Source: an uncultured Muribaculaceae bacterium (GTDB lineage: Bacteria > Bacteroidota > Bacteroidia > Bacteroidales > Muribaculaceae). Taken from it: DNA of 64,000 bases. The stretch spans positions 14,918 through 78,917 of the forward strand of contig CAJTKG010000010.1 of the NCBI GenBank assembly GCA_910576935.1, in the 5' to 3' direction. Under the pieces are notes generated by a model, which did not search any database, had not been told where the DNA came from, and saw only the letters and a list, made by a program, of their open reading frames with translations. The translations under genes and the position numbers were made by a program. Of the stretch, positions 1-64,000 are shown piece by piece (positions within the stretch are counted from its first letter, which is position 1; each line of letters starts with the position of its first letter).

Positions 1-506
1 AGTGTAAGTTTCATTGCCGAGTAGTTCTTGCGACCCGAGCCCCAGACGCCAATGAGAAGATACATCGGGATAAGGGCGACCTCGTAGAACATAAACATGG
101 TGAAGAGGTCGATCGAGATAAAGAAGCCGAAAACGCCTGTCGACAGCAATATAAGCCAAAGGAAGAAAGCTTTGGGCTGAGGTATCTGCCATGACGCGAA
201 AGAACCGGCGAAAACAATTATCGACGACAGCATCAGCATTGCAATCGAAATGCCGTCGACACCGACCGCAAGATTTATATGCAAGGGTGCAAACCAGGTC
301 CACGAACCTGTAAAGAGCATCGGATCTTCATTGCCGGCGGCTCTGAGCGCCAGATACTCGAGCAGGACATAGGTAGACAGGCCGATAAGCGCGAGCGAGC
401 CGACAACGGCAACGGCGCGTATCTGCTTGATGTTCCTGCAGAGGGCGAGGCCGCCGAGCATTATCAGCGGTATCACCACGAAGTAAATCAGTATATTGGA
501 AAACAT
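1..506 (-). CDS. nuoM: NADH-quinone oxidoreductase subunit M, N-terminal part (continues past window start)
   Basis: Absent from the ORF track because there is no stop inside the window. Manual translation from the ATG at 506 gives MFSNILIYFVVIPLIMLGG...GVDGISIAMLMLSS...MFYEVALIPMYLLIGVWGSGRKNY, a typical NuoM/ND4 N-terminus. It lies directly downstream of nuoL. Confidence 0.85.
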   Translation of the reverse strand, partial: MFSNILIYFVVIPLIMLGGLALCRNIKQIRAVAVVGSLALIGLSTYVLLEYLALRAAGNEDPMLFTGSWTWFAPLHINLAVGVDGISIAMLMLSSIIVFAGSFASWQIPQPKAFFLWLILLSTGVFGFFISIDLFTMFMFYEVALIPMYLLIGVWGSGRKNYSAMKLT

Positions 507-542
507 TATAATTACTATATTAAATGATTATCATCCGGTTGA

Positions 543-2552
543 TTACAACAGACAGATCAATGTGACGCCTCCGAGGAGCAGGGCGCCGATGAGGTAGATC
601 CATACATAATACTGAATCTGGCCTGACTGCAAGGGGCGGATAAACTCAGAGGCCTTGTTTGTCATCGTGGCGAACGAGTCCATCGTGCCGTCGATGATGT
701 GACGGTCAAACCATGCGATAGGACGGCTTACACAATTGAAAATGATCTTGTGGGTAATAAACTGGTAAAGCTCGTCCCAATAGAATCTGTGGTGACACCA
801 GCGCCAGAGATTGGGCAAGGCGTTTTTGAATTTTTCGGGGAGGCTGTTTTCTTTTCTATACATGACTGTAGCGAGCGCGATGGCTATGATAGCCACAGCG
901 AGGCTTACGGAAGCGACCGACCAGTCGAAATGAGCCATAAAGTCGTAGGGTTCGCCGTTCCATGTGACAAATTTGCCAAAAGGAATAAAACCGGCGACAC
1001 AGCTGATGGCAGCAAGAATGATCAGAGGCAGCGACATAGTCCACGGCTGATCGTGGGGAGCGTGATGGCCTTCGGGAGTCTTATGTTCTTTCCACCAGAA
1101 GATGAGATAGTAGAGTCGGAACATATAGAAGGCGGTCAGACCTGCGACAAGCGACATCCATACATAAGCCACCCAGCTGTAACCGAGGCATGAGCTCAGA
1201 ATCTCGTCTTTTGAGAAGAAGCCCGAGAAGGGAATGATGCCCGCTATAGCGAGACAGCCGATGAGGAATGTCCAATGGGTGACGGGCATATGTTTGCGCA
1301 GGCCGTGCATCGCAGTATAGTCGTTAGACCCGATAGCGTGGATGAGTGCGCCGGCACCGAGGAAGAGGAGGGCCTTGAACATAGCATGAGTGAATAGATG
1401 GAACATCGAAGCCATGTAGCCGAGACCTTCGTGGAAATCGGGACGGGCGACGCCGAGCGACACCATCATGAAGGCAATCTGCGAGATGGTCGAGAATGCG
1501 AGCACGCGTTTGATGTCGATCTGTGTACATGCGACCATTGCGGCATAGAAAGCTGTAAGAGCGCCGACGACCGTGACAATCTCGAGAGCCGATTCTTCCA
1601 TCAGATAGAGAGGGAAGAGACGGGCGACAAGATATACACCGGCAACAACCATGGTAGCTGCATGGATGAGAGCCGAAACAGGTGTCGGACCCTCCATAGC
1701 GTCGGGTAGCCAGATATGGAGGGGCATCATGGCTGATTTGCCCATGCCGCCCATGAAGATAAGAACGAGAGCCCATGTCATCACCGAAGCACCCATAAAG
1801 GTCGATGCGGCAGCGCTGTCGAATATACCTTTGACATTAAGGGCTGTCTGCTCGCTGATCTGATAAACATCCGCGATGCCGTCGACAGGAATAGATGTGA
1901 GGGCCGTGAAGTCAAAGGTACCGGTATAATAAGAGAGAATAAGGATACCGATAAGGAAACCGAGGTCGGCGAAACGAGTGACGATAAAAGCTTTTTTCGA
2001 TGCAGAGACTGCAGACGGTTTTGTGTAATAGAAACCGATGAGAAGGTATGATGAAGCGCCGACGAGCTCCCAGAAGATATACATCTGGAAGATGTTGGTC
2101 GCAACGACAAGACCGAGCATCGAGAAGCTGAAGAGCGACAGGAAAGCGTAGAAACGCTGGAAGCCACGCTCGAAGACTCCATGATGGTCGCGCATATAGC
2201 CGAGGCTATAAAGATGGACCATAAACGAGATGGTGGTAATGACCACAAGCATCATCGCCGAAATGGGGTCAAGCAGGAAGCCGAGCTTGATGACAAGTTT
2301 GTCGGTGAAAGCAAGCCATGTCTGGTTGAAGACAATCGCTTGAAGACGTTCGCCTGCGGCATTGACAAACTCAGACGAGCCGCTGAAGAAATAGGTGAAT
2401 GCGGTTGTATAGGCAAGCACAAGGACTGTGCCCATGCCGAGAGTGCCCAACGTACCGGCAAGTCTATGGCTCATCTTCCCGCCCAGAAGGCCCAGGAAGA
2501 GGAACATAAACAGCGGTATCGTCAAAATTAACAATGGTAAGGTTGAATCCAT
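543..2552 (-). CDS. nuoL: NADH-quinone oxidoreductase subunit L
   Basis: 669 aa polytopic membrane protein with the NuoL/ND5 antiporter-like core (WELVGASSYLLIGF, HAATMVVAGVYL, MFKALLFLGAG). Sits between nuoK and nuoM. Confidence 0.95.
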   Translation of the reverse strand: MDSTLPLLILTIPLFMFLFLGLLGGKMSHRLAGTLGTLGMGTVLVLAYTTAFTYFFSGSSEFVNAAGERLQAIVFNQTWLAFTDKLVIKLGFLLDPISAMMLVVITTISFMVHLYSLGYMRDHHGVFERGFQRFYAFLSLFSFSMLGLVVATNIFQMYIFWELVGASSYLLIGFYYTKPSAVSASKKAFIVTRFADLGFLIGILILSYYTGTFDFTALTSIPVDGIADVYQISEQTALNVKGIFDSAAASTFMGASVMTWALVLIFMGGMGKSAMMPLHIWLPDAMEGPTPVSALIHAATMVVAGVYLVARLFPLYLMEESALEIVTVVGALTAFYAAMVACTQIDIKRVLAFSTISQIAFMMVSLGVARPDFHEGLGYMASMFHLFTHAMFKALLFLGAGALIHAIGSNDYTAMHGLRKHMPVTHWTFLIGCLAIAGIIPFSGFFSKDEILSSCLGYSWVAYVWMSLVAGLTAFYMFRLYYLIFWWKEHKTPEGHHAPHDQPWTMSLPLIILAAISCVAGFIPFGKFVTWNGEPYDFMAHFDWSVASVSLAVAIIAIALATVMYRKENSLPEKFKNALPNLWRWCHHRFYWDELYQFITHKIIFNCVSRPIAWFDRHIIDGTMDSFATMTNKASEFIRPLQSGQIQYYVWIYLIGALLLGGVTLICLL

Positions 2553-2557
2553 GATGC

Positions 2558-2869
2558 TTAGAATTTCATTTCGTTCAGACCGCGGACATCGACATTGCGG
2601 GTCGAGCGGAAGATGTTAATAATAATCGCGATAGCGACTGCTGTTTCGGCTGCTGCGATAGCAATGGCAAAGAGGGTGAAGAACATGCCCTCCATCTGCT
2701 CGGGAAAGAGGAAACGATTGAACACCACGAAATTTACGTCGACGGCGTTGAGCATAAGTTCGAGCGAGATGAGCATTGCAATCATATTGCGGCGGGTGAT
2801 AAAACCATAGACGCCGCAGCAGAACATTATAAGGCTCGGTATAAGATAATAGATGGCTGTGATTTCCAT
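2558..2869 (-). CDS. nuoK: NADH-quinone oxidoreductase subunit K
   Basis: About 100 aa, 3-TM protein with RRNMIAMLISLELMLNAVD. The track ORF starts at a TTG at 2881 that overlaps nuoJ. The ATG at 2869 (MEITAIYY) is the more likely start. Confidence 0.9.
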   Translation of the reverse strand: MEITAIYYLIPSLIMFCCGVYGFITRRNMIAMLISLELMLNAVDVNFVVFNRFLFPEQMEGMFFTLFAIAIAAAETAVAIAIIINIFRSTRNVDVRGLNEMKF

Positions 2870-2877
2870 AATTCCAA

Positions 2878-3390
2878 TCAACGTTTACGGGCGACCACCA
2901 CGCCACCGATTATACATGCGAGTAATAAGACACTGACTGCTTCGAAGGGAAGGAGATACTGTCCGGCGCCTGTGCCCATAAGGGTCTCACCAATGCGATC
3001 CATCGTGGGAGCTTCCATGTCGGGACGCGCCTCAAAGAGATTGCAGCGTGTCAACAGGGCATAGCCTGAAACGAGGAGCATGGCAAGCGAACCGATAAGT
3101 CCCAGTACCTTAGACTTCGAAGTAAGTTTCTCAGAGTTGTCGCCGGGCTTGCTTGTAAGCAGGATGGCGAAGACAAACAGCACGACAATACCGCCGGCAT
3201 AGACTGCGATCTGGACAGCGCCCAGAAACTCGTAGTCAAGCATGAAATAAACGGCGGCGGCGGCAAAAAGCGTGAACAGCAGATAGGTTGCCGCCCTTAG
3301 GATCTTGCGCGTCGTGACTGCAAGTACCGAGAATACAATCATCGCCAGGGCGACGACTACATAGCAAATGATACTTCCTAATGATTCCAT
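2878..3390 (-). CDS. nuoJ: NADH-quinone oxidoreductase subunit J
   Basis: 170 aa hydrophobic protein at the NuoJ position, with an ND6-like pattern (YLLFTLFAAAAVYFMLDYEFLGAVQIAVYAGGIVVLFVF). Confidence 0.9.
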   Translation of the reverse strand: MESLGSIICYVVVALAMIVFSVLAVTTRKILRAATYLLFTLFAAAAVYFMLDYEFLGAVQIAVYAGGIVVLFVFAILLTSKPGDNSEKLTSKSKVLGLIGSLAMLLVSGYALLTRCNLFEARPDMEAPTMDRIGETLMGTGAGQYLLPFEAVSVLLLACIIGGVVVARKR

Positions 3391-3409
3391 ATTTGGTTTT
3401 TAGTTATTA

Positions 3410-4009
3410 TTATTCTTTGGGAGTCGTGACATCACCGGCCCCGGCGGCCTCACGGGCAGCTTTGGCCGCGGCGGCCTTGGCTTTAGCGGCTGCTATCTTG
3501 GCCTCGCGCTCGGCAGCAGCCTTGGCGAGTTCCTCGGGGGTCGGTGCAGGTTCTTCTTTTTCGGGAAGATAGTTAAGTTTCTTGACAAGTTTGTCACGGG
3601 TGAAGACGGCCTGCTCGAAATCGTTTGAAAACTCGAGTGCGTTGGTCGGACAAGAAGTGACGCAAAGCTGGCAGAATGTGCAACTGCCAAGGTCATAGAA
3701 ATATTTATCAAGTTTTTTCTTCTTTGTGCCGGCAGGCGTGTCGACCATCTTGGTCTCGAGAGATATAGTGCCGTTGGGACAATTGCGCTCACATGTGCCG
3801 CAGGCGATACACTTGTGGTTGCCTTCGCTGTCATAGATGAGTTTTAGCTCGGCTCTGAAGCGATCGGGCACGTGATGTGTCTCGCGGTTCTCGGGATATC
3901 GCTCGGTGATTTTAGGCGTGACAAATTCCTTGCCTGTGACCTGCATGCCTTTGAGAAGGCTTGCAATGCCCGAGCCTAACGATGAAAAATAATCTTTTAC
4001 ACTACCCAT
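3410..4009 (-). CDS. nuoI: NADH-quinone oxidoreductase subunit I (2x[4Fe-4S]) with Ala/Lys/Glu-rich C-terminal tail
   Basis: Two ferredoxin motifs, CIACGTCERNCP and CTFCQLCVTSCP. The C-terminal roughly 50 aa are low-complexity (AKAAAEREAKIAAAKAKAAAAKAAREAAGAG). Confidence 0.93.
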   Translation of the reverse strand: MGSVKDYFSSLGSGIASLLKGMQVTGKEFVTPKITERYPENRETHHVPDRFRAELKLIYDSEGNHKCIACGTCERNCPNGTISLETKMVDTPAGTKKKKLDKYFYDLGSCTFCQLCVTSCPTNALEFSNDFEQAVFTRDKLVKKLNYLPEKEEPAPTPEELAKAAAEREAKIAAAKAKAAAAKAAREAAGAGDVTTPKE

Positions 4010-4057
4010 TGAAAATATGGTCTATAAAGTTTTACTATTATATATTTCACTTTACCG

Positions 4058-4948
4058 TCAGTCTCTGACCTGACCGCCGACGATGTCGAGCAGTTCGCTG
4101 GTGATGCTTTGCTGACGCAGTTTGTTATATTCAAGTTGAAGTTGTTCGAGGAGCTTTTTGGCGTTGTCATTGGCGCTTTGCATCGCCATGACACGTGCCG
4201 CCTGCTCCGAAGCACGGTTTTCTGCGAAAACCTCCTGCATGGTCGACTGGAGGTAAAGCGGTAGAACCGTACTGAAGATTGTCTGGGGGTCGGGCTCGAA
4301 GAGATAGGGCCTCGACGCACTTTCACCGCCGTCGGCACCGCCTAAATCGGCGCTGTTGACGGGTAGAAATGTCATATCGGTAAGGCGCTGACGTCCGGCC
4401 GAATGATAATGGACATAAACCACTTCGACACGGTCGGTCGCCCCGGAGACATAAGCGTCACCGAGAGATGCCATGAAGTCTCTGACACTGCGTCCCTCGC
4501 TTTTCGAAGTAACTGCAATGTCATTGACAATATCGACACCTTTGCGATCGATTTTTGTGACAGCCTTGAGCATTTTCTTACCTATAGGATAGACATCGAC
4601 AGCAAGGCCGAAGCCATATCGCTCACGCAACTCGTCGATGCGGGCGACAAGATGCTTGTAGATATTGGTGTTATAAGCGCCGCAAAGGCCCTCGTCGCTA
4701 CCGAGAACGACAAGGCTCACGCGTTTTACTTCAAGATGAGATTCGACAAGAGGAGATGTGAAGTCGGCATCGGCGCTGAGCAGATTGCCCATTATCGTCT
4801 CGATCTGATTGCGGAAAGGCACCAGACGCTTGAGCGCTCCCTCGGCCTTGTGCATCTTGGCCGACGAAATCATTTTCATGGCGCCGGTGATTTTCTCTGA
4901 CGAGGCCACCGAGCCGATGCGTCCTTTTAACTCTCTTAATGTTGCCAT
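4058..4948 (-). CDS. atpG: F1 ATP synthase gamma subunit
   Basis: MATLRELKGRIGSVASSEKITGAMKMISSAKM N-terminus and ITSELLDIVGG C-terminus are canonical for gamma. Confidence 0.95.
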   Translation of the reverse strand: MATLRELKGRIGSVASSEKITGAMKMISSAKMHKAEGALKRLVPFRNQIETIMGNLLSADADFTSPLVESHLEVKRVSLVVLGSDEGLCGAYNTNIYKHLVARIDELRERYGFGLAVDVYPIGKKMLKAVTKIDRKGVDIVNDIAVTSKSEGRSVRDFMASLGDAYVSGATDRVEVVYVHYHSAGRQRLTDMTFLPVNSADLGGADGGESASRPYLFEPDPQTIFSTVLPLYLQSTMQEVFAENRASEQAARVMAMQSANDNAKKLLEQLQLEYNKLRQQSITSELLDIVGGQVRD

Positions 4949-4982
4949 CTTGTTGTGCTGAATATTGTCTGAAGATTATGTT

Positions 4983-6554
4983 TTAGAATTGACCTGCCAC
5001 CTGAGCCGCCGCTTCGTTGATTTTCGAAGTGACGTCGTCGGTGAGCTTGCCTTGGCCGATAGGGGCCAGAACCGTATCTTTATATTTGGCATCGAGAAGC
5101 TGTATAAACTGTTTCTCGAACTCTGCCACTTTGTCGAGAGGAACGTTTTCGAGAAGGCCGTTTACACCGCAATATATTATGGCGACCTCATGCTCGACCG
5201 ACATAGGATGATACTGGGGCTGGATGAGCAGACGCTCGTTCTTGCGGCCCTTGTCGATGACGCGTGCAGTGACCGGGTCGATATCGCCGCCGAATTTAGT
5301 AAACGATTCGAGCTCGCGGAACTGGGCCTGATCGATCTTGAGCGTACCGGCAACTTTCTTCATCGATTTAATCTGGGCGTTACCGCCGACACGCGATACC
5401 GAGATACCGACATTGATAGCCGGACGTATACCACGGTTAAAGAGCGCGGTCTCAAGGAAAATCTGACCGTCGGTAATCGAGATAACATTGGTCGGTATGT
5501 AAGCCGAAACGTCGCCCGCCTGAGTCTCGATAATAGGAAGCGCTGTAAGCGAGCCACCGCCTTTGACCATAGGTCTGAGAGCCTCGGGGAGGTCGTTCAT
5601 CTTTGCGGCAATCTCCTGATTGTCGATGATTTTGGCCGCACGCTCGAGCAGACGCGAATGCAAGTAGAATATATCGCCGGGATATGCTTCACGGCCCGAG
5701 GGGCGTTTCAAGATAAGCGAAATCTCACGATAAGCGACCGCCTGCTTCGACAGGTCGTCATAAATGATGAGGGCGTCGCGGCCGGTGTCTCTGAAGAACT
5801 CGCCTATGGCGACACCTGCAAACGGCGAATAATAGCGCATCGCCGCCGAATCGGCAGCTGTGGCAGATACCACGACGGTATAGTCGAGAGCACCGTGCTT
5901 GCGAAGAGTCTCGACGGTGGCGGCCACCGACGAAGCTTTCTGACCGATAGCGACATAGACACAATAGACAGGCTTGCCCGCCTCAAAGCACTGACGCTGA
6001 TTGATGATGGTGTCGATGGCGATAGCGGTCTTGCCGATCTGACGGTCGCCGATGATAAGCTCACGCTGACCGCGGCCTATGGGCACCATAGAGTCAACGG
6101 CCTTGATACCGGTCTGAAGCGGCTGTTTGACGGGCTGACGGTAGATGACACCGGGAGCTTTGCGTTCAAGCGGAAGATTGACAAGGTCGCCTTTGATAGG
6201 ACCGTTGCCGTCTATAGGTTCGCCAAGCACATTGATGACGCGTCCGAGGAGACCTTCGCCGACGGGAATAGAGGCGATTTCACCGGTGCGCTTGACAGTC
6301 ATGCCCTCAGAGACTTTATTTACATTATTTAGAAGGATGACACCGACATTGCTCTCTTCGAGATTGAGAGCGACGCCCTTGACACCGTTTTCAAACTCGA
6401 CCAGCTCGTTGGCGCACACATTGTCAAGGCCATATACATGGCAGACGCCGTCACCGACTTCGAGCACCGAGCCGACTTCTTCAAAAGAGACTTTTGAGTT
6501 GATACTCTCAAGTTGTTGTTTTAAGACTTCAGAGATCTCGCTTGGATTAATCAT
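4983..6554 (-). CDS. atpA: F1 ATP synthase alpha subunit
   Basis: 523 aa with Walker [16 protein letters not shown] and strong alpha-subunit similarity throughout. Confidence 0.98.
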
Positions 6555-6581
6555 TGTTATGCTTTGGTAAAGATTATCAAA

Positions 6582-7124
6582 TTAATTAAGAAGCGCCAGG
6601 CGCAGCTGTTTTAGTTGATTTTTGACTGAGGCATCAAGACGTCGATTGTCGATATCGACGGTAAACCCGCCTATCAGCGATGGATCGACCGATGAGGAAT
6701 ACTCCATTTTGCCGCCTTCGAGACGGTCTTGTATCAGCTTTTTGAGACGCTCCTCTTCAGTCGGGGCCAATTTGCCGGCAGATACCACATCAACACGATA
6801 TATATTGTTTTGACGGCGATAAATAGTCTGATAGTCACGGGCCACAGCGGCAGCAAAAGCGATTCTGCCGTTATCGGCGAGCAGCTTCAGAAAATCGCAG
6901 TACGTACGGTCTTTGTCGGTTGCGCCGGCAGCAGTCATCAACAATTTGAGTTTGTCGCCGTCGGAGACAAAGGGATTGGCGACCGTCTGCTGAAAAGCCG
7001 GCTCAGCCGCAAAAGCATCGGCCAAACGGCCACAAAGGTCATAAAGCGCCCGGTCGTCGCCGCGTTCGACAGCGACTTTATAAAGCGCTTTGGCATATCG
7101 ATGTGGTATAAGTCCTTCGTTCAT
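6582..7124 (-). CDS. atpH: F1 ATP synthase delta (OSCP) subunit
   Basis: 180 aa with an RYAKALY N-terminal motif, positioned between atpF and atpA. Confidence 0.9.
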   Translation of the reverse strand: MNEGLIPHRYAKALYKVAVERGDDRALYDLCGRLADAFAAEPAFQQTVANPFVSDGDKLKLLMTAAGATDKDRTYCDFLKLLADNGRIAFAAAVARDYQTIYRRQNNIYRVDVVSAGKLAPTEEERLKKLIQDRLEGGKMEYSSSVDPSLIGGFTVDIDNRRLDASVKNQLKQLRLALLN

Positions 7125-7627
7125 TAAGCTTGTTTTTTATCGGCCATCTCGTCAAGGAGCGTGTCGACAAGTTTAGACTGCGCCTTGGTGTCGGCCATCT
7201 GATTCTTGACTACTTTTTCAGCAATCATGAGAGCGAAGTCACTGACCTGATTGCGGAACTGATGCTGAGCCTCTTTCTGCTGCTGTTCGATCTGCACTTT
7301 AGCGGCATCCATCACCTTCTGAGCCTCGACCTGTGCGGCACTGCGGGCCTCCTCGATGATCTGCGTCTTGATGCGGTCTGCATCGCGAAGCATGTCGGCC
7401 TGCTGACGACGCGCATCGGCTATATACTGATCGGCATTTTTTTTAGCTTCGTCAAGCTGCTGCTTAGCGTTCTGGGCATACTCCACACCCTTGTCGATAA
7501 GATCGGCACGGCTGTCAACAGTCTTTAAGATGACCGGCCACGCAAATTTCCATAGAATGAAAAAAAGCACGGCAAAGGAGACGAACATCCAGAATATCAA
7601 GCCGAAATCAGGCGTGAAAAGATCCAT
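7124..7627 (-). CDS. atpF: Fo ATP synthase subunit b
   Basis: 167 aa with one N-terminal TM helix and a long charged helix. Its TAATG junction overlaps atpH by 1 nt. Confidence 0.9.
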   Translation of the reverse strand: MDLFTPDFGLIFWMFVSFAVLFFILWKFAWPVILKTVDSRADLIDKGVEYAQNAKQQLDEAKKNADQYIADARRQQADMLRDADRIKTQIIEEARSAAQVEAQKVMDAAKVQIEQQQKEAQHQFRNQVSDFALMIAEKVVKNQMADTKAQSKLVDTLLDEMADKKQA

Positions 7628-7644
7628 TTGAATTTAATTTGAGA

Positions 7645-7905
<261 letters not shown>

Positions 7906-7925
7906 TTATTTATTTATATTATATT

Positions 7926-9062
7926 CTATTTTTGAGTTGCAGCAAACTGAGCCGCCTCTATTTTGTTTTCTTTTTCCTCACGGGCTTCGACTTTCTTCTC
8001 GTGATGCTCTTCTTTTGCCTGTGCCAGCGATATGAATATGGTCGAAAGCATCGTAAAGACATAAGCCTGAATAAAGCTGACAAGCACATCGATAAGGAGC
8101 ATGAAAATCGAGAACAGCACTGACACGACCGTCGTCGCTCCGCCGGCTACAGGATTGACTGCAGCGAAGATGAAGATGAGCAGAGTCAGAACAATGACTA
8201 TCATATGGCCACCCATCATGTTGGCAAACAGACGCACGGTCAGAGCCGCCGGTTTGGTAAACATGCCGAAAATCTCTATAGCAGGCATTATCGGCAGAGG
8301 GAATTTGAGCCATAAGGGTACATCGGGCCAGAAAATCTCTTTCCAGTAATGCTTTGTCGCAAATAGATTGGTCACAAGAAAGGTGATGATCGAGAGCACG
8401 AGAGTGACTGCAATATTGCCGGTGAGATTGGCTCCACCCGGGAATACTACCATCAGGCCCATGAGGTTCATAGTGAAGATGAAGAAGAACACCGTGAGGA
8501 GATACGGCGCAAACTTCTTGGCCTTATCACCCAAAGTCTCCTTGACAACCGAGTCATATATGAAAACTATCAGAGACTCGATTGCACCGAGTCCCTTGCG
8601 TGGTGCACGATAGGGATTGCGTCGATGGAAACGGGCTACAGCAAACATCATCGCGACAACGACAAGGACGGTGATGAAAACCGCGCAGACATTTTTGGTG
8701 ATCGAAAGATCGAGCGGTTTCTCTTCACGACCATCGACGATCTCGACAATCTTGCCTTTGTATTTGCTGTCATGACCGGCTACTTTAAACTCGGCATTGC
8801 CATCGACGTAAGTCTTACCGTCGGCTATACGCGACGACGAGAATACATGCAGACCGTCGGTGCCTATGACGATGCACGGCAACGGGATGCGTTTGTGGTG
8901 ATTGAAAGGAATCTCCCAGCCATAACCGTCTCCGAGATGCTCGAAGATGATTTCTTTAGGGTCGAGTTTCCCGTCATGCTCTGCACCGACAGAAGCCGTG
9001 GCGGCAGGTGTCGCGACAAAAAACAGAAGCAAGGCCGCTATGATCGACAGAAGTTTCTTCAT
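7926..9062 (-). CDS. atpB: Fo ATP synthase subunit a (with long N-terminal extension)
   Basis: 378 aa. The C-terminal part has the a-subunit core (LTVRLFANMMGGHMI). The N-terminal roughly 130 aa carry a signal-like helix plus an extra domain, as is common in Bacteroidetes. Confidence 0.92.
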   Translation of the reverse strand: MKKLLSIIAALLLFFVATPAATASVGAEHDGKLDPKEIIFEHLGDGYGWEIPFNHHKRIPLPCIVIGTDGLHVFSSSRIADGKTYVDGNAEFKVAGHDSKYKGKIVEIVDGREEKPLDLSITKNVCAVFITVLVVVAMMFAVARFHRRNPYRAPRKGLGAIESLIVFIYDSVVKETLGDKAKKFAPYLLTVFFFIFTMNLMGLMVVFPGGANLTGNIAVTLVLSIITFLVTNLFATKHYWKEIFWPDVPLWLKFPLPIMPAIEIFGMFTKPAALTVRLFANMMGGHMIVIVLTLLIFIFAAVNPVAGGATTVVSVLFSIFMLLIDVLVSFIQAYVFTMLSTIFISLAQAKEEHHEKKVEAREEKENKIEAAQFAATQK

Positions 9063-9066
9063 AATC

Positions 9067-9312
9067 TCAGTAGAGGCAAACAGATACTACATTATTGTCG
9101 ACGTCGGCAACGCCGCCCTCGATATCGATCTCTCGGGCATCGTGCTCGGCTTCTCCGGCGGGAACATAACTGATTTTCCCGGGTGCAAGCGTCGATATGA
9201 GCGACGCGTGATTTTTAAGCACCGTAAAGGCACCCATTGTGCCGGGCAAGGTCACCGAGGCGATTTCACCTTCGAAGACGATCTCGACTGCCGAAATAAT
9301 TTTAAGTATCAT
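9067..9312 (-). CDS. atpC: F1 ATP synthase epsilon subunit (short form, beta-sandwich only)
   Basis: 81 aa located between atpD and atpB. It resembles the epsilon N-terminal domain and has no C-terminal helical hairpin. Confidence 0.85.
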   Translation of the reverse strand: MILKIISAVEIVFEGEIASVTLPGTMGAFTVLKNHASLISTLAPGKISYVPAGEAEHDAREIDIEGGVADVDNNVVSVCLY

Positions 9313-9331
9313 GATTTATTTTTGATATATA

Positions 9332-10870
<1,539 letters not shown>

Positions 10871-10913
10871 TTATTATTTTTTGTTTTCGGTATATTTAAG
10901 AATATCAATCAGA

Positions 10914-11990
10914 TCAGAAATGCCAGCCGAAGACGATGACGCATGTCATCAGGGCAAGATTGAAGAGACCGATCGGGAGAAGATATTTCCACTCGAGTGA
11001 AAGCATCTGGTCGATACGGAGACGGGGAAATGTCCATTTGAACCAGATTATCACAAACGAGAGCAGGAAAGCCTTTCCAAGGAACCATACGACAGAGGGA
11101 ATATAGTCCATGACGTTGTTGAATGCTTCCCATCCGGGAATATGCAGAGGCATCCAGCCGCCAAGGAAGAGCAGCGAAGCCACACCCGAGACAATAAAGA
11201 GGTTAAGATACTCGGCAAGGTAGAAAAAGCCGAAATGGATACCCGAATACTCGGTGTGATAACCTGCGGTCAACTCGCTCTCGGCTTCGGGAAGGTCGAA
11301 CGGGCCACGGTTACACTCGGCCGTGCCTGCTATCATATATATGACAAAGGCGATAATCGCGGGCACATGACCCTTGAAGATAAACCAAAGGTCAGACTGT
11401 TCGTCTACAATACCGCCGACCGACATGGTGCCGGCGAGACACACCATAGTGATGACCGACAGGCCGACCGAAAGCTCGTAGCTGACCATCTGGGCTCCCG
11501 AACGGAGAGCGCCGATGAGCGTAAACTTGTTGTTACTTGACCAGCCGGCAAGCAGGATACCGAGCACGCCGATTGAAGACACTGCGATAAGGAAGAAAAT
11601 ACCAATATTGAAATCAATGATCTGAAGGCCATTACCCCACGGCAGCACGGCGAAAGCGAGCATCGAGGCTATAATGACCAGATATGGTGCCAACGCAAAG
11701 AGAAACTTATCGATATTGTTGAGCTGTATGAGCTCTTTGATAAGAATTTTGAACATATCGGCAAAGCTCTGGAGCAGGCCCCACGGGCCGACACGGTTAG
11801 GGCCGAGGCGACACTGGAACGCGGCACAAACCTTGCGCTCGTAATAGATATAGAACAGTGCCAAAAGTGCATACACCAGCAACAGACCGACGCCGATAAG
11901 CACACACTCGACAGTGACGGTCAACCAGCCGGGAAGATATGTCAGCAGGAAGCTGTGGATTGCGTCTGTTATGATTGAAAAATCTTGCAT
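10914..11990 (-). CDS. nuoH: NADH-quinone oxidoreductase subunit H
   Basis: 358 aa polytopic protein with an ND1-like core ([35 protein letters not shown]). Confidence 0.95.
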
Positions 11991-12028
11991 ATCTTAAAAA
12001 TTACTATATTTACTATTCTGTCAGGTCT

Positions 12029-13657
12029 TTAACGGTCCATATCGGGGACAATGTAGTCGAGCGAGCCTCCGATTGTAATGAGGTCGGCAATCTTTGTGCC
12101 GCGTGTGATATGATCGACCACACCGGCAAGCGGCAGACACGGAGGTGCGATTTTGAGACGATAGGGCTTGGTTGAGCCATCACTCTCGAGATAGATGCCG
12201 AAAGCACCGCGGCAGCCCTCTACGAGTTCAAACCAATGGCCTGCGGGCAGTTTGAGCATCTTCGGCACTTTGACGCAATATTCGCCGTCGGGTATATTGT
12301 CGACAAGCTGCGACAGTATCTTGGCCGACTCTTCCATCTCGCGGATGCGCACCTTGAAGCGGGCCATCGAGTCTCCTTCGGTAGCGGTTACTTCTTCAAA
12401 GTCAAGTTCGGGATAAATGCTGTAGGGCCGGAGTTTTCGTATGTCACATGCCCAGTCGGAAGCACGTCCCGACGGACCGGTGACAGCATAGCTGATAGCG
12501 TCTTCACGGCTAAGTACGCCGACGCCCTCCATGCGGTTTTTAGCGATGACGTTGCCGGTGAATATCTTGTTGTATTCCTTGATGTTTGCGGGAAGGACGG
12601 CGAGAAGCGCTTTAACGTCGTCGGCGAAATCGGGAGCGAGATCCTGCATTACACCGCCGATACAGTCATAGTTGAATGTCATTCGCGCGCCACATGTTTT
12701 CTCCATGATGTCGAGTATCTGCTCTCGGACACGCAGCGTGTAGAACAGCATCGTCGTTGCGCCGAGGTCCATGCAATATGTGCCGATAAAGAGACAGTGT
12801 GAGGCGATACGCGAAAGCTCGTCCATCATGACTCTTATGACCTGGGCCCGGCGCGAGATTTCGATGCCGGCGGCCTTCTCGATGACCATGCAGAGACCGT
12901 GGTGATAGTTGTGGGCCGAGAAATAGTCGAGACGGTCCATATAATGGAGAGTCTGGGGATATGTCAGCGATTCGCACAGTTTTTCGACGCCTCGGTGTAT
13001 ATAGCCCATATAGACATCGATTTTCTTTATCGTCTCGCCGTCGACAGCCGTGCGGAAACGTAGCACACCGTGAGTGGCGGGATGCTGCGGGCCGATGTTT
13101 ACGACAAAATCACCGGGATGGAAGACTTCGACCTCTTTTTTCTCGACTGTGCCATCGGGAAGCTCGATATATGTGTCGGTAAAGTCACTTTGACGTTCGT
13201 TTTCGGTAGAGACGGGATTAAGTGCCGGATCAGCGTCATAATCTTTGCGCAGCGGAAACCCTTTCCAGTCAATGTTCAGGAAAAGACGGCGCATGTCGGG
13301 ATTGCCGATGAATATAATGCCGAAAAAGTCATAGACTTCGCGCTCATAAAGACAAGCGACACCCCACAGGTCGGCGACCGAGTGAAGCATCGGTTTCTCG
13401 CGGTCAGATGTCTTCACCGTCACGGCTACTATCTGATTATATTTAGACGACATCAGGTAATAGATGCATCCAAGAGCGTCGGTCCAGTCCATGCCGACAA
13501 TTGTGACGAGATAGTCCATAAGGATATCCTCGTCATCGCGGAGAGTCTTGGCGGCCTGATGCCACTGAGCGTCGGCGATTTCGATTTCAATGATGCCGTT
13601 TGAGGCTTCAGTCGCCTGAGGGAACAGCTTGGCAATCTTGTCGTTTAACTTTGACAT
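12029..13657 (-). CDS. nuoCD: NADH-quinone oxidoreductase fused subunit C/D
   Basis: 542 aa. The N-terminal part is NuoC-like (YEREVYDFFGI). The C-terminal part is NuoD-like (GPQHPATHGVLRF, ending DIVPDMDR). Confidence 0.95.
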   Translation of the reverse strand: MSKLNDKIAKLFPQATEASNGIIEIEIADAQWHQAAKTLRDDEDILMDYLVTIVGMDWTDALGCIYYLMSSKYNQIVAVTVKTSDREKPMLHSVADLWGVACLYEREVYDFFGIIFIGNPDMRRLFLNIDWKGFPLRKDYDADPALNPVSTENERQSDFTDTYIELPDGTVEKKEVEVFHPGDFVVNIGPQHPATHGVLRFRTAVDGETIKKIDVYMGYIHRGVEKLCESLTYPQTLHYMDRLDYFSAHNYHHGLCMVIEKAAGIEISRRAQVIRVMMDELSRIASHCLFIGTYCMDLGATTMLFYTLRVREQILDIMEKTCGARMTFNYDCIGGVMQDLAPDFADDVKALLAVLPANIKEYNKIFTGNVIAKNRMEGVGVLSREDAISYAVTGPSGRASDWACDIRKLRPYSIYPELDFEEVTATEGDSMARFKVRIREMEESAKILSQLVDNIPDGEYCVKVPKMLKLPAGHWFELVEGCRGAFGIYLESDGSTKPYRLKIAPPCLPLAGVVDHITRGTKIADLITIGGSLDYIVPDMDR

Positions 13658-13713
13658 ATTTATGATTGGTCTTTCGGTTTTACTTATTGATTTAAGAATA
13701 TATCGGCTGAATG

Positions 13714-14322
13714 TCAGTCGGCTACACCCTCGACGGGATGCTCTGCCAAAAACTGTTTCTGTTTTTCCTGACGGTTTACTCCGCCAAAGAATTTCTCAAC
13801 CTTGATCTTTCTTGAAAGCTGCATAATGCCATATATCATGGCTTCGGGACGGGGAGGACAGCCGGGAACAAAGACGTCGACCGGAACGATGTCCTCTATA
13901 CCTTTGGCCACATGATAGCTGCGACGGAACGGACCGCCTGAAATAGCACAGCTGCCACAGGCTATGACATACTTTGGTTCGGCCAACTGGTCATACAGAC
14001 GACGGAATACAGGTACCATGCGGTTGACAATAGTACCGGCAACCATCATGAAGTCGGCCTGACGGGGCGAAGCTCGCGCTACTTCCCAGCCAAAGCGCGC
14101 CATGTCGAAACGGGCAGCGCCAAGCGACACGAATTCGATGCCGCAGCAACTGGTGGCGAAAGTGAGTGGCCAGAGTGAGTTAGACCGCCCCCAGTTGATA
14201 AGTTTGTCGAGCGAGCCGACGATAATATTCGTACCGCTGGCTTTCAGCTCATCTACGAGTTTTTCTATATACTCGTTATCTTTGAATGCCTCATAGGGCA
14301 TGCTTTTAGTTGTTACTTCCAT
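13714..14322 (-). CDS. nuoB: NADH-quinone oxidoreductase subunit B
   Basis: SCCGIEF and GCPPRPEA N2-cluster motifs. The start is ambiguous: 14322 overlaps nuoA, and the ATG at 14301 (MPYEAF) is an alternative. Confidence 0.93.
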   Translation of the reverse strand: MEVTTKSMPYEAFKDNEYIEKLVDELKASGTNIIVGSLDKLINWGRSNSLWPLTFATSCCGIEFVSLGAARFDMARFGWEVARASPRQADFMMVAGTIVNRMVPVFRRLYDQLAEPKYVIACGSCAISGGPFRRSYHVAKGIEDIVPVDVFVPGCPPRPEAMIYGIMQLSRKIKVEKFFGGVNRQEKQKQFLAEHPVEGVAD

Positions 14323-14693
14323 TCAAGAGCTCCTTTCCGCCAGGCATAGATAAGTCCCAGCACCAAAACACCGAAAAATACAGCGATACTTATAAGCCCC
14401 TGCACGCCGAGCTCGCGCATTCTGACAGCCCAAGGGAAAAGGAACACTGTTTCGACGTCGAACATAAGAAAAAGAATAGCAAACAGATAGTAGCCTACCT
14501 TAAATTGCGACATACTTTCGCCGCGAGTCGGGATACCGCACTCATAAGCCTCACCCTTCTGTGGGTTGAACGACCTCGGTGAAATCAGGCCGGCGATCCA
14601 CATGGCGAGCGCCACGAGAGCGAAACCGGTCAGCAAGGCTGTCACGGCAAGCAGCCCGTTGTTTGTGATTCCGAAAATGTCTAATGTTATCAT
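14313..14693 (-). CDS. nuoA: NADH-quinone oxidoreductase subunit A
   Basis: 126 aa, 3-TM protein with YECG and FDVE motifs. It is the first gene of the cluster. Confidence 0.9.
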   Translation of the reverse strand: MITLDIFGITNNGLLAVTALLTGFALVALAMWIAGLISPRSFNPQKGEAYECGIPTRGESMSQFKVGYYLFAILFLMFDVETVFLFPWAVRMRELGVQGLISIAVFFGVLVLGLIYAWRKGALEWK

Positions 14694-14782
14694 ATTGCTT
14701 TACAGTAGTTTTTTACAGCATAACACATTGAAAGCCACCGCAGCGAGCGTTTCGACACAAGCCGGGTTGCCTTAACTAAGCG

Positions 14783-14790
14783 CAAAGATA
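14783..14790 (-). promoter_or_regulatory. Bacteroidetes-type -7 box (TATCTTTG) upstream of nuoA
   Basis: caaagata on the plus strand equals TAnnTTTG on the minus strand, about 90 nt upstream of the nuoA ATG. I saw no comparable box in the nuoH-atpD or atpG-nuoI gaps. Confidence 0.35.
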
Positions 14791-14871
14791 GTTATTTTTT
14801 CGCAAAAAGCACCAATGGCATTTAACTTTTTGTGACATATTTTCTCCAAATAAGACAATAAACAAGACCGA

Positions 14872-14910
14872 CCGTCAAAAGAAAACGCCGATATATCCAT
14901 ATCGACGTTT
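14872..14910 (-). terminator. Rho-independent terminator after the lipoprotein gene
   Basis: The minus strand reads gaaacgtcgatat-ggat-atatcggcgttttcttttg: an 11-bp stem with one mismatch, followed by a T-run. Confidence 0.55.
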
Positions 14911-14937
14911 CTTTCGTATTTTATCGTGACTGTGGAA

Positions 14938-15780
14938 TCAACCTCGGTCTGTGTCGGCAACAACCTTATAAGGCTCTCCGTTGTAACCGCATGTAAATTC
15001 GAGATCAAACCCCGTGGCGAAATCAAGTGTGGCCTTGAGACCGGTGATAGGGAAGCGGGGGAAAGGAGTGCCGCCGAACGAAGGAGTCAGACTTGCGGCA
15101 GTAAGGATGTATTTATCTCCGTCTTTGGTATATGGCACGGCGTCAAACGCAAGATTCAGCTTGGGCATGCCCTCGATAAAGCTTGCGCCGAAGATCTCGA
15201 CCGTTGCTGTCGAGGATGAGCTGTTGAGTGTGACTACATATTTTGTATCCTCATTGGTAAATGTTGCGCCACCGGGAGCGGTAGTAATAGTAGTGCCTTT
15301 ATAAACAGGCCCATATACACGAGACTGACCATTGACAACAAAGTCATAGAAAAAGCCGGGAGTATATGCGCCCTGGTTCGAATACTGATCTTTAATAGCA
15401 ATATTGAATGTCTCGAACATCGGAACATTGCCGAATCCGTCGACGGTAGGCATCACATTAACAGCATCGGTCACCTTCCAGTAATCTTTGATAGACCAGG
15501 CGAGTTTGTCGAATTTCATGAGAGGCAACTGGCTGCCGTCGGCCAGCTTCATGCCCAATATCTGAACATCCGACGTATTGCCTTTGTAATCATATACCAG
15601 CGAAAACGACAGGTCGCAGAATGAAACCGAGCCCGGATTGTCGAGTGACTCGACCACCGATGTCATTTTGGTAATAGTCTGACCGGTGAGCATTTCATTG
15701 TTATCGTCACTGTTGCATGACGAAAGAGCCACGGCCGCAGTCAAAGCCGCGGCAAGGCTAAGGAATGTTAGTTTTTTCAT
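14938..15780 (-). CDS. Hypothetical surface lipoprotein (partner of the upstream TonB-dependent receptor)
   Basis: Lipoprotein signal peptide with lipobox (AVALSSC NSDD). The protein is beta-rich, and I did not recognise a family. Confidence 0.6.
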   Translation of the reverse strand: MKKLTFLSLAAALTAAVALSSCNSDDNNEMLTGQTITKMTSVVESLDNPGSVSFCDLSFSLVYDYKGNTSDVQILGMKLADGSQLPLMKFDKLAWSIKDYWKVTDAVNVMPTVDGFGNVPMFETFNIAIKDQYSNQGAYTPGFFYDFVVNGQSRVYGPVYKGTTITTAPGGATFTNEDTKYVVTLNSSSSTATVEIFGASFIEGMPKLNLAFDAVPYTKDGDKYILTAASLTPSFGGTPFPRFPITGLKATLDFATGFDLEFTCGYNGEPYKVVADTDRG

Positions 15781-15811
15781 CTTACTTCTATATAATCTTA
15801 TTTTTCCGATA

Positions 15812-15819
15812 CAAAAATA
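15812..15819 (-). promoter_or_regulatory. -7 box (TATTTTTG) upstream of lipoprotein gene
   Basis: caaaaata on the plus strand, 31 nt upstream of the ATG at 15780. Confidence 0.3.
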
Positions 15820-15890
15820 GACATTAGAGTCTGATCGTCATACACCGCTATCGATAATTTATAATAATTTAATGTCAATTACCCTAATAT

Positions 15891-18119
15891 TTATAAATTA
15901 TATCGCAGCGTGACGCTGAACCGGCGAGGGTGGCCCTGCTGATAGAATGTGTTGCCGATCGAAACAAACCGGAAAGTCGAATAACGCGTCGATGTCAGAT
16001 TGGCACCGGCGACCCTGACACTCCAATCCTTGTGTTCAAGAGCCAGCGAAGCCCCGAGAAGCGCGTAGAATTTCTGGTAAGACGAATTGCTCTCGTCCCA
16101 ATATATATTGCCGGCGCCGCGACAATCGACACTTAGCGAGGGTGTGGCACCGACGAGAGTCACGGGAAAACGATAAGTGGCGCCGGCAAAAAGAGTGTTT
16201 GCCGGCGCGTAGGGAAGTCTGCGCCCGGCATAATCGCCACGGCTGTCTGAAAATCTCGTGAATGTAGCTTTGGTATATCCGTAGCTCAGACGCAGACTCA
16301 GACGGTCGTCGGGAAGATAAACTACCGACAACTCGGCGCCCCGCGAAATCGTGCGGCCCGCATTAGTCATGATACGCCCCGTTACCGTTCCCGGCGGGAA
16401 CATCGTAAGCTGCTGATTGCGGCAAAGGATATAGAAACCGACGACATCGACGCCGAGACGACCGTCAAGCCACTCTGTCTTGACGCCTCCTTCAAAGTTC
16501 CAACTCTTTTCGGGCTTATAGCTGACAATATCCTCGAGCGAGTAATTCATCGACAGCCCCATAAATTGCATGACTCTCTGCTGGAGGACATCGCTGAACA
16601 TCTGGGTGTTGAAACCTCCCGATTTGTATGCCTTGGCCGCCGACACATACGCGCGCCAACCGTCGGCGTTATAAGCTACACTGACTTCCGGCAAAAGTTC
16701 GATATAGGTCTTGCTGAGACTGCCGCGGTCATCTATGTTGACCCGCCGGTGACTGTATAGCTCGCGACTGCCGTCAGACAGAATGTGATAGGTGCTGAAG
16801 CCGGTGTCACAGAAACTATGATGGTCAAGCGTATGCTTCTCGAGGTCAAACCTCAGGCCACCTTGAAATTCCCATGGCCCGAGATTGTATGTACTCTGAT
16901 GATACAGGGCAAAAGCGCCTGTCACCATATCGAAGTCACTATCAAGCACAAAATTACGGCTGTCCCATTCGATCGGATAATCGGGATTGACACTGTTGCG
17001 GCGCTCCTCGATCAGACGGCCGATGCCTTCATCCTTAAACGTCACCGGCGCCTGCATCGATGATCGGCGCCAAAGGCCGAAGACTCCGCCAAGCCAGCTA
17101 TATGCCCTGCGCGTACCTTTTGTAAACAGATCTTGAGTGACGGCCCATTCGCGACGTTTCTGTGTCAACGTGAAATAATCGAGCGGCGTAAAGTCTTGAT
17201 CGAGCGTCATATTGTCGTCAAGATACTGCAGTGACGTGATAGATGTCACTACCACGCGTTTGCCGGCCCATGCCACCGTCAGACCGTCGGAAAAGGTCGT
17301 GCGCCGGTAGAAGCATGTATCGTTGTAGGCTATTTGTCCCGTTTCAGCCGACGCGTATGGATATCCGTTCTGCCGGGCAATAGAGAGAGAGGCCACATTG
17401 GTGAGCGAAAGCCATTTGTGAGGTCGCCGGGAGAGTTTCCACCGTACTGCTCCGCCATGGTCGCCACCGATGCGCGAATTGTTATATCTGTTTCTGAAAA
17501 AACCGTCAGAGCGATAATATCGTGCAGTCAGAGCAGACGCCCATGAAGGCGAAAAACGGTGATACCAGCCGGCTCCGGCCTTGAATGAATTGGCGCTGCC
17601 ATATTCAGCCTCGAGCCTCACGCCCTGCGTCGTCCACGGCGAGCGCGTATAAACGTTGATCTGACCGCCCATGGTGTTGCGGCCGTTCAACAGCGACTGT
17701 GCTCCGCGAAGCACCTCGATGCGCTCTATGTCAAAGACATCGAAGTCATATGCGTCTTTATTGAGCACCGGCACATTGTCTATATTAAGCCCCACGACAG
17801 GCTGATCCATGCGCGCACCGAGGCCTCGGACATATACAGACGATGTCATACGCGAACCATAGTCTGGCATATAGAAGTTAGGCGCCATCTCACTTATATC
17901 CTTGACCGCCGATATTCCATAGCGGCTTATCATCGCCGGCGTTATCGATGTAGTCGCCGTGATCTCGGCCGAAGGCAGCTGTTTGACACCGACAACCTCA
18001 AAGCCTGCAAGCGTGCGATGCCGGGACGATGTCGTGTCAGATGACTCCGACGCTCCGGCAGCGAAAGCCGTCAGGACGACAGCCGCCAACAGGCACATAT
18101 AATAATTAGTATAGCTCAT
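15891..18119 (-). CDS. TonB-dependent outer-membrane receptor
   Basis: Plug domain (IERIEVLRGAQSLLNGRNTMGGQINVYT) followed by a long beta-barrel. The track ORF begins at 18158, but the ATG at 18119 (MSYTNYYMCLLAAVVL) or 18098 fits a signal peptide better. Confidence 0.88.
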   Translation of the reverse strand: MSYTNYYMCLLAAVVLTAFAAGASESSDTTSSRHRTLAGFEVVGVKQLPSAEITATTSITPAMISRYGISAVKDISEMAPNFYMPDYGSRMTSSVYVRGLGARMDQPVVGLNIDNVPVLNKDAYDFDVFDIERIEVLRGAQSLLNGRNTMGGQINVYTRSPWTTQGVRLEAEYGSANSFKAGAGWYHRFSPSWASALTARYYRSDGFFRNRYNNSRIGGDHGGAVRWKLSRRPHKWLSLTNVASLSIARQNGYPYASAETGQIAYNDTCFYRRTTFSDGLTVAWAGKRVVVTSITSLQYLDDNMTLDQDFTPLDYFTLTQKRREWAVTQDLFTKGTRRAYSWLGGVFGLWRRSSMQAPVTFKDEGIGRLIEERRNSVNPDYPIEWDSRNFVLDSDFDMVTGAFALYHQSTYNLGPWEFQGGLRFDLEKHTLDHHSFCDTGFSTYHILSDGSRELYSHRRVNIDDRGSLSKTYIELLPEVSVAYNADGWRAYVSAAKAYKSGGFNTQMFSDVLQQRVMQFMGLSMNYSLEDIVSYKPEKSWNFEGGVKTEWLDGRLGVDVVGFYILCRNQQLTMFPPGTVTGRIMTNAGRTISRGAELSVVYLPDDRLSLRLSYGYTKATFTRFSDSRGDYAGRRLPYAPANTLFAGATYRFPVTLVGATPSLSVDCRGAGNIYWDESNSSYQKFYALLGASLALEHKDWSVRVAGANLTSTRYSTFRFVSIGNTFYQQGHPRRFSVTLRYNL

Positions 18120-18127
18120 TTCTGATA

Positions 18128-18135
18128 CAAAGATA
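18128..18135 (-). promoter_or_regulatory. -7 box (TATCTTTG) upstream of TonB-dependent receptor
   Basis: caaagata on the plus strand, 8 nt from the ATG at 18119 and 29 nt from the ATG at 18098. Confidence 0.3.
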
Positions 18136-18215
18136 AGGTAAATCCATATCATAACCATCTACTGTGTTTAAATATTTTTTACTATGCCTGTGCCGCGTCT
18201 ATAAAAAAATATCAT

Positions 18216-18223
18216 TAACTTTG
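18216..18223 (+). promoter_or_regulatory. -7 box (TAACTTTG) upstream of ECF sigma gene
   Basis: TAnnTTTG match 40 nt upstream of the ATG at 18264. Confidence 0.35.
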
Positions 18224-18263
18224 AAACTCAAAATCATAATCACATCTTTTATCACTCCAACAA

Positions 18264-18821
18264 ATGGCTTCACTTCCCAAAGAAAACGACGATCTAGTCA
18301 AGCGGCTCCGCGAGCCGTCGACCTGTCGATCGGCATTCAACGAAGTGATAAAGATATACTCGGAGCCTCTATACTGGCAGATACGTCGTCTTGTCGGGTC
18401 CCACGAAGATTCCAATGATCTGCTACAGAACACATTCATGAAGGCATGGTCATCCATTGAAAACTTTCGTGGCGACGCCAAGCTCTCAACCTGGCTCTAT
18501 AAAATCGCTATCAACGAAAGCATAACATTCCTTGAGCGCGAGCGCAAACGCCTCAACATATCACTCGACGATCAGGAAGCGTCGCTGGCAAACACCATAG
18601 AAGCCGACACACATATCGACGGCGACGAACTCGCACTGAAACTGCGCAAAGCTATCGCCGGACTTCCCGAAAAGCAGCGTATTGTATTCAATATGAAGTA
18701 TTTCGACGACATGAAATACGAAGACATCTCAAATATACTCGGCACAAGCGTAGGCGCCCTGAAAGCCTCATATCATCTCGCAGTCAAAAAAATCGAAAAC
18801 TTTTTTTCAGAAAACGATTAA
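18264..18821 (+). CDS. ECF-type RNA polymerase sigma-70 family factor
   Basis: 185 aa with region 2 (DLLQNTFMKAWSSIENFRGDAKLSTWLYKIAINE) and region 4 (YEDISNILGTSVGALKASYHLAVKKI). Confidence 0.92.
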   Translation: MASLPKENDDLVKRLREPSTCRSAFNEVIKIYSEPLYWQIRRLVGSHEDSNDLLQNTFMKAWSSIENFRGDAKLSTWLYKIAINESITFLERERKRLNISLDDQEASLANTIEADTHIDGDELALKLRKAIAGLPEKQRIVFNMKYFDDMKYEDISNILGTSVGALKASYHLAVKKIENFFSEND

Positions 18822-18864
18822 ACCCTTTAGCCCGACATATGTCAAATTTACAGAAGCACTAAAA

Positions 18865-19308
18865 ATGAAACAGACCTCTGACATATTGACCAAGCTCGAC
18901 CACCGTGACGGTATGACCGTTCCCGACGGTTATTTTGAAGACTTCGCCAAGCGTATGTCGGCTATGCTGCCTGAACGCCCCGAGGCCGAGTCGGCAGTCA
19001 GGATTCTCGAGCGTCCGACCCTTTGGACACGTATACGACCTTATGTCTATATGGCCGCCATGTTCGCCGGCGTATGGTGTATGCTCAAGATGTTCACACT
19101 GATGAGCGGCGCCGACGGCCGCAATACTATCGACAGCAACCCTATACTCGCCGAAGCCGTATCTGACGAAAGCTTTATAAACGAATATGTCATCGATGAC
19201 ATCAATCAATGGGATCTCCTCGACGAGATGCAGCTCGACGGCTTCGACGCCGCCACACTCGACTCACTCGACGCCCTGTTTGCTTCAGACCAATACAATA
19301 ATTTCTGA
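18865..19308 (+). CDS. Small single-pass membrane protein, possible anti-sigma factor
   Basis: 147 aa with one TM helix (YVYMAAMFAGVWCMLKMFTL). It follows the sigma gene directly. No family was recognised. Confidence 0.45.
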   Translation: MKQTSDILTKLDHRDGMTVPDGYFEDFAKRMSAMLPERPEAESAVRILERPTLWTRIRPYVYMAAMFAGVWCMLKMFTLMSGADGRNTIDSNPILAEAVSDESFINEYVIDDINQWDLLDEMQLDGFDAATLDSLDALFASDQYNNF

Positions 19309-19309
19309 C

Positions 19310-19768
19310 ATGAACAGAATTTATATAATAATAGCCTTTCTTGTGACCGTTGTCACACAGGCAACAGCCCAACCTCGCCAGATTCCGGAAAACCGCGAGC
19401 GCTGGAAAAGCGAGTTGCGTAGCTACAAACATGATTTCATGTCCCGCGAACTTGATCTGTCGCGTGAACAGCAATCAAAATTCTTCCCTCTCTATGACCA
19501 GATGGAAGACTCGATCGAGCAAATAAATGCCGACACACGCGAACTCGAGAAACGCATAGGCGACAATGCCACCGACATCGAGACCGAAGCCGCCGCCCGT
19601 GCCCTCTTCGAACAAAAAAGCCGCGAAGGGCAACTCGAACTCGAATACTTCGACTCATTCAAAACCATCTTGACCCCACGACAATTGTTGAAGATCAAAA
19701 ACGCCGAACGCCAGTTCATGCGCCGGCTAATGCATCACAACCGACGGATGCAGAATTCACGCCAATAA
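19310..19768 (+). CDS. Periplasmic Spy/CpxP-like (LTxxQ-type) protein
   Basis: The ATG at 19310 (MNRIYIIIAFLVTVVTQATA) gives a signal peptide. The rest is helical and charged, with LSREQQSKF and LTPRQLLKI motifs. The track ORF start at 19187 overlaps the previous gene. Confidence 0.6.
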   Translation: MNRIYIIIAFLVTVVTQATAQPRQIPENRERWKSELRSYKHDFMSRELDLSREQQSKFFPLYDQMEDSIEQINADTRELEKRIGDNATDIETEAAARALFEQKSREGQLELEYFDSFKTILTPRQLLKIKNAERQFMRRLMHHNRRMQNSRQ

Positions 19769-19796
19769 AATGCAAAATATAATACAAACCCACAAC

Positions 19797-19831
19797 TCAG
19801 CGGATCTGAAATCAGAGCCGCTGATGTTTTT
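19797..19831 (+). terminator. Putative rho-independent terminator after the sigma trio
   Basis: tcagcggatctga-aa-tcagagccgctga followed by tgttttta. Confidence 0.45.
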
Positions 19832-19931
19832 ATTACACACACTTAATTGCATTACCGGAATTTATTGCTAATTTTACGGCGCTTTATCAAAAGCCGCTGT
19901 AATACTTACTAATAACAACCAAAACAAAGGC

Positions 19932-22043
19932 ATGAATAAAAACACAACCGCCCGGCTTGCCGCGGCAATTATGATTCCTTGTGCTATGCTGTGCTCGTGT
20001 TCACAGAAGAGTCAGCAGATCAAATCACCAGACGGAGAAATCATTGTCGACTTCGCAATGATTCATGACGGCACCCCATCCTACTCAGTAAAATTTCAAG
20101 GCAAAGACGTCATCAAACCATCGACACTCGGATTCGAGACTCTCGACAGTACTCAGAATTTCAGAAACGGATTCAAAATCGACTCAGTTACCACCTCTTC
20201 GTTTCATGAGGTATGGAGTCCGGTATGGGGTGAAAACGACTCCATCGACAACACCTATAATTCTCTGACTGCATGGCTATCGAACGATGATGTCCGCATG
20301 GCCGTCGAATTCCGTGTCTTCGACGACGGCGTAGGGTTACGCTATATATTCCCCGAGCAGAATATAAAAGAGATTCTTGTCAAAGAAGAGATGACCCAAT
20401 TCGCCATGCCCGGCGATATTACCGCGTGGTGGATTCCCGGCGACTACGACACTCAGGAATACCAATATACAAAATCACGTCTGAGTGAGATCAAGGACAA
20501 CATCGACAGCAGCATGATAGGCAACGTATCGCAGTCGGTATTCTCGCAGACAGGCGTACAGACCTCGCTGCAGCTCAAAAGCGACGACGGCATCTATATC
20601 AACCTCCACGAAGCCGCTCTGATCGATTATCCCGCGATGCATCTCAACCTCAACGACTCCACTATGGTGTTCACAAGCTGGCTCACCCCGGGTATACCTA
20701 CAGAAAAAGTACGCCTACAACTGCCCCGCACCACCCCGTGGCGTGTCGTCATGATAGGCGACAAGGCTACCGACATCCTCGCCTCAAACCTTGTCTACAA
20801 CCTCAACGAGCCCTGCGCCCTCGACGACACCTCCTGGATCAAACCCGTCAAGTATATGGGTGTATGGTGGGAAATGATTACCGGCAAGACTTCGTGGGCA
20901 TATTCCGACCTCGACAGCGTCGACCTCTCAACAATAGACTACAGCAAAGTGAAGCCCAACGGCAACCACGGTGCGAACAACGCCAACGTACGCCGCTATA
21001 TCGATTTCGCCGCTGAAAACGGCTTTGACCAACTGCTCATCGAAGGCTGGAACATCGGCTGGGAAGACTGGTTCGGCAAAGAAAAAGACTTTGTCTTCGA
21101 CTTTGTAACCCCCTACCCCGACTTCGACATCAAAGCCCTCAACGACTACGCCCATTCAAAAGGCATCCGTCTGATGATGCACCACGAGACTTCAGGTTCT
21201 GTCGACAACTACGAGCGACACATGGACGCCGCCTATGACCTCATGAACAAATACGGCTACAACGCCGTCAAGAGCGGTTACGTAGGCAACATCCTGCCCA
21301 AAGGCGACACCCACTATAGCCAGCGCATGGTCAACCACTACCTCGACGCTGTCAAACGCGCAGCCGACAAACACATAATGGTCAACGGCCATGAAGCCGT
21401 GCGTCCCACCGGTCTGGCCCGCACATATCCCAACCTCGTAGGCAACGAGAGCGCCCTCGGCACCGAATACCGTGTCATGGAGCCGGGCCATATGACGATA
21501 CTGCCCTTCACACGCCTCAAAGGCGGCCCGATGGACTTCACTCCCGGCATAGTCAAGATGAATATGGGCGACTTCGTCCCGGGCAGTCAGGACCATAAGA
21601 AAGCCACTGTCGCCAACCAGCTCGCGGCATATGTGACACTCTACTCACCACTGCAGATGGCGGCCGACATGCCCGAACACTATGCCGAGAAGATGGATGC
21701 CTTCCAATTCATCAAAGACGTGCCGGTAGACTGGAGCCGTTCGATCTATCTTGACGCCGAACCGGGCGAATTCATCATCGCCGCCCGCAAGGACAAAAAC
21801 AGCGACAACTGGTTTGTCGGCGGCACCACCGACAGCAACGCCCGCGAATACACCGTCAACCTCGACTTCCTGACCCCGGGCAAAACATACAAAGCGACCA
21901 TCTACCGCGACGCCGATGACGCAGACTATCAGAGCAACCCCGAGGCATACGTCATCGAGACACGCGACGTCACATCGGCCGACAGCATTGCTGTCAAAAT
22001 GGCCCGCGGCGGCGGCTTCGCCATTTCACTCATCGAACAATAA
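19932..22043 (+). CDS. Glycoside hydrolase family 97 (SusB-like alpha-glucosidase/alpha-galactosidase)
   Basis: 703 aa with a lipoprotein-like signal (AMLCSCSQ) and GH97-typical blocks EGWNIGWEDWFG, MMHHETSG, VNGHEAVRPTGLARTYPN and GNESALGTEY. Confidence 0.88.
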   Translation: MNKNTTARLAAAIMIPCAMLCSCSQKSQQIKSPDGEIIVDFAMIHDGTPSYSVKFQGKDVIKPSTLGFETLDSTQNFRNGFKIDSVTTSSFHEVWSPVWGENDSIDNTYNSLTAWLSNDDVRMAVEFRVFDDGVGLRYIFPEQNIKEILVKEEMTQFAMPGDITAWWIPGDYDTQEYQYTKSRLSEIKDNIDSSMIGNVSQSVFSQTGVQTSLQLKSDDGIYINLHEAALIDYPAMHLNLNDSTMVFTSWLTPGIPTEKVRLQLPRTTPWRVVMIGDKATDILASNLVYNLNEPCALDDTSWIKPVKYMGVWWEMITGKTSWAYSDLDSVDLSTIDYSKVKPNGNHGANNANVRRYIDFAAENGFDQLLIEGWNIGWEDWFGKEKDFVFDFVTPYPDFDIKALNDYAHSKGIRLMMHHETSGSVDNYERHMDAAYDLMNKYGYNAVKSGYVGNILPKGDTHYSQRMVNHYLDAVKRAADKHIMVNGHEAVRPTGLARTYPNLVGNESALGTEYRVMEPGHMTILPFTRLKGGPMDFTPGIVKMNMGDFVPGSQDHKKATVANQLAAYVTLYSPLQMAADMPEHYAEKMDAFQFIKDVPVDWSRSIYLDAEPGEFIIAARKDKNSDNWFVGGTTDSNAREYTVNLDFLTPGKTYKATIYRDADDADYQSNPEAYVIETRDVTSADSIAVKMARGGGFAISLIEQ

Positions 22044-22075
22044 CTACCCCCTCAACACAGTTTGACAAAATACCT

Positions 22076-22112
22076 AATCAGCTTCGGTATTTTTTACCGA
22101 AGCTGATTTTTT
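22076..22112 (+). terminator. Rho-independent terminator after GH97
   Basis: aatcagcttcggta-ttttt-taccgaagctgatt followed by a T-run. Confidence 0.7.
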
Positions 22113-22185
22113 ATACTCCACCCCGACACAGACCGAGCTAAAGACCCTAAAAATCAAGCCGCTTGCCCAAATAAGAAATAATTGC

Positions 22186-22193
22186 TAAATTTG
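22186..22193 (+). promoter_or_regulatory. -7 box (TAAATTTG) abutting the lysA start
   Basis: TAnnTTTG ends 4 nt before the ATG at 22198, which suggests a leaderless or near-leaderless transcript. Confidence 0.35.
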
Positions 22194-22197
22194 CGCC

Positions 22198-23346
22198 ATG
22201 ATTTCAACTATTGCCAAACTCGGGGACCTCAATACCCCATGCTATTTCTACGACATGACTCTTTTGCGACGCACTATCGCCTCGCTGAAAGAAGCTATAG
22301 ACAACAGGCCGATACATGTACATTACGCAATGAAGGCCAACTCAAACCCCGAGATACTCCGCGCGATCAGCAACGCCGGCTTCGGTGCCGACTGTGTTAG
22401 CGGCGGCGAGATCAGGCTGGCCTTGAAATGTGGCTTCAAAGCCGCCGATATCTCTTATGCCGGAGTAGGCAAGACCGATGACGAAATCAATCTCGGACTC
22501 GAATGCGGCATAGGCTGTTTCATCGTCGAGTCGATAGAAGAACTCGCGATGATCGGTGATATCTCAGCTACGCGCGGCGCAAAAGCCCCGGTGGCGTTGC
22601 GAATCAATCCCGATATCGACGCCCACACCCATCATTATATAACTACGGGATTGAAGGAAAACAAGTTCGGCATAGACATGCGTCTGCTCGACAAAGCCAT
22701 CGACACCCTCGACCGTTATCAATCGCTGCAACTAAAAGGTCTGCATTTCCATATCGGTTCACAGATACTGACGCCCGAACCTTTCGTCGAACTGTGTCAT
22801 CGCGTCAACCGCCTGTCAAAGCAGATCACATCACACGGTCATAATCTCGAATTCATAGACACGGGCGGCGGCTTCGGCATAGACTATGACGACCCCGACG
22901 CTAACCCCATACCAGACTTCAAGCCCTTTATTGACGCTATAATGGACAATCTCGACATGAGTCTGTGCAACTACGTCATAATCGAGCCGGGGCGCTCGCT
23001 GGTAGCGCAATGCGGCACACTTCTGTCTCATGTCATATACGTAAAAGAAGGTATTGAAAAGAAATTCATAATACTCGACGCCGGTATGAACAACCTTATA
23101 CGACCGGCCCTATATGGCGCACACCACCGCATCGAAAACATCTCAACCAAAACCGGTACAACATATGAAAAATATGACGTAGTCGGTCCTATTTGCGAAA
23201 GTTCCGACATCTTTGCCGAGGATGAAAACCTTCCCCGTACCCGACGAGGCGACATCATCGCAATACGTTCGGCCGGCGCATACGGCGAAACGATGTCATC
23301 GACATACAACTCGCGGCCCCTGCAATCTTTCATACTTAAAGATTAA
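22198..23346 (+). CDS. lysA: Diaminopimelate decarboxylase
   Basis: 382 aa with the PLP-lysine motif HYAMKAN, the GADCVSGGEI block and the C-terminal CESSD motif of the Orn/DAP/Arg decarboxylase family. Confidence 0.9.
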   Translation: MISTIAKLGDLNTPCYFYDMTLLRRTIASLKEAIDNRPIHVHYAMKANSNPEILRAISNAGFGADCVSGGEIRLALKCGFKAADISYAGVGKTDDEINLGLECGIGCFIVESIEELAMIGDISATRGAKAPVALRINPDIDAHTHHYITTGLKENKFGIDMRLLDKAIDTLDRYQSLQLKGLHFHIGSQILTPEPFVELCHRVNRLSKQITSHGHNLEFIDTGGGFGIDYDDPDANPIPDFKPFIDAIMDNLDMSLCNYVIIEPGRSLVAQCGTLLSHVIYVKEGIEKKFIILDAGMNNLIRPALYGAHHRIENISTKTGTTYEKYDVVGPICESSDIFAEDENLPRTRRGDIIAIRSAGAYGETMSSTYNSRPLQSFILKD

Positions 23347-23534
23347 GCGACCTCGCCCCACGTAAGGCCATCAACCGAAGATGTAATAAATCGATTCGAA
23401 GGTTGAAACCGAGGTTGACGAAAGAATTCGCTCCATGCGCCTTTGAAACTCTCGCACTATGATATCACCGTTTGAAAAAATGGAGCGATATTAACAATTT
23501 TTATTTAGCGGGGGATGATATGTGATTTTTTTCG

Positions 23535-23542
23535 TATCTTTG
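23535..23542 (+). promoter_or_regulatory. -7 box (TATCTTTG) upstream of carA
   Basis: ttcgtatctttgca lies 58 nt upstream of the ATG at 23600. It shares 12 nt with the repeat at 42964-43132. Confidence 0.35.
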
Positions 23543-23599
23543 CATGGTTTTCCAATCATTAGGGGAGCCAAACTCACATTTACTGCAAAAACCACCCCT

Positions 23600-24733
23600 A
23601 TGCGAGAGACAAAACGCGCCGTCCTCATTCTTGCCGACGGCACCAAATTTGAAGGTAAATCCTTCGGCTATGAAGCATCGGCCTCCGGAGAAGTAGTTTT
23701 CAACACCGCCATGACCGGCTATCCCGAGAGCCTGACCGACCCGTCTTATGAAGGCCAGATTCTGGTAACGACATTCCCTCTTCTCGGCAATTACGGTGTG
23801 CCGCCGGCCGACAGCCGTGAATTTCTAAGCGATTATCTTGAAGACTCACATATACACTGCCGCGCCATCGTCGCTCAAGATTATTCATGGCAACACAGCC
23901 ACTGGCTGGCCGACCGCTCACTCTCTGACTGGCTTAAAAGCGAAAAAATAACCGGCATATACGACATCGACACCCGCGCCCTGACCAAGCACCTGCGTGA
24001 AAACGGCTCAATGCTTGGCAAAATCATCATCGAGGGCTGTGACGATGTCGATTTTTATAATCCCAATCTCGAAAACCTCGTCGGAATGACATCAAGCAGT
24101 GGTGTCACTCTCTATGACACCGATACTGACGGTCACATCAATGCTGTCTGTCTCGACAACGAGAATCCCGACGCAGGCAAATCAGACAAAAAGACGGTCG
24201 TGTTGGTCGACTGCGGCGTCAAGCACAACATCATACGTTGCCTGACGCGGCGTGGTGTGCGTGTTGTGCGAGTGCCGTGGGACTACGACTTCAACCGCAT
24301 CGCATACGACGGTCTGTTTATCTCTAACGGCCCCGGCAATCCCGACTTTGCCGAGGCAACTGTCACCAACCTGCGACGCGCTCTCGACGGAGACCGCCCC
24401 ATCTGCGGTATCTGTATGGGCAACCAATTGCTTGCCAAGGCTGCCGGCGCAAAGATATATAAGCTCAAATACGGTCACCGCAGCCATAACCAGCCTGTGC
24501 GCCGTGTAGGCACCGATACCTGCTTCGTGACATCGCAGAACCATGGCTTCGCCGTCGATTCAAATACCTTGCCCGAAGGATGGGAGCCTCTTTTCGTCAA
24601 CATGAACGACGGCACCAACGAAGGTATACGCCATATCACCAAACCATTTTTCTCGGCCCAGTTCCACCCCGAAGCATCGAGCGGGCCGAAAGATACCGAA
24701 TTCCTTTTTGACGAATTTATAAGCTTGCTCTAA
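23600..24733 (+). CDS. carA: Carbamoyl-phosphate synthase small (glutaminase) subunit
   Basis: MRETKRAVLILADGTKFEGKSFG start, the GATase nucleophile in ICGICMGNQLL, and SAQFHPE. The track ORF start at 23522 adds a non-homologous leader. Confidence 0.93.
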   Translation: MRETKRAVLILADGTKFEGKSFGYEASASGEVVFNTAMTGYPESLTDPSYEGQILVTTFPLLGNYGVPPADSREFLSDYLEDSHIHCRAIVAQDYSWQHSHWLADRSLSDWLKSEKITGIYDIDTRALTKHLRENGSMLGKIIIEGCDDVDFYNPNLENLVGMTSSSGVTLYDTDTDGHINAVCLDNENPDAGKSDKKTVVLVDCGVKHNIIRCLTRRGVRVVRVPWDYDFNRIAYDGLFISNGPGNPDFAEATVTNLRRALDGDRPICGICMGNQLLAKAAGAKIYKLKYGHRSHNQPVRRVGTDTCFVTSQNHGFAVDSNTLPEGWEPLFVNMNDGTNEGIRHITKPFFSAQFHPEASSGPKDTEFLFDEFISLL

Positions 24734-24761
24734 CCCCCGATAGTAAAGACAATAACCGACA

Positions 24762-27700
24762 ATGGCAAACGACAAAAAAATTAAGAAAGTGCTGCTTCTC
24801 GGTAGCGGCGCCCTGAAAATCGGCGAAGCCGGCGAATTTGACTATTCAGGCTCTCAAGCTCTCAAGGCTATGCGTGAAGAAGGCATAAACACCGTGCTGA
24901 TCAACCCCAATATCGCGACAGTCCAGACATCGGAGGGTTTTGCCGACAAGATCTATTTCTTGCCCGTGACTCCTTATTTCGTCGAGAAAATCATAGCAAA
25001 AGAGCGGCCGGACGGCATAATGCTCGCCTTCGGCGGCCAGACGGCCCTAAACTGCGGCGTGGCTCTTTATGAAAACGGAATTCTCGAACGCTATGGCGTC
25101 GAAGTGCTCGGTACACCTGTGCGCGCCATCATGGACACCGAAGACCGCGAGCTCTTTGTCAAGAAACTCGACGAAATCGACATCAAGACCATCAAAAGCG
25201 AGGCTGTCGACAATATCGACGACGCACTGCGTGTAGCCAATACATTGGGATATCCGGTCATCGTGCGCGCAGCATATGCCCTCGGAGGTCTCGGCAGCGG
25301 TTTCTGCGACAATGACAGCGAGCTTCGCTCTCTGACAGAAAAAGCTCTCGCCTTCTCCCCCCAGGTGCTCGTCGAAAAATCGCTCAAGGGATGGAAAGAG
25401 GTCGAGTATGAAGTCGTACGCGACCGTTTTGACAATTGTATCACCGTCTGCAACATGGAAAACTTCGATCCGCTCGGTATCCACACCGGCGAAAGCATCG
25501 TCGTAGCTCCGTCGCAGACACTGTCGAATGACGACTACCACTACCTGCGGTCACTGGCAATAAAAATCATACGCCACATCGGCATCGTCGGCGAGTGTAA
25601 CGTGCAGTATGCCTACGACCCTTCGTCGATGGACTATCGCGTCATCGAAGTAAACGCCCGCCTCAGCCGTTCGTCAGCGCTGGCGTCAAAAGCGACAGGT
25701 TATCCTCTTGCTTTCGTCGCTGCCAAACTCGGCCTCGGCTACGGCCTGTTCGATCTCAAGAACGCTGTCACCCAGAGCACATCGGCTTTCTTCGAACCGG
25801 CTCTCGACTATCTTGTTGTCAAGATTCCGCGTTGGGATCTCGGCAAATTCCACGGAGTCAAACGCGAGATCGGCTCGTCGATGAAATCTGTAGGCGAAGT
25901 AATGGCCATAGGCCGCACCTTTGAAGAGGCCATACAGAAAGGTCTGCGCATGATCGGACAGGGCATGCACGGCTTTGTAGAAAACAAAGAGCTGAAAATC
26001 GATGACATCGACACAGCGCTGACCGAGCCGACCGACAAACGCATATTCGTCATAGCCAAAGCACTGACACACGGCTATACTGTCGAGCGCATCCATGAGC
26101 TGACAAAAATCGACACATGGTTTTTATATAAACTCAAAAACATCATTGACACCGCCGACGAACTTGCCGAAGTCAACCGGCTCGAAGACCTCGATCACAA
26201 CCTGCTACGTCTTGCAAAGCAACAAGGATTCAGCGACTTTCAGGTTGCCCGCGGCGTGCTGAAAGAAAGAATGACCGACGCCGAGAACGCCGTCACTACT
26301 GTGCGCGCTCTGCGCAAGTCACTCGGTATCGTCCCCGCCGTCAAGCAGATCGACACCCTTGCCGCCGAATATCCGGCAAAGACCAACTATCTCTATCTCA
26401 CATACAACGGTACGGAAAACGACATCGATTACGAAAACGACGGACGTTCGGTTGTCGTGCTCGGCTCGGGCGCATACCGCATCGGTTCGTCAGTCGAATT
26501 CGACTGGTGTTCGGTCAACGCCCTTATGACTGTCAAACGTCAGGGATGGCGCTCGGTGATGATCAACTACAACCCCGAGACAGTCTCGACCGACTACGAC
26601 ATGTGTGACCGTCTCTACTTCGACGAGCTGACCTATGAGCGCGTAATGGACATCATCGACCTCGAACAGCCCCACGGCACGATATTATCTGTCGGAGGCC
26701 AGATACCCAACAATCTGGCCACACGCCTCGATGCCGCCGGTGTCAACATACTCGGCACCGACGCACGAAGCATCGACAATGCCGAAGACCGTCACAAATT
26801 CTCGGCTATGCTCGACCGTCTGGGCATCGACCAGCCTCGCTGGCGCGAATTGACAAGCATCGAGGATATCGACCGCTTTATCGCCGAAGTAGGCTTCCCC
26901 GTACTTGTCCGCCCGAGCTATGTACTATCAGGTGCAGCAATGAACGTCTGCTCGAACCACGAAGACCTCGTGCGCTTCCTGCGCCTGGCGGCGAATGTCT
27001 CCAAACAGCATCCCGTCGTGGTCACCGAGTTCATACAGTTTGCAAAAGAAATCGAAATGGACGCCGTGGCCCAGAACGGCGAAATCAAAGCCTACGCCAT
27101 AAGCGAGCACATCGAGTTTGCCGGCGTGCACTCGGGCGACGCAACCATACAGTTCCCCCCGCAGAAGCTATATGTCGAGACGATGCGACGCATCAAGAAA
27201 GTGTCGTCACAGATCGCACGCGCGCTCAACATCTCGGGTCCGTTCAACATACAATATCTTGCCAAAGACAACGATATCAAGGTCATCGAATGTAATCTGC
27301 GGGCATCGCGAAGCTTCCCGTTCGTATCAAAGATACTTAAGATAAACTTCATCGATCTGGCAACAAAAATCATGCTCGGACTGCCGGTAGAAAAGCCGCA
27401 CAAAAATGCGTTCGACCTCGACTACGTCGGTATCAAGGCATCGCAGTTTTCGTTCTCGCGTCTTCAGGGCGCAGACCCGGTGCTTGGCGTCGACATGTCC
27501 TCGACGGGCGAAGTAGGCTGTATCGGCAACGACACCTCCGAAGCAATATTGAAGTCTATGCTTGCCGTGGGCCTGCGTGTGCCTCAGAAGGCGATACTAC
27601 TCAGCACCGGCGGGCCTAAACAGAAAGCCGACATGCTCGACGCGGCCCACATGCTCAACAACAAAGGCTATAAGATATTTGCAACCGGCGGCACCCACAG

Positions 27701-27989
27701 TTTCCTGAACGACAACGGCATACCGGCAATACGCTGCTATTGGCCGTCGCAACCCGACATGCAGCCTCAGGCGCTGCAGCTGCTCCACGACAAAGCCGTC
27801 GATCTGGTCGTGAACATCCCCAAAAATCTTACATCGGCCGAACTCAGCAACGGCTACAAGATACGCCGCGCCGCAATAGACCTTAACATTCCCCTGCTCA
27901 CAAACGCCCGTCTGGCCTCAACATTCATAAGAGCGTTCTCGACAATGCCGCTCGACGACATCGAGATCAAGAGCTGGGATGAATATTGA
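24762..27989 (+). CDS. carB: Carbamoyl-phosphate synthase large subunit
   Basis: 1075 aa with a duplicated ATP-grasp architecture and the canonical N-terminus KKVLLLGSGALKIGEAGEFDYSGSQA. Confidence 0.98.
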   Translation: MANDKKIKKVLLLGSGALKIGEAGEFDYSGSQALKAMREEGINTVLINPNIATVQTSEGFADKIYFLPVTPYFVEKIIAKERPDGIMLAFGGQTALNCGVALYENGILERYGVEVLGTPVRAIMDTEDRELFVKKLDEIDIKTIKSEAVDNIDDALRVANTLGYPVIVRAAYALGGLGSGFCDNDSELRSLTEKALAFSPQVLVEKSLKGWKEVEYEVVRDRFDNCITVCNMENFDPLGIHTGESIVVAPSQTLSNDDYHYLRSLAIKIIRHIGIVGECNVQYAYDPSSMDYRVIEVNARLSRSSALASKATGYPLAFVAAKLGLGYGLFDLKNAVTQSTSAFFEPALDYLVVKIPRWDLGKFHGVKREIGSSMKSVGEVMAIGRTFEEAIQKGLRMIGQGMHGFVENKELKIDDIDTALTEPTDKRIFVIAKALTHGYTVERIHELTKIDTWFLYKLKNIIDTADELAEVNRLEDLDHNLLRLAKQQGFSDFQVARGVLKERMTDAENAVTTVRALRKSLGIVPAVKQIDTLAAEYPAKTNYLYLTYNGTENDIDYENDGRSVVVLGSGAYRIGSSVEFDWCSVNALMTVKRQGWRSVMINYNPETVSTDYDMCDRLYFDELTYERVMDIIDLEQPHGTILSVGGQIPNNLATRLDAAGVNILGTDARSIDNAEDRHKFSAMLDRLGIDQPRWRELTSIEDIDRFIAEVGFPVLVRPSYVLSGAAMNVCSNHEDLVRFLRLAANVSKQHPVVVTEFIQFAKEIEMDAVAQNGEIKAYAISEHIEFAGVHSGDATIQFPPQKLYVETMRRIKKVSSQIARALNISGPFNIQYLAKDNDIKVIECNLRASRSFPFVSKILKINFIDLATKIMLGLPVEKPHKNAFDLDYVGIKASQFSFSRLQGADPVLGVDMSSTGEVGCIGNDTSEAILKSMLAVGLRVPQKAILLSTGGPKQKADMLDAAHMLNNKGYKIFATGGTHSFLNDNGIPAIRCYWPSQPDMQPQALQLLHDKAVDLVVNIPKNLTSAELSNGYKIRRAAIDLNIPLLTNARLASTFIRAFSTMPLDDIEIKSWDEY

Positions 27990-28037
27990 TAAACAGCTAC
28001 AATCAACCATATTATCAACCATTAAAAACCTCACGTT

Positions 28038-30950
28038 ATGAAACGGTTTTATCGTCTCGCCCTTGTTGCAATGGCCGCTGTCATCGGCCTGAGCGCATCG
28101 GCAGGCAAGTACAAATTTGAAACGGTACCTGGTGATCCTCTGAAAACACAGATCTACACACTGCCCAACGGTCTGAAGATATTCATGAGCGTCAACAAAG
28201 ACGAGCCGCGCATCCAGGCAAACATCGCCGTACGCGTCGGCGGCAAAAACGACCCGGCCGAGACAACAGGTCTCGCCCATTACTTCGAGCACCTTATGTT
28301 CAAGGGCACAGAGCGCTTCGGCACAACCGACTACGCTACCGAAAAACCGCTGCTCGACCAGATTGAGAACCTCTTTGAAGTCTACCGCAAGACCAAAGAC
28401 GAGACAAAACGCAAAGACTTATACCATCAGATCGACTCAATAAGCTATCAGGCATCACTGTTGGCCATACCTAACGAATATGACAAGCTGATGAGCGCCA
28501 TCGGCGCTACGGGCACCAACGCCTACACAAGCTATGATGTGACCTGTTATACCGAGAATATCCCCTCTAACGAGATCGACAATTGGGCAATGATACAGGC
28601 CGATCGCTTCGAGCATCCGGTCATCCGCGGCTTCCATACCGAGCTCGAGACCATCTATGAGGAGAAAAACATGTCGTTAACCTCTGACGGACGCAAAATG
28701 AACGAGGCCATGCTCACGGCACTCTTCCCGAGTCATCCCTACGGCACCCAGACCGTACTGGGTACACAGGAAAACCTCAAGAACCCGTCGATCACCAATG
28801 TGAAGAATTATCACAAACAATGGTATGTGCCCAACAACATGGCCATCTGTGTCGCCGGTGATTTCGATCCCGACAACATGGTCGACATCATCTCAAAATA
28901 TTTCGGTCACCTCAAACCCAACAACAATCTACCCGTACTCGACTTTCCGGCTGAAGCCGAAATCGTCGAGCCTGTCAATGTCGAAGTCCTCGGTCAGGAA
29001 GCCGAACGTCTCTATCTGGCCTGGCGTCTTCCCGCAGCCAAAGATCCCGACATGCTTGTTGTGCAACTCATGCTTCAGGTGCTCAATAATGACAAATGCG
29101 GTCTGATTGATGTAAACGTAAACCTGCCCCAGCGCACACTTGGCGCCGGCGTCGGTCTGTATGACCTTGCCGATCAAGGCGCATTCATCATTATCGGTAT
29201 GCCCAAAGGAGGCCAGACACTCGACGATGTGCGTGAAATACTTCTCGCCGAGGTCAAAAACCTGCGCGAGGGCAACTTTTCTGACGACCTTGTTCCCGCT
29301 ATTGTCAACAACATGAAACTCGATCTACAGCGCTCGTTCGAAAGCAATGAGTCTCGCGCCACAATGTATGTCAACGCCTTCGTCAACGGTGAGTCATGGG
29401 CCGACATGGTCAAACAGCTCGACGAGCTCGATACGATAACAAAAGCCGACATCGTGCGCGTAGCCAACAAATATCTCGGCAACAACAACTATGCGGCTGT
29501 ATATAAACGCCAGGGCAAAGACCCCAATGAACTAAAGATAGCCAAACCCGAGCTGACGCCCATAGCCATGAACCGCGATGCCGCCTCTCAGATGCTCACC
29601 GACGTCCGGAACAGCAAAGTCGTGCCTATCGAACCTGTTTTCCTCGACTACAATAAAGACCTCACATTCCTCAAGGACAAAAACGGCATGCCGGTCTACT
29701 ACACAGCCAACACGACAAACGATGTCTTCCAGCTCACCTATATATATAATGTAGGCAGCAACAACGACCGCCGGCTCAACTACGCCGCCGAACTGCTCGA
29801 TCTATTCGGCACTCCCGAGATGACATCGACTCAGGTGCAGAACGAATTCTACAAACTCGCATGCAGCTTCCGTGTATCGGTCGGCCGCGAACGTTCATAT
29901 ATCGTCATCAGCGGTCTGAACGAAAACATGCCTGCGGCACTCAATCTCGTCGAAAAACTCATCCATGAAGCCGTGGCCGACACAGCAGCCTACAACGCAT
30001 ATGTCGACCGCGTAGCCCAGAGCCGCGTCAACCGCAAGAAAAACCAACGCTCAAACTTCTCGGCCCTGACATCATATATGCGTTACGGAAAACACAATCC
30101 CACTACCGACGATCTGAGTGTCGACAGTCTCCGGGCCATCGACCCCAAATATCTAATGGGAGCGCTCGGAGATCTCGTCAGCCATGAATATCAGGTGATT
30201 TACTACGGCTCGACCCCGGCCGACAAACTTATTGCTGAAATCAACGCCGCACATCGCGCGCCCTCATCACTAAAACCGTCGCCCAAACAGGATGTCTACA
30301 CTGCCGTACAACCCGAAGAAACTGTCATCTTCGTCGCTCCCTATGACGCAAAACAGCTCTACATGCAGATGTTCTCTAACCGTGGCGAGAAATATGATCA
30401 GGCAATCGAACCACTGCGCCGCGTCTACAACGACTACTTCGGCGGCTCGATGAACGCCATCGTCTTCCAGGAAATGCGTGAGAGCCGTTCGCTCGCCTAC
30501 TCTGCCGGCGCAAGCTACAGCGCACCGGGCTACCTGCGCAATCCATATACCTACAACTCGATGATCGCCACCCAGAACGACAAACTGCTCGACGCGATAA
30601 CCGCCTTTGACGAAATCATCAACGACATGCCCCTAAGCCCGGCCGCATTCGACCTCGCCAAGAAAAACATCGAGTCGACCCTTCGCACCGAGCGTATAAT
30701 CAAAGACAACATCGCATGGAGTTATATAAACGCCCGCGATCTCGGCCTCGACACCGACAGCCGTATCGCCGTCTACGAAGCACTCCCGTCGATCTCACTC
30801 GACGACGTCAAAGCATTCCAGGAAAAGAATGTAAAAGGTCGCACATACTACTACGCCATCCTCGGCGACACCGCCGACCTCGACATGGAAGCCCTCTCGA
30901 AACTCGGCAAAGTTGTCGTACTGACAACCGAAGAGATATTCGGCGAATAA
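28038..30950 (+). CDS. M16-family (pitrilysin/insulinase-like) zinc peptidase, secreted
   Basis: 970 aa with a signal peptide, the inverted zinc motif HYFEHLMFKG (HxxEH) and duplicated M16 halves. Confidence 0.9.
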   Translation: MKRFYRLALVAMAAVIGLSASAGKYKFETVPGDPLKTQIYTLPNGLKIFMSVNKDEPRIQANIAVRVGGKNDPAETTGLAHYFEHLMFKGTERFGTTDYATEKPLLDQIENLFEVYRKTKDETKRKDLYHQIDSISYQASLLAIPNEYDKLMSAIGATGTNAYTSYDVTCYTENIPSNEIDNWAMIQADRFEHPVIRGFHTELETIYEEKNMSLTSDGRKMNEAMLTALFPSHPYGTQTVLGTQENLKNPSITNVKNYHKQWYVPNNMAICVAGDFDPDNMVDIISKYFGHLKPNNNLPVLDFPAEAEIVEPVNVEVLGQEAERLYLAWRLPAAKDPDMLVVQLMLQVLNNDKCGLIDVNVNLPQRTLGAGVGLYDLADQGAFIIIGMPKGGQTLDDVREILLAEVKNLREGNFSDDLVPAIVNNMKLDLQRSFESNESRATMYVNAFVNGESWADMVKQLDELDTITKADIVRVANKYLGNNNYAAVYKRQGKDPNELKIAKPELTPIAMNRDAASQMLTDVRNSKVVPIEPVFLDYNKDLTFLKDKNGMPVYYTANTTNDVFQLTYIYNVGSNNDRRLNYAAELLDLFGTPEMTSTQVQNEFYKLACSFRVSVGRERSYIVISGLNENMPAALNLVEKLIHEAVADTAAYNAYVDRVAQSRVNRKKNQRSNFSALTSYMRYGKHNPTTDDLSVDSLRAIDPKYLMGALGDLVSHEYQVIYYGSTPADKLIAEINAAHRAPSSLKPSPKQDVYTAVQPEETVIFVAPYDAKQLYMQMFSNRGEKYDQAIEPLRRVYNDYFGGSMNAIVFQEMRESRSLAYSAGASYSAPGYLRNPYTYNSMIATQNDKLLDAITAFDEIINDMPLSPAAFDLAKKNIESTLRTERIIKDNIAWSYINARDLGLDTDSRIAVYEALPSISLDDVKAFQEKNVKGRTYYYAILGDTADLDMEALSKLGKVVVLTTEEIFGE

Positions 30951-30977
30951 ACTCCTCCCGCCACAGACTCAGATACA

Positions 30978-31015
30978 GAGGACGGCACGCGGTCGTGATG
31001 ACCCGCGCCGTCCTC
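30978..31015 (+). terminator. GC-rich hairpin downstream of M16 peptidase (possible terminator)
   Basis: gaggacggcacgcgg ... cccgcgccgtcctc forms an imperfect stem, but only a weak T-tract follows. Confidence 0.3.
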
Positions 31016-31192
31016 GTCGTTTCCGGCCACACGACTGACAACTGACATATTGTCAGTAGAGAATAAACAGAGCTAAACGCCTGTTATTCAATAAAATTAA
31101 AAACATACAACTTTTTTGGCACACGATTTGTTTATTTAATGACAGAATCGAAAGAAATATAATAATAACATAAACATAAAACTCAAACAATT

Positions 31193-33103
31193 ATGGGAAA
31201 AATCATTGGTATCGACTTAGGCACGACAAACTCATGTGTCGCAGTTCTCGAAGGTAACGACCCTGTTGTAATCCCCAACAGCGAAGGCCGAAACACCACA
31301 CCGTCAGTAGTCGCATTTGTCGACGGCGGTGAACGCAAAGTCGGTGATCCCGCAAAACGTCAGGCAATAACCAACCCCAAACGCACGATCTACTCGATCA
31401 AACGCTTCATGGGTGAAACATACGACCAGGTACAGAACGAAATCGACCGCGTGCCCTACAAAGTAGTGCGCGGCGACAACAATACACCCCGCATCGACAT
31501 CGACGGTCGCCAGTATACCCCTCAGGAGATTTCGGCTATGATACTTCAGAAAATGAAGAAAACCGCCGAAGACTACCTCGGACAGTCAGTGACCGAAGCC
31601 GTCATCACCGTACCCGCATACTTCAACGACTCACAGCGTCAGGCAACCAAAGAAGCCGGCGAAATCGCAGGCCTTACCGTCAAACGTATCGTCAACGAAC
31701 CTACCGCCGCAGCGCTTGCATATGGTCTCGACAAATCAAACAAAGATCAGAAGATCGCCGTATTTGACCTCGGTGGCGGCACATTCGATATCTCTATCCT
31801 CGAGCTCGGCGACGGCGTCTTCGAAGTGAAATCGACCAACGGTGATACACACCTCGGCGGCGATGACTTCGACCATGTCATCATCGACTGGCTCGCCGAC
31901 GAATTCCAGAAAGAAGAAGGCGTAGACCTCCGTCAGGATCCTATGGCCCTCCAGCGTCTCAAAGAAGCAGCCGAGAAAGCCAAAATCGAGCTTTCGAGCA
32001 CGACTTCGACCGAGATAAACCTGCCTTATATCATGCCCGTCAACGGTATCCCCAAACACCTCGTCAAGACCCTCACCCGCGCAAAATTCGAGCAACTCGC
32101 CGACAAACTCATTCAAGCAACAATCAAACCCTGCGAACAGGCTCTTAAAGACGCCGGCCTCACAGCAAAAGACATCGACGAAGTAATCCTCGTCGGCGGT
32201 TCTACCCGTATCCCCGCCATCCAGCAGGTAGTAGAGAAATTCTTCGGCAAAGCACCTTCGAAAGGCGTCAACCCCGATGAAGTCGTAGCAGTCGGCGCAG
32301 CCATCCAGGGCGGTGTCCTCTCAGGCGACGTCAAAGACGTGCTTCTCCTCGACGTAGTGCCTCTGTCGGTAGGCATCGAGACCCTCGGCGGTGTCATGAC
32401 AAAACTCATCGAAGCCAACACCACTATCCCGACCCGCAAGAGCGAGACATTCTCGACCGCTGCCGACAATCAGCCTTCAGTCGAGATCAATGTCCTCCAG
32501 GGCGAACGCCCCATGGCTAAAGACGACAAACTGCTCGGCAAATTCCACCTTGACGGCATCGCGCCCGCACCCCGCGGCATTCCTCAGATCGAAGTGACCT
32601 TCGAGATCGACGCCAATGGTATCCTCAACGTCTCGGCTAAAGACAAGGCCACAGGCAAAGAGCAGTCAATACGCATCGAAGCATCAAGCGGTCTGACCGA
32701 CGCAGAAATCAAACGCATGAAAGACGAAGCCGCTGCCAACGCCGCTGCCGACGCCAAAGAAAAAGAGCGCGCCGATAAGCTCAACCAGGCCGACGCCATC
32801 GTCTTCCAGACCGAAAAACAGCTCAGCGAACTCGGCGACAAGATACCCGCCGATAAGAAGGCTGCCATCGAGACAGCCGTCAACCGACTCAAAGAAGCCC
32901 ACAAGGCTGCCGACCTCGACGCCATCGACAGCGCCATCAAAGAAATCGAAACCACTTTCGGAGCTGCCCAGCAGGACATCCTTAACGCCCAGGCTCAGCA
33001 ACAGGCCGGCGCACAACAGGGAGGTCAGCCCAACCCCGGAGCCAACAGCAACCCAGGCTCAGACGACCATGTCACAGACGTCGACTTTGAGGAAGTGAAA
33101 TAA
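31193..33103 (+). CDS. dnaK: Molecular chaperone DnaK (Hsp70)
   Basis: [21 protein letters not shown] and a C-terminal EEVK-type tail. Confidence 0.99.
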
Positions 33104-33125
33104 TATCTTACAAATAATCACAAGA

Positions 33126-33161
33126 ATATGGCGTAACTTATTGGGTTACGCCATATTTTTG
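33126..33161 (+). terminator. Rho-independent terminator after dnaK
   Basis: atatggcgtaac-ttattgg-gttacgccatat followed by ttttt. Confidence 0.75.
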
Positions 33162-33246
33162 TATAGAGACTACTGATTTGTCAACTTTATACAATCTATA
33201 ATATGTAGCCGATATATAAAAATAATGTCTATTCGCACTTTTTTCG

Positions 33247-33254
33247 TAACTTTG
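33247..33254 (+). promoter_or_regulatory. -7 box (TAACTTTG) upstream of the small antitoxin-like ORF
   Basis: TAnnTTTG match 27 nt upstream of the ATG at 33282. Confidence 0.3.
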
Positions 33255-33281
33255 GCGTTGAATAAGAAAAGATTATAGATT

Positions 33282-33497
33282 ATGTCGGAAGAGCAGATGA
33301 ACAGCTATCGGCTGACGTCGATGGAGGAGCCGGGAGATGAGCGCATGGCTCAGATTATGCGCGAGGTTGCCGAAGATGCCCGTGAAAGCACTCGCCGGGC
33401 TGCAGAGCGTGTGGCTGCCGGAATCGAGGCTGCCAGACTTGCGGCTCAGGAAAAATGGGGCGATACAATAAATAGGATTAAGAATGACCGCAAGTAA
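33282..33497 (+). CDS. Small acidic/helical protein, putative antitoxin partner of the zeta-like gene
   Basis: 71 aa. Its stop overlaps the ATG (33484) of the downstream zeta-like reading frame, which is a typical toxin-antitoxin arrangement. No family was recognised. Confidence 0.45.
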   Translation: MSEEQMNSYRLTSMEEPGDERMAQIMREVAEDARESTRRAAERVAAGIEAARLAAQEKWGDTINRIKNDRK

Positions 33498-34069
33498 ACG
33501 TCGTCCTGTTCTGATTGTGGTCGGGCAAGACATCCGTGACTTCCAAGATTCTTCATCATGAATGGCTGGAGGATTCGGAGTACATCAATCCCGACAACGT
33601 AGCTCGTGATGTTTTCGGCGATTGGAACAATCAGGATGCTATTCTAAAGGCTGCCAACTATTGCAATGATTGGAGAAAAAGATGTCTTGCGGAACGCAAA
33701 AGCCATATCTTTGAAACCGTGATGTCGGCAAGTGATAAGGTTGATTATATCCTTCGGGCTAAGAAAGCTGGATTTTTCATAAGACTGTTTTTTGTGTCAA
33801 CGGAATCTCCGACCATCAACGCCAAGCGTGTTGCGAACCGTGTGCTGAACGGGGGACATGATGTACCCATCCCCAAAATCATATCTCGATACGACAAATC
33901 TATTGTCAACTGTGAAATCTTGTCTCCGATTGTTGACCGGCTCTATGTTTATGACAACTCAATAGAGGATGCCGAGGCTCGACTTTTGTTCCGATTGAGC
34001 GATGGAGAACTGGTAAAACGCTATGTCGATGACCTCCCGGCATGGGCTTTACCTATCCTTCCGAAATAA
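33484..34069 (+). pseudogene. Zeta-toxin / COG4185-like P-loop kinase, frameshifted inside the Walker A motif
   Basis: The ATG at 33484 gives MTASKRRPVLIVVGQDIRDF...stop. The +1 frame from 33515 gives (W)SGKTSVTSKILHHEWLEDSEYINPDN...GGHDVPIPKIISRY, the zeta-like body. The expected hhhhGxxGSGKT loop is split and shortened. Confidence 0.6.
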
Positions 34070-34090
34070 TATTGATAAACCAATCAGTAA

Positions 34091-35041
34091 TCAATCTTCG
34101 ACATCGAGTGTGAAAGCGGTATAGACGGTCGAGCGGGCACCGTAGCCTTCTTTCTGACGCAACAGTCCGGCGTTTAGCACATGCCCGTGGTCTTCGGTGC
34201 TGATACCGAAATCAAGATAACGCCTGACTGCGGTATTGTCATCTATCAACTTAGACATCAACGGCACGAGCGCTGAAAGTTCCCGTCCACGCGGCGACGA
34301 CGATATATACTGCGTGTGCGCTACCGTGTCTGTGAGATAGACCACTGTGCCGGCGAGCATCTCACCGTCGGGAGAATACGCGCAGTATAGTCGTATATTG
34401 TCAGGGAAACGCGAGGCGAGGAACATGATTTCGTCGACGGTGTGTACGGGCGACACATTATGTCGCTCGGCAAGATTGTCGGTGAGCAATCGCCAGAAAC
34501 AACTGTAATCGTCGGTCTGACGTACAACAACACCGGCCGCCGCAGCCCGCCGCAGCCCGCGACGTGTATTCTCGTCGGGGCGCAGCGGAGCGGCAAGATC
34601 TATTGTAGAAGAAACGGCCACCTCACTGAGACGCCCGCCGGCGGCAACAAGCGCGTAGAGGTCTTCTTCAGCCGGATAACGGTGATAAATATGAGGCACG
34701 GGCTTATATATGACACGCCTGATACCCTCGCTCCGACAATAATCTTTGAGGGTTGAGATGACAGCGACAGCCGAAGCGCCACCGAAACCTTTGGCCGGCA
34801 TGACAAGTCCGCCGTAGGTCAGTCCGCCGTGAGCACGGAGCTCATCGTCGTGACGGCTGGCGAGAAATAGAGCCACCGGACGACAGTCATCACTGAAAAT
34901 CAATGAATTGTCCTTAAACCTATCGGCATGATAGTCTACATAATCACGACAAAATAGAAACGTGGCATTGCGTGAACGTCGAGTGACAAAATCGTCCCAC
35001 ATAGCCTTATCGGCTGCATCATATTGCCTGAGTGTCAGCAT
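34091..35041 (-). CDS. FemAB-like GNAT-superfamily acyltransferase
   Basis: The ATG at 35041 (MLTLRQYDAADKAMWDDFV) lies 2 nt after the upstream stop. The two-lobed GNAT-like pattern resembles Bacteroidales proteins annotated as GNAT family N-acetyltransferase. The track ORF extension to 35227 overlaps the upstream gene. Confidence 0.6.
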   Translation of the reverse strand: MLTLRQYDAADKAMWDDFVTRRSRNATFLFCRDYVDYHADRFKDNSLIFSDDCRPVALFLASRHDDELRAHGGLTYGGLVMPAKGFGGASAVAVISTLKDYCRSEGIRRVIYKPVPHIYHRYPAEEDLYALVAAGGRLSEVAVSSTIDLAAPLRPDENTRRGLRRAAAAGVVVRQTDDYSCFWRLLTDNLAERHNVSPVHTVDEIMFLASRFPDNIRLYCAYSPDGEMLAGTVVYLTDTVAHTQYISSSPRGRELSALVPLMSKLIDDNTAVRRYLDFGISTEDHGHVLNAGLLRQKEGYGARSTVYTAFTLDVED

Positions 35042-35043
35042 TT

Positions 35044-37833
35044 TTATTTCATACCTATTGTTTCGACAAACTTTATGGGTCGCTCGACAGTGTCGCTGTA
35101 GACATTTCCGAATGAGTCGGTGACTCGCACTGTCACGGGCTTGTCGGCCGTTGTGGTAGTGACGGTAAACATATGACCCGTGCGATTGGTGGTGAAGCTC
35201 TCGGTGATCGTGCCGGTAGCTTTCCATTTGGCTACATCATAAACGAGCGTGTGGAGGGGATCCTCGGCATTGATACGCTTTGGCGTCAGCTGAGTGTCAC
35301 CTTCAAAAATCTCTACCTTCCAATCGATGTCATAGTTGAAAACATTGACATAGACCGTATTGTCGGCGATTGTGGCATAGTTTGTGCGAGTAGGATATTT
35401 GGCGAGAATCGCTTTTATATTGGCATTGGTTTTATAGAAGTCCTTTACTGTGTTCATGTCGTAGACGCGGAACTGCGGATCTGACGTCTCTTCGAGCGAA
35501 TGGTATTTCCACCACAGGCGGTCGCCCTTGACGTTATAAGAGGCGAAACCGCCCGGAGAACCGTCCTTGCAGATATGACGCGAGGTATAGCGTCCTGTCC
35601 ACCACCATGTCGCACAGACTGCGGCGACATTGTTCTCGTGGATATTGGGATACTTGTCGGGATGAGCATGATAGTTGTAGTGGGTGTGACCCGAGAGGAG
35701 ATTGACCTGACTGAAGTCTTTGAGAATCTTGGCCAAAGCGTCTGACGAACCGGAGTTGAGAGCAGCCGACACCTTGAAGTTGCCGTCGGTAGATAACGAC
35801 CAGTTCTGTATGTGGAACATCACTACAACCGGGCAGTCTTTGTCTTTGACAAGCTTGATGTCACGACGCAGCCACTCAAGTTGCTCGTCGGTGTAATACT
35901 GACCGTAGTCGCGACTGCCCGCGACACCGACAGGATAGCTTGCTCCGGCTACGGCCTTGTTGGTATAGATTATGTCGTCAAGCACTACATAATGAACCTT
36001 GCCGAGATTAAACGAATAATATGACGGAGCTATCGTCTGACGGAATTTCTGAGCCGAGAGGAAGTCGGTGTCTGCACCCGCCGGTATCGAAGGGTCATTG
36101 TCGTGATTGCCCATGACGGGGAAAAGCATCAGAGGATATTTGTTTTCGGTCAACGTGTTGACAAACTCGGGCAAACCGTAGCCGTTAGATGTCCAGTACT
36201 GATCCCATGTTAGGTCACCGAGTATTGTCGAATAAATCTTCTTGCCGGGGTTAGCTTTTATAAACTCATTTAGACGAGGGATGAAACGACTTTTGAACTG
36301 TGCGAGGTCGCGTGTGCGGTTGGCAAGATGGGTGTCAGCGCCGACAACAAGAATATGGTCATCATTGTCGGCACGACGTAGCACAAAGTCATGGTTTTCT
36401 ATAACATCGACATCCGCAGACGTCAATTTCGAATAGATCTTTACCTGAAAACCGTTTGTCTCGGTCTGCGGTTCATAACCCGATGGAAGACTGTAGAAGA
36501 CATATCCGTAGCGTTTTGTCGAGGAGAGCCAATAGCGTCCCTCGTCATCTGTCGTTGTGACTTCGATACCGTCAGAGACAGCGACACCGGCAACGCCTCG
36601 GCCTTCACAAAGCACAGAGCCTTTGATGTTGGCCGACGGATGTGCCACCTTATCTAATGTATAGCTGAAGAGCGGACAGTAATTATATAGAGCCACCGGT
36701 CTATCCGCGCCGGGCAGGATGACTGTCTCTGTTGCCGAATCGCGAAGATTGCCGCGGCTGCCACAGAGCGGTCCGACACTCTCGCTGTATGACCCGTAGA
36801 CAATGCGGTCGCCGGCGGCGAGCTGCTCGTTAGTGGTGATGGTGACTGTACCGTCAGGGTTGACATCGATGGCGGTAATATTCAGATGCCGCTCGCTGTC
36901 GCCGACACCGCGTGCCACGGTAAAACCGAGATTGTCTGCGAGCGCGATATTGACGTCATCTATGTCGAGATTGCCCGAAGGCACATTGAATCTGACGGTA
37001 ACAGTATTATCGGAAGCCTCAACGCCCTTTACATAAATCGGAGCGACAGGTTTGTCGAACGCACGGGCTATGTATGCGCCTATGACAAACTGACCGTGCG
37101 ACGACGGGCTGTAAAGATCGGCGCCACGGTCAAACATATATGTGGGCGCGGCAAAAGTAAAGCGGTCGGGATAGTCGACACACAAATCGAGCTGGGCGGC
37201 GGCGACATTGCCATAGCTGCTGCCTCTCTCGCCGCTTATAGTGCGATGGAGTGACTGCGAGGAGTTCTGCACTATAATGATTTTGACCTGTCGACCGGCG
37301 GCTGTGCTTATCATCTCCTGCAACGACAGCATAGCCGATTTATAGCTGTCGGCGCTCATGCCTGAGGCGATATCGGCCTCACCCTGTATCCACGCGATCG
37401 CAGCGGGAGCGGTTTCATAGGCCTTTATATCATTAACAAGTGCTTTGCCGAGAGCGGCATCGGCGGCAAAATCCTTGACAGAGGCATATTCGCGGCCTAT
37501 GACCTCGAAAACATAACTGTTGTCGGCACATCCCGCCTCGGCAAAAGCGGCAGCGATACCTGACGCGGCTGTCTGGGCGCGTCCGTCTGCGATAGCCTCG
37601 CGCAGAGACTGTGTCGCACCGATAGCCGATGGATTGCGGAGTCCGGCAGCATTAACAAGCTGACGCCCGACGCCGTCGCTGACGAGCGTCGAGTCGCCCG
37701 AACCGAGAGCAGAGGCGTCACCGGCGATTATAAACGGCGTCACCGCCTGCGCCGCGATAGTGCCGACGAGAGACATGGCGCCGATAAATAGTGATTTTAT
37801 GATTGATTTCATGAGATTTTCGATATTTGGCAT
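35044..37833 (-). CDS. Secreted fusion protein: SASA/CE6-like esterase domain + carboxypeptidase-regulatory-like + calcineurin-like metallophosphoesterase
   Basis: 929 aa with a signal peptide. The N-terminal roughly 260 aa carry IIAGDASALG and AWIQGEADI, the GxS and QGE(S/A)D blocks of sialate O-acetylesterase-like domains. The C-terminal roughly 530 aa carry GDLTWDQ, GNHDND and GHTHYNYH, and are paralogous to 40475-42124. Confidence 0.7.
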   Translation of the reverse strand: MPNIENLMKSIIKSLFIGAMSLVGTIAAQAVTPFIIAGDASALGSGDSTLVSDGVGRQLVNAAGLRNPSAIGATQSLREAIADGRAQTAASGIAAAFAEAGCADNSYVFEVIGREYASVKDFAADAALGKALVNDIKAYETAPAAIAWIQGEADIASGMSADSYKSAMLSLQEMISTAAGRQVKIIIVQNSSQSLHRTISGERGSSYGNVAAAQLDLCVDYPDRFTFAAPTYMFDRGADLYSPSSHGQFVIGAYIARAFDKPVAPIYVKGVEASDNTVTVRFNVPSGNLDIDDVNIALADNLGFTVARGVGDSERHLNITAIDVNPDGTVTITTNEQLAAGDRIVYGSYSESVGPLCGSRGNLRDSATETVILPGADRPVALYNYCPLFSYTLDKVAHPSANIKGSVLCEGRGVAGVAVSDGIEVTTTDDEGRYWLSSTKRYGYVFYSLPSGYEPQTETNGFQVKIYSKLTSADVDVIENHDFVLRRADNDDHILVVGADTHLANRTRDLAQFKSRFIPRLNEFIKANPGKKIYSTILGDLTWDQYWTSNGYGLPEFVNTLTENKYPLMLFPVMGNHDNDPSIPAGADTDFLSAQKFRQTIAPSYYSFNLGKVHYVVLDDIIYTNKAVAGASYPVGVAGSRDYGQYYTDEQLEWLRRDIKLVKDKDCPVVVMFHIQNWSLSTDGNFKVSAALNSGSSDALAKILKDFSQVNLLSGHTHYNYHAHPDKYPNIHENNVAAVCATWWWTGRYTSRHICKDGSPGGFASYNVKGDRLWWKYHSLEETSDPQFRVYDMNTVKDFYKTNANIKAILAKYPTRTNYATIADNTVYVNVFNYDIDWKVEIFEGDTQLTPKRINAEDPLHTLVYDVAKWKATGTITESFTTNRTGHMFTVTTTTADKPVTVRVTDSFGNVYSDTVERPIKFVETIGMK

Positions 37834-37837
37834 GTTG

Positions 37838-40438
37838 TTATCTGATAATGAGTCGTGTTGAGGCGCTCGCGCCGTCTCCGGTTTCAGCTGTCACTATATA
37901 GAGACCGCTCGGCAGCCACGATACATCGAGTTGCGTCGTGTTTGACGTCATCACCGTGGCTCCGCCGAGGCTGACGAGCGACACGCGTGCAATCGGCCTG
38001 ACCGAAACGATATTGACCGTCGTAGTAGCCGGATTGGGATAGACGCCGAGTCTGATATCATCGCCGGGGATGACCGTGATATCACCGACGCCATCGTTTT
38101 CTGTCGTTTCGCGGGCACCGACCGACGGTATCGCAGGTCGCAGATTGCCACAGGCATCGATAGATGGGACAAGCTCTACTCCGTCGTGTTTATAGCTTGA
38201 CAGGCCGACACCTGCGGCAGGTGATCGGGCGGCAAGGACAAGAGTGTGATCATCGCCGAGAGCCGGCATACCGTCATCATAACTGGCAAAAATTTCCGAT
38301 AAGGCATCATCGTTGATTATTGACGATGTCATAGAACCGACAGTCTGAGCCGTACCGAAGAGGTTGTTAGAGCCGATAAAACTTCCCCCGTTGAGAGCTA
38401 TGCGGGCGCCCGTGCCATAGAAGAGGTCGTTTACCAGAGTCACATCAGGAGCAATAGTAGCTTTGGTAGCGTTAATTTTAATATCGGGCACATCGCCGTT
38501 GCCTACAAATGTCGAGTTGACAATGTAGCTCGGTTGCTGCGGCGAACGGGCCGAGTTATAGAACTCGATGCCCGACGCGCTTTTACCTTCATTTTGATAT
38601 AAAGTCAGGTTTGTCATCACAGCGCCGGCATTCATGCCGTTGATGACAATAGCACCAACTCCTGTCGAAGCGTGAGACGAACGGTTGCCTATGAAACTGC
38701 AAGACATAATCGTCAGCGGCTCGGTAGCCGTCGTCGACGAGAATGAGAGCGCACCACCGCGCGAGCCTGTCGTCATATTATTTACAAATAACGAATTACT
38801 TATCGTTACACCGGGGCCACCGGGAACAGACACGGCCGCGCCTGTCGCCGAGGTGTTACCCTCGAAACGGCAGCCTGTAATCTCGGCATCTACGCTCAGC
38901 GACAGAGCACCGCCCTGCGTCGAGGCCGAGCACCCTTCAAAACGGCATCCGCTAAAAAGCATGCGCGTATTTGGCGCGGTTGCGTTGACAGCGCCGCCCG
39001 AAGCCGCCGATTTGCCATTGGTGAAAGTCACGCGGTCGAAGACGACACTTAGTTCGCCGTCAGCACGCGAGTCACTTATATAGACGATGGCACCGTTAGA
39101 TTGACTGCCGCCGACGAGTTTAAGATCTGAAATCATCAGCATCGAGCCGTCAGCCTTGGGGATTATCTCAAAGATACGGTGACGTGACTCACCGGGCGAG
39201 GCCACAGAGACTGTCGCGCCCCGGCCGTCTATTGTGATCGTCTTGTCTGACAGATTGATGGCCTCGGTCAGAGTCACGGCATCGACATCGAAGACAATCA
39301 AGTCGCCGGGAAGAGCCTCGGCCACACAGGCGCGGAGCGAACCGGCACCGGCGTCGGCCGATGACGTGACATGAAGAGTGCGCTCGGCCGGTCTCGGATT
39401 GCCGATACCGTAGACAGGTTCGACACAGACGCCGTCAACACGTGCGCCGGCCGGCACAGCCAATGTCAGGCGGTCACCCATGGTCTCGCCGTCGTAATCG
39501 AGTGTGGTGCTAAGACGCTGCCATCCCGGCGAGGCCTTCAGCGGCAGCGACGCCACAGTCCCGAGGCGTTCGCTCCCGACGGCGACAAAACCATCTACAG
39601 GTGTATTGACATAGAAATTGAGCGAGTTGCGTATCGAGCCGCCGAGGTCGATATTGTCAGACGTAAACGACGATGCTTTGGCAGCGCAGAGTGAATAATC
39701 AAATGTGTAGACACCTGCACTTTTTACAGCTGCGCCCGCCACCGACCAGTGGCGTGGCCGCGCCACCTCACCGTCCCAAAGTGTAAAAGAGCCGTCTGTG
39801 ACAGCGTTGACTACATTGACGCCGTCGAGGGCTCGCAATTCCGCACCGCCTATCATCATGGCGGCATGACGCTGCGACACGACACTCTTCATACTGCTGT
39901 CAGTCTGGGGCATCATATGGACCGCCAAAGATGTGAGATCTCCGGCATCGGTGATGTCGCTGAGATCAAAATCGAGAACGGCTTTGGTCCAGACGCCGGG
40001 TATAAAACGGCTGTCGTTGCCCGAGTCGAGCGTCAAAGATGCAACTGTGCGGCCGGTCGTACCAAGACGCGCCGCCAATGTCAGACAGGCGTCGGGTGTC
40101 AGAAACTTGACCATCGCCGTAAAGCGGTATTTTTTTGCTGCTACCATCGTAATCCCCTGCGAAAACGATGTTGCAAACGGGTCATCACTCTCCGACAGGT
40201 ATTTTATGCGGGCATACATCACCGAGTCATCGTTTTCGGGAGTCATTTTGCGACAGATTTCGCCGGCAGCGGGACGCACGACAGAATGCGTCCAACGCCC
40301 TGCACGGCCTGTGTTGTCACTGCCATAGAGCGGAGCTGTCTCGAGATAAGGGTCCGTGATAAGGTTTTCGGCCGATATCGACACCGCAGCTGTCGCCGAC
40401 GCCATCATTATCAAAGCCATCAGTCTGTTGTTTCTCAT
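37838..40438 (-). CDS. T9SS-secreted right-handed beta-helix protein with N-terminal CBM-like modules
   Basis: 866 aa with a signal peptide. It has repeated GGA(V/L)-type beta-helix rungs (GGAVNATA, GGALSLSV, GGALSFSS) and a C-terminal Por/T9SS sorting domain (VYPNPATTTVNI...LPSGLYIVTAETGDG...RLIIR). Confidence 0.75.
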   Translation of the reverse strand: MRNNRLMALIMMASATAAVSISAENLITDPYLETAPLYGSDNTGRAGRWTHSVVRPAAGEICRKMTPENDDSVMYARIKYLSESDDPFATSFSQGITMVAAKKYRFTAMVKFLTPDACLTLAARLGTTGRTVASLTLDSGNDSRFIPGVWTKAVLDFDLSDITDAGDLTSLAVHMMPQTDSSMKSVVSQRHAAMMIGGAELRALDGVNVVNAVTDGSFTLWDGEVARPRHWSVAGAAVKSAGVYTFDYSLCAAKASSFTSDNIDLGGSIRNSLNFYVNTPVDGFVAVGSERLGTVASLPLKASPGWQRLSTTLDYDGETMGDRLTLAVPAGARVDGVCVEPVYGIGNPRPAERTLHVTSSADAGAGSLRACVAEALPGDLIVFDVDAVTLTEAINLSDKTITIDGRGATVSVASPGESRHRIFEIIPKADGSMLMISDLKLVGGSQSNGAIVYISDSRADGELSVVFDRVTFTNGKSAASGGAVNATAPNTRMLFSGCRFEGCSASTQGGALSLSVDAEITGCRFEGNTSATGAAVSVPGGPGVTISNSLFVNNMTTGSRGGALSFSSTTATEPLTIMSCSFIGNRSSHASTGVGAIVINGMNAGAVMTNLTLYQNEGKSASGIEFYNSARSPQQPSYIVNSTFVGNGDVPDIKINATKATIAPDVTLVNDLFYGTGARIALNGGSFIGSNNLFGTAQTVGSMTSSIINDDALSEIFASYDDGMPALGDDHTLVLAARSPAAGVGLSSYKHDGVELVPSIDACGNLRPAIPSVGARETTENDGVGDITVIPGDDIRLGVYPNPATTTVNIVSVRPIARVSLVSLGGATVMTSNTTQLDVSWLPSGLYIVTAETGDGASASTRLIIR

Positions 40439-40474
40439 GGATTTATTTGGTTTTTAATTTGTTTCATCGAGATT

Positions 40475-42124
40475 TTATTGATGTTTCAATCCTAAATTGA
40501 TATCGAAAGCGCGTGGTCTCTCGACAGTTTCGGTGAAGACGCGGCCACGGCCGTCGGTGACCCTGACGGTGACAGGAGTATCGGCATCTGCTGTCACGGC
40601 TTCGAAGATGTGTGAAGTAGGCGTAGTGGCAAAAACGCCCGGCACTTTGTTCGAGAGAGCAAACACCGGCAGATCATAGGCCAATGTATGTAGCGGGTCC
40701 TCGGCAACTATGCGACGCACCTCGAGAGGTCTGTCACCCTCGAAGATTTCGACAAGCCAGTCGTTGTCATAGTCGAAGACATTGACATAGACCGTATTAT
40801 CGGCAATCTCGGCATAGTCGGTACGGTTTCGGCAAACCTCGAGCATTGCTCGTGGCGCTTCTTCGTCGCGATAGTAGTCGCGCACTGTGTTCATGTCATA
40901 TACGCGAAAATGTTTGTTGTCCTCACGATCGGTACCTATATATTCCGATGCGACGGTTTTACCGTCGATATCATAAAGGGCAAAACCGCCGGGCGAGCCG
41001 TCGACACATATATGTCTGTCTGAAAGGTGACCCGTCCACCACCATGTGGCACAGATGGCCGCGACGTTGTTCTCGTGTATATTGGGGTGATTGTCGGGAT
41101 GGGCGTGATAATTATAGTGGGTGTGACCCGACAACAGTGTCACATTCTCGAAATCGCCGACAATATCGGCCAAAGCCTCCGACGATCCGTCGGCGAGATT
41201 TGCCCGCGTCGCAAAACTGCCGTCATCGAGCTTGAGACGCCAAGCCGGCACATGGAACATTATCACTACCGGCGTCGTTTTGTCCTCGACAAGGGCCAGA
41301 TCGCGACGCAGCCAGTCGAGCTGGTCGTCGGTATACCGGCGCTCATAGTTGCGGTTGCCGGCGACACCGCGTTTATAACGTCGCCCGTCGGTACGATCGT
41401 TGCGGTAGACCACATCGTCGAGAACGACATAATGCACCTTGCCGAGATTGAACGAATAGAACGACGGCGCGACCGTCTGTCTGAAAGGCTCCGACGACAA
41501 CATGTCGGTATCGTCACCGGCCGGAACCGACGGGTCGTTGTCATGGTTGCCTATGACAGGGAAAAGCATCACCGGATAGCCGGCATCGGCCATAGTCGCG
41601 ACAAATTCAGGCAGCCCGTAACTGTTGGTTGTCCAGAACTGATCCCACGTCAGATCGCCAAGTATAGTAGAGTAGATCTTTTTACCCGGATTATCAGCCA
41701 CTATACCTTTGACCGGACTGACAAAAAGGCTGTCAAACTGCTCGAGATCGCCCAGCCGATGTGCCAGATGGCTGTCAGCGCCGACAATCATGAGGTGGCT
41801 GTCGTTATCGACCCGCCGCAAGGCAAAGTCGTGCGTCGCGTCACGGTCTCCGTCAACTGCAGCGAATATTCTGACCTGAAAACCGTTGTCATAAGTCTCG
41901 GGCTCATACCCGCCGGGCAACGTATAGAAAATGATGCCATAGGGCATCGCGCCGCTCAGAGAATATCGCCCGAGCGAATCGGTCAGAACGATGCTGACAC
42001 CATCTGAGACAGGCACTCCGGCGACACCGTTACCCTCGCAGGTTATGCGCCCTGTGACAGTCGAGGCCGATGCGGCCGCAAAAAACGTCACCGCCGCCAA
42101 TAACGCAAATATCGTCTTTCTCAT
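40475..42124 (-). CDS. Secreted calcineurin-like metallophosphoesterase (MetallophosN/C-type)
   Basis: 549 aa with a signal peptide plus GDLTWDQ, GNHDND and GHTHYNYH. It is a paralogue of the C-terminal part of 35044-37833. Confidence 0.8.
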   Translation of the reverse strand: MRKTIFALLAAVTFFAAASASTVTGRITCEGNGVAGVPVSDGVSIVLTDSLGRYSLSGAMPYGIIFYTLPGGYEPETYDNGFQVRIFAAVDGDRDATHDFALRRVDNDSHLMIVGADSHLAHRLGDLEQFDSLFVSPVKGIVADNPGKKIYSTILGDLTWDQFWTTNSYGLPEFVATMADAGYPVMLFPVIGNHDNDPSVPAGDDTDMLSSEPFRQTVAPSFYSFNLGKVHYVVLDDVVYRNDRTDGRRYKRGVAGNRNYERRYTDDQLDWLRRDLALVEDKTTPVVIMFHVPAWRLKLDDGSFATRANLADGSSEALADIVGDFENVTLLSGHTHYNYHAHPDNHPNIHENNVAAICATWWWTGHLSDRHICVDGSPGGFALYDIDGKTVASEYIGTDREDNKHFRVYDMNTVRDYYRDEEAPRAMLEVCRNRTDYAEIADNTVYVNVFDYDNDWLVEIFEGDRPLEVRRIVAEDPLHTLAYDLPVFALSNKVPGVFATTPTSHIFEAVTADADTPVTVRVTDGRGRVFTETVERPRAFDINLGLKHQ

Positions 42125-42930
42125 CTGTTTTTACGGTGACCTGCAATTCTATTGACGTGCTTAACAAGAATCTCGAAGCCCGGAATACACATATCGCCAT
42201 GGTTGAAACCGTCTTCTTCATAAATATATACGTCTTTGTGGCCGACAAGCTTCATCATGCGCCACAGATAGGCGTTTTCTTCATGACGCCCGAAAATTTC
42301 CTGCTCACGGTCGCCTGTGATTATGATATAAGGCGGACAATCGGGTCGCACATAAAAAAGCGGAGCCAGCGAATCGACCGTCGGCTGGAGTTCTCCTATG
42401 CCTTGCGACTTGCGGTGAGAGAAATGGGTTATCGCCTGACCGCTGAAAGGTATGAGCGCCGCTATCGAGTCGGCCTCGACACCATAGCGTCGCAATTGCC
42501 GGCGGTCAAGACCTATCATTGACGTGAGATACCCCCCGGCAGAATGTCCGGCGACAAATATTTTCGACCTGTCGCCTCCATAACGGCCTATGTTTTCGAA
42601 CGTCCATGCAACGGCGGCGGCAGCATCGTCAATACACTCGCCGACAGTCACACGCGGTATCAGACGATAGTTCGGTGCCACGACAACATAACCCTCACTG
42701 ACCAAACGCGCAGGCAGATCCTTTGAACCTCCGGTCAGGCCGCCCCCGTGAAACCATACCACGACAGGCCGACCGGCGCCAACAGTGTCGCCGTAGACGT
42801 CAAGCCGGCAGCGCTCTGCCGAATATGCGTCATTATTTCGACTGTAAGGAATATCGCGGGTGACTTGTCCTTCGGCAACAGCCGTCGCTACAGAGACAAG
42901 CATCGCAACGCTCATAAAAAACAATTTCAT
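42121..42930 (-). CDS. Secreted alpha/beta-hydrolase fold esterase
   Basis: 269 aa with a signal peptide, the oxyanion HGGG (VVWFHGGGLTGG) and the nucleophile elbow GHSAGG. An ATGA overlap couples it to the downstream gene. Confidence 0.85.
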   Translation of the reverse strand: MKLFFMSVAMLVSVATAVAEGQVTRDIPYSRNNDAYSAERCRLDVYGDTVGAGRPVVVWFHGGGLTGGSKDLPARLVSEGYVVVAPNYRLIPRVTVGECIDDAAAAVAWTFENIGRYGGDRSKIFVAGHSAGGYLTSMIGLDRRQLRRYGVEADSIAALIPFSGQAITHFSHRKSQGIGELQPTVDSLAPLFYVRPDCPPYIIITGDREQEIFGRHEENAYLWRMMKLVGHKDVYIYEEDGFNHGDMCIPGFEILVKHVNRIAGHRKNR

Positions 42931-42963
42931 AATCTACGATTTTCAAGGCTTTTATAACATATG

Positions 42964-43132
42964 CAAAGATACGAATAAGTCGAATACAAAGCCAAACTTG
43001 TTTGGGCTTTGTTGAGCGTGAGCATCTTCGCGCTTGCGCAAAGATACGAATAAGTCGAGTGCAAAAGCAAATTTATTTAATTTTGCCGAGCGAAAGTATC
43101 TAAGACAAAGTCAAAGATACGAATAAGTCGAA
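42964..43132. repeat. Three direct copies (about 74-nt period) of caaagatacgaataagtcga, each containing a minus-strand -7 box
   Basis: Copies lie at 42964-42984, 43039-43059 and 43112-43132. The reverse complement is tcgacttattcgTATCTTTG. The first copy is 34 nt upstream of the esterase ATG. Spacers are partly similar, and the first contains the hairpin acaaagccaaac-tt-gtttgggctttgt. Confidence 0.8.
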
Positions 43133-43177
43133 TATAAAGTCAAAAATAACGTATTCCTCATCCGTTCATACCCATTC

Positions 43178-43282
43178 TTATGCAAAATCATAAAATATGC
43201 AAATGAACACGACGTATAGAAATAAATAAGCGCCTGTTCTTTTAAGGATTTTTATTAGCCGCGTAGTTTTGTCATGCGACAT
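43178..43282 (-). pseudogene. Remnant third copy of the island membrane-protein (immunity-like) gene
   Basis: Manual translation gives MSHDKTTRLIKILKRTGAYLFLYVVFICIFYDFA-stop. It matches the first roughly 30 aa of the two upstream paralogues (MPQDKTTRLIKILKRTGAYLFLYVGFIYIFY). Confidence 0.7.
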
Positions 43283-43336
43283 AATCAGTTTGATTTCTGG
43301 ATGTAATTGCCGGTAGGATTCCAATCAATGATAGAC

Positions 43337-43669
43337 TTAAAAGCAACCTGAATAATTTCCGTGAAAGCGATTCTCTATAACTGTATAACATAATGAGAGT
43401 ACGCAAAGCGTTACAAGCAAAATCGATTCAAAGACCACTATCGTTTTTAAGCCTATTGTTTTTTTTATCAACAGATGATTTACCAATGAGTACAATAATA
43501 TTAGGACTAAAGACTTAAGTAGTACCAACATCAGTCCGATTGGTTTGGGACAAAGCCACGCATCATAAGCGTAGTCATAAAATATGTATATGAACCCGAC
43601 GTATAGAAATAAATATGCGCCTGTCCTTTTAAGAATTTTTATCAGCCGAGTAGTTTTGTCCTGTGGCAT
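43337..43669 (-). CDS. Small membrane protein, truncated paralogue of 43672-44094 (immunity-like)
   Basis: 110 aa, near-identical to the neighbour over about 105 aa. A roughly 40-nt deletion relative to the neighbour shifts the frame and removes the last TM helix. Confidence 0.6.
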   Translation of the reverse strand: MPQDKTTRLIKILKRTGAYLFLYVGFIYIFYDYAYDAWLCPKPIGLMLVLLKSLVLILLYSLVNHLLIKKTIGLKTIVVFESILLVTLCVLSLCYTVIENRFHGNYSGCF

Positions 43670-43671
43670 AA

Positions 43672-44094
43672 TCAGTTTGATTTTTTGTATGTAATTGCCA
43701 ATAGTATTCCACTAAATAATAGACTTAAAAGCAGAATCCTATAATCTGTTTTGATATAACGTATTATAAGATCTGAAAAATTTCCGTGAGAGCGATTTTC
43801 TATCGCTGCGTAACATGTCATGAGGACATAAAATATTACAAGCAAAATTGATTCAAAGATCACTACCGTTTTTAAGCCTACTGTTTTTTTTATCAACAGA
43901 TGATTCACCAATGAGTACAATAACAATAGGCCTAAAGACCTAAGTAACGCCATCATCAGTCCGATTGGTTTGGCATAAAGCCATGCACGATAAGCGTAAT
44001 AATAAAATATGTATATGAACCCGACGTATAGAAATAAATATGCGCCTGTTCTTTTAAGAATTTTTATCAGCCGGGTAGTTTTGTCCTGTGGCAT
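43672..44094 (-). CDS. Small 4-TM membrane protein, putative immunity protein for the upstream toxin
   Basis: 140 aa with four hydrophobic helices. It starts 2 nt after the toxin stop. No family was recognised, so the assignment rests on position. Confidence 0.5.
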   Translation of the reverse strand: MPQDKTTRLIKILKRTGAYLFLYVGFIYIFYYYAYRAWLYAKPIGLMMALLRSLGLLLLYSLVNHLLIKKTVGLKTVVIFESILLVIFYVLMTCYAAIENRSHGNFSDLIIRYIKTDYRILLLSLLFSGILLAITYKKSN

Positions 44095-44096
44095 AA

Positions 44097-44801
44097 TCAG
44101 TTTGATTTCTGGATGTAATTACCGGTAGGATTCCACTCAATAATAGACTTAAAAGCAGAGCTGGGTACAATGTCTATGTCGCATTTCATCTTATATCCGT
44201 TGAATACATCAATAAGGCCAAACGGTGTCGACATCGGGATTACAGAGGGGACCATTTTAGGCTCGGAAACAGGAATCCCCGCATCGATCATTACCTTTTG
44301 TACCGCTTGAGCACAATTGTTAAAGATTAAATTATATTCTGTTTCTGCAATCTTGGTAAAACTGTTCCTCATTATCGCATCTTGCTCCGGGGTCGTCGAA
44401 ATCTGAAATCCTTCTGAAAAATCGAAATTATTCATAGTCTTATCTTCTTTACTACCACTATTTTTTACGTTATATGAAGAATCTAAAAATTCCTGCGGAG
44501 AATCCCAAGAACCTACTGCAACATCGTTGAACGGACGGCCGCCTGAATGACCTTTTGTTATAGGGTTTATAACATTGTTACCATTAATCGAATAATATTG
44601 CCATTTCTCATTCTCATTCTGTATCAACATCGCCAAATGTTCACCTTCTGTATAATTCAATACGACTATATCATTCCCTGTCGGGTCTACATAGTTCACC
44701 GGATTTCCAGAGCAATAAGAGAATGGCGAAAGATGAGAATAGGCATGACCGCTAAATGGATAAAGCAGTACAAACAATAGCATGAGGTTTAGATATTTCA
44801 T
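44097..44801 (-). CDS. Orphan polymorphic-toxin C-terminal module (Rhs/YD core-tip motif + putative His-Cys papain-fold domain)
   Basis: 234 aa. Residues about 25-43, SPFSYCSGNPVNYVDPTGN, match the conserved end of Rhs/YD-repeat cores (SPYxYCxNNPVxxxDPxG) that precedes variable toxin tips. Downstream, EGEHLAMLIQ and YNLIFNNCAQAV resemble the His...NC dyad of PPPDE/LRAT-like peptidase folds. An ATGA overlap couples it to the upstream gene. Confidence 0.55.
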   Translation of the reverse strand: MKYLNLMLLFVLLYPFSGHAYSHLSPFSYCSGNPVNYVDPTGNDIVVLNYTEGEHLAMLIQNENEKWQYYSINGNNVINPITKGHSGGRPFNDVAVGSWDSPQEFLDSSYNVKNSGSKEDKTMNNFDFSEGFQISTTPEQDAIMRNSFTKIAETEYNLIFNNCAQAVQKVMIDAGIPVSEPKMVPSVIPMSTPFGLIDVFNGYKMKCDIDIVPSSAFKSIIEWNPTGNYIQKSN

Positions 44802-45832
44802 TTCGGCAGTAATTTTTCTTGTGTATATTTTTTAGCTTCTATAAATTGGCGTTCTCTACGCTGTCTGATTTCTTCGGTTTCTTCTGTCATATATGTTTTA
44901 TAAAAGCACCATTCCGTATCATTCATCAAATATATTAAATAAGCGGCATATTCGTCAACTATATTTCCGTTTAATGAAAGATAATCACGGATCATGCGTT
45001 CGAGAGACTTACCTCGAATAATCCATGCATTCGGATTCATCGGATAGAACTCTAAAGACCTGCTTGCGCAGTAGTAAGTAAACTCATCATACCGCTTGAA
45101 TTTTTCGCAATACCCAAATGCCAGTTCTCCCATCTGACAAGCGACTGTCTGAATATCCGTCAAAGGCGTCATGTAAGTTCCGACATAAACAGCTGAATCA
45201 CACACCTCAAAATCTTGTTTGATCCACCACGTCGGTGGCATCTGGTGTGTTGTGAGTTCAAGATTTATCCATTCTTCGGGTATTAGGTTATCCTCATCTT
45301 TATACATTATATAACAATGTCCGGGCGCTTGCGCCAAAGACACATTTGCACCTATTTCTTTGGCAAGTATTTTATACATCCATGGTAGTGAACGACATTG
45401 CCCTTTATGCGTTTTCAATACTATTGATACAAATTGTCGTTCCCAATTTTCCCTGTCGTTTGAGTAACTGTCATAATCATAAGTATACGGTTGATATCCG
45501 TTTCCCGAATAAGGCCTGAAGAAATATTCGTTTAAAGCCATCTGTTTACCCGTTTTGTAAGAACTGAGCTTGTTTTTGCAATAAAACAGATTGAGAAACT
45601 TAACTATCCGATCGATTTCATCGCAAAAATCTGTCTTATAATCCAATTTCCCTTCATAATAAGCCCATTCGGCAAGAAAGACGGCTCTTTTTATCGACAA
45701 CGTGTCTCGTCCGGCAAGCATATCTGACATTTCATTGAATGCCGCCACATAATAAGATTCAATCCTCTTTGCTTGCGCTGTAGCTGAAAGCTGTAACAAA
45801 GGTAATAGAAGATATATACATAATTTCTTCAT
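44798..45832 (-). CDS. Secreted transglutaminase-like (Transglut_core2-like) protein
   Basis: The ATG at 45832 (MKKLCIYLLLPLLQLSATAQA) gives a signal peptide. KGQCRSLPWMYKILAKEIGANVSLAQAPGHCYIMYKDED resembles the Cys/His core of transglutaminase-like cysteine proteinase folds. Confidence 0.45.
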   Translation of the reverse strand: MKKLCIYLLLPLLQLSATAQAKRIESYYVAAFNEMSDMLAGRDTLSIKRAVFLAEWAYYEGKLDYKTDFCDEIDRIVKFLNLFYCKNKLSSYKTGKQMALNEYFFRPYSGNGYQPYTYDYDSYSNDRENWERQFVSIVLKTHKGQCRSLPWMYKILAKEIGANVSLAQAPGHCYIMYKDEDNLIPEEWINLELTTHQMPPTWWIKQDFEVCDSAVYVGTYMTPLTDIQTVACQMGELAFGYCEKFKRYDEFTYYCASRSLEFYPMNPNAWIIRGKSLERMIRDYLSLNGNIVDEYAAYLIYLMNDTEWCFYKTYMTEETEEIRQRRERQFIEAKKYTQEKLLPK

Positions 45833-45837
45833 ACTCA

Positions 45838-45845
45838 CAAATGTA
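45838..45845 (-). promoter_or_regulatory. -7 box (TACATTTG) abutting the first island gene
   Basis: caaatgta on the plus strand ends 5 nt from the ATG at 45832, a leaderless-like arrangement. Confidence 0.3.
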
Positions 45846-45921
45846 ATACCATCTTTATTGATCTACAACTAAAATGATGTGTTATACAACATGATTTTAT
45901 TGTATTTCGTGTAAAATGAAC

Positions 45922-45940
45922 CGACTTATTCGTATCTTTG
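45922..45940 (+). repeat. Inverted copy of the 19-nt repeat (cgacttattcgTATCTTTG) = probable promoter of the CDF gene
   Basis: Perfect 19-nt reverse complement of 43112-43130. It contains TAnnTTTG 46 nt upstream of the ATG at 45987. Confidence 0.7.
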
Positions 45941-45986
45941 AGGGATTCTTAACAACAGCTCGATAAAGGGCGGCTCAATCTTGGCA

Positions 45987-46889
45987 ATGAACGAACGCGA
46001 AAAGAAAATATACCGTGTGACCGTCATCGGCTCACTCGTAAACATAGCGCTGACAATCCTCAAATTTATCGCCGGAGCGATCGGACGCAGCGCCGCAATG
46101 ACAGCCGATGCCGTCCATTCGCTCTCTGACCTCGTCACCGACGTCATCGTCATCGTCTTTGTCGGCATAGCCGGAAAGCCGGACGACCGCGACCACGGTT
46201 ACGGCCACGGCAAATTCGAGACTCTGGCGACTCTGATCGTCGGTGTGATACTGCTATCTGTCGGCATCGGCATAGCCTACAGCGGCATAAAAGCCATCAT
46301 TGCCTCGCTCAACGGCCACATACCCGAGCCGCCCGGGATGATCGCCCTCATTGTCGCCATTGTATCCATAATAGCAAAAGAGTGGGTCTACCGCTACACC
46401 GTCAGCCGAGGACGCAACCTCGACTCAACCGCCGTCATCGCCAACGCATGGCATCACCGCAGCGACGCCCTCTCGTCGCTGGGCACACTCGCCGGCATCG
46501 CCGGAGCTATGTTTTTGGGCGAAAACTGGCGCATCCTCGACCCCATTGCAGCCGTCATTGTCAGCCTGTTCATCATCAAGACAAGCTACGACATAATACG
46601 CCCGTCAATCGACGAGCTACTCGAGAAATCGCTTCCCGACGAGACCATCGCCGAGATTTCACAATTGATAGAGTCCGTGCCGGGCGTTGTCGGCGTTCAT
46701 AAACTGCGCACACGCCGCATCGGCAACAACATCGCCATCGAGGTCCACACCGAGATGGACGGCGACTTAAGCCTGCGAGAGGCACACGGCATTGCAACAG
46801 AGGTCGAGCACCGACTCAGACAACGCTACGGCACCGGCACCCACATCGGCATCCACATGGAGCCGGCCCGAAGCGTCACCTGCGGATGA
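45987..46889 (+). CDS. Cation diffusion facilitator (CDF) family divalent-metal efflux transporter
   Basis: HSLSDLVTD in TM2, DRDHGYGHGKFE, HHRSDALSS in TM5 and a C-terminal cytoplasmic domain. The track start is a TTG at 45981, and the ATG at 45987 is preferred. Confidence 0.88.
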   Translation: MNEREKKIYRVTVIGSLVNIALTILKFIAGAIGRSAAMTADAVHSLSDLVTDVIVIVFVGIAGKPDDRDHGYGHGKFETLATLIVGVILLSVGIGIAYSGIKAIIASLNGHIPEPPGMIALIVAIVSIIAKEWVYRYTVSRGRNLDSTAVIANAWHHRSDALSSLGTLAGIAGAMFLGENWRILDPIAAVIVSLFIIKTSYDIIRPSIDELLEKSLPDETIAEISQLIESVPGVVGVHKLRTRRIGNNIAIEVHTEMDGDLSLREAHGIATEVEHRLRQRYGTGTHIGIHMEPARSVTCG

Positions 46890-46894
46890 AACTG

Positions 46895-47071
46895 TCAGCC
46901 GCCGGGCTTGCGCGATGATTTAGTGCGACGGTGACGACGGATCGAGTCGGCGATAATCCATTGTATCTGACCGTTTACCGAGCGGAATTCATCGGCCACC
47001 CATTTCTCGATCTCTGCCATCATCTCGGGGTCAAGTCGCAACAGAAATCCTTTGTTTGCCTGACGTGGCAT
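46895..47071 (-). CDS. Arc/MetJ-type ribbon-helix-helix DNA-binding protein
   Basis: MPRQANKGFLLRLDPEMMAEIEKWVADEFRSVNGQIQWIIADSIRR, a typical Arc-like beta-strand plus two helices. It starts 5 nt after the SPFH gene stop. Confidence 0.7.
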   Translation of the reverse strand: MPRQANKGFLLRLDPEMMAEIEKWVADEFRSVNGQIQWIIADSIRRHRRTKSSRKPGG

Positions 47072-47076
47072 AGCGC

Positions 47077-48069
47077 TTATTGATATAGCGAGCCCGTGTT
47101 CAGTACCGGCTGAGCAGGCTCGTCGGCACAAAGCACTACAAGAAGATTGCTGACCATCGCAGCCTTGCGTTCGTCGTCGAGTTCCACGACCCCCTCGCTG
47201 TCAAGTTGATCGAGCGCCATCTTCACCATTGACACAGCTCCCTCGACAATCTTCTCACGGGCTGCGATAATGGCCGATGCCTGCTGACGTCTCAACATAA
47301 CTGCGGCGATCTCCGGAGCATAGGCCAGATAGTTGATGCGGGCTTCGACCACCTCTATGCCCGCCATGGCGAGACGCTCGTTGAGCTTGGCCTCGAGCTG
47401 TTCGTTGATTTCGTGTCCGTCACTGCGCAGCGTGATACTGTCGCCGTTACCCGTCTCCTCGTCATAGGCATAACGTCCAGTGACCTCACGAAGGGCCGCA
47501 TCGCTCTGTATACCCACAAAACCATCGAGAGCCTTGGCTACAGAATCACCTACTGAAGCGGCAACTCCTTTGTTCTCCGATGCGACAACAGACACCGACG
47601 GCACATCGGCAGCATCTATATCAAAGACAGCGCGATAAGTATCCTTGACCTTCCAGACAAGCACCATGCCTATCATCACCGGATTGCCTATCTTGTCGTT
47701 GACCTTGATGGGCGAGATATCCATATTGCGTATTCGCAGCGACACTTTCTTCTTGGTCATGAACGGATTGACCCAAAAATAACCCGTCTTGCGGAACGTA
47801 CCCCGGTATTGACCGAAAAAGATCATCACTCGCGCCTGATTGGGCTGTAAAACAAAGAAACCGCACATCAATATTATTTCCGCCACCAAAGTGACAAAAG
47901 CCACGGCGACTATCGTGCCTACGAGAGCGTCGGCACTGCCGAATTTAGGGGCTGCAAGCAGCAAAGCCACAACCACAGCCGGTATTAACAAAAGTGTCAC
48001 TGCCAGCATCGCAAAACCGTTCAAGACACGACCGTTATAGACGGTCTCTTTATTTTCATACATAATCAT
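47077..48069 (-). CDS. SPFH/band-7 domain membrane protein
   Basis: 330 aa with N-terminal TM helices followed by a stomatin/prohibitin-like domain (VSLRIRNMDISPIKVNDKIGNPVMIGMVLVWKV). Confidence 0.8.
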   Translation of the reverse strand: MIMYENKETVYNGRVLNGFAMLAVTLLLIPAVVVALLLAAPKFGSADALVGTIVAVAFVTLVAEIILMCGFFVLQPNQARVMIFFGQYRGTFRKTGYFWVNPFMTKKKVSLRIRNMDISPIKVNDKIGNPVMIGMVLVWKVKDTYRAVFDIDAADVPSVSVVASENKGVAASVGDSVAKALDGFVGIQSDAALREVTGRYAYDEETGNGDSITLRSDGHEINEQLEAKLNERLAMAGIEVVEARINYLAYAPEIAAVMLRRQQASAIIAAREKIVEGAVSMVKMALDQLDSEGVVELDDERKAAMVSNLLVVLCADEPAQPVLNTGSLYQ

Positions 48070-48098
48070 TATGATATTAAATTGATATTACTATACCG

Positions 48099-48106
48099 CA
48101 AAATTA
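48099..48106 (-). promoter_or_regulatory. -7 box (TAATTTTG) upstream of SPFH gene
   Basis: caaaatta on the plus strand, 30 nt upstream of the ATG at 48069. Confidence 0.3.
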
Positions 48107-48139
48107 GACTATCCTGCCGATAATTGCAAATTTTTTTGC

Positions 48140-48147
48140 TATCTTTG
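48140..48147 (+). promoter_or_regulatory. -7 box (TATCTTTG) upstream of the nine-gene plus-strand operon
   Basis: TAnnTTTG match 66 nt upstream of the ATG at 48214. I saw no other box between 48214 and 61477. Confidence 0.35.
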
Positions 48148-48213
48148 CTGAATATAGGACAAAACACCACAGATATGCAGCTGATATTCGGCTATCAACC
48201 TAACTAAAATCAA

Positions 48214-49137
48214 ATGACAGTAAAATCACTGAAACTATCAAATAAAGCTACCGTTGCCGCCGTCATAGCGACCACACTCGCTCTCGGCGCCTGCAACAAG
48301 GATGAGGTCATAGACGACAGCGGAGAAGCCATGCCGGGAATCGTGCGCGTTGAAGTCATAGACTACTCACCCGCCCCCGGTCAGTTTATAAACATCGTTC
48401 CAAAGTATACCGCCGGTGACGACGTTTCCACTATCAACCGCAAAGCCACTGAAGCTCTGAACAGAGGCGACTACATATCACTCGGCGCCTGGGGCGGAAG
48501 CATAACCCTCAGACTCGACAGATATATCCGCAACATCGCCGGACGTGCCGACTTCGCTGTCCTCGGAAACGCATATTACACCCCTGACGCCTCTGACGGG
48601 CGTCAATGCGGCAGTTCCGAGCCCGGCATCATTCTTGTCATGGAAGACCGCAACGGCAACGGCATCCCTGACGACGGATGGTATGAGATACCCGGCTCTG
48701 AACATACCCGGGCCGGCGATACAGACTACACTGTAACATATAACATCCTCGGGCCGCGCCACATAACATGGACCGACAATCTCGGAGCCTCGGGCACGCT
48801 TTATGACGGCTCTGACTACCACGAGCAACCTTTCGTGCCGCAATGGCTCAACGCAGGCAACGCCATGACATTCACCGGCAGACGTCTGCCCGACAACGGC
48901 TTCTATGACCCTGAGTCCAAACAATACAAGCAATATGTCTATGACGGCTATGCCGACTGCCGCCCCAACAACGACGCCGCCCGCGGCATCGACATCGGCA
49001 GCGCCGTCGACGCCGACGGACACTCGGCCAATCTGTCGCGCATCGATTTTGTCAGAATATATACCGCCGTTCTTCAGGTCAACGGCCCTATGGGCGAATG
49101 CTCGACCGAAGTCGCCGGCATTGAAGCCCTTCATTAA
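48214..49137 (+). CDS. Hypothetical lipoprotein
   Basis: 307 aa with a lipobox (TLALGAC NKDE). The protein is beta-rich, and I did not recognise a family. Confidence 0.55.
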   Translation: MTVKSLKLSNKATVAAVIATTLALGACNKDEVIDDSGEAMPGIVRVEVIDYSPAPGQFINIVPKYTAGDDVSTINRKATEALNRGDYISLGAWGGSITLRLDRYIRNIAGRADFAVLGNAYYTPDASDGRQCGSSEPGIILVMEDRNGNGIPDDGWYEIPGSEHTRAGDTDYTVTYNILGPRHITWTDNLGASGTLYDGSDYHEQPFVPQWLNAGNAMTFTGRRLPDNGFYDPESKQYKQYVYDGYADCRPNNDAARGIDIGSAVDADGHSANLSRIDFVRIYTAVLQVNGPMGECSTEVAGIEALH

Positions 49138-49140
49138 CCG

Positions 49141-50079
49141 ATGGATTTGTCAGCCTTACTTTTAGCGGCATTGCCCGCATTCTTCACTGACGCAGGCGTC
49201 AGCGTCGACGACCTCGGTTATGTCGTTGAAAACGACGACCCCACGCGCGAGACGGTCACAGACTGCCGCACACTGTTGCGCGACGACATCATACGCACCG
49301 ACATCACCGACGAAATAATTGACGCCGGTGCGGTCGCCGTCGAACGCGTGATGCCGGTCGCCGACAACTGTTGGCTCGCATCGTTCAGAATTGAATATGA
49401 CGAAACACCTGCATGGTATTTCATCGTCACATACGGCAATGACGGGTCCGTCGCCGATGCCCTTTATGCCGGTCGATGCGACGACCGTTCCTTTCTGTCG
49501 CCCATAGCTTTCGCCGACAGCGAAGGTAACAGCATCGATCTTTATATCGAATACAACTCCATCATACCCGCTATCGAGACCACTCCCGAAGGACATCCGG
49601 CGATGACGATCTTCAACAAAACCGTCTTCCGTGACCCGGTAACCGACGAAGGCTTCCGGGCCGGCGACGACGAAATCACCGTTGCCATCGACATAGACGG
49701 CACGATGACACTCACAGGCATCCGCCCCGGCTCTGACGAACTCGAAGCCCTGACGGCGCGCTATAGCTCGGCATATGACAGAGCGTCGCTACTATCGTCG
49801 CTGCGCTCTGAATTGCTCCGTTTCACGCCCTACTCCTCGCGCCCGTCGGCAATCCGACTGCGCAGGATTGCCGAAGATAAAGGAAATGACGCCATGACCG
49901 CCCGTTTCTTCCTGCTCGACCCCGACGGTGTGGCCAAAGCGGCGCTCGCCGACAAAACAATCCTTACGGCACTTGCCCGCGCCGACAATGATATTACCGA
50001 CCGGGCGCTGCAAGCCATTACCGATACAACGCTACGCGATACCATAGCCGACGCATTAAAAAACACACCTTTAAATTAA
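49141..50079 (+). CDS. Hypothetical acidic protein
   Basis: 312 aa. It starts 3 nt after the previous stop and shares the composition of its neighbours. No motifs were recognised. Confidence 0.5.
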   Translation: MDLSALLLAALPAFFTDAGVSVDDLGYVVENDDPTRETVTDCRTLLRDDIIRTDITDEIIDAGAVAVERVMPVADNCWLASFRIEYDETPAWYFIVTYGNDGSVADALYAGRCDDRSFLSPIAFADSEGNSIDLYIEYNSIIPAIETTPEGHPAMTIFNKTVFRDPVTDEGFRAGDDEITVAIDIDGTMTLTGIRPGSDELEALTARYSSAYDRASLLSSLRSELLRFTPYSSRPSAIRLRRIAEDKGNDAMTARFFLLDPDGVAKAALADKTILTALARADNDITDRALQAITDTTLRDTIADALKNTPLN

Positions 50080-50097
50080 TTGCAATCCCTGAAAAAC

Positions 50098-51225
50098 ATG
50101 GACCAACCTTTACGCATCCTACTGATGGGCGACTACAGCAACTGCCATCGCACCCTTGCCACGGGGTTGCGCAGTCTCGGCCACGACGTGACTGTCGTTT
50201 CCGACGGCTCTAAATGGCAGAACACAGCCCGCGACATCGACATAGCACGACGGGGAAAATCACAAGCCGCCGGACTCGAACTGATGCTGCGTCTGCGTTA
50301 CGGCATCATGCCGCGCCTGAAAAACTTCGACATAGTCGCCATCCACAACCCCGGTTTCCTCAACCTCAGACCGACACGCACAAAATACTTCTTCGACCGT
50401 CTTAAAGGCGAGAACCGCTCGATATTCCTGACAGCCATGGGCACCGACTCGGCATATCTCGACCTCTGCTCGGCCGCAGACTCACCGCTGCGATATACCG
50501 AGTGGTTTATCGACGGAAATCCCTCGCCTCTCTACCTGAGTAATCCCGACAAATGGCGTGACTGGCACAACAACGAGATCAGGTCGTTTCATGAATATGT
50601 CTACAATAATATCGACGGCGCTGTCTCAATATTGTATGAATACCACCTGGCGATAACCCGCGCTCTTGGCCCTGACAAATGTGCCTTCGGCGGTCTGCCG
50701 ATTGACCTGTCTGGCATCAGGCCGGTCGCTCTCGCTCCCGACCACGAGGTTGTCAGATTATATCTCGGACGCCATCGTGAACGCTGCATCGAGAAAGGCA
50801 CAGACGTGCTCGAAGCCGCCGCCCGCGACGTCATCGCCCGTCACAAAGGCCGCGTAACCCTGTCTATCATCGAAAATCTGCCTTACGATCAATATATCAA
50901 GACGATATGTGGCCATCACATCTCTCTCGACCAGCTTTACAGCTACTCTCCGGCGACAAATGCTCTGCTGGCTATGGCTTACGGCCTCAACGCTGTCAGC
51001 GGTGCCGAGCCTGAGTTCTACAACTTTATCGGCGAGCCGGCCGGTGGCCCCGTCATCAACGCTCCTGTCGAATACGACCGTCTCGTCGAGACCCTCGACG
51101 CCGTGGTCTCCGACCCGCGCGCCATCGCTCCCCGCGGCCTCCGCTCGCGCATGTTTGTCGAGAAGCACCACGATTGTCGCCTCGTTGCCCGACGCTTTCT
51201 TGATTTCTGGACATCAAAACTATGA
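50098..51225 (+). CDS. Putative GT-B-fold glycosyltransferase
   Basis: The N-terminal Rossmann-like RILLMGDYSNCHRTLATGLRSLGHDVTVVS is typical of GT4-like enzymes. The assignment is tentative. The track start is a TTG at 50080. Confidence 0.45.
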   Translation: MDQPLRILLMGDYSNCHRTLATGLRSLGHDVTVVSDGSKWQNTARDIDIARRGKSQAAGLELMLRLRYGIMPRLKNFDIVAIHNPGFLNLRPTRTKYFFDRLKGENRSIFLTAMGTDSAYLDLCSAADSPLRYTEWFIDGNPSPLYLSNPDKWRDWHNNEIRSFHEYVYNNIDGAVSILYEYHLAITRALGPDKCAFGGLPIDLSGIRPVALAPDHEVVRLYLGRHRERCIEKGTDVLEAAARDVIARHKGRVTLSIIENLPYDQYIKTICGHHISLDQLYSYSPATNALLAMAYGLNAVSGAEPEFYNFIGEPAGGPVINAPVEYDRLVETLDAVVSDPRAIAPRGLRSRMFVEKHHDCRLVARRFLDFWTSKL

Positions 51226-52040
51226 CACTCGATCTCGCTCTCGTCACATGGCAGCCCGAAGGCATTGCCCGCGTCGCAACCCAACAGCTGCCGCGTCTCG
51301 ACGGTGTGCGGTATATCGTCTCGTGGCAATGTCACGGCAACGCCCCGATTCCTGACAGTCTCGCCTCCCGCGACGACGTCGAGATATACCGCTGCGAACT
51401 GACAGGTGTGGCCAACAATCGCAACAACGCCGTCGACCATTGCCGGGGCGACATCATCCTCATGGCCGACGACGACATTACATACGACGCTGACGCTCTC
51501 CGCGCTGTCATCGGCATCTTCGAGCGACATAACGACGTAGACCTCGTCACGTTGCGCTACGACAGTTCGCGCCATAAGCCGTATCCTGCCGCCGAGACCG
51601 CTCTCACGCTGCCTTTGCCCGTCGATTATTGGGTGAGCACCGTCGAAATTGCCGTGCGTCGCGACTCTGCTGCCGGGCGCCTGCGTTTCTGTCCCGAGCT
51701 CGGCCCGGGAGCGCTCTATCCGGCCGCCGAAGATGAAGTCTTCTTTCTCGCCGCCATGCGCCGGGGCATCAGATGCCATTATTTCCCTGTCAGCATAGGT
51801 CGCCATCCCGACCTCTCGAGCGGCGCCGCTCCTATAGGCTCAAAAGCATATTACAAGGCTATAGGTATTTTTCTCTCGCTCTGTTACGGCGCGTCTGCGC
51901 CGTTGCGCGCCGTCATCCGCTCATGGCGTCTGCGCCGTCAAGGGCGAGCCCCCTTTTTCCGTTCGCTCATTTACATACTCAGGGGCATAACCGAAGCCTC
52001 CGACATGAAACAACGTAACCGACAATACCTATGGCCATAA
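51222..52040 (+). CDS. Putative GT-A-fold glycosyltransferase (paralogue 1)
   Basis: 272 aa with NNRNNA and a DxD-like ILMADDDITYD motif. A 4-nt overlap joins it to the previous gene. Confidence 0.5.
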   Translation: MTLDLALVTWQPEGIARVATQQLPRLDGVRYIVSWQCHGNAPIPDSLASRDDVEIYRCELTGVANNRNNAVDHCRGDIILMADDDITYDADALRAVIGIFERHNDVDLVTLRYDSSRHKPYPAAETALTLPLPVDYWVSTVEIAVRRDSAAGRLRFCPELGPGALYPAAEDEVFFLAAMRRGIRCHYFPVSIGRHPDLSSGAAPIGSKAYYKAIGIFLSLCYGASAPLRAVIRSWRLRRQGRAPFFRSLIYILRGITEASDMKQRNRQYLWP

Positions 52041-52861
52041 GACCTCTGACTCTCGATCTCGCTATCGTCACCTGGCAGCCCGAAGGCATTGCACGCGTGG
52101 CAGCCCGACAGCTGCCGCGCATACCCGGTGTCCGTTATGTCATCTCATGGCAGTGTCACGGCGGCGCACCCATCCCCGACAGCCTTACAACCCGCGACGA
52201 CGTCGAGATTCACCGCTGCGAGCTGACAGGCATATCGAATAACCGCAATAATGCCATCGGCCACTGCCGTGGCGACATCATCCTCATGGCTGACGACGAC
52301 ATCGACTATGACGATGACGGCCTGCGCCGGGTGCTGTGCGCTTTCCGCGATAACCCGAGACTCGAGATGGCGACATTCAGATTTGACGGCGCGGGAGACA
52401 AACCTTATCCGACGGCAGAGACCGATTTAAGATTTCCGCTGCCCTACGGTTTTTGGGTCAGCTCGGTCGAGATCGCCGTACGGAGTCACAGCAATGCCGG
52501 CCGACTCAGATTCTGCCCCGAACTCGGGCTCGGCGCCCGCTTTCCCGTAGCCGAAGACGAATTTTATATCCTCTCGGCCTTACGACGTGGCGTCATACCA
52601 CGCTTTTTTCCTGTCGTCATCGGGCACCACAACGGCCCGACAAGCGGTTGCCGACCTATATCCTCAAATGCCGCCCTCGAAGCCCTCGGCATCTATGTCG
52701 GCCTGACCTACGGCTACAACGCACCACTGCGCGTCTATACCCGCGCCCGCCTCATAAAACGTCAGCGTCGCGCATCGTTCCTACGGGCTATTTTCGGCAT
52801 CATGTCGGGCATCTTTAAAGCTCGCGCGTTCAGACAAAGAAACAAAGAGTATCTATGGTGA
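52031..52861 (+). CDS. Putative GT-A-fold glycosyltransferase (paralogue 2, tandem duplicate)
   Basis: 276 aa, colinear with 51222-52040. The two share long identical runs (VTWQPEGIARVA, SWQCHG, RGDIILMADDDI, AGRLRFCPELG). Confidence 0.5.
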   Translation: MAIRPLTLDLAIVTWQPEGIARVAARQLPRIPGVRYVISWQCHGGAPIPDSLTTRDDVEIHRCELTGISNNRNNAIGHCRGDIILMADDDIDYDDDGLRRVLCAFRDNPRLEMATFRFDGAGDKPYPTAETDLRFPLPYGFWVSSVEIAVRSHSNAGRLRFCPELGLGARFPVAEDEFYILSALRRGVIPRFFPVVIGHHNGPTSGCRPISSNAALEALGIYVGLTYGYNAPLRVYTRARLIKRQRRASFLRAIFGIMSGIFKARAFRQRNKEYLW

Positions 52862-53766
52862 AGATCAGCCTCATAATACCCGTCTACAACCGCGCCGACG
52901 TAGTCACGGCGACACTCGCCTCTGTCGCCGCCCAGACATCACGCGATTTCGAACTTATTCTCGTCGACAACAATTCAACCGACGACACACTCGCCGTACT
53001 GCATCGTTGGCGCGACAGCATGGCCGACAGCGGGCTGACAGTCAGAATCCTCGAGTGTGCGACGCCGGGGGCATCGGCGGCACGGAATATCGGTCTGGCA
53101 GCGGCTTCAGCTCCTTGGACAATGTTTTTCGACTCTGACGACACGATGCGGCCACGCCATATAGCCCGCGCCATCGAGGCTATCGACGCTCATCCCGACG
53201 CATCTCTGATCGGATGGAACATAATGCTACACGAAGGCTCGAAAGTCTCGATCAAGACATTCATGCCCGACAATCTGGCACGTCGCAACATCTTCGAAGG
53301 CTCAATGGCGCCGCAACGCTACTGTATCGACACCGCGCTCGCACGCCGCGCCGGAGGATGGAACGAGAGCGTCATGCGTTGGAACGACATAGAATATGGA
53401 CAGCGCATCATCGCCCTTGACCCTGTCACCGTCTTCGCCGGCAACGAAATCACTGTCGACGTGATCGCCGGCGCCAGATCGATAACAGGCACGGGCTTTG
53501 CCGCCGACGCCGCCCGGCTTGATCATGCCCTCGACACTATAAAAACAACCCTCGGCGCTCCGGCAGGAGACATCATCGAGCTTAAACGCGCCATCACCGC
53601 CGGATTATGTGCCCGCGAAGACCGCGCCACCGGGCGTGCGATGCTCTCGCGGGCCCTCGCCGCCACATCACGTCGCCGTCTCCGCCTGTTGCTTCACGCA
53701 GCCTTCAGCTACACAGCCATGGGCGGACGAGGTGCCGGACGGCTCTTCTTACCCCTTTACCACTGA
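52855..53766 (+). CDS. Family 2 glycosyltransferase
   Basis: ISLIIPVYNRADVVTATLASVAAQTSRDFELILVDNNSTDDT and FFDSDD (DxD). Confidence 0.85.
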   Translation: MVKISLIIPVYNRADVVTATLASVAAQTSRDFELILVDNNSTDDTLAVLHRWRDSMADSGLTVRILECATPGASAARNIGLAAASAPWTMFFDSDDTMRPRHIARAIEAIDAHPDASLIGWNIMLHEGSKVSIKTFMPDNLARRNIFEGSMAPQRYCIDTALARRAGGWNESVMRWNDIEYGQRIIALDPVTVFAGNEITVDVIAGARSITGTGFAADAARLDHALDTIKTTLGAPAGDIIELKRAITAGLCAREDRATGRAMLSRALAATSRRRLRLLLHAAFSYTAMGGRGAGRLFLPLYH

Positions 53767-53786
53767 TTTTAACCTTGACACTACCA

Positions 53787-54830
53787 ATGACACACTATCA
53801 CGACAAACACTTCAACACTCATGAGAATATGCTCTACCGTCAGGCCGACCGCCTCGCCGACCGACGCAAGGCCGACGACGGCGACAACTCGTGCCACTGC
53901 CGGCGCTGCGGAGCGTTATTGACATCAGGAGCCGCTTTCTGCGAAGACTGCGGTGAATCGGTGTCGTCATCACACGCGTGCTCACACTGTCACGCCGAAA
54001 TACCTCGGGGCATGACTATCTGTCCATCGTGCGGCCACAGCCTAAACGCCGGCAACTGCACATTCTGCGGCGCTCCTGTAGACCCCGGCGACCGCTTTTG
54101 CACCGAGTGCGGCAATCCGCGCGACGGCCTGCGCTGTCCCCGATGCGGCGCTCATAATCAGCGAAGTTTCTGTCGTGTATGCTCGCATCCGCTCAACGAC
54201 ATGGCCTTGAAGATGCTCGAGCGGGTCAAAGACGACCCGCTCGTGGCCGAGGCACACCGCCTTGCTCTCGAGCTGGCCGAACTCGAAGCCACGCTTGCCG
54301 ACGCCGGCCTCACTGACCCCGGCAACGACGCCGGCCGATCATCAACCGATTACGTCAGCAACGTCATCAATCTTTCAGAGGATGAAAAACGTATTCTCGC
54401 CGACTATGAGAGCCTTATGTCGATGGCGGCCGGCATTCCTGTCGACAGCGGTGCAGCCAAAGACGCGGTTGATGCCGGTTTTGCCATAAAAGAACGCCGA
54501 CGCTTCAGCGTCAGCGAAACATCGGTCACCGACCTCATCTCAGCCTACCGCCTCAAGGCACAGGAGATGCAGGCCGCTCTCGACGCCATAGTGCCTGACG
54601 AGGCGATGAACGCCGAAGAGCAGCGCAATTTCTTTACCGCCTGCCATATCGTCGTAATGAAAGAAGTAACGACTCGCAGCCGCGTCAAAGACGGCTGGAT
54701 ATGCAACTGGTGCGGCTGCCATCACACTACTCCGACTGAATGCTGTAGGCCTGAACTCGGCGGCAAGTGGATTTACCGCGAAATCGAAGTCAAGACCCGA
54801 GCCGCAGGCATAGGCAGCGTAAACATCTGA
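53787..54830 (+). CDS. Multi-zinc-ribbon protein (four tandem CxxC..CxxC ribbons + C-terminal Cys cluster)
   Basis: The ATG at 53787 (MTHYHDKHF) is the likely start. The ribbons are CHCRRCG..FCEDCG, CSHCH..CPSCG, CTFCG..FCTECG and CPRCG..FCRVCS. The C-terminal cluster is CNWCGCHH..ECC. The track ORF start at 53607 overlaps the GT2 gene. Confidence 0.7.
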   Translation: MTHYHDKHFNTHENMLYRQADRLADRRKADDGDNSCHCRRCGALLTSGAAFCEDCGESVSSSHACSHCHAEIPRGMTICPSCGHSLNAGNCTFCGAPVDPGDRFCTECGNPRDGLRCPRCGAHNQRSFCRVCSHPLNDMALKMLERVKDDPLVAEAHRLALELAELEATLADAGLTDPGNDAGRSSTDYVSNVINLSEDEKRILADYESLMSMAAGIPVDSGAAKDAVDAGFAIKERRRFSVSETSVTDLISAYRLKAQEMQAALDAIVPDEAMNAEEQRNFFTACHIVVMKEVTTRSRVKDGWICNWCGCHHTTPTECCRPELGGKWIYREIEVKTRAAGIGSVNI

Positions 54831-54845
54831 TATAACTTTTATGCT

Positions 54846-57800
54846 ATGAGCACCAAAACACCCATACCGTCACCTCCGCCGTCAACATCACCGACCGGTA
54901 CAGCCGGCTTCGAAGACCTCGGTTCGGGGACTTATATCGCCACCGGAGGAACGGCGATAGCTACCGGAGGAACGGCCGTGGTCAACGACAATGGCGGTGG
55001 TGCGCCACTCCCTGACGACCGCCCCGGCTACAGGCTCGGGAAACTCGACTTCAAAGTAATAAAGCGCCTGTCGTCGGCCACGGGCGAGGCGTCTGTGTTT
55101 TTAGCCGAAAACGGCGGCAATAAATTCGCCATCAAGCTTTACCGACCGGGGCATCGCCCCGACGACGGAGTCATCTATCGTCTTTGCCGCGCCCGAGGCA
55201 ACGGCCTGACCGTCGACGTCTATGACCATGGCGTATGGCATGACCCCGACGCCCCGTCGGTAGAACGATACTATGAAGTTCAGCGCTACTACCCCGCCGG
55301 CGGTCTCGGGCAAGAGAACATCCGCGGCGACGAGCTGCGATTCCGCGAGATAGCGCTCAATATGGCTTCGGCCATTGATTTCTGTCACAGCCACAGAATA
55401 TTACACCGCGACATCAAACCGGCCAATTTCCTCTATGCCGACGGCTCTCACCGCCGGTTCGTTCTCGCTGACTTCGGCATCGCACGCGGCATCGCCGCCG
55501 ACGGCCGTTGCAAGATCGACAGCGGCCGCACACCTGTCTATGCCGCACCCGAATGCTATATCAGCATCGACCGCCGTCTCATCGACGTCGACCGCAAGAG
55601 CGACTACTATGCCATGGGCATGTCGCTCCTCGCCCTCTGGATAGGCGAAGACAGCCTGCGCGGCAACGAGCGCGAACTCATCATGAAGAAACAGAACGAG
55701 GCTCTGCCCTACCCCGACGACATGTCGGCCCACAGTCTCTCGCTCATCAAGGCGCTCACACGTCGCGACATATCGCAGCGCGCCGATTTTGCCACCATAA
55801 AACGCTGGGCCGCAGGCGAGACTGTCTTCGACATGTCAGACTATCACAAAAACGCCACAGGATTCAGAATCATTTTCAACTCGTCGCGCAACATGGTGGC
55901 AAACAGTCCCGCCGAGCTGGCCGCCATGATGTGGGCCGAACCTGCTTTGGCCATAAAATATCTATATAGCGGCACACTGAAGAAATGGTTCGCCGACCTT
56001 GGACGCCCCGAGACGGCTGTCGAGATCGACAATATCGCCGAAGAACTATATCCACACAACCATAAAGCCGGCCTTTTCGCGGCTTGCCTGCTGCTCGACC
56101 CCGACATGCCGTTCACAGGCATCAAAGGCAACAGCATCGTAACCCCCGTCGACATCGCCGCCGAACTGTGGGCCAACGCCTCGACCTACAAAGAACTGCT
56201 GACCGGCGCCGACGCGCTGCTCTATGTCTACATGCGCTCGTGTGGTCTCGACAATCTCGCCGACAAATATCCGCGTCTTATAGGCCGCGACGCCGACTGC
56301 TATCTCTTCGACCTTATATATACCCTCGACCCTTCGCTGCCTTATCCCGTAAAAGACAAAAAAGGCAAATGGCACAATGCCCGCAGCGTCAACGATATTA
56401 TCGCCGTCGCCCACGACCCCGGACTCGACCCCGTAACGCTCAAGCTGATCAGAGGAGACGATTTTGTCAACTGGCTCTCGGCACGCGACAAAGCCCTCGC
56501 CGGCAAAGTCGCCGAAACCGCTCGACGCACACACGACGGCTGGGCAACGCTCTATGCCCTTGCGCCGGCGGCGTCTTATAATTTCGTCACCGACTCCAAC
56601 GCCATCGACTATCTCTTCACACCCGCGCAGATCGCCGAAGAGATAAGCCGCGAGATGGCCGGTCTTTCGACCCTCGGTCTTAAACTCACCGAGCAGCTGG
56701 GCCACAGCGCCTTCGACGGCTCTCGTCTCCACCGCTATCTCGAGTCGAAAGGTAAATTTGACCGGCAGATAAGTTGGGTTCGCTACTGCAAAGATCTCAC
56801 ATCGACCGACAACGCCGGCAAGATCGGTCCTTACAACGACGACATCGCCACATATAAAATCATACGCGGCTGGGGAGGTTCGTGCCCCTACTATCCCTCG
56901 CAGGGACACGGCCGCAAACTCTTGAGTCTAGCCGACGTCGACAGATGTCCGTCACAGATATTACACTTCGAGAAACAGCGGCTGCCCGACTGGCTGACAG
57001 GATTCTTCCAGGAAAACCCATCGGCCGACTACAAGCGGCGGTCATATGCCGACCTTACGGGCGACTATTATGACTACCTCGTCAGACGACTGCCCGACTG
57101 CAACTACATCGCACGGTCGGCAAAGCTCGCCGCCACACTCAAAACAGCCATCGACGACGAGAAAAAGGCATGGAAGAATATAAGAACGATACAGTGGCTT
57201 ACCGTCCTGCTTTGCTTCGTCCCCATGCTAGCCACATTTATCATACTGTTCGTCACCGGTTTCAGCAACATCAGCCGGGCGCTGCGTCCGCTCATCGAGG
57301 CCTCGGGCCACTATGTCGGCATCGCCCTCGGCATCATCGGCGGCCTGGCAAGTCTGGCTTCCTCGCGCCCCAATCTTATTGCCGCAGGCATCGTCGGACT
57401 CATCATCTACGGCATCACGGTCTTCGTATTCAAATTTCTCGTTTTCCTCGCTCCGTGGCTGTTGGCAGCCCTGCTTGCGGTCGCAATCTGGTATTTCGGC
57501 CGCGACATCTTCACCTCCACCAAAAAGAAAGCAATGGCCGGCGTGTCTGCGTCATCGTTGAACGACACCGTGCGCCTCAGGCTCATGGGCGAGGCTTTCG
57601 GCACGACTTCAAAAATTTTCAAGCACAACAGCCCCGGCGATCTGCTCGACATGCTCCGGAACAGTACCGGCGAGGCGCGCTCCAAAATCAGGAAGATGCT
57701 GCGCTGCGGCGCAGTGTTGCTTGTGCTGTCGGCCGCCACAGTGGCCTTCAACATCTTCGTCACGCCATCACTCCTCGACAGCCGCGACGCCGCAGACGAA

Positions 57801-58136
57801 ATAAAGTCAGACTATATCGCCGAAATCTCCACATCGGTCCTCGACGGAGTCTGGACCGGCACGTTCGACGGTGTCGGCGCCACGATGACCGTCGCGACTT
57901 CCGACGGAGTCACACGCGCAAAAATCGTCATCTCATACACGACGCCGTTGCACCAGAGTGTAACAATTAAACCGTCAGGCAGCAACGGAGTCTCCATGAC
58001 GGTCATCTCATCGACGGGAGCCGTGAGCGGCCGGTATGACGCCACAATAACCTCAGACAACGGCTATATGACAGGCAAATATATTAACCCGACGACAGGG
58101 CGATCGCTCTTCTTCCAATTCTCAAAACAACCGTGA
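54846..58136 (+). CDS. Membrane-anchored Hanks-type Ser/Thr protein kinase with long helical repeat region, ~5 TM helices and small C-terminal beta domain
   Basis: FAIKLY (VAIK Lys), HRILHRDIKPANFL, LADFGIAR and TPVYAAPE. TM helices are encoded at about 57170-57760. The C-terminal roughly 110 aa are beta-rich. Confidence 0.85.
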   Translation: MSTKTPIPSPPPSTSPTGTAGFEDLGSGTYIATGGTAIATGGTAVVNDNGGGAPLPDDRPGYRLGKLDFKVIKRLSSATGEASVFLAENGGNKFAIKLYRPGHRPDDGVIYRLCRARGNGLTVDVYDHGVWHDPDAPSVERYYEVQRYYPAGGLGQENIRGDELRFREIALNMASAIDFCHSHRILHRDIKPANFLYADGSHRRFVLADFGIARGIAADGRCKIDSGRTPVYAAPECYISIDRRLIDVDRKSDYYAMGMSLLALWIGEDSLRGNERELIMKKQNEALPYPDDMSAHSLSLIKALTRRDISQRADFATIKRWAAGETVFDMSDYHKNATGFRIIFNSSRNMVANSPAELAAMMWAEPALAIKYLYSGTLKKWFADLGRPETAVEIDNIAEELYPHNHKAGLFAACLLLDPDMPFTGIKGNSIVTPVDIAAELWANASTYKELLTGADALLYVYMRSCGLDNLADKYPRLIGRDADCYLFDLIYTLDPSLPYPVKDKKGKWHNARSVNDIIAVAHDPGLDPVTLKLIRGDDFVNWLSARDKALAGKVAETARRTHDGWATLYALAPAASYNFVTDSNAIDYLFTPAQIAEEISREMAGLSTLGLKLTEQLGHSAFDGSRLHRYLESKGKFDRQISWVRYCKDLTSTDNAGKIGPYNDDIATYKIIRGWGGSCPYYPSQGHGRKLLSLADVDRCPSQILHFEKQRLPDWLTGFFQENPSADYKRRSYADLTGDYYDYLVRRLPDCNYIARSAKLAATLKTAIDDEKKAWKNIRTIQWLTVLLCFVPMLATFIILFVTGFSNISRALRPLIEASGHYVGIALGIIGGLASLASSRPNLIAAGIVGLIIYGITVFVFKFLVFLAPWLLAALLAVAIWYFGRDIFTSTKKKAMAGVSASSLNDTVRLRLMGEAFGTTSKIFKHNSPGDLLDMLRNSTGEARSKIRKMLRCGAVLLVLSAATVAFNIFVTPSLLDSRDAADEIKSDYIAEISTSVLDGVWTGTFDGVGATMTVATSDGVTRAKIVISYTTPLHQSVTIKPSGSNGVSMTVISSTGAVSGRYDATITSDNGYMTGKYINPTTGRSLFFQFSKQP

Positions 58137-61100
58137 ACACCGACAACAACTGCACCCGCTGCGGGGGCGCAAACCGCCCCGAAGCACGTTACTGCAAACA
58201 CTGTGGCAACGCCCTTGCCGCAACTTCAAAACAGTCAATAATCGACAGCATCAAAGGTCAGGCCAACGTCAGGGAACGACTCTCGGACATCTACGACAAG
58301 GCTGTGGCGATAAAAAACCGCGCCGACGCGACCAAAGTGAAGATGCGCCTCGAAATGAATTTCTTCATCACCGGAGCACCCGGCACAGGCAAGACCATGC
58401 TCGCCAACACAATAGCACGTCTGCTGACCGACGCCGGCGTCACATCGCAGCGGCCTCCCGTCACCGTCGACGCTGCCGACTACGAGCAATGGGCAAAAGA
58501 GATAGACAAGAACACCGACGCAATAAAAGACGGCATACTCATCATCGAGAATATCGGCAAACTCACAGGTCGCCAATATAGTGCCGGCGTCTCTCCACTC
58601 GACCCGCTGTTCTCGCGTCTGTCGCGCTGGTATGGCAATCCCGACCGTCCCGTCGTAATCCTGACAGGTCTGACCGACATGGCCGATTTCATGCGAAGCA
58701 ACACCAATGTAGGACGTTACTTCCCGTTTGTTTTCCACCTCGAACCATATACCATCGCCGAGATGGCCGACATCTGCGAGGCCATACTCGTCAACCGCTT
58801 CGGTCTCACCCTCGAGCCGGAGGCCCGCGAGAAACTCGAGCGCGTGTTCATCGACTCGCGCCGCGACCCGTCATCGACTGCCGACAACGGGCATCTCGCT
58901 GCACGCAAGGCCTCGGAAATATCTGTCGAACACACGGCCTATCCGGGCGACGACACCACCGTCGGCCCCGACGAGATTCCCGGCAAAGAGTTCATTGCCA
59001 AAACATTCGAGCAGGTCATCGCCGAGTTTGACAACTATGTCGGCATTGATGAGATCAAAGAGACCGTGCGCACCATAGCGGCCCGTGTCGACCGGCGACG
59101 ACACGCGATCGAAGCCGGCACATCCGACCCCAAGACTCCTCTCATCGACTCACACTACCAATTTCTCGGCAATCCCGGCACAGGCAAGACCACCGTCGCA
59201 CGCATCTTTGCCGACGCGCTCAAATCGCTCGGCGCACTCCCCGTAGGGCAGCTCGTCGAAGTCTCGCGCGATGACCTCGTCAGCAAATATGTCGGTGAGA
59301 CGCCTCAGCTCGTCAAAGCCGCTGTCGAAAGGGCCATAGGCGGTGTGCTCTTCATCGACGAAGCCTATCGGCTCTGCCGCGACAAAAGCGACACTTTCGG
59401 CCTCGAGGCCATCGAGAGCCTGCTTACATACACCGAGAACCGCCGTGGCGAATTCGTGCTCATCATGGCGGGGTATGCCAAAGAGATGGGTGAGCTGTCG
59501 GCCGTAAATGACGGCATAGCCTCGCGCATAAACAATGTGGTCTATTTCCGTGACTACAAACCCGAAGAACTAACCGAAATATTCCGACGCATGCTCGCCT
59601 CTACACCCGAGCGTTTCACCGTGCCCCCCGAGACCGATGCCCGACTGATCAACGTCTTCAACCGCATGTATCAGACACGCACCTCAAAATTCGGCAACGC
59701 CCGCGACGTGCGTAACGTGCTGACCACGGCCATCTCGCGCCACGCCGCCCGCATCGCCGCCCAAGGCCCGGCCGACGTCGACGACAACGTCCTGACTCTC
59801 AACGATATCGACCCCGGGGCGACATCGACCCCGACGACAGCCGACGAGATACTCGCGCCTCTCGACGGCCTCATTGGCATGGACAGTGTCCGCAGCCGTC
59901 TGCGCGCCCTCGCCAACAAGATGATCAAAGACCGCCGCCGCGCCGCCGCGCGCCCCGGCTCCACCGAGATACCGACAGTTCACATCGCCCTAACCGGCAA
60001 TCCCGGCACAGGAAAGACCGAGGTCGCCAAACGACTCGGCCGCGTATTCAAGGCAATGGGAATACTGCCGTCCGACAAAGTCGTCTTCCGCGAGCGCAAA
60101 ACCCTCCTCGACAGCTACTCCAACTCGGCCGCCGTCAACATGGACAAAGCCGTCGACGAAGCCATCGGCGGAGTCCTCTTCATCGACGAGGCATACAACC
60201 TCATGCCACTCGACCCCGGGGGCCGCGACAACATAGGCGCTCAGGCCGTCGAAGCCCTTATGACCCGTATGGTCAACGATGCCGGTAAATTCATCACCGT
60301 CATCGCCGGCTACAAAAATCTCATCGAAGAGTTTGTCAACAACGCCAACCCGGGGCTCAAAAGCCGCTTCACCACGTTCATCGATATTCCCGATTACAAC
60401 GCTTCCGAACTGTTCGACATCTACATGCAGCAGGTCGAACGCCGGGGCTACACTCTCACCCCCGAAGCCGTCGGGCGTCTGAAGCTTAAAATCGACGAAA
60501 TGATAACGTCGAAAGACGAGAGATTTGCCAATGCCCGCGACATCATAGCCCTGTTCAACGAGACATGCCTCCGGCAGGACTCACGTGTCGACGTCGACGC
60601 CCCCGTCGACCAACTCTATCTCATCACCGAAGACGATATCCCCTACACCCCGCCGCGCAAAATAGACCTCGCCGACTGCCTCGGCCGTCTCGACGATCTT
60701 ATCGGTCTCGACAGCGTCAAAAAATCGCTGCGCGACCTCGCCGACAGCATCACAGTCGAGCAACAGCGCGCAGCCATCGAAGGACGTCGGCCCGAATATG
60801 TCTACGACCACTACCTTTTCGTCGGCAATCCGGGGACAGGCAAAACAACCGTCGCCCGCATCATGGGCGAGATCATGCACTCGCTCGGTCTGCTACCGAG
60901 CAACAAAGTCATCGAAACCGTCGCCAAAGACTATATCGCGGGCTATGTGGGACAGACGGCACGTCAGACAGAGATCACCGTCAACCGCGCTCTCGGCGGT
61001 ATCCTCTTCATCGACGAGGCATACGGCCTCAACGACGGGCCGGGCGGATTCGGCAAAGACGTAATGCCGACACTTCTCACCAAACTTCTCGACTACAAAG

Positions 61101-61477
61101 GCCGTATGATATGCGTCGCCGCGGGCTACCCGCGCGAAATGCGCCAATGGGTCGACACCAACAGCGGCCTGCGCTCGCGATTTACCAAAGAGATCGTCTT
61201 CGAGGACTACGACGCCGACCAACTCGCTGAAATCTTCCTCAGCCTCGCCGCCAAAGCCAAATTCACACTGACGCCCGAGGCCGAAGAAGCCATGCTCGCA
61301 TACTTCCGTACCCTCGTCTACAACAAGACACGCGACTTTGCCAACGCCCGCGAGGCCCGCAACTACTTCGACGCCGTCAAACTGCGTCAGGGCGCCCGCC
61401 TGCGCCGCATTATGGAAGGACCAGCATTCGAACGCGCCGCCTACTATATCCTCGAACGCGAAGACATGCTCGTCTGA
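58133..61477 (+). CDS. Zinc-ribbon + four tandem CbbX/SpoVK/EccA-like AAA+ ATPase modules
   Basis: The GTG start overlaps the kinase stop (GTGA). The N-terminal ribbon is CTRCG..YCKHCG. Walker A motifs are GAPGTGKT, GNPGTGKT, GNPGTGKT and GNPGTGKT. Walker B is LFIDEAY in modules 2-4 but LIIENIG in module 1. AGY...NPGL(K/R)SRF blocks are present. Confidence 0.85.
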   Translation: MNTDNNCTRCGGANRPEARYCKHCGNALAATSKQSIIDSIKGQANVRERLSDIYDKAVAIKNRADATKVKMRLEMNFFITGAPGTGKTMLANTIARLLTDAGVTSQRPPVTVDAADYEQWAKEIDKNTDAIKDGILIIENIGKLTGRQYSAGVSPLDPLFSRLSRWYGNPDRPVVILTGLTDMADFMRSNTNVGRYFPFVFHLEPYTIAEMADICEAILVNRFGLTLEPEAREKLERVFIDSRRDPSSTADNGHLAARKASEISVEHTAYPGDDTTVGPDEIPGKEFIAKTFEQVIAEFDNYVGIDEIKETVRTIAARVDRRRHAIEAGTSDPKTPLIDSHYQFLGNPGTGKTTVARIFADALKSLGALPVGQLVEVSRDDLVSKYVGETPQLVKAAVERAIGGVLFIDEAYRLCRDKSDTFGLEAIESLLTYTENRRGEFVLIMAGYAKEMGELSAVNDGIASRINNVVYFRDYKPEELTEIFRRMLASTPERFTVPPETDARLINVFNRMYQTRTSKFGNARDVRNVLTTAISRHAARIAAQGPADVDDNVLTLNDIDPGATSTPTTADEILAPLDGLIGMDSVRSRLRALANKMIKDRRRAAARPGSTEIPTVHIALTGNPGTGKTEVAKRLGRVFKAMGILPSDKVVFRERKTLLDSYSNSAAVNMDKAVDEAIGGVLFIDEAYNLMPLDPGGRDNIGAQAVEALMTRMVNDAGKFITVIAGYKNLIEEFVNNANPGLKSRFTTFIDIPDYNASELFDIYMQQVERRGYTLTPEAVGRLKLKIDEMITSKDERFANARDIIALFNETCLRQDSRVDVDAPVDQLYLITEDDIPYTPPRKIDLADCLGRLDDLIGLDSVKKSLRDLADSITVEQQRAAIEGRRPEYVYDHYLFVGNPGTGKTTVARIMGEIMHSLGLLPSNKVIETVAKDYIAGYVGQTARQTEITVNRALGGILFIDEAYGLNDGPGGFGKDVMPTLLTKLLDYKGRMICVAAGYPREMRQWVDTNSGLRSRFTKEIVFEDYDADQLAEIFLSLAAKAKFTLTPEAEEAMLAYFRTLVYNKTRDFANAREARNYFDAVKLRQGARLRRIMEGPAFERAAYYILEREDMLV

Positions 61478-62354
61478 TAATAAAAAAGGGTCTCACAGCA
61501 GATCTCTTATCGAGCGCAAAGTTTAGTCTTCACAAAAACCAATGCGTTAATTATCCCATCAGACTAATTTGACCAATAAATCCAATTAGAACAAATTCAT
61601 CATTCCAAAATTGCTAATCCACGGCGCATGGAGCGACGCTCCATGGCCCGAGCGAATCCACGACGCTATGGAGGAGGGCGGCGCATAACTGGAAAATTTA
61701 TATTACATCCCATAACCATACTGACAATCAGCGACATTATTATAATATATAATATAAATAGTGTACTTTTGGGGAAGATGGAGATAACCGCAGGCAAAGG
61801 AGTTCTAAATATTTATACTCCGTTAATGATTTTTTATTGCGTTGATTTGCTTATCTTTCTAAAGATAGTTTCCCCTAATTTATTATATGGCTATGTTTGC
61901 TTGTGAACAAGCAATAAAGGATGAGCAATGCTTTTGAGTGGCGATTAAACGCTTGCGCGCCTAAAGTCCCTAAAGTCAAAGTCGAAACGCTATTTCATCT
62001 GTGATGATTTGTAATCATCCCCTTGTTAGATTCGCCATTTTTCACTAATTTTGCACTCGGATTTGACGATGCAGTATGCTGAAAATGCCTGCGGAAAGTC
62101 AATTTAGTAATGTATAAATCAACAACAGTTACTTCTGATTCTGAAACCATTATAGCGGAGAATAAGGGCATTACATCATTTCGGGATGAAATGATGCCTT
62201 ACCGTATAAATTTGATATTTCCAACTGATTTTTGGAACACGCTTCAGTAAGTTAAGGCTTGCTGTGAGATAGTTGTGCACCATGCCTATATGGGTATCGG
62301 TGCTGTTTTTCGTGTGCCTATATCGAATATTTCAAATTAAATCAATAATTATAA

Positions 62355-62924
62355 ATGACAAAGACAATCAAACTGTTAATGATGTTTGTCATTGTGTCCG
62401 TTCCATATTCTTACGGTCAGGAAATCAGGCAAATGTCTATTGGCGAATTGTTTATTCTCGCCAATCAACAAAATCCGGACATCGGAGTCACAAACGAGGC
62501 AATTACTGTCGCACGGCAAGGCGAGGCAGTGGCAAAAAATGCCCGTTTGCCACAAATCAATGCGTCGCTTACATTGAGTTATCTCGGTGACGGAACTATC
62601 CTTGACCGGGATTTCGGTAACGCCATGCGTGACCGGCTGCCACATTTCAGCAACATTCTTGGAGTGGAATTATACCAGCCAATATATACAGGTGGTGCGA
62701 TATCTTCGGGTGTGCGTCTTGCCGAGAAAGGGACTGAAATGGCTGTAACCAATAGGACAATATCCGTCAATTCAGTCAGAATGTCCATCGCGACAAACTA
62801 TCTCGAACTTGCGAAAAATCGTAATCTTTTGAAGGTGTATGACGAGAACATACGTCTGACCGAGAAACTTATCGGCGAGATGATGACTACACTCCCGTAC
62901 ACAAGGGTGATACCCTTGCCATAA
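62355..62924 (+). pseudogene. TolC-family outer-membrane efflux protein, N-terminal third only
   Basis: Signal peptide plus the first TolC repeat (LFILANQQNPDIG..ARLPQINASL..QPIYTGG). Homology stops near 62880 and the frame ends 14 codons later. Intact family members are several hundred residues longer. Confidence 0.7.
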
Positions 62925-63745
62925 TAGAGGACGCGGATTTCCGTCTGCAACTCGCACAGGCAAAAGCAAACCTGCAAAATGCCCTTTCGGGAAAAGATGT
63001 CGCCACATCGGCTGTATCCACCTCAACGAACGACATAACAGTGACCGAGTCGGCACTTGCCGAGGTGGAGGCTTTGTTGCGGAACGCCAAACGTGACCTC
63101 GACCGTTATTCGGCACTTCTTCAACAGGATGCTGTCACCCAACAGCAATATGACGCGGTGGAAACAAATTATCTCGCACTTGAAGCCAAACGAAACACGC
63201 TTGTGAGGCAAAAATACTCCACCGGATTTGTGGCACAGCAGCAGCGTCACCGCCTCGGTCAGAATGACGCCGGTATAGAACTCGCGGAAGCGGCCGTAAG
63301 CCTTGCCGAACTTAATCTGTCATATACGGTAATTCTCGCTCCGTGTGATGGGTTTGCATCCCGGCGCAACATACAGCCGGGGCAGCTTATTCAGCCGGGG
63401 CAGCTTATTCAGCCGGGGCAGACCATTGTGTCGGTGGTGGATACCGGTGATACATGGGTTATCGCCAACTATAAGGAAACGCAGACCGTACGGATGACAG
63501 TAGGCGACAGTGTGATCATAGAAGTCGATGCCGTTCCCAACGTGAAATATATGGGTGTAATCGAGGCCATATCCAATGCAACCGGTGCAAAGTATTCACC
63601 TATGCCGCAGGATAACTCAACCGGAAATTTTGTGAAAGTAGAGCAACGCATACCCGTTAAGATTCGGTTTGCATCAGATACACCCGAAAATGAGATGGCG
63701 CGGTTACGGTCGGGCATGAATGTGGAATGTAATGTAGTCAAATGA
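62882..63745 (+). pseudogene. HlyD/EmrA-family membrane-fusion protein lacking N-terminus and start
   Basis: The frame is open from 62843. Homology begins at about 62885 (YTPVHKGDTLAIIEDADFRLQLAQAKANLQNA) and continues through the coiled coil and beta-barrel to 63745. There is no N-terminal TM anchor or plausible native start. Confidence 0.7.
63374..63421 (+). repeat. 18-bp in-frame tandem repeat (2.7 copies) cagccggggcagcttatt
   Basis: Encodes QPGQLI-QPGQLI-QPGQ inside the HlyD-like frame. Confidence 0.9.
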
Positions 63746-64000
63746 TGGGACACGGACCAAGCCCATTTACCAACAACCGCCTTTTGGTGTATAAGCCGTG
63801 GGTGCCGCGCCGGTTGCGCTTCTGGTTAATTGTTATGTTCGCATTTTTCTACCAGTTGTCGGGAGGCGTGTATCTCGCAGTCCTAAGTCAGATGGTGGGT
63901 GAACTTTCATTTATCAGCGAAGATGTGACGATGGCAAGTTATTGCTCTCTTATCGGACTTAACATGATATTTCCGGTACTGTTCAGGTGGAAATTCTATT
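63742..64000 (+). CDS. MFS (EmrB/DHA2-like) efflux transporter, N-terminal part (runs off window end)
   Basis: Not in the track because there is no stop. The ATG at 63742 overlaps the HlyD stop (ATGA). Translation gives MMGHGPSPFTNNRLLVYKPWVPRRLRFWLIVMFAFFYQLSGGVYLAVLSQ..., a hydrophobic TM1/TM2 consistent with the third gene of an EmrAB-TolC-type operon. Confidence 0.6.
   Translation, partial: MMGHGPSPFTNNRLLVYKPWVPRRLRFWLIVMFAFFYQLSGGVYLAVLSQMVGELSFISEDVTMASYCSLIGLNMIFPVLFRWKFY

Follow-up and report, generated by a model that had tools for sequence, protein, structure and literature searches.

A putative three-part polymorphic toxin cassette with an Rhs-derived leader in an AT-rich island of a Muribaculaceae bacterium

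A 234-aa protein encoded in the genome of an uncultured Muribaculaceae bacterium carries the end of an Rhs core close to its N-terminus, and the question arises whether its gene is a silent orphan tip or encodes an exported toxin in its own right. The window, i.e., the whole stretch of DNA that was analyzed, is 64 kb long. Its GC content is 0.33-0.42 across ~43000-45900 and 0.52-0.59 in both flanks. This 2.8 kb island encodes a secreted transglutaminase-like protein (hereafter the helper), the 234-aa protein and small membrane proteins, all on the minus strand; the low-GC island and all elements named in an earlier sequence-only reading of this DNA were recovered in place by ORF and GC computation. 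We propose, with a probability of roughly 0.6, that the island was acquired horizontally and holds a polymorphic toxin cassette complete with its three parts, an exported toxin, a membrane immunity protein and a helper that recognizes the toxin leader, and that this cassette belongs to a Bacteroidales-wide family. Muribaculaceae are dominant in the mouse gut, and how their members fight each other is little known.

Gene layout of the island

The helper gene is at 44798..45832 on the minus strand and encodes 344 aa. The ORF itself has 346 aa (44798-45838), and the true start is probably the ATG at position 45832, since a length of 344 aa matches that of the homologues. The toxin precursor ORF (44097-44801, minus strand) has a start that overlaps the helper stop codon (ATGA). 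Its first 20 residues form a signal peptide, MKYLNLMLLFVLLYPFSGHA (44742..44801, minus strand), read from the sequence. This is followed by a 22-residue leader, YSHLSPFSYCSGNPVNYVDPTG (44676..44741, minus strand), which represents the Rhs-associated core end according to TIGR03696 and a 47-locus consensus, and by the toxin domain, residues 43-234, with the stop codon (44097..44675, minus strand). Thus the toxin gene does have an ATG and an export signal of its own, as had been claimed. The predicted signal-peptide cleavage site is GHA|YS, with a conserved Cys 10 residues further on. There is no lipobox in the precursor, as no Cys is present at +1 of the predicted cleavage site.

Three copies of an immunity gene follow, all on the minus strand. 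Copy 1 (43672..44094, 140 aa) begins after a gap of 2 nt, copy 2 (43337..43669, 110 aa) is 78% identical to copy 1 and has the native length, and copy 3 (43178..43282), delimited by its ORF and by repeat alignment, is truncated to 34 codons. Native homologues are 94-117 aa in length, with ~110 aa typical, and have three TM segments. Copy 1 displays these three segments and, in a C-terminal section of ~25 aa, a fourth hydrophobic segment. Alignment of the DNA repeats shows that the fourth segment is a read-through, in a shifted frame, into a duplicated 3′ end of the toxin gene. This duplicate of the final ~62 nt (43672..43735, minus strand), the second copy of that stretch, has become the 3′ end of immunity copy 1 and marks the repeat-unit boundary, and a third copy (43285..43348, minus strand; 95% identical over 61 nt) is situated between immunity copies 2 and 3. 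Thus the four-TM protein of the sequence-only reading is a feature of copy 1 and not of the native form. Two copies had also been described as decaying; this is correct for the third, but the 110-aa copy, which falls within the length range of its homologues, is not decayed. It is probably intact, and the related assembly L001 has this immunity copy and no other.

Other cassettes likewise have immunity arrays that contain repeats of the toxin tail; one of them is that of Heminiphilus faecis AM35, a cultured isolate. By these repeat comparisons, the array appears to have grown via recombination at the 3′ end of the toxin gene; extra immunity alleles would have accumulated by unequal or homologous recombination at this conserved end.

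The island edges carry promoter-like repeats. Three tandem repeats, TTTG-N21-TATCTTTG (42963..43151, minus strand; 73-75 nt spacing), are found upstream of the esterase operon, and a single inverted 19-20-mer (45922..45941, plus strand) is located 46 nt upstream of the ATG of the CDF gene. The inverted repeat formed by the edges is perfect over 19-20 nt. A transposon bounded by terminal inverted repeats was considered and rejected, because the edge repeat is a general promoter-like motif and not element-specific: at least 120 metagenome contigs contain it, an ORF follows a median of 30 nt downstream, and it was not found in cassette loci of other species. The repeats at both edges are host features, and the tandem set is not part of the cassette. 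All examined contigs of this species have the island, and an empty site was not found in the relatives examined; the acquisition event itself is therefore not seen.

The Rhs core-end leader and the cassette family

The motif SPFSYCSGNPVNYVDPTGN occupies residues 25-43 of the toxin precursor. Residues 23-42 match model positions 56-75 of the 76 positions of TIGR03696 (Rhs_assc_core, NCBIfam) with E = 2.7e-4, at a score of 21.4 bits against a cut-off of 32.5 and with only the model end covered. The same model is matched by 40/43 toxin family members, and longer homologues of the precursor have the whole Rhs core. By these profile matches the Rhs motif is not a chance resemblance, and the Rhs origin that had been ascribed to it is upheld. 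The 234-aa protein has no Pfam RHS_repeat match; the long homologues do match RHS_repeat as well as DUF6443. In Rhs1, the catalytic Asp for C-terminal cleavage is in the second DPLGL motif (PMC8636562). The leader holds the second DPxG motif, and the first has been replaced by the signal peptide.

A survey of 54 species-representative genomes was carried out, and 50 downstream ORFs/loci were assessed for the leader. A helper gene followed by a signal peptide, the consensus A|[YFW]xx[LI]SPYxYC..NP....DPxG and a variable toxin is found at 47/50 species-level Bacteroidales loci, which represent several families of this order. The leader begins with a conserved aromatic residue, and in 46/47 loci the residue right before it, at -1, is Ala. 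The toxin sequences diverge right after the leader DPxG into eight clusters, each with its own downstream gene, and these pair one-to-one with immunity clusters (T0-I0 with 21 loci, T1-I1 with 13). Alternative tips behind the leader include Pfam Toxin-JAB1 (E = 9e-27), a metzincin-like HExxHxxGxxH protein and a lipase-like GHSLGG protein. Homologous TM proteins follow the toxin domain of the window in other cassettes, and the same TM immunity family is also found after an orphan Rhs tip with this toxin domain. Together with the co-variation of toxin and immunity types across loci, this sustains the toxin and immunity logic first read from the window. Immunity representatives of all Bacteroidales toxin types begin with a signal peptide, a lipobox or a TM segment, and comparison thus shows that all of these immunity proteins have a predicted extracytoplasmic location.

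The cassettes are located at different sites: L002 adjoins pyrB, L005 adjoins gldLMN, and L188 is situated between a relaxase and integrases. In L191 the order is toxin-immunity-helper, and the trio stays together though permuted. GC averages 0.37 in the cassette and 0.50 in the flanks (41 loci), with a difference >0.05 in 38/41; the cassette is AT-rich at whatever site it occupies. Comparison of the loci shows the conserved trio, the toxin/immunity co-variation, the Rhs ancestry of leader and toxin domain, and the compositional foreignness. On the same comparative basis the family has a conserved N-terminal part, interchangeable toxins and cognate immunity, i.e., it appears to be a polymorphic toxin system sensu Zhang/Aravind. 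No published description of a helper-toxin-immunity cassette family was found in the literature.

The island could in principle be a classical orphan Rhs tip, silent raw material for recombination into an rhs gene elsewhere, with the signal peptide and the upstream gene incidental. The sequence-only reading had called it an orphan cassette, unusual in having its own start codon and a signal-peptide-like leader. The leader is indeed an Rhs core end, and genuine orphans with the same toxin domain (e.g., P0100) are known, which have 316-404 aa, a full core and no signal peptide and are found downstream of a 2043-aa Rhs protein. However, the short, signal-peptide-bearing form with the same start and length is found in ~100/120 homologues among the matches listed, different toxins are found behind the same leader, and the helper is linked in 47/50 loci, even in permuted order. 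None of the 54 loci has an Rhs motif within 6 kb, and neither an Rhs motif nor an Rhs gene occurs anywhere in the 64-kb window, the latter in agreement with the earlier reading. Entropy in the leader is 0.49, 0.51 and 1.40 bits at the three codon positions, and invariant residues use every synonymous codon. Since the amino acids are conserved while synonymous sites vary freely, the codon comparison indicates that the leader is under purifying selection at the amino-acid level and is kept as protein, not as DNA. Saturated synonymous change is the opposite of what is expected of a DNA recombination handle. Neither an orphan awaiting recombination nor a one-off thus fits the family, and the orphan-tip explanation is very improbable.

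The toxin domain and the helper

H55 and C163, the latter in an NNC motif, are invariant across 43 aligned toxin-domain sequences. In an AF2 model (pLDDT 85.7), H55 opens strand 55-61 and C163 is at the N-terminus of helix 163-173. Among the 43 family members, sub-threshold Pfam matches were obtained to LRAT (12), Lnb_N (12), Peptidase_C97 (PPPDE; 5) and TseH (3), with E = 0.005-0.15. A Foldseek search of the model against PDB and BFVD gave no significant match (best E = 0.17-0.83; viral LRAT 0.42), nor did a profile search of PDB sequences with the toxin family. The domain resembles the LRAT, PPPDE (C97), C92 and TseH hydrolases in having His before Cys, with the Cys at a helix N-terminus, in its NNC motif, which recalls the LRAT "NC" motif, and in the recurrent weak profile matches; it differs in that none of these reaches the curated threshold, in that no significant structural neighbor is found among these hydrolases, and in an extra C-terminal beta-hairpin/helix region (residues 182-231). 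Thus a permuted papain-like cysteine hydrolase (LRAT / PPPDE / NlpC-P60-type) with a His55/Cys163 dyad is weakly predicted, and the His-then-Cys papain-like toxin of the sequence-only reading is weakly backed by profiles but has no significant fold match. Lipids at membranes are substrates of permuted NlpC/P60-clan families such as LRAT and C92 (PMC10318531). A toxin of LRAT/PPPDE type would fit a membrane immunity protein, given the membrane-related substrates of such hydrolases.

It should also be considered that the module is not a weapon, but that a secreted cysteine hydrolase and a membrane regulator serve envelope maintenance and have a domain in common with Rhs tips by coincidence. Remodeling of cell walls or lipids is frequent among NlpC/P60-clan enzymes (PMC10318531), and the island is fixed in this species as far as contigs were examined. 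However, the one leader is followed by unrelated, interchangeable toxin domains (Toxin-JAB1 among them), each of which has a partner protein of its own, and an AHH nuclease tip stands behind a related alphaproteobacterial core-end leader in Hoeflea. The domain of the window is also the C-terminus of Rhs proteins of 1000-2000 aa, i.e., the tip of full-length Rhs toxins, and the AT-rich composition in 38/41 hosts and the tandem immunity arrays likewise argue against a maintenance role, to which we give very little credence. A toxin aimed at the animal host or other eukaryotes, with another role for the small membrane protein, is similarly remote. Its carriers are gut Bacteroidales, and LRAT-/PPPDE-type enzymes are common in eukaryote-directed effectors, but strict toxin-immunity co-variation and immunity-gene amplification characterize toxins by which the producer's own kind can be harmed.

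The helper is composed of a signal peptide (MKKLCIYLLLPLLQLSATAQA|K), a helical N-terminal region, a transglutaminase-like core (GQC148RSLPW ... APGH174CYIMYKDED183) and a helical TPR-like C-terminal region, and its family has 416 clustered members in public data. Pfam Transglut_core2 (PF13369) matches the window helper with E = 2.2e-3 and 17.9 bits, below the curated cut-off of 23.5, and it matches 25/33 homologues, with a best E of 5.9e-5. These matches, and the ATGA coupling in the window (with an offset of 0 in most loci), corroborate the coupling to a secreted transglutaminase-like protein that had been noticed earlier. Even homologues with identities of 43-50% retain H144, G146, Q147, C148, H174, D183 and E188 without exception, and C148, H174 and D183/E188 do not vary among 20 divergent homologues. 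The helper thus appears by alignment to keep an intact Cys-His(-Asp) center, with C148, H174 and D183 or E188 as candidate catalytic residues. The AF2 model (pLDDT 74.5) has low confidence around residues 121-127, 145-147 and 195-222. In Foldseek this model matches menin best (E = 0.04) and TPR proteins next. The helper profile has no match in the long Rhs homologues.

The helper may alternatively be a non-catalytic chaperone or adaptor that binds the leader and keeps the toxin inactive or stable while in the periplasm, or one half of a two-component toxin, serving as its receptor-binding or translocation subunit, rather than a processing enzyme. The modeled TPR-like C-terminal region and menin-like fold would be typical of peptide binders, and peptide binding and anchoring have been proposed for transglutaminase domains in RHS toxins (Zhang et al., PMC3482391). 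The helper is conserved while the toxins vary, and any helper ligand must therefore be the common leader. However, Cys148, His174, Asp183 and Glu188 are kept without exception in homologues with as little as 43% identity, whereas the transglutaminase domains that RHS toxins carry in cis have lost their catalytic residues (PMC3482391). Apart from this residue conservation nothing separates the non-catalytic reading from catalysis; we regard it as unlikely, though as a serious contender.

In the three-part cassette that we favor, the precursor of the toxin would carry a Sec signal peptide, the cleavage of which would leave the 22-residue Rhs core-end peptide and the toxin domain. The most likely target of the toxin would be an envelope component, either a lipid or linked to a lipid, that is attacked from the periplasm, and the 3-TM inner-membrane immunity protein, encoded 2 nt downstream, would neutralize it in the producer. 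The helper would be a dedicated accessory factor: it would recognize the leader and, once Sec has exported the toxin, process it, hold it or pass it on. We infer toxicity itself, the target, the helper action, exit from the producer and entry into the target cell. Neither toxin nor helper has a T9SS C-terminal sorting domain (Por_Secre_tail-like, Pfam), and no outer-membrane export route is evident in the window in the form of a T9SS domain, a lipobox or adjacent secretion genes; outer-membrane vesicles as the exit route would be a guess. A neighboring 866-aa protein in the window does have a T9SS C-terminal sorting domain.

Comparison with known systems

Rhizobiaceae have proteins annotated as PF13369 "transglutaminase family", to which the helper shows 30% identity (E = 1e-12). 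Split Rhs loci are found in R. lentis p2, Neorhizobium petrolearium, R. leguminosarum pRLN1 and Hoeflea marina. As in the window, a helper homologue with a signal peptide precedes a gene encoding a signal peptide, an Rhs core end and a variable tip, followed by a small variable gene. Unlike the window leader, the Rhizobiaceae leader keeps both DPxG-type motifs (RFISPDxxDP…NDPINKSDxNGH). On three plasmids the helper gene follows a gene for a 1830-1855-aa TcdB/FG-GAP/RHS shell whose sequence ends directly behind RYYDPAFGRF; the Neorhizobium petrolearium shell gene adjoins the type II secretion gene gspD. In Agrobacterium vitis the helper homologue follows a T2SS cluster, without an adjacent shell or tip gene. 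At least one Rhizobiaceae-type tip is a predicted cytoplasm-acting AHH nuclease with a cytoplasmic partner.

These loci bring up a more speculative role, which we consider doubtful, whereby the helper acts in trans on the Rhs core-end peptide and either takes over the maturation step from the aspartyl autoprotease of the shell or joins or docks tips, exported on their own, to a tip-less Rhs/Tc shell. In that case, both the assembly of Rhs toxins and the exchange of their tips could take place between proteins. The Rhizobiaceae loci would represent the ancestral split form, with a shell ending in …RYYDPAFGRF, a helper and a tip starting with RFISPD…, and the Bacteroidales cassettes would be a shell-independent derivative.

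If the three-part cassette reading is true, there is a widespread polymorphic toxin system in which a signal peptide, a relic of 22 residues and a dedicated helper enzyme stand in for the huge Rhs shell. The catalog of Rhs tips would gain a structurally divergent, predicted cysteine-hydrolase toxin domain and a membrane immunity family. Questions are raised as to the route of a small periplasmic protein into the periplasm of a neighbor, the action of a transglutaminase-fold enzyme on an Rhs core-end peptide, and whether Rhs systems can work split, as the Rhizobiaceae loci suggest.

Some RHS toxins exported via Sec, with examples in Bacteroidetes, have an N-terminal inactive transglutaminase domain behind the signal peptide (Zhang et al. 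2012, PMC3482391). They share with the window the association of a transglutaminase-fold module and a signal peptide with Rhs-type polymorphic toxins. However, their domain is fused in cis before RHS repeats, with its catalytic residues lost, whereas the window helper is encoded separately and has an invariant Cys and His, and RHS repeats are absent.

The Neisseria MafA/MafB system is similar in its Sec-signal polymorphic toxin with a variable C-terminus, its downstream immunity gene, its extra toxin-end/immunity cassettes and its conserved upstream partner gene. MafB, with its large N-terminal DUF1020 domain, and the lipoprotein MafA are both unrelated to the window proteins and come from a different phylum.

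The cassette also resembles Rhs/YD-repeat toxins and orphan tips: the leader corresponds to the last ~20 residues of the Rhs core, including the DPxG before the toxin, the toxin domain is also that of full-length Rhs proteins, the immunity gene is directly downstream, and the toxins are polymorphic. The window cassette differs from them in that it is without the YD-repeat shell and the first DPxG motif, with a Sec signal peptide directly before the core-end relic and a separate conserved helper gene, and in that it is not downstream of an rhs gene. Unlike orphan Rhs tips, it has its own export signal.

Anatomy and borders of the island

An AT-rich island of about 2.8 kb lies, as the sequence-only reading had described, between an esterase operon (minus strand, ATG at 42930) and a CDF transporter gene (plus strand, ATG at 45987), with a GC content of 33-42% as compared with 52-59% in the flanks. 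Every gene of the island is on the minus strand. The helper, a secreted transglutaminase-like protein of 344 aa (44798-45832; the mechanical ORF begins two codons earlier at a GTG), has a stop codon that forms an ATGA overlap with the start of the 234-aa toxin gene (44097-44801). Two nt after the toxin gene is the gene for a 140-aa membrane protein, the first immunity copy (43672-44094), followed by a 110-aa paralogue (43337-43669) and a 34-codon stump of a third copy (43178-43282). No Rhs gene is present in the 64-kb window, the long ORFs of which are housekeeping genes, and this agrees with what had been read from the sequence. No tRNA or Rfam structured RNA was detected in the island, at its edges or nearby.

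The esterase is the final gene of an operon that has, upstream (35044-42124), two calcineurin-like phosphoesterases (MetallophosN/C) and an 866-aa protein. The 866-aa protein carries a T9SS C-terminal sorting domain, thus the organism has a type IX secretion system. The exported proteins of the island nevertheless display neither a T9SS signal nor a lipobox. Elsewhere in the window, at 54846-61477, is a gene pair with no relation to the island: one gene encodes a 1096-aa Ser/Thr kinase-domain protein, and the other, whose start it overlaps, a 1114-aa protein containing three AAA+ ATPase modules. The two may function in conflict or signalling.

A perfect 19-20-nt inverted repeat flanks the island and does not occur again in the window. 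It belongs to an element of about 40 nt (…ATTTG.TTTTGC.CTCGACTTATTCGTATCTTTG), found as three tandem copies at the low-coordinate edge (42963-43151) and as one inverted copy at the high-coordinate edge (45922-45941). A transposon with terminal inverted repeats was considered and rejected, since at least 120 unrelated contigs from metagenomes contain exact copies of the 19-nt core, the element matches the Bacteroidetes promoter form TTTG-N21-TAnnTTTG, and it was not found in the cassette loci of other species. In the metagenome contigs the element is often present as 2-4 tandem copies about 75 nt apart, and an ORF starts at a median of 30 nt downstream. The inverted 19-mer is thus a widespread promoter-like element and not a transposon end. 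Promoters are seldom conserved so exactly from genome to genome.

The immunity genes are part of repeat units of 425 and 387 nt, each of which opens with a duplicate of the final ~62 nt of the toxin gene, followed by a membrane-protein gene. The 140-aa protein therefore ends in ~25 residues of toxin tail read in a shifted frame, and these form its apparent fourth transmembrane segment; the 110-aa copy terminates where the toxin-tail copy starts. Homologues elsewhere are 94-117 aa in length, which points to a native protein of three transmembrane segments and to a second copy that is probably intact. Thus the four segments and two decaying copies proposed from the sequence are to be revised, with only the third copy, the stump, being truncated. 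The same 344/234/140/110 arrangement is found in an independent metagenome assembly (L066), and the cultured isolate Heminiphilus faecis AM35 (L021), which has a toxin of the type found in the window, also displays an array with the toxin 3′ end, in this case with three immunity copies. Recombination at the conserved 3′ end of the toxin gene could account for the additional immunity alleles. When positions 6863-7903 of contig L001 (from the related MAG GCA_948646215.1) are compared with 43337-44801 of the window, one 425-nt unit is missing; the toxin is 13 residues short, lacks three invariant residues (N224, P225, G227), and is directly followed by the 110-aa immunity copy. The difference is due either to genuine unequal crossing-over or to collapse during assembly.

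A conserved trio with interchangeable toxins

The helper has 416 clustered homologues, with 65-78% identity among Muribaculaceae. One genome per species was used to survey the loci, and 54 were obtained, mostly from Muribaculaceae, with some from Paludibacteraceae, Prevotella, Azobacteroides and other Bacteroidales. In 47 of the 50 loci that have a downstream ORF, this ORF displays a signal peptide, the motif A|[YFW]xx[LI]SPY[SA]YC..[ND]P....DP[TDNS]G and a variable domain, and the ATGA overlap of helper and toxin is common to most loci. The variable domains form eight clusters: T0, an HExxH-containing type (27 loci, with I0 immunity in 21); T1, the type found in the window (14 loci, with I1 immunity in 13); and six singletons of one locus and one immunity cluster each, including Toxin-JAB1 (E = 9e-27), a metzincin-like protein and a lipase-like protein. 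The trio is kept where gene order has changed, as in a human-gut contig with the order toxin, immunity, helper, and the immunity family of the window also follows a T1-type toxin domain on an orphan Rhs tip. At the level of sequence, comparison shows the cassette to be an autonomous, mobile, polymorphic toxin system, with a conserved helper, an Rhs-derived leader, interchangeable toxins predicted to act on the envelope, and matched immunity. At one locus (L031) a second toxin gene lies about 1.3 kb from the first, and tandem toxin/immunity pairs behind a single helper are present in some genomes.

Cassettes are found in unrelated neighbourhoods and have a mean GC of 37% as compared with 50% in the flanks (41 loci), the gap exceeding 5 points in 38 of these. 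One cassette (L188), with a relaxase gene on one side and two integrase genes on the other, is inside an apparent integrative mobile element. No phage match was found for the cassette, and in known plasmids the only helper matches are distant homologues from Rhizobiaceae. Whether relatives lack the island had been raised by the sequence-only reading; all 24 contigs examined with an identical esterase, and all 24 with an identical CDF protein, carry it, and no empty site was found among them. The island looks fixed in this species.

The toxin has 130 homologues, nearly all of ~230 aa, that start with a signal peptide followed by AYSHLSPYSYCGG(N/D)PVNC(I/V)DPTG. About ten longer homologues (316-404 aa) display a full Rhs core, …YDFGARxY…RF..PDP…LSPYxYCA.NPVN..DPTG, and one of these is encoded behind the gene for a 2043-aa Rhs protein, in a locus of the classical type. 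In an exhaustive profile search, Rhs proteins of 900-2030 aa with RHS_repeat and DUF6443 were also found to carry the toxin domain at their C-terminus. The lack of a match between the leader, the 22 residues between signal peptide and toxin domain (44676-44741), and Rhs core ends had been named beforehand as a refutation; TIGR03696 matches the leader in 40 of 43 family members. Because of this match and the presence of the domain at Rhs C-termini, leader and toxin domain can be traced to Rhs tips. The 234-aa protein is not a stray tip, as had been supposed, but a member of a stable family in which, judged from these alignments, the Rhs shell is replaced by a signal peptide.

No Rhs motifs were found within 6 kb of any of the 54 Bacteroidales loci. 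The helper was also considered as a general Rhs accessory in Bacteroidales, and this was rejected: a 387-aa protein that precedes a full-length Rhs gene in L064 is unrelated to it. A search of the long Rhs homologues with the helper profile gave no matches other than P0095 (319 aa) and P0335 (263 aa), in which the N-terminal ~118-127 residues of a helper are fused to a toxin; both appear to result from deletions within the cassette.

The leader had been viewed as a fragment that serves as a substrate for tip replacement. In 47 loci, mean entropy at its codon positions 1, 2 and 3 is 0.49, 0.51 and 1.40 bits, and for the invariant residues S, P, Y, Y, C, P, D, P and G, and Ala at -1, all synonymous codons are used. 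This pattern fits a function at the protein level and argues against a mere DNA recombination handle; the leader is kept as a peptide. Autocleavage at the C-terminus of Rhs1 takes place after two DPLGL motifs spaced 17 residues apart, the second of which contains the catalytic Asp (PMC8636562). The leader differs in that it retains the second motif only, the Asp of which is invariant.

Predicted folds and site of action

Toxin residues H55 and C163 (NNC) are invariant in the family alignment; in an AF2 model (pLDDT 85.7) H55 opens a strand and C163 is at the N-terminus of a helix. The His-before-Cys order is that of permuted papain-like enzymes. Pfam matches among 43 members are all sub-threshold but recurrent, with LRAT in 12, Lnb_N in 12, PPPDE (C97) in 5 and TseH in 3, families which we take to form one clan. 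In a published grouping (PMC10318531), C97, C92 and LRAT are permuted NlpC/P60-like enzymes whose roles relate to membranes. No significant match came from Foldseek searches of PDB and BFVD with the model or from PDB sequences searched with a profile. The papain-like fold suggested earlier is therefore favoured by residue order and recurrent Pfam matches, but their sub-threshold scores and the Foldseek result make a permuted papain-like hydrolase the probable, rather than the established, identity of the toxin.

Transglut_core2 was detected in 25 of 33 helper members. No match to PDB sequences was found, and the best structural neighbour is menin (E = 0.04), a marginal menin/TPR resemblance; menin combines a transglutaminase-like domain with TPR. 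All Bacteroidales immunity-cluster representatives begin with a signal peptide, a lipobox or a transmembrane segment, which argues that the toxins act outside the cytoplasm.

Rhizobiaceae loci and relation to known systems

The plasmid relatives of the helper all come from Rhizobiaceae and belong to PF13369 (30-33% identity, E = 1e-12 to 2e-9). Three plasmids (L192, 2803-4613; L193, 1179-9021; L194, 6285-9036) have the gene order shell, helper (PF13369 transglutaminase/TPR), tip, and small variable gene. The shell, a TcdB/FG-GAP/RHS protein of 1830-1855 aa, ends directly after …RYYDPAFGRF and has no DPxG motifs or tip; the tip has a signal peptide, RFISPDxxDP…GVGTNRYAY..NDPINKSDxNGH and a variable C-terminus. 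Hoeflea marina (L197, 8001-10441) has helper and tip alone, the tip being an AHH nuclease with a cytoplasmic partner. A module of helper and signal-peptide tip is thus found in two phyla, and in Rhizobiaceae it sits exactly where an Rhs gene appears to be split. This arrangement is either a working split system or an insertion scar. In Agrobacterium vitis (L195, 1-8918) a type II secretion cluster precedes the helper, and in Neorhizobium petrolearium gspD adjoins the shell gene. We know of no type II secretion system from Bacteroidales.

A possible mechanism is that the toxin precursor is exported by Sec, and that the helper binds the leader and then cleaves, modifies or passes on the toxin. 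Delivery, perhaps by outer-membrane vesicles, would end in the periplasm of the target, where the toxin of the window may hydrolyse a lipid or a lipid-linked envelope molecule; the protein with three transmembrane segments would shield the membrane of the producer. A "split Rhs" at the protein level is speculative and, if true, would be of much greater novelty.

The cassette belongs to the known class of polymorphic toxin systems. No description of the helper-toxin-immunity arrangement was found in the full-text literature, a search that covers papers outside subscription, or in a review from 2025 on antagonism among Bacteroidales. The published proposal that comes closest concerns the inactive cis transglutaminase domain of RHS toxins (PMC3482391). 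Those domains are catalytically dead, whereas the helper retains H144, G146, Q147, C148, H174, D183 and E188 without exception, also in homologues with as little as 43% identity.

Follow-up and report, generated by a model that had tools for sequence, protein, structure and literature searches.

What do a zinc-ribbon protein, a membrane Hanks-type Ser/Thr kinase and a tandem AAA+ ATPase do when their genes lie side by side in the genome of an uncultured Muribaculaceae bacterium, and do they form a system of their own? The window analysed here, a 64-kb stretch of DNA, contains these genes as three intact, tightly packed ORFs at 53787-61477 (Table 1), which an earlier note had put forward as an undescribed three-gene system. 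The ORF coordinates agree with the arrangement described there, three consecutive same-strand genes with a 15-nt gap between the first two and a 4-nt GTGA overlap between the last two, in which the GTG start of gene 3 overlaps the stop of gene 2. The start of gene 1 was placed at ATG 53787 because the protein then has the length of its homologues and because the longest ORF, which starts at 53607 and was rejected, would overlap the upstream glycosyltransferase (GT) gene.

Table 1. Positions in the window of the three genes, their domains and the upstream block.
Feature	Position	Strand	Basis
Upstream lineage-specific block	48214..53766	+	same strand, tightly packed
Gene 1: zinc-ribbon protein, 347 aa	53787..54830	+	
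Gene 1 ribbon region, residues 36-135	53892..54191	+	Pfam and homologue alignment
Gene 1 C-terminal CCHC knuckle, residues 304-328	54696..54770	+	conserved columns and AF2
Gene 2: membrane Hanks-type Ser/Thr kinase, 1096 aa	54846..58136	+	
Kinase N-terminal disordered region, Thr-centred short repeats	54846..55007	+	pLDDT <50
Kinase catalytic domain, residues about 60-325	55023..55820	+	Pfam Pkinase 5.3e-22
Kinase cytoplasmic helical mid-domain, residues about 330-750	55833..57095	+	AF2 pLDDT >90
Kinase TM region, five helices as read	57192..57767	+	hydropathy and AF2 helices
Kinase C-terminal 8-strand beta domain, residues 1001-1094	57846..58127	+	AF2
Gene 3: zinc ribbon and tandem AAA+ ATPase, 1114 aa	58133..61477	+	
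ATPase N-terminal zinc ribbon C7/C10/C21/C24	58151..58207	+	in every family member examined
AAA+ module 1, degenerate	58250..59017	+	motif inspection
AAA+ module 2, canonical, YVG pore loop	59018..59827	+	motifs and profile scores
AAA+ module 3, canonical catalytic motifs, degenerate pore loop YSN	59828..60652	+	
AAA+ module 4, canonical, YVG pore loop	60653..61474	+	

The product of gene 1 consists of four zinc ribbons, a helical acidic middle, a disordered linker, a helical pair and a C-terminal CCHC beta-hairpin module. The four back-to-back CxxC ribbons (C38/41/52/55, C65/68/79/82, C91/94/105/108 and C117/120/129/132), the acidic helical middle and the terminal Cys/His cluster had been recognized in the earlier note and are confirmed; the ribbons match Pfam DZR (4.6e-24). 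Of the four, the last two (C91-C132) make up the invariant core, and homologues differ in how many of the first two they have. At the C-terminus, which has the motif GWxCNxCGCHHxxPxEC..GGKW, W304, C306, N307, H313, P316, C319, G325, G326 and W328 do not vary among 31 homologues; with C309 included, these columns are invariant or nearly so in the family alignments, and the knuckle that they form sits in a beta-hairpin with pLDDT of about 95 (AF2). This CCHC module is new. The family is small, with 255 representatives among 1.84 billion proteins, all of at most 371 aa, and the module is nearly always C-terminal across it. A Foldseek search of the gene 1 structure against the PDB gave no match below E 0.03; the fold matches nothing known, and any role is a guess.

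In gene 2 the kinase motifs FAIK, HRDIKPAN, DFG and APE are all present, conservation of the catalytic residues (VAIK Lys, HRD, Asn, DFG Asp/Gly, APE) across 120 homologues is 90% or higher, and the AF2 model (pLDDT 84) matches full kinase folds in Foldseek, with a TM-score of up to 0.81 against solved kinases; the Hanks core is intact, as the earlier note had it. Its N-terminal Thr repeats (GTAG, GTYIA, GGTAIA and GGTAVV in the window) are retained in the window's lineage, in loci L012 and L170. At least three copies of one xTx tripeptide occur in the N-terminus of 54 of the 120 homologues, as against 0/120 for a same-length control region; by this simple criterion, such repeats are found in under half of the kinases. 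The repeats are candidate sites for autophosphorylation and for FHA docking, and their phosphorylation is a prediction from the sequence. The mid-domain had been described as a long repeat region. It is a confidently modelled helical domain, in which BLAST detected no self-repeat over residues 330-750, but an internal duplication is visible solely at the profile level, where its two halves align with 95% probability (hhalign, E 3e-8). With no Pfam match and no PDB-sequence match, this family-specific domain resembles nothing known, and its role too is a guess. Hydropathy and AF2 helices are read here as five TM helices (783-806, 822-840, 843-863, 865-886 and 952-974), in line with the five or so first described, and the small beta-rich tail has eight strands in AF2; predictions for most family members give 4-6 TM helices, and the tail is poorly conserved among them. 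Because the number of helices is odd and the N-terminus cytoplasmic, the beta domain is predicted to be periplasmic, where it would be a candidate sensor.

Gene 3 opens with a zinc ribbon of the family motif CxxC..NR..A.YCKWCG. The ribbon and four P-loop modules were found as first described; module 1, however, is not canonical. Its Walker A is intact, but its Walker B (LIIEN) is without the catalytic Glu, TGL replaces AGY, sensor-2 is missing and it scores only 50 bits against SpoVK, a degeneracy that is family-wide. Modules 2-4 carry GNPGTGKT, (V/I)LFIDEAY, AGY, N.G..SR and NAR. The Walker B DE, AGY and N..R are kept in all canonical modules, and Y/F-V-G pore loops lie in the first and last canonical ones. 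For each of these canonical modules the best three profiles are SpoVK, CbbX and EccA (214, 186 and 178 bits, respectively, for module 2), and profile similarity places them in the CbbX/SpoVK/EccA clade, in agreement with the earlier assignment. No TPR domain was found on the ATPase. Chains of the family contain 3, 4 or 5 modules, and no one simple ring model fits these counts.

Whether the three genes belong together was examined in a census seeded with the kinase (one genome per species; loci with enough flank) and in a search seeded with the ATPase. Gene 1 was next to the kinase at 62 of the 63 kinase-seeded loci with room, and so was the tandem ATPase (62/63); the ATPase-seeded search returned 80 metagenome loci with identical gene order, with the kinase-less L150 as one exception. 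The trio is co-localized in other genomes with both seeds, and is indeed a conserved unit. However, the ancestral, nearly universal form has not three but five genes, encoding the zinc-ribbon protein, the kinase, the tandem ATPase, an FHA reader and a PP2C phosphatase. The zinc-ribbon-FHA gene is found at 60 of the 64 kinase-seeded loci, with two further weak matches, and the PP2C gene at 61 of the 64; a check of four seed proteins showed intact FHA (GR, S..H, NG) and PP2C motifs, with some of the FHA motifs unmatched in some of the four. The earlier note had suggested that genes 1 and 3 might dock through their shared ribbon type; in the full cassette, N-terminal ribbons are on three proteins, not two. 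The cassette is spread across Bacteroidota. Within Bacteroides, the scan turned up just three named species (B. cellulosilyticus, B. stercorirosoris and B. timonensis), a single bin with the label B. fragilis, and MAGs without a species name; B. cellulosilyticus DSM 14838 (L025) carries all five genes. Its accessory genes, Sel1 (17 loci), DUF1963/TYPP (11), unk271 (21), membrane proteins (11-15) and SUKH, differ between lineages and are protein-interaction adaptors or membrane proteins; TYPP has been proposed to be chaperone-like (PMC4275035). PADLOC matched no system and no paper matches the cassette, in keeping with the initial view that it is no named defence, secretion or signalling system. 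The five-gene cassette is undescribed, and the trio is its core.

The addition of FHA and PP2C genes makes kinase gating of the ATPase more plausible. The Thr-phosphorylation pathway of type VI secretion (T6SS) comprises the kinase PpkA, the PP2C phosphatase PppA, the Fha scaffold and the AAA+ protein ClpV. Like it, the full cassette in relatives would pair a membrane-bound Hanks kinase that reaches into the periplasm with a PP2C that resets it and an FHA protein that reads phosphothreonine and switches on a machine containing an AAA+ ATPase. In contrast to that pathway, T6SS genes are not near the cassette loci, the AAA+ protein is a tandem of 3-5 modules of the SpoVK/CbbX/EccA clade and not Clp/Hsp100, the FHA protein carries a double zinc ribbon at its N-terminus, and the window itself is without FHA and PP2C. 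The Bacillus subtilis AAA+ protein SpoVK promotes the activity of the glycosyltransferase MurG (PMC11513918); it shares with the cassette ATPase a GY sensor-1, an Asn upstream of the Arg finger, a sensor-2 Arg and a small N-terminal recruiting domain, and its dedicated client is a glycosyltransferase, just as the window ATPase sits in a GT gene block. However, SpoVK, which is confined to sporulating Bacillota, consists of one module only, and no single module of the window ATPase reaches the SpoVK equivalog cut-off (214 against 423 bits). The portion of PMC11513918 that was searched makes no mention of kinase control of SpoVK. EccA (type VII/ESX) and CbbX (red-type Rubisco activase) are hexameric, narrow-client remodellers of the same clade, but EccA combines TPR repeats with one AAA+ module and its gene lies in ESX loci, the CbbX gene accompanies those for Rubisco, and the zinc-ribbon N-terminus, tandem modules and signalling-protein partners set the cassette ATPase apart from both. 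Sulfolobus ArnA (zinc-finger-FHA)/ArnB, with kinases and a phosphatase, has a zinc-ribbon/finger and FHA architecture as in the cassette, and the actinobacterial FhaA/FhaB-PstP-PknA/B operon likewise joins kinase, FHA and phosphatase. Both control an envelope or surface-structure process, but their outputs (archaellum; peptidoglycan synthases) are unrelated and they have neither an AAA+ remodeller nor a gene 1-like protein. The best reading, which we hold to be somewhat better than an even bet, is a Thr-phosphorylation switch that would sense the envelope and, with a logic resembling that of the T6SS pathway, gate a dedicated SpoVK-clade remodeller.

Among the cassette loci, only the window's lineage is without FHA and PP2C, neither of which is encoded within the 64-kb window, and with upstream glycosyltransferases. 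Both missing genes are present in the closest outgroup, L168, whose ATPase is 63% identical. The window trio is thus a derived version from which FHA and PP2C were lost in this gut lineage; either another part of the genome encodes them or the switch operates in another way here. That the loss left behind nothing more than a functionless, decaying remainder of the cassette is hardly credible and already disfavoured, as the ORFs are intact, their catalytic motifs are conserved, the identical three-gene form is kept in at least four related assemblies and omega against L012 is 0.18, 0.105 and 0.055 for the three ORFs, at about 18% nucleotide divergence and dS of about 0.75. The trio is under purifying selection and, judged by these values, is functional. 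Upstream lie genes for a lipoprotein (307 aa, lipobox LALGAC), an unknown protein of 312 aa, a GT4-like protein and three GT2 proteins, with omega of 0.05-0.23. The trio might accordingly be a dedicated regulator and chaperone of these glycosyltransferases and nothing more, the kinase sensing envelope glycan status and the AAA+ protein activating or assembling GT enzymes as SpoVK does MurG. The nine genes form a tightly packed same-strand block with a 20-nt gap before gene 1, the block is collinear in the window and at least three related species (L012, L170 and L011), synteny with L012 breaks off precisely at the stop of the ATPase gene, and the clade's dedicated chaperones have narrow clients that include MurG and mycolic-acid enzymes (PMC11513918). 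However, more than 60 other species have the cassette without any GT genes and L168 has unrelated genes upstream; the adjacency therefore arose recently and may be coincidental, which makes this reading unlikely, if quite conceivable. The link to the upstream glycan genes, raised in the earlier note, exists in these four loci and is missing from all other species, L168 included. Terminator or promoter evidence for or against co-transcription was not found.

An anti-phage, abortive-infection or other conflict system, in which the kinase would detect infection or envelope attack and unleash the ATPase as effector, had also been considered. SUKH is a family known as toxin immunity proteins, and its presence among lineage-variable accessory genes, the patchy distribution within Bacteroides and the resemblance of the kinase domain to the defence kinases MAD6 (MADS), PD-T4-6 and MkoA (Mokosh) would fit such a role. 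The resemblance, however, covers residues about 165-320 and does not extend beyond the kinase domain, the partner proteins and any defence-island context are absent, and PADLOC matched only the generic kinase domain and P-loop, with no system-specific protein and no match to gene 1. The 143 neighbour proteins of 29 loci are mostly housekeeping, with few sporadic generic PADLOC matches; no copies were found in IMG/VR viral contigs, INPHARED phages or PLSDB plasmids; a nuclease, toxin or pore effector is absent; and synteny is stable and chromosomal, with low omega. Context gives the defence idea no support, and we consider it improbable. A role in regulating or chaperoning a secretion apparatus, EccA-like (type VII) or modelled on PpkA/PppA/Fha, would suit both the AAA+ clade and the combination of kinase, FHA and PP2C, which is the logic of the T6SS Thr-phosphorylation pathway (PMC3953482), but EccB-E/FtsK-type, WXG100 and T6SS genes are absent from the window and from recurrent neighbours and the ATPase has no TPR domain, so that this reading is very improbable.

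We favour, with a probability of roughly 0.55, the reading that the trio forms the conserved centre of a chromosomal Thr-phosphorylation module that occurs across Bacteroidota and gates a SpoVK-clade remodeller, with glycan enzymes as a possible client in this lineage. The sequence analyses show the gene architecture, the integrity of the motifs, strict co-occurrence, purifying selection and the clade placement; the signal, the phosphosites, the client and the direction of control are what we infer. In such a module, the inner-membrane kinase would use its TM bundle and small periplasmic beta domain to sense a cue from the envelope or periplasm and would autophosphorylate the Thr-centred repeats of its disordered N-terminus; the zinc-ribbon-FHA protein would read these phosphothreonines, and the PP2C phosphatase would reset the switch. 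The output would be the tandem remodeller, with one regulatory degenerate module and 2-4 hydrolysing modules, which may have the zinc-ribbon/CCHC protein as its partner, either adaptor or client, joined in many lineages by the protein-interaction adaptors Sel1, TYPP/DUF1963 and SUKH; together they would act on a small range of protein clients close to the membrane. As the link to glycosyltransferases is confined to one shallow lineage, it is not the ancestral function. In the window's lineage, the core became the 3' end of a lipoprotein and glycosyltransferase block, the direct target of the kinase is probably the ATPase or gene 1, and the neighbouring enzymes of glycan synthesis may serve as client, by analogy with MurG for SpoVK.

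The zinc-ribbon protein (gene 1), the membrane Hanks-type Ser/Thr kinase (gene 2) and the zinc-ribbon AAA+ ATPase (gene 3) encoded in the window belong to a five-gene cassette, the other members of which are a zinc-ribbon protein with an FHA domain and a PP2C phosphatase. The earlier note had proposed a three-gene system on the basis of three ORFs joined by a 15-nt gap and a GTGA overlap. That layout was confirmed in the ORFs of the window, but the unit itself comprises five genes, and the version present in the window is reduced and derived. The start chosen for gene 1 is backed by the lengths of its homologues and by public gene calls; the longest mechanical ORF is 60 codons longer, begins at an ATG and overlaps the end of a GT2 gene.

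Features of the window discussed in the text (window coordinates)
Feature	Coordinates	Strand	Product	Remark
Calcineurin-like phosphoesterase gene	35044-37833	-	929 aa	
T9SS-sorted protein gene	37838-40438	-	866 aa	T9SS C-terminal sorting domain
Low-GC islet	42000-46000			GC 0.38-0.43 (surroundings ~0.51-0.58)
Islet ORF	44097-44801	-	234 aa	no Pfam match; overlaps next ORF
Islet ORF	44798-45838	-	346 aa	no Pfam match
Glycosyltransferase (GT) block	48214-53766	+		directly upstream of gene 1
Lipoprotein gene	48214-49137	+		lipobox LALGAC; no Pfam match
Second block gene	49141-50079	+		unknown protein
GT2 gene	51222-52040	+		
Middle GT2 gene	52031-52861	+		
ORF extension of gene 1	53607-53786			longest mechanical ORF
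Gene 1	53787-54830		347 aa	
Gene 2 (kinase)	54846-58136		1096 aa	15-nt gap from gene 1
Gene 3 (ATPase)	58133-61477		1114 aa	GTG start inside GTGA overlap with gene 2 stop
Apparently non-coding region	61478-62354			~880 bp, AT-rich, immediately 3' of the ATPase stop

The composition of the cassette was established in a scan that took a 5-sequence alignment of the mid-domain specific to this kinase as its seed and one genome per species as its target, and that yielded 77 loci. Partner genes were sought in these loci with HMMs built from our own seed sequences, and counts were limited to loci with enough flanking sequence. Gene 1 and the ATPase each lay beside the kinase in 62 of the 63 loci with room, the FHA protein in 60 of 64 (two more hits were weak) and the PP2C phosphatase in 61 of 64. 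Metagenome contigs were scanned independently with the ribbon and first module of the ATPase as query; this returned 80 loci with the same cassette, so that the co-localisation of the three genes in other genomes was borne out from both seeds. Homologues of gene 1, 32-40% identical, share the gene order of the window: they are accompanied by a kinase and an ATPase of ~1100 aa each and then by the FHA protein and the phosphatase. Among the metagenome loci, minor variants begin with the kinase, ahead of gene 1 and the ATPase, or have the FHA and PP2C genes in front. The kinase-seeded loci are mostly from Bacteroidales, including Barnesiella, Prevotella, Muribaculaceae, Proteiniphilum, Paludibacteraceae and, within Bacteroides, B. 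cellulosilyticus DSM 14838, B. stercorirosoris DSM 26884 and B. timonensis; MAGs of Prolixibacteraceae, Melioribacteraceae and Ignavibacteriae are also among them. The phosphatase keeps its metal-binding motifs in each of the four seed proteins checked, and the FHA domain its pThr-binding motifs in most. In L150 (cassette at 1388-5221), no kinase lies in the 6.8 kb upstream or the 5.5 kb downstream; immediately before gene 1, at the place taken by the kinase in the related loci L154, L161 and L167, are genes for a Sel1 protein of 760 aa and a DUF1963 protein. The genome of B. timonensis, which has a full cassette (L029), also encodes at a second locus (L062) a solitary 899-aa kinase paralogue with no partner genes nearby.

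The trio occurs without FHA and PP2C genes in the window and the rest of its lineage (L001, L011, L012, L013, L088 and L170). Neither gene was found in the 64 kb of the window, where tblastn with the FHA, PP2C and accessory proteins of relatives matched zinc ribbons only. The apparently non-coding region that follows the ATPase, where relatives carry the two genes, holds no detectable remnant of either. L168, the nearest outgroup (kinase 48%, ATPase 63% identical), has all five genes and unrelated genes upstream; therefore, it is in the window's lineage that FHA and PP2C were lost and the trio came to adjoin the GT block, both of them derived traits. Within this lineage, the window and L012 share ~82% DNA identity and are collinear over 48287-61480, synteny ending exactly at the ATPase stop. 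The nine genes of the GT block and the trio are all under purifying selection. Measured against L012, omega is 0.18 in gene 1, 0.105 in the kinase gene, 0.055 in the ATPase gene and 0.05-0.23 across the GT block (dS ~0.75-1.2). The lipoprotein gene that opens the nine-gene block and the unknown gene that follows it are both conserved in L012 (omega ~0.1). Within the block, evolution is fastest in the middle GT2 gene, with 67% amino acid identity to L012 and omega 0.23, while its neighbours have 81-94%; it and the GT2 gene before it are adjacent paralogues with a DNA cross-match of 70-73%. Cation-efflux and Band_7 genes precede the GT block, and just upstream of these lies the low-GC islet, which may be a recent acquisition. 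The T9SS-sorted protein and the phosphoesterase beside it are usual surface-protein content of Bacteroidota, unconnected with the trio, and the window itself is ordinary Bacteroidales chromosome (nuo, TonB receptor, GH97, carB, dnaK).

In the gene 3 protein, a zinc ribbon is followed by four AAA+ modules, as had been noticed earlier; only modules 2-4 are canonical. Module 1 is degenerate, with LIIEN as its Walker B motif, TGL in place of the GY signature and no sensor-2. Every ATPase of the family is built in this way: a ribbon at the N-terminus, next a degenerate first module without the catalytic Glu, and then two, three or four canonical modules, giving lengths of ~850, 1110 or 1400 aa. The number of modules (3, 4 or 5) is a lineage trait; the deepest-branching loci (L059, L073, L083 and L055, from Prolixibacteraceae, Melioribacteraceae and Ignavibacteriae) have five-module ATPases of ~1400 aa. 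Because family members have two, three or four active modules, we do not claim a simple ring model in which two chains with three active modules each form a hexamer. Among the ATPases with three canonical modules, the Walker B DE is kept in 49 of 49 and the N..R finger in at least 48 of 49. Counts of AGY across the family range from 38 to 49 of 49 with the position of the module, and sensor-2 is lost from the middle canonical module in 40 of 49, whereas the window keeps it. A Y/F-V-G pore loop is usual in the first and last canonical modules of this form and lost in the middle one. This pattern fits an enzyme that threads or remodels its substrate.

The three best NCBIfam profiles for each canonical module are SpoVK, CbbX and EccA (147-214 bits, E 1e-43 to 1e-63), and in the whole-protein scan the next AAA+ families follow at E 1e-18 or weaker. 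Three signatures mark the SpoVK/CbbX/EccA clade (PMC11513918): a GY sensor-1, a sensor-2 Arg and, upstream of the Arg finger, an Asn. Modules 2, 3 and 4 of the window ATPase have AGY, the Asn (NDGIASR, NPGLKSR and NSGLRSR) and the sensor-2 Arg (GNAR, ANAR and ANAR). The placement in this clade put forward in the earlier note therefore holds for these modules and is weak for module 1, which lacks the GY signature and scores only 50 bits, to SpoVK. However, no single module reaches the equivalog cut-offs: the best has 214 bits against 423 for SpoVK proper (TIGR02881; the whole-protein score of 616 bits is a sum over four modules), at most 186 against 459 for CbbX (TIGR02880) and at most 178 against 467 for EccA (TIGR03922). 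In addition, SpoVK proper is a single-module protein found in sporulating Bacillota only, whereas the cassette hosts are Bacteroidota; EccA starts with a TPR N-domain and the window ATPase with a zinc ribbon; and neither Rubisco nor ESX genes were found in the window or among the neighbours. By its scores and the signatures in modules 2-4, the ATPase is therefore a member of the higher-order clade, yet not SpoVK, CbbX or EccA.

The kinase has the features of the Hanks type, i.e., the VAIK Lys (here FAIK), the catalytic loop HRDIKPAN, DFG, APE and a bilobal fold. The intact core reported from first inspection was corroborated, as the catalytic residues of these motifs are at least 90% conserved among 120 homologues and Foldseek aligned the model with solved kinases at a TM-score of up to 0.81; the Gly-rich loop is degenerate. 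In the AF2 model (pLDDT 84), a disordered N-terminus is followed by the kinase domain, a helical region (330-750), five TM helices and an eight-strand beta domain (1001-1094), which should be periplasmic. What had been described as a long repeat region is in fact a confidently modelled helical domain, with an internal duplication visible by profile comparison alone. This mid-domain matched nothing in a PDB sequence-profile search or a relaxed Pfam scan; Foldseek with the kinase model returned kinase domains only and is therefore uninformative on the mid-domain and the beta tail. The N-terminus contains short Thr-centred tandem repeats (SGTAVPP, GGTAIA and DKTL are examples from the family), with one xTx tripeptide occurring three times or more in 54 of the 120 kinases and in none of 120 control regions of the same length. 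The window kinase has GTAG, GTYIA, GGTAIA and GGTAVV, and the repeats are retained in L012 and L170 with a different copy number. Plausibly, they are candidate sites of autophosphorylation and FHA docking.

Gene 1 encodes four CxxC..CxxC ribbons, which identify it as a member of the Double zinc ribbon family (Pfam DZR, PF12773; E 4.6e-24, 84.8 bits against a cut-off of 27.3), an acidic, helical middle and a C-terminal module, GWxCNxCGCHHxxPxEC..GGKW, whose Cys/His and Trp/Gly positions are invariant in 31 homologues. Its AF2 model (pLDDT 77) had no Foldseek neighbour in the PDB below E 0.03. An exhaustive profile search of 1.84 billion proteins found 255 representatives of the C-terminal module, almost always at the C-terminus and in proteins of at most 371 aa, lengths that exclude fusion to another large domain. 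DZR is also present in the FHA proteins of relatives. Zinc ribbons stand at the N-terminus of three cassette proteins, gene 1, the ATPase and the FHA protein, which may point to a shared docking mode.

Other genes accompany the cassette in sets that vary by lineage. Recurrent same-strand accessories encode an unknown 271-aa protein (21 loci), Sel1-repeat proteins (17), a membrane protein of 530 aa whose C-terminus bears a ribbon (15), two related membrane proteins that have periplasmic N-domains (11 loci each), DUF1963 (11) and SUKH (5). We considered DUF1963 as an immunity protein and set this aside, as the literature describes it as a TYPP domain, a proposed protein-interaction, chaperone-like module (PMC4275035). 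One of the two related membrane proteins, ~312 aa long, with a signal peptide, a periplasmic N-domain and a TM bundle, is encoded between kinase and ATPase in Muribaculaceae and relatives whose ATPase is of the short three-module type (L041, L048, L052, L053, L056, L080 and L082), and a related one of ~413 aa (hhalign 97.6%) is encoded upstream of gene 1. By hhalign, the accessory membrane proteins are unrelated to the C-terminal or middle regions of the kinase; only families c2 and c3 are kin to each other. Regulators upstream of cassette loci are pairs of a LuxR-type response regulator and a TPR histidine kinase, or are of AraC type. HMMs of 13 accessory families found none in the window.

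The best-supported reading is a Thr-phosphorylation switch with a dedicated AAA+ remodeller as its output. The membrane kinase, the FHA protein as reader and the PP2C phosphatase as eraser would form the switch, and the remodeller would act at the inner membrane, together with the gene 1 protein and adaptors that differ by lineage. This logic resembles the PpkA/PppA/Fha pathway of type VI secretion, and a role as secretion regulator is a rival on that account; kinase, FHA and PP2C are co-encoded in about 60 of 64 related species, though not in the window, and T6SS structural genes were found neither among the window genes nor among the recurrent neighbours. The conflict or abortive-infection module suggested in the earlier note is disfavoured by context. 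The 143 neighbour proteins of 29 diverse loci are mostly housekeeping (HTS, GARS, PFOR, IMPDH, GidA, aconitase and others), with generic PADLOC matches in only a few; PADLOC-DB 2.0 gave no match for gene 1 and no system-specific match, only kinase-domain matches for the kinase and AAA+/P-loop matches for the ATPase; and no cassette copies were found in IMG/VR viral contigs, INPHARED phages or PLSDB plasmids. That the trio is a decaying remnant, after the loss of two partners, is likewise disfavoured, as omega speaks against it; the truncated three-gene form is functional.

Members of the SpoVK/CbbX/EccA clade are dedicated chaperones with narrow clients; SpoVK promotes the MurG glycosyltransferase and EccA1 acts on mycolic-acid enzymes (PMC11513918). 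In the window's lineage, reader and eraser are gone from the locus and the core now ends a lipoprotein and glycosyltransferase block, so the client there may be the enzymes of that block. Given the SpoVK-MurG precedent, this idea is attractive, but its basis is adjacency in one shallow lineage only. A rival reading is a chaperone dedicated purely to the GT enzymes. The link to the upstream glycan genes raised in the earlier note is likewise confined to this lineage. In its full form, the switch-and-remodeller reading would make the cassette the first Hanks-kinase/FHA/PP2C phospho-switch over a SpoVK-clade chaperone, serving envelope homeostasis across Bacteroidota with a unique tandem remodeller (one degenerate and two to four active modules) and a new CCHC zinc protein, and rewired in a gut lineage without FHA and PP2C to activate surface-glycan glycosyltransferases. 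We regard this full form as tentative, with roughly three chances in ten of being correct.

The cassette is made from parts of known kinds and follows a known kind of switch logic; what is new is the combination, together with the tandem architecture and two of the domains. Full-text literature searches gave no account of it, nor is it treated in the eLife 2020 paper on conflict systems, and in public databases the kinases are named only 'protein kinase' and the window proteins are unnamed. The claim that the system is undescribed thus withstood every test proposed with it: the genes are co-localised, no characterised system matches and the clade placement holds.

Bacteroidales are dominant in the human and animal gut, and to our knowledge their Ser/Thr-kinase signalling is almost unstudied. 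The cassette is present in the cultured, tractable species B. cellulosilyticus, B. stercorirosoris and B. timonensis and extends to Ignavibacteria-type MAGs. It unites a eukaryote-like phospho-switch with the SpoVK/CbbX/EccA chaperones, whose known clients include envelope-building enzymes, a pairing absent from the literature searched. Should the model fail, the census would still yield a clean, uncharacterised five-gene family and define two new domains, the CCHC module of gene 1 and the helical mid-domain of the kinase. If it is true, the cassette would offer a new AAA+ architecture for structural study and a testable path from envelope sensing to the post-translational control of envelope or glycan enzymes in gut commensals.
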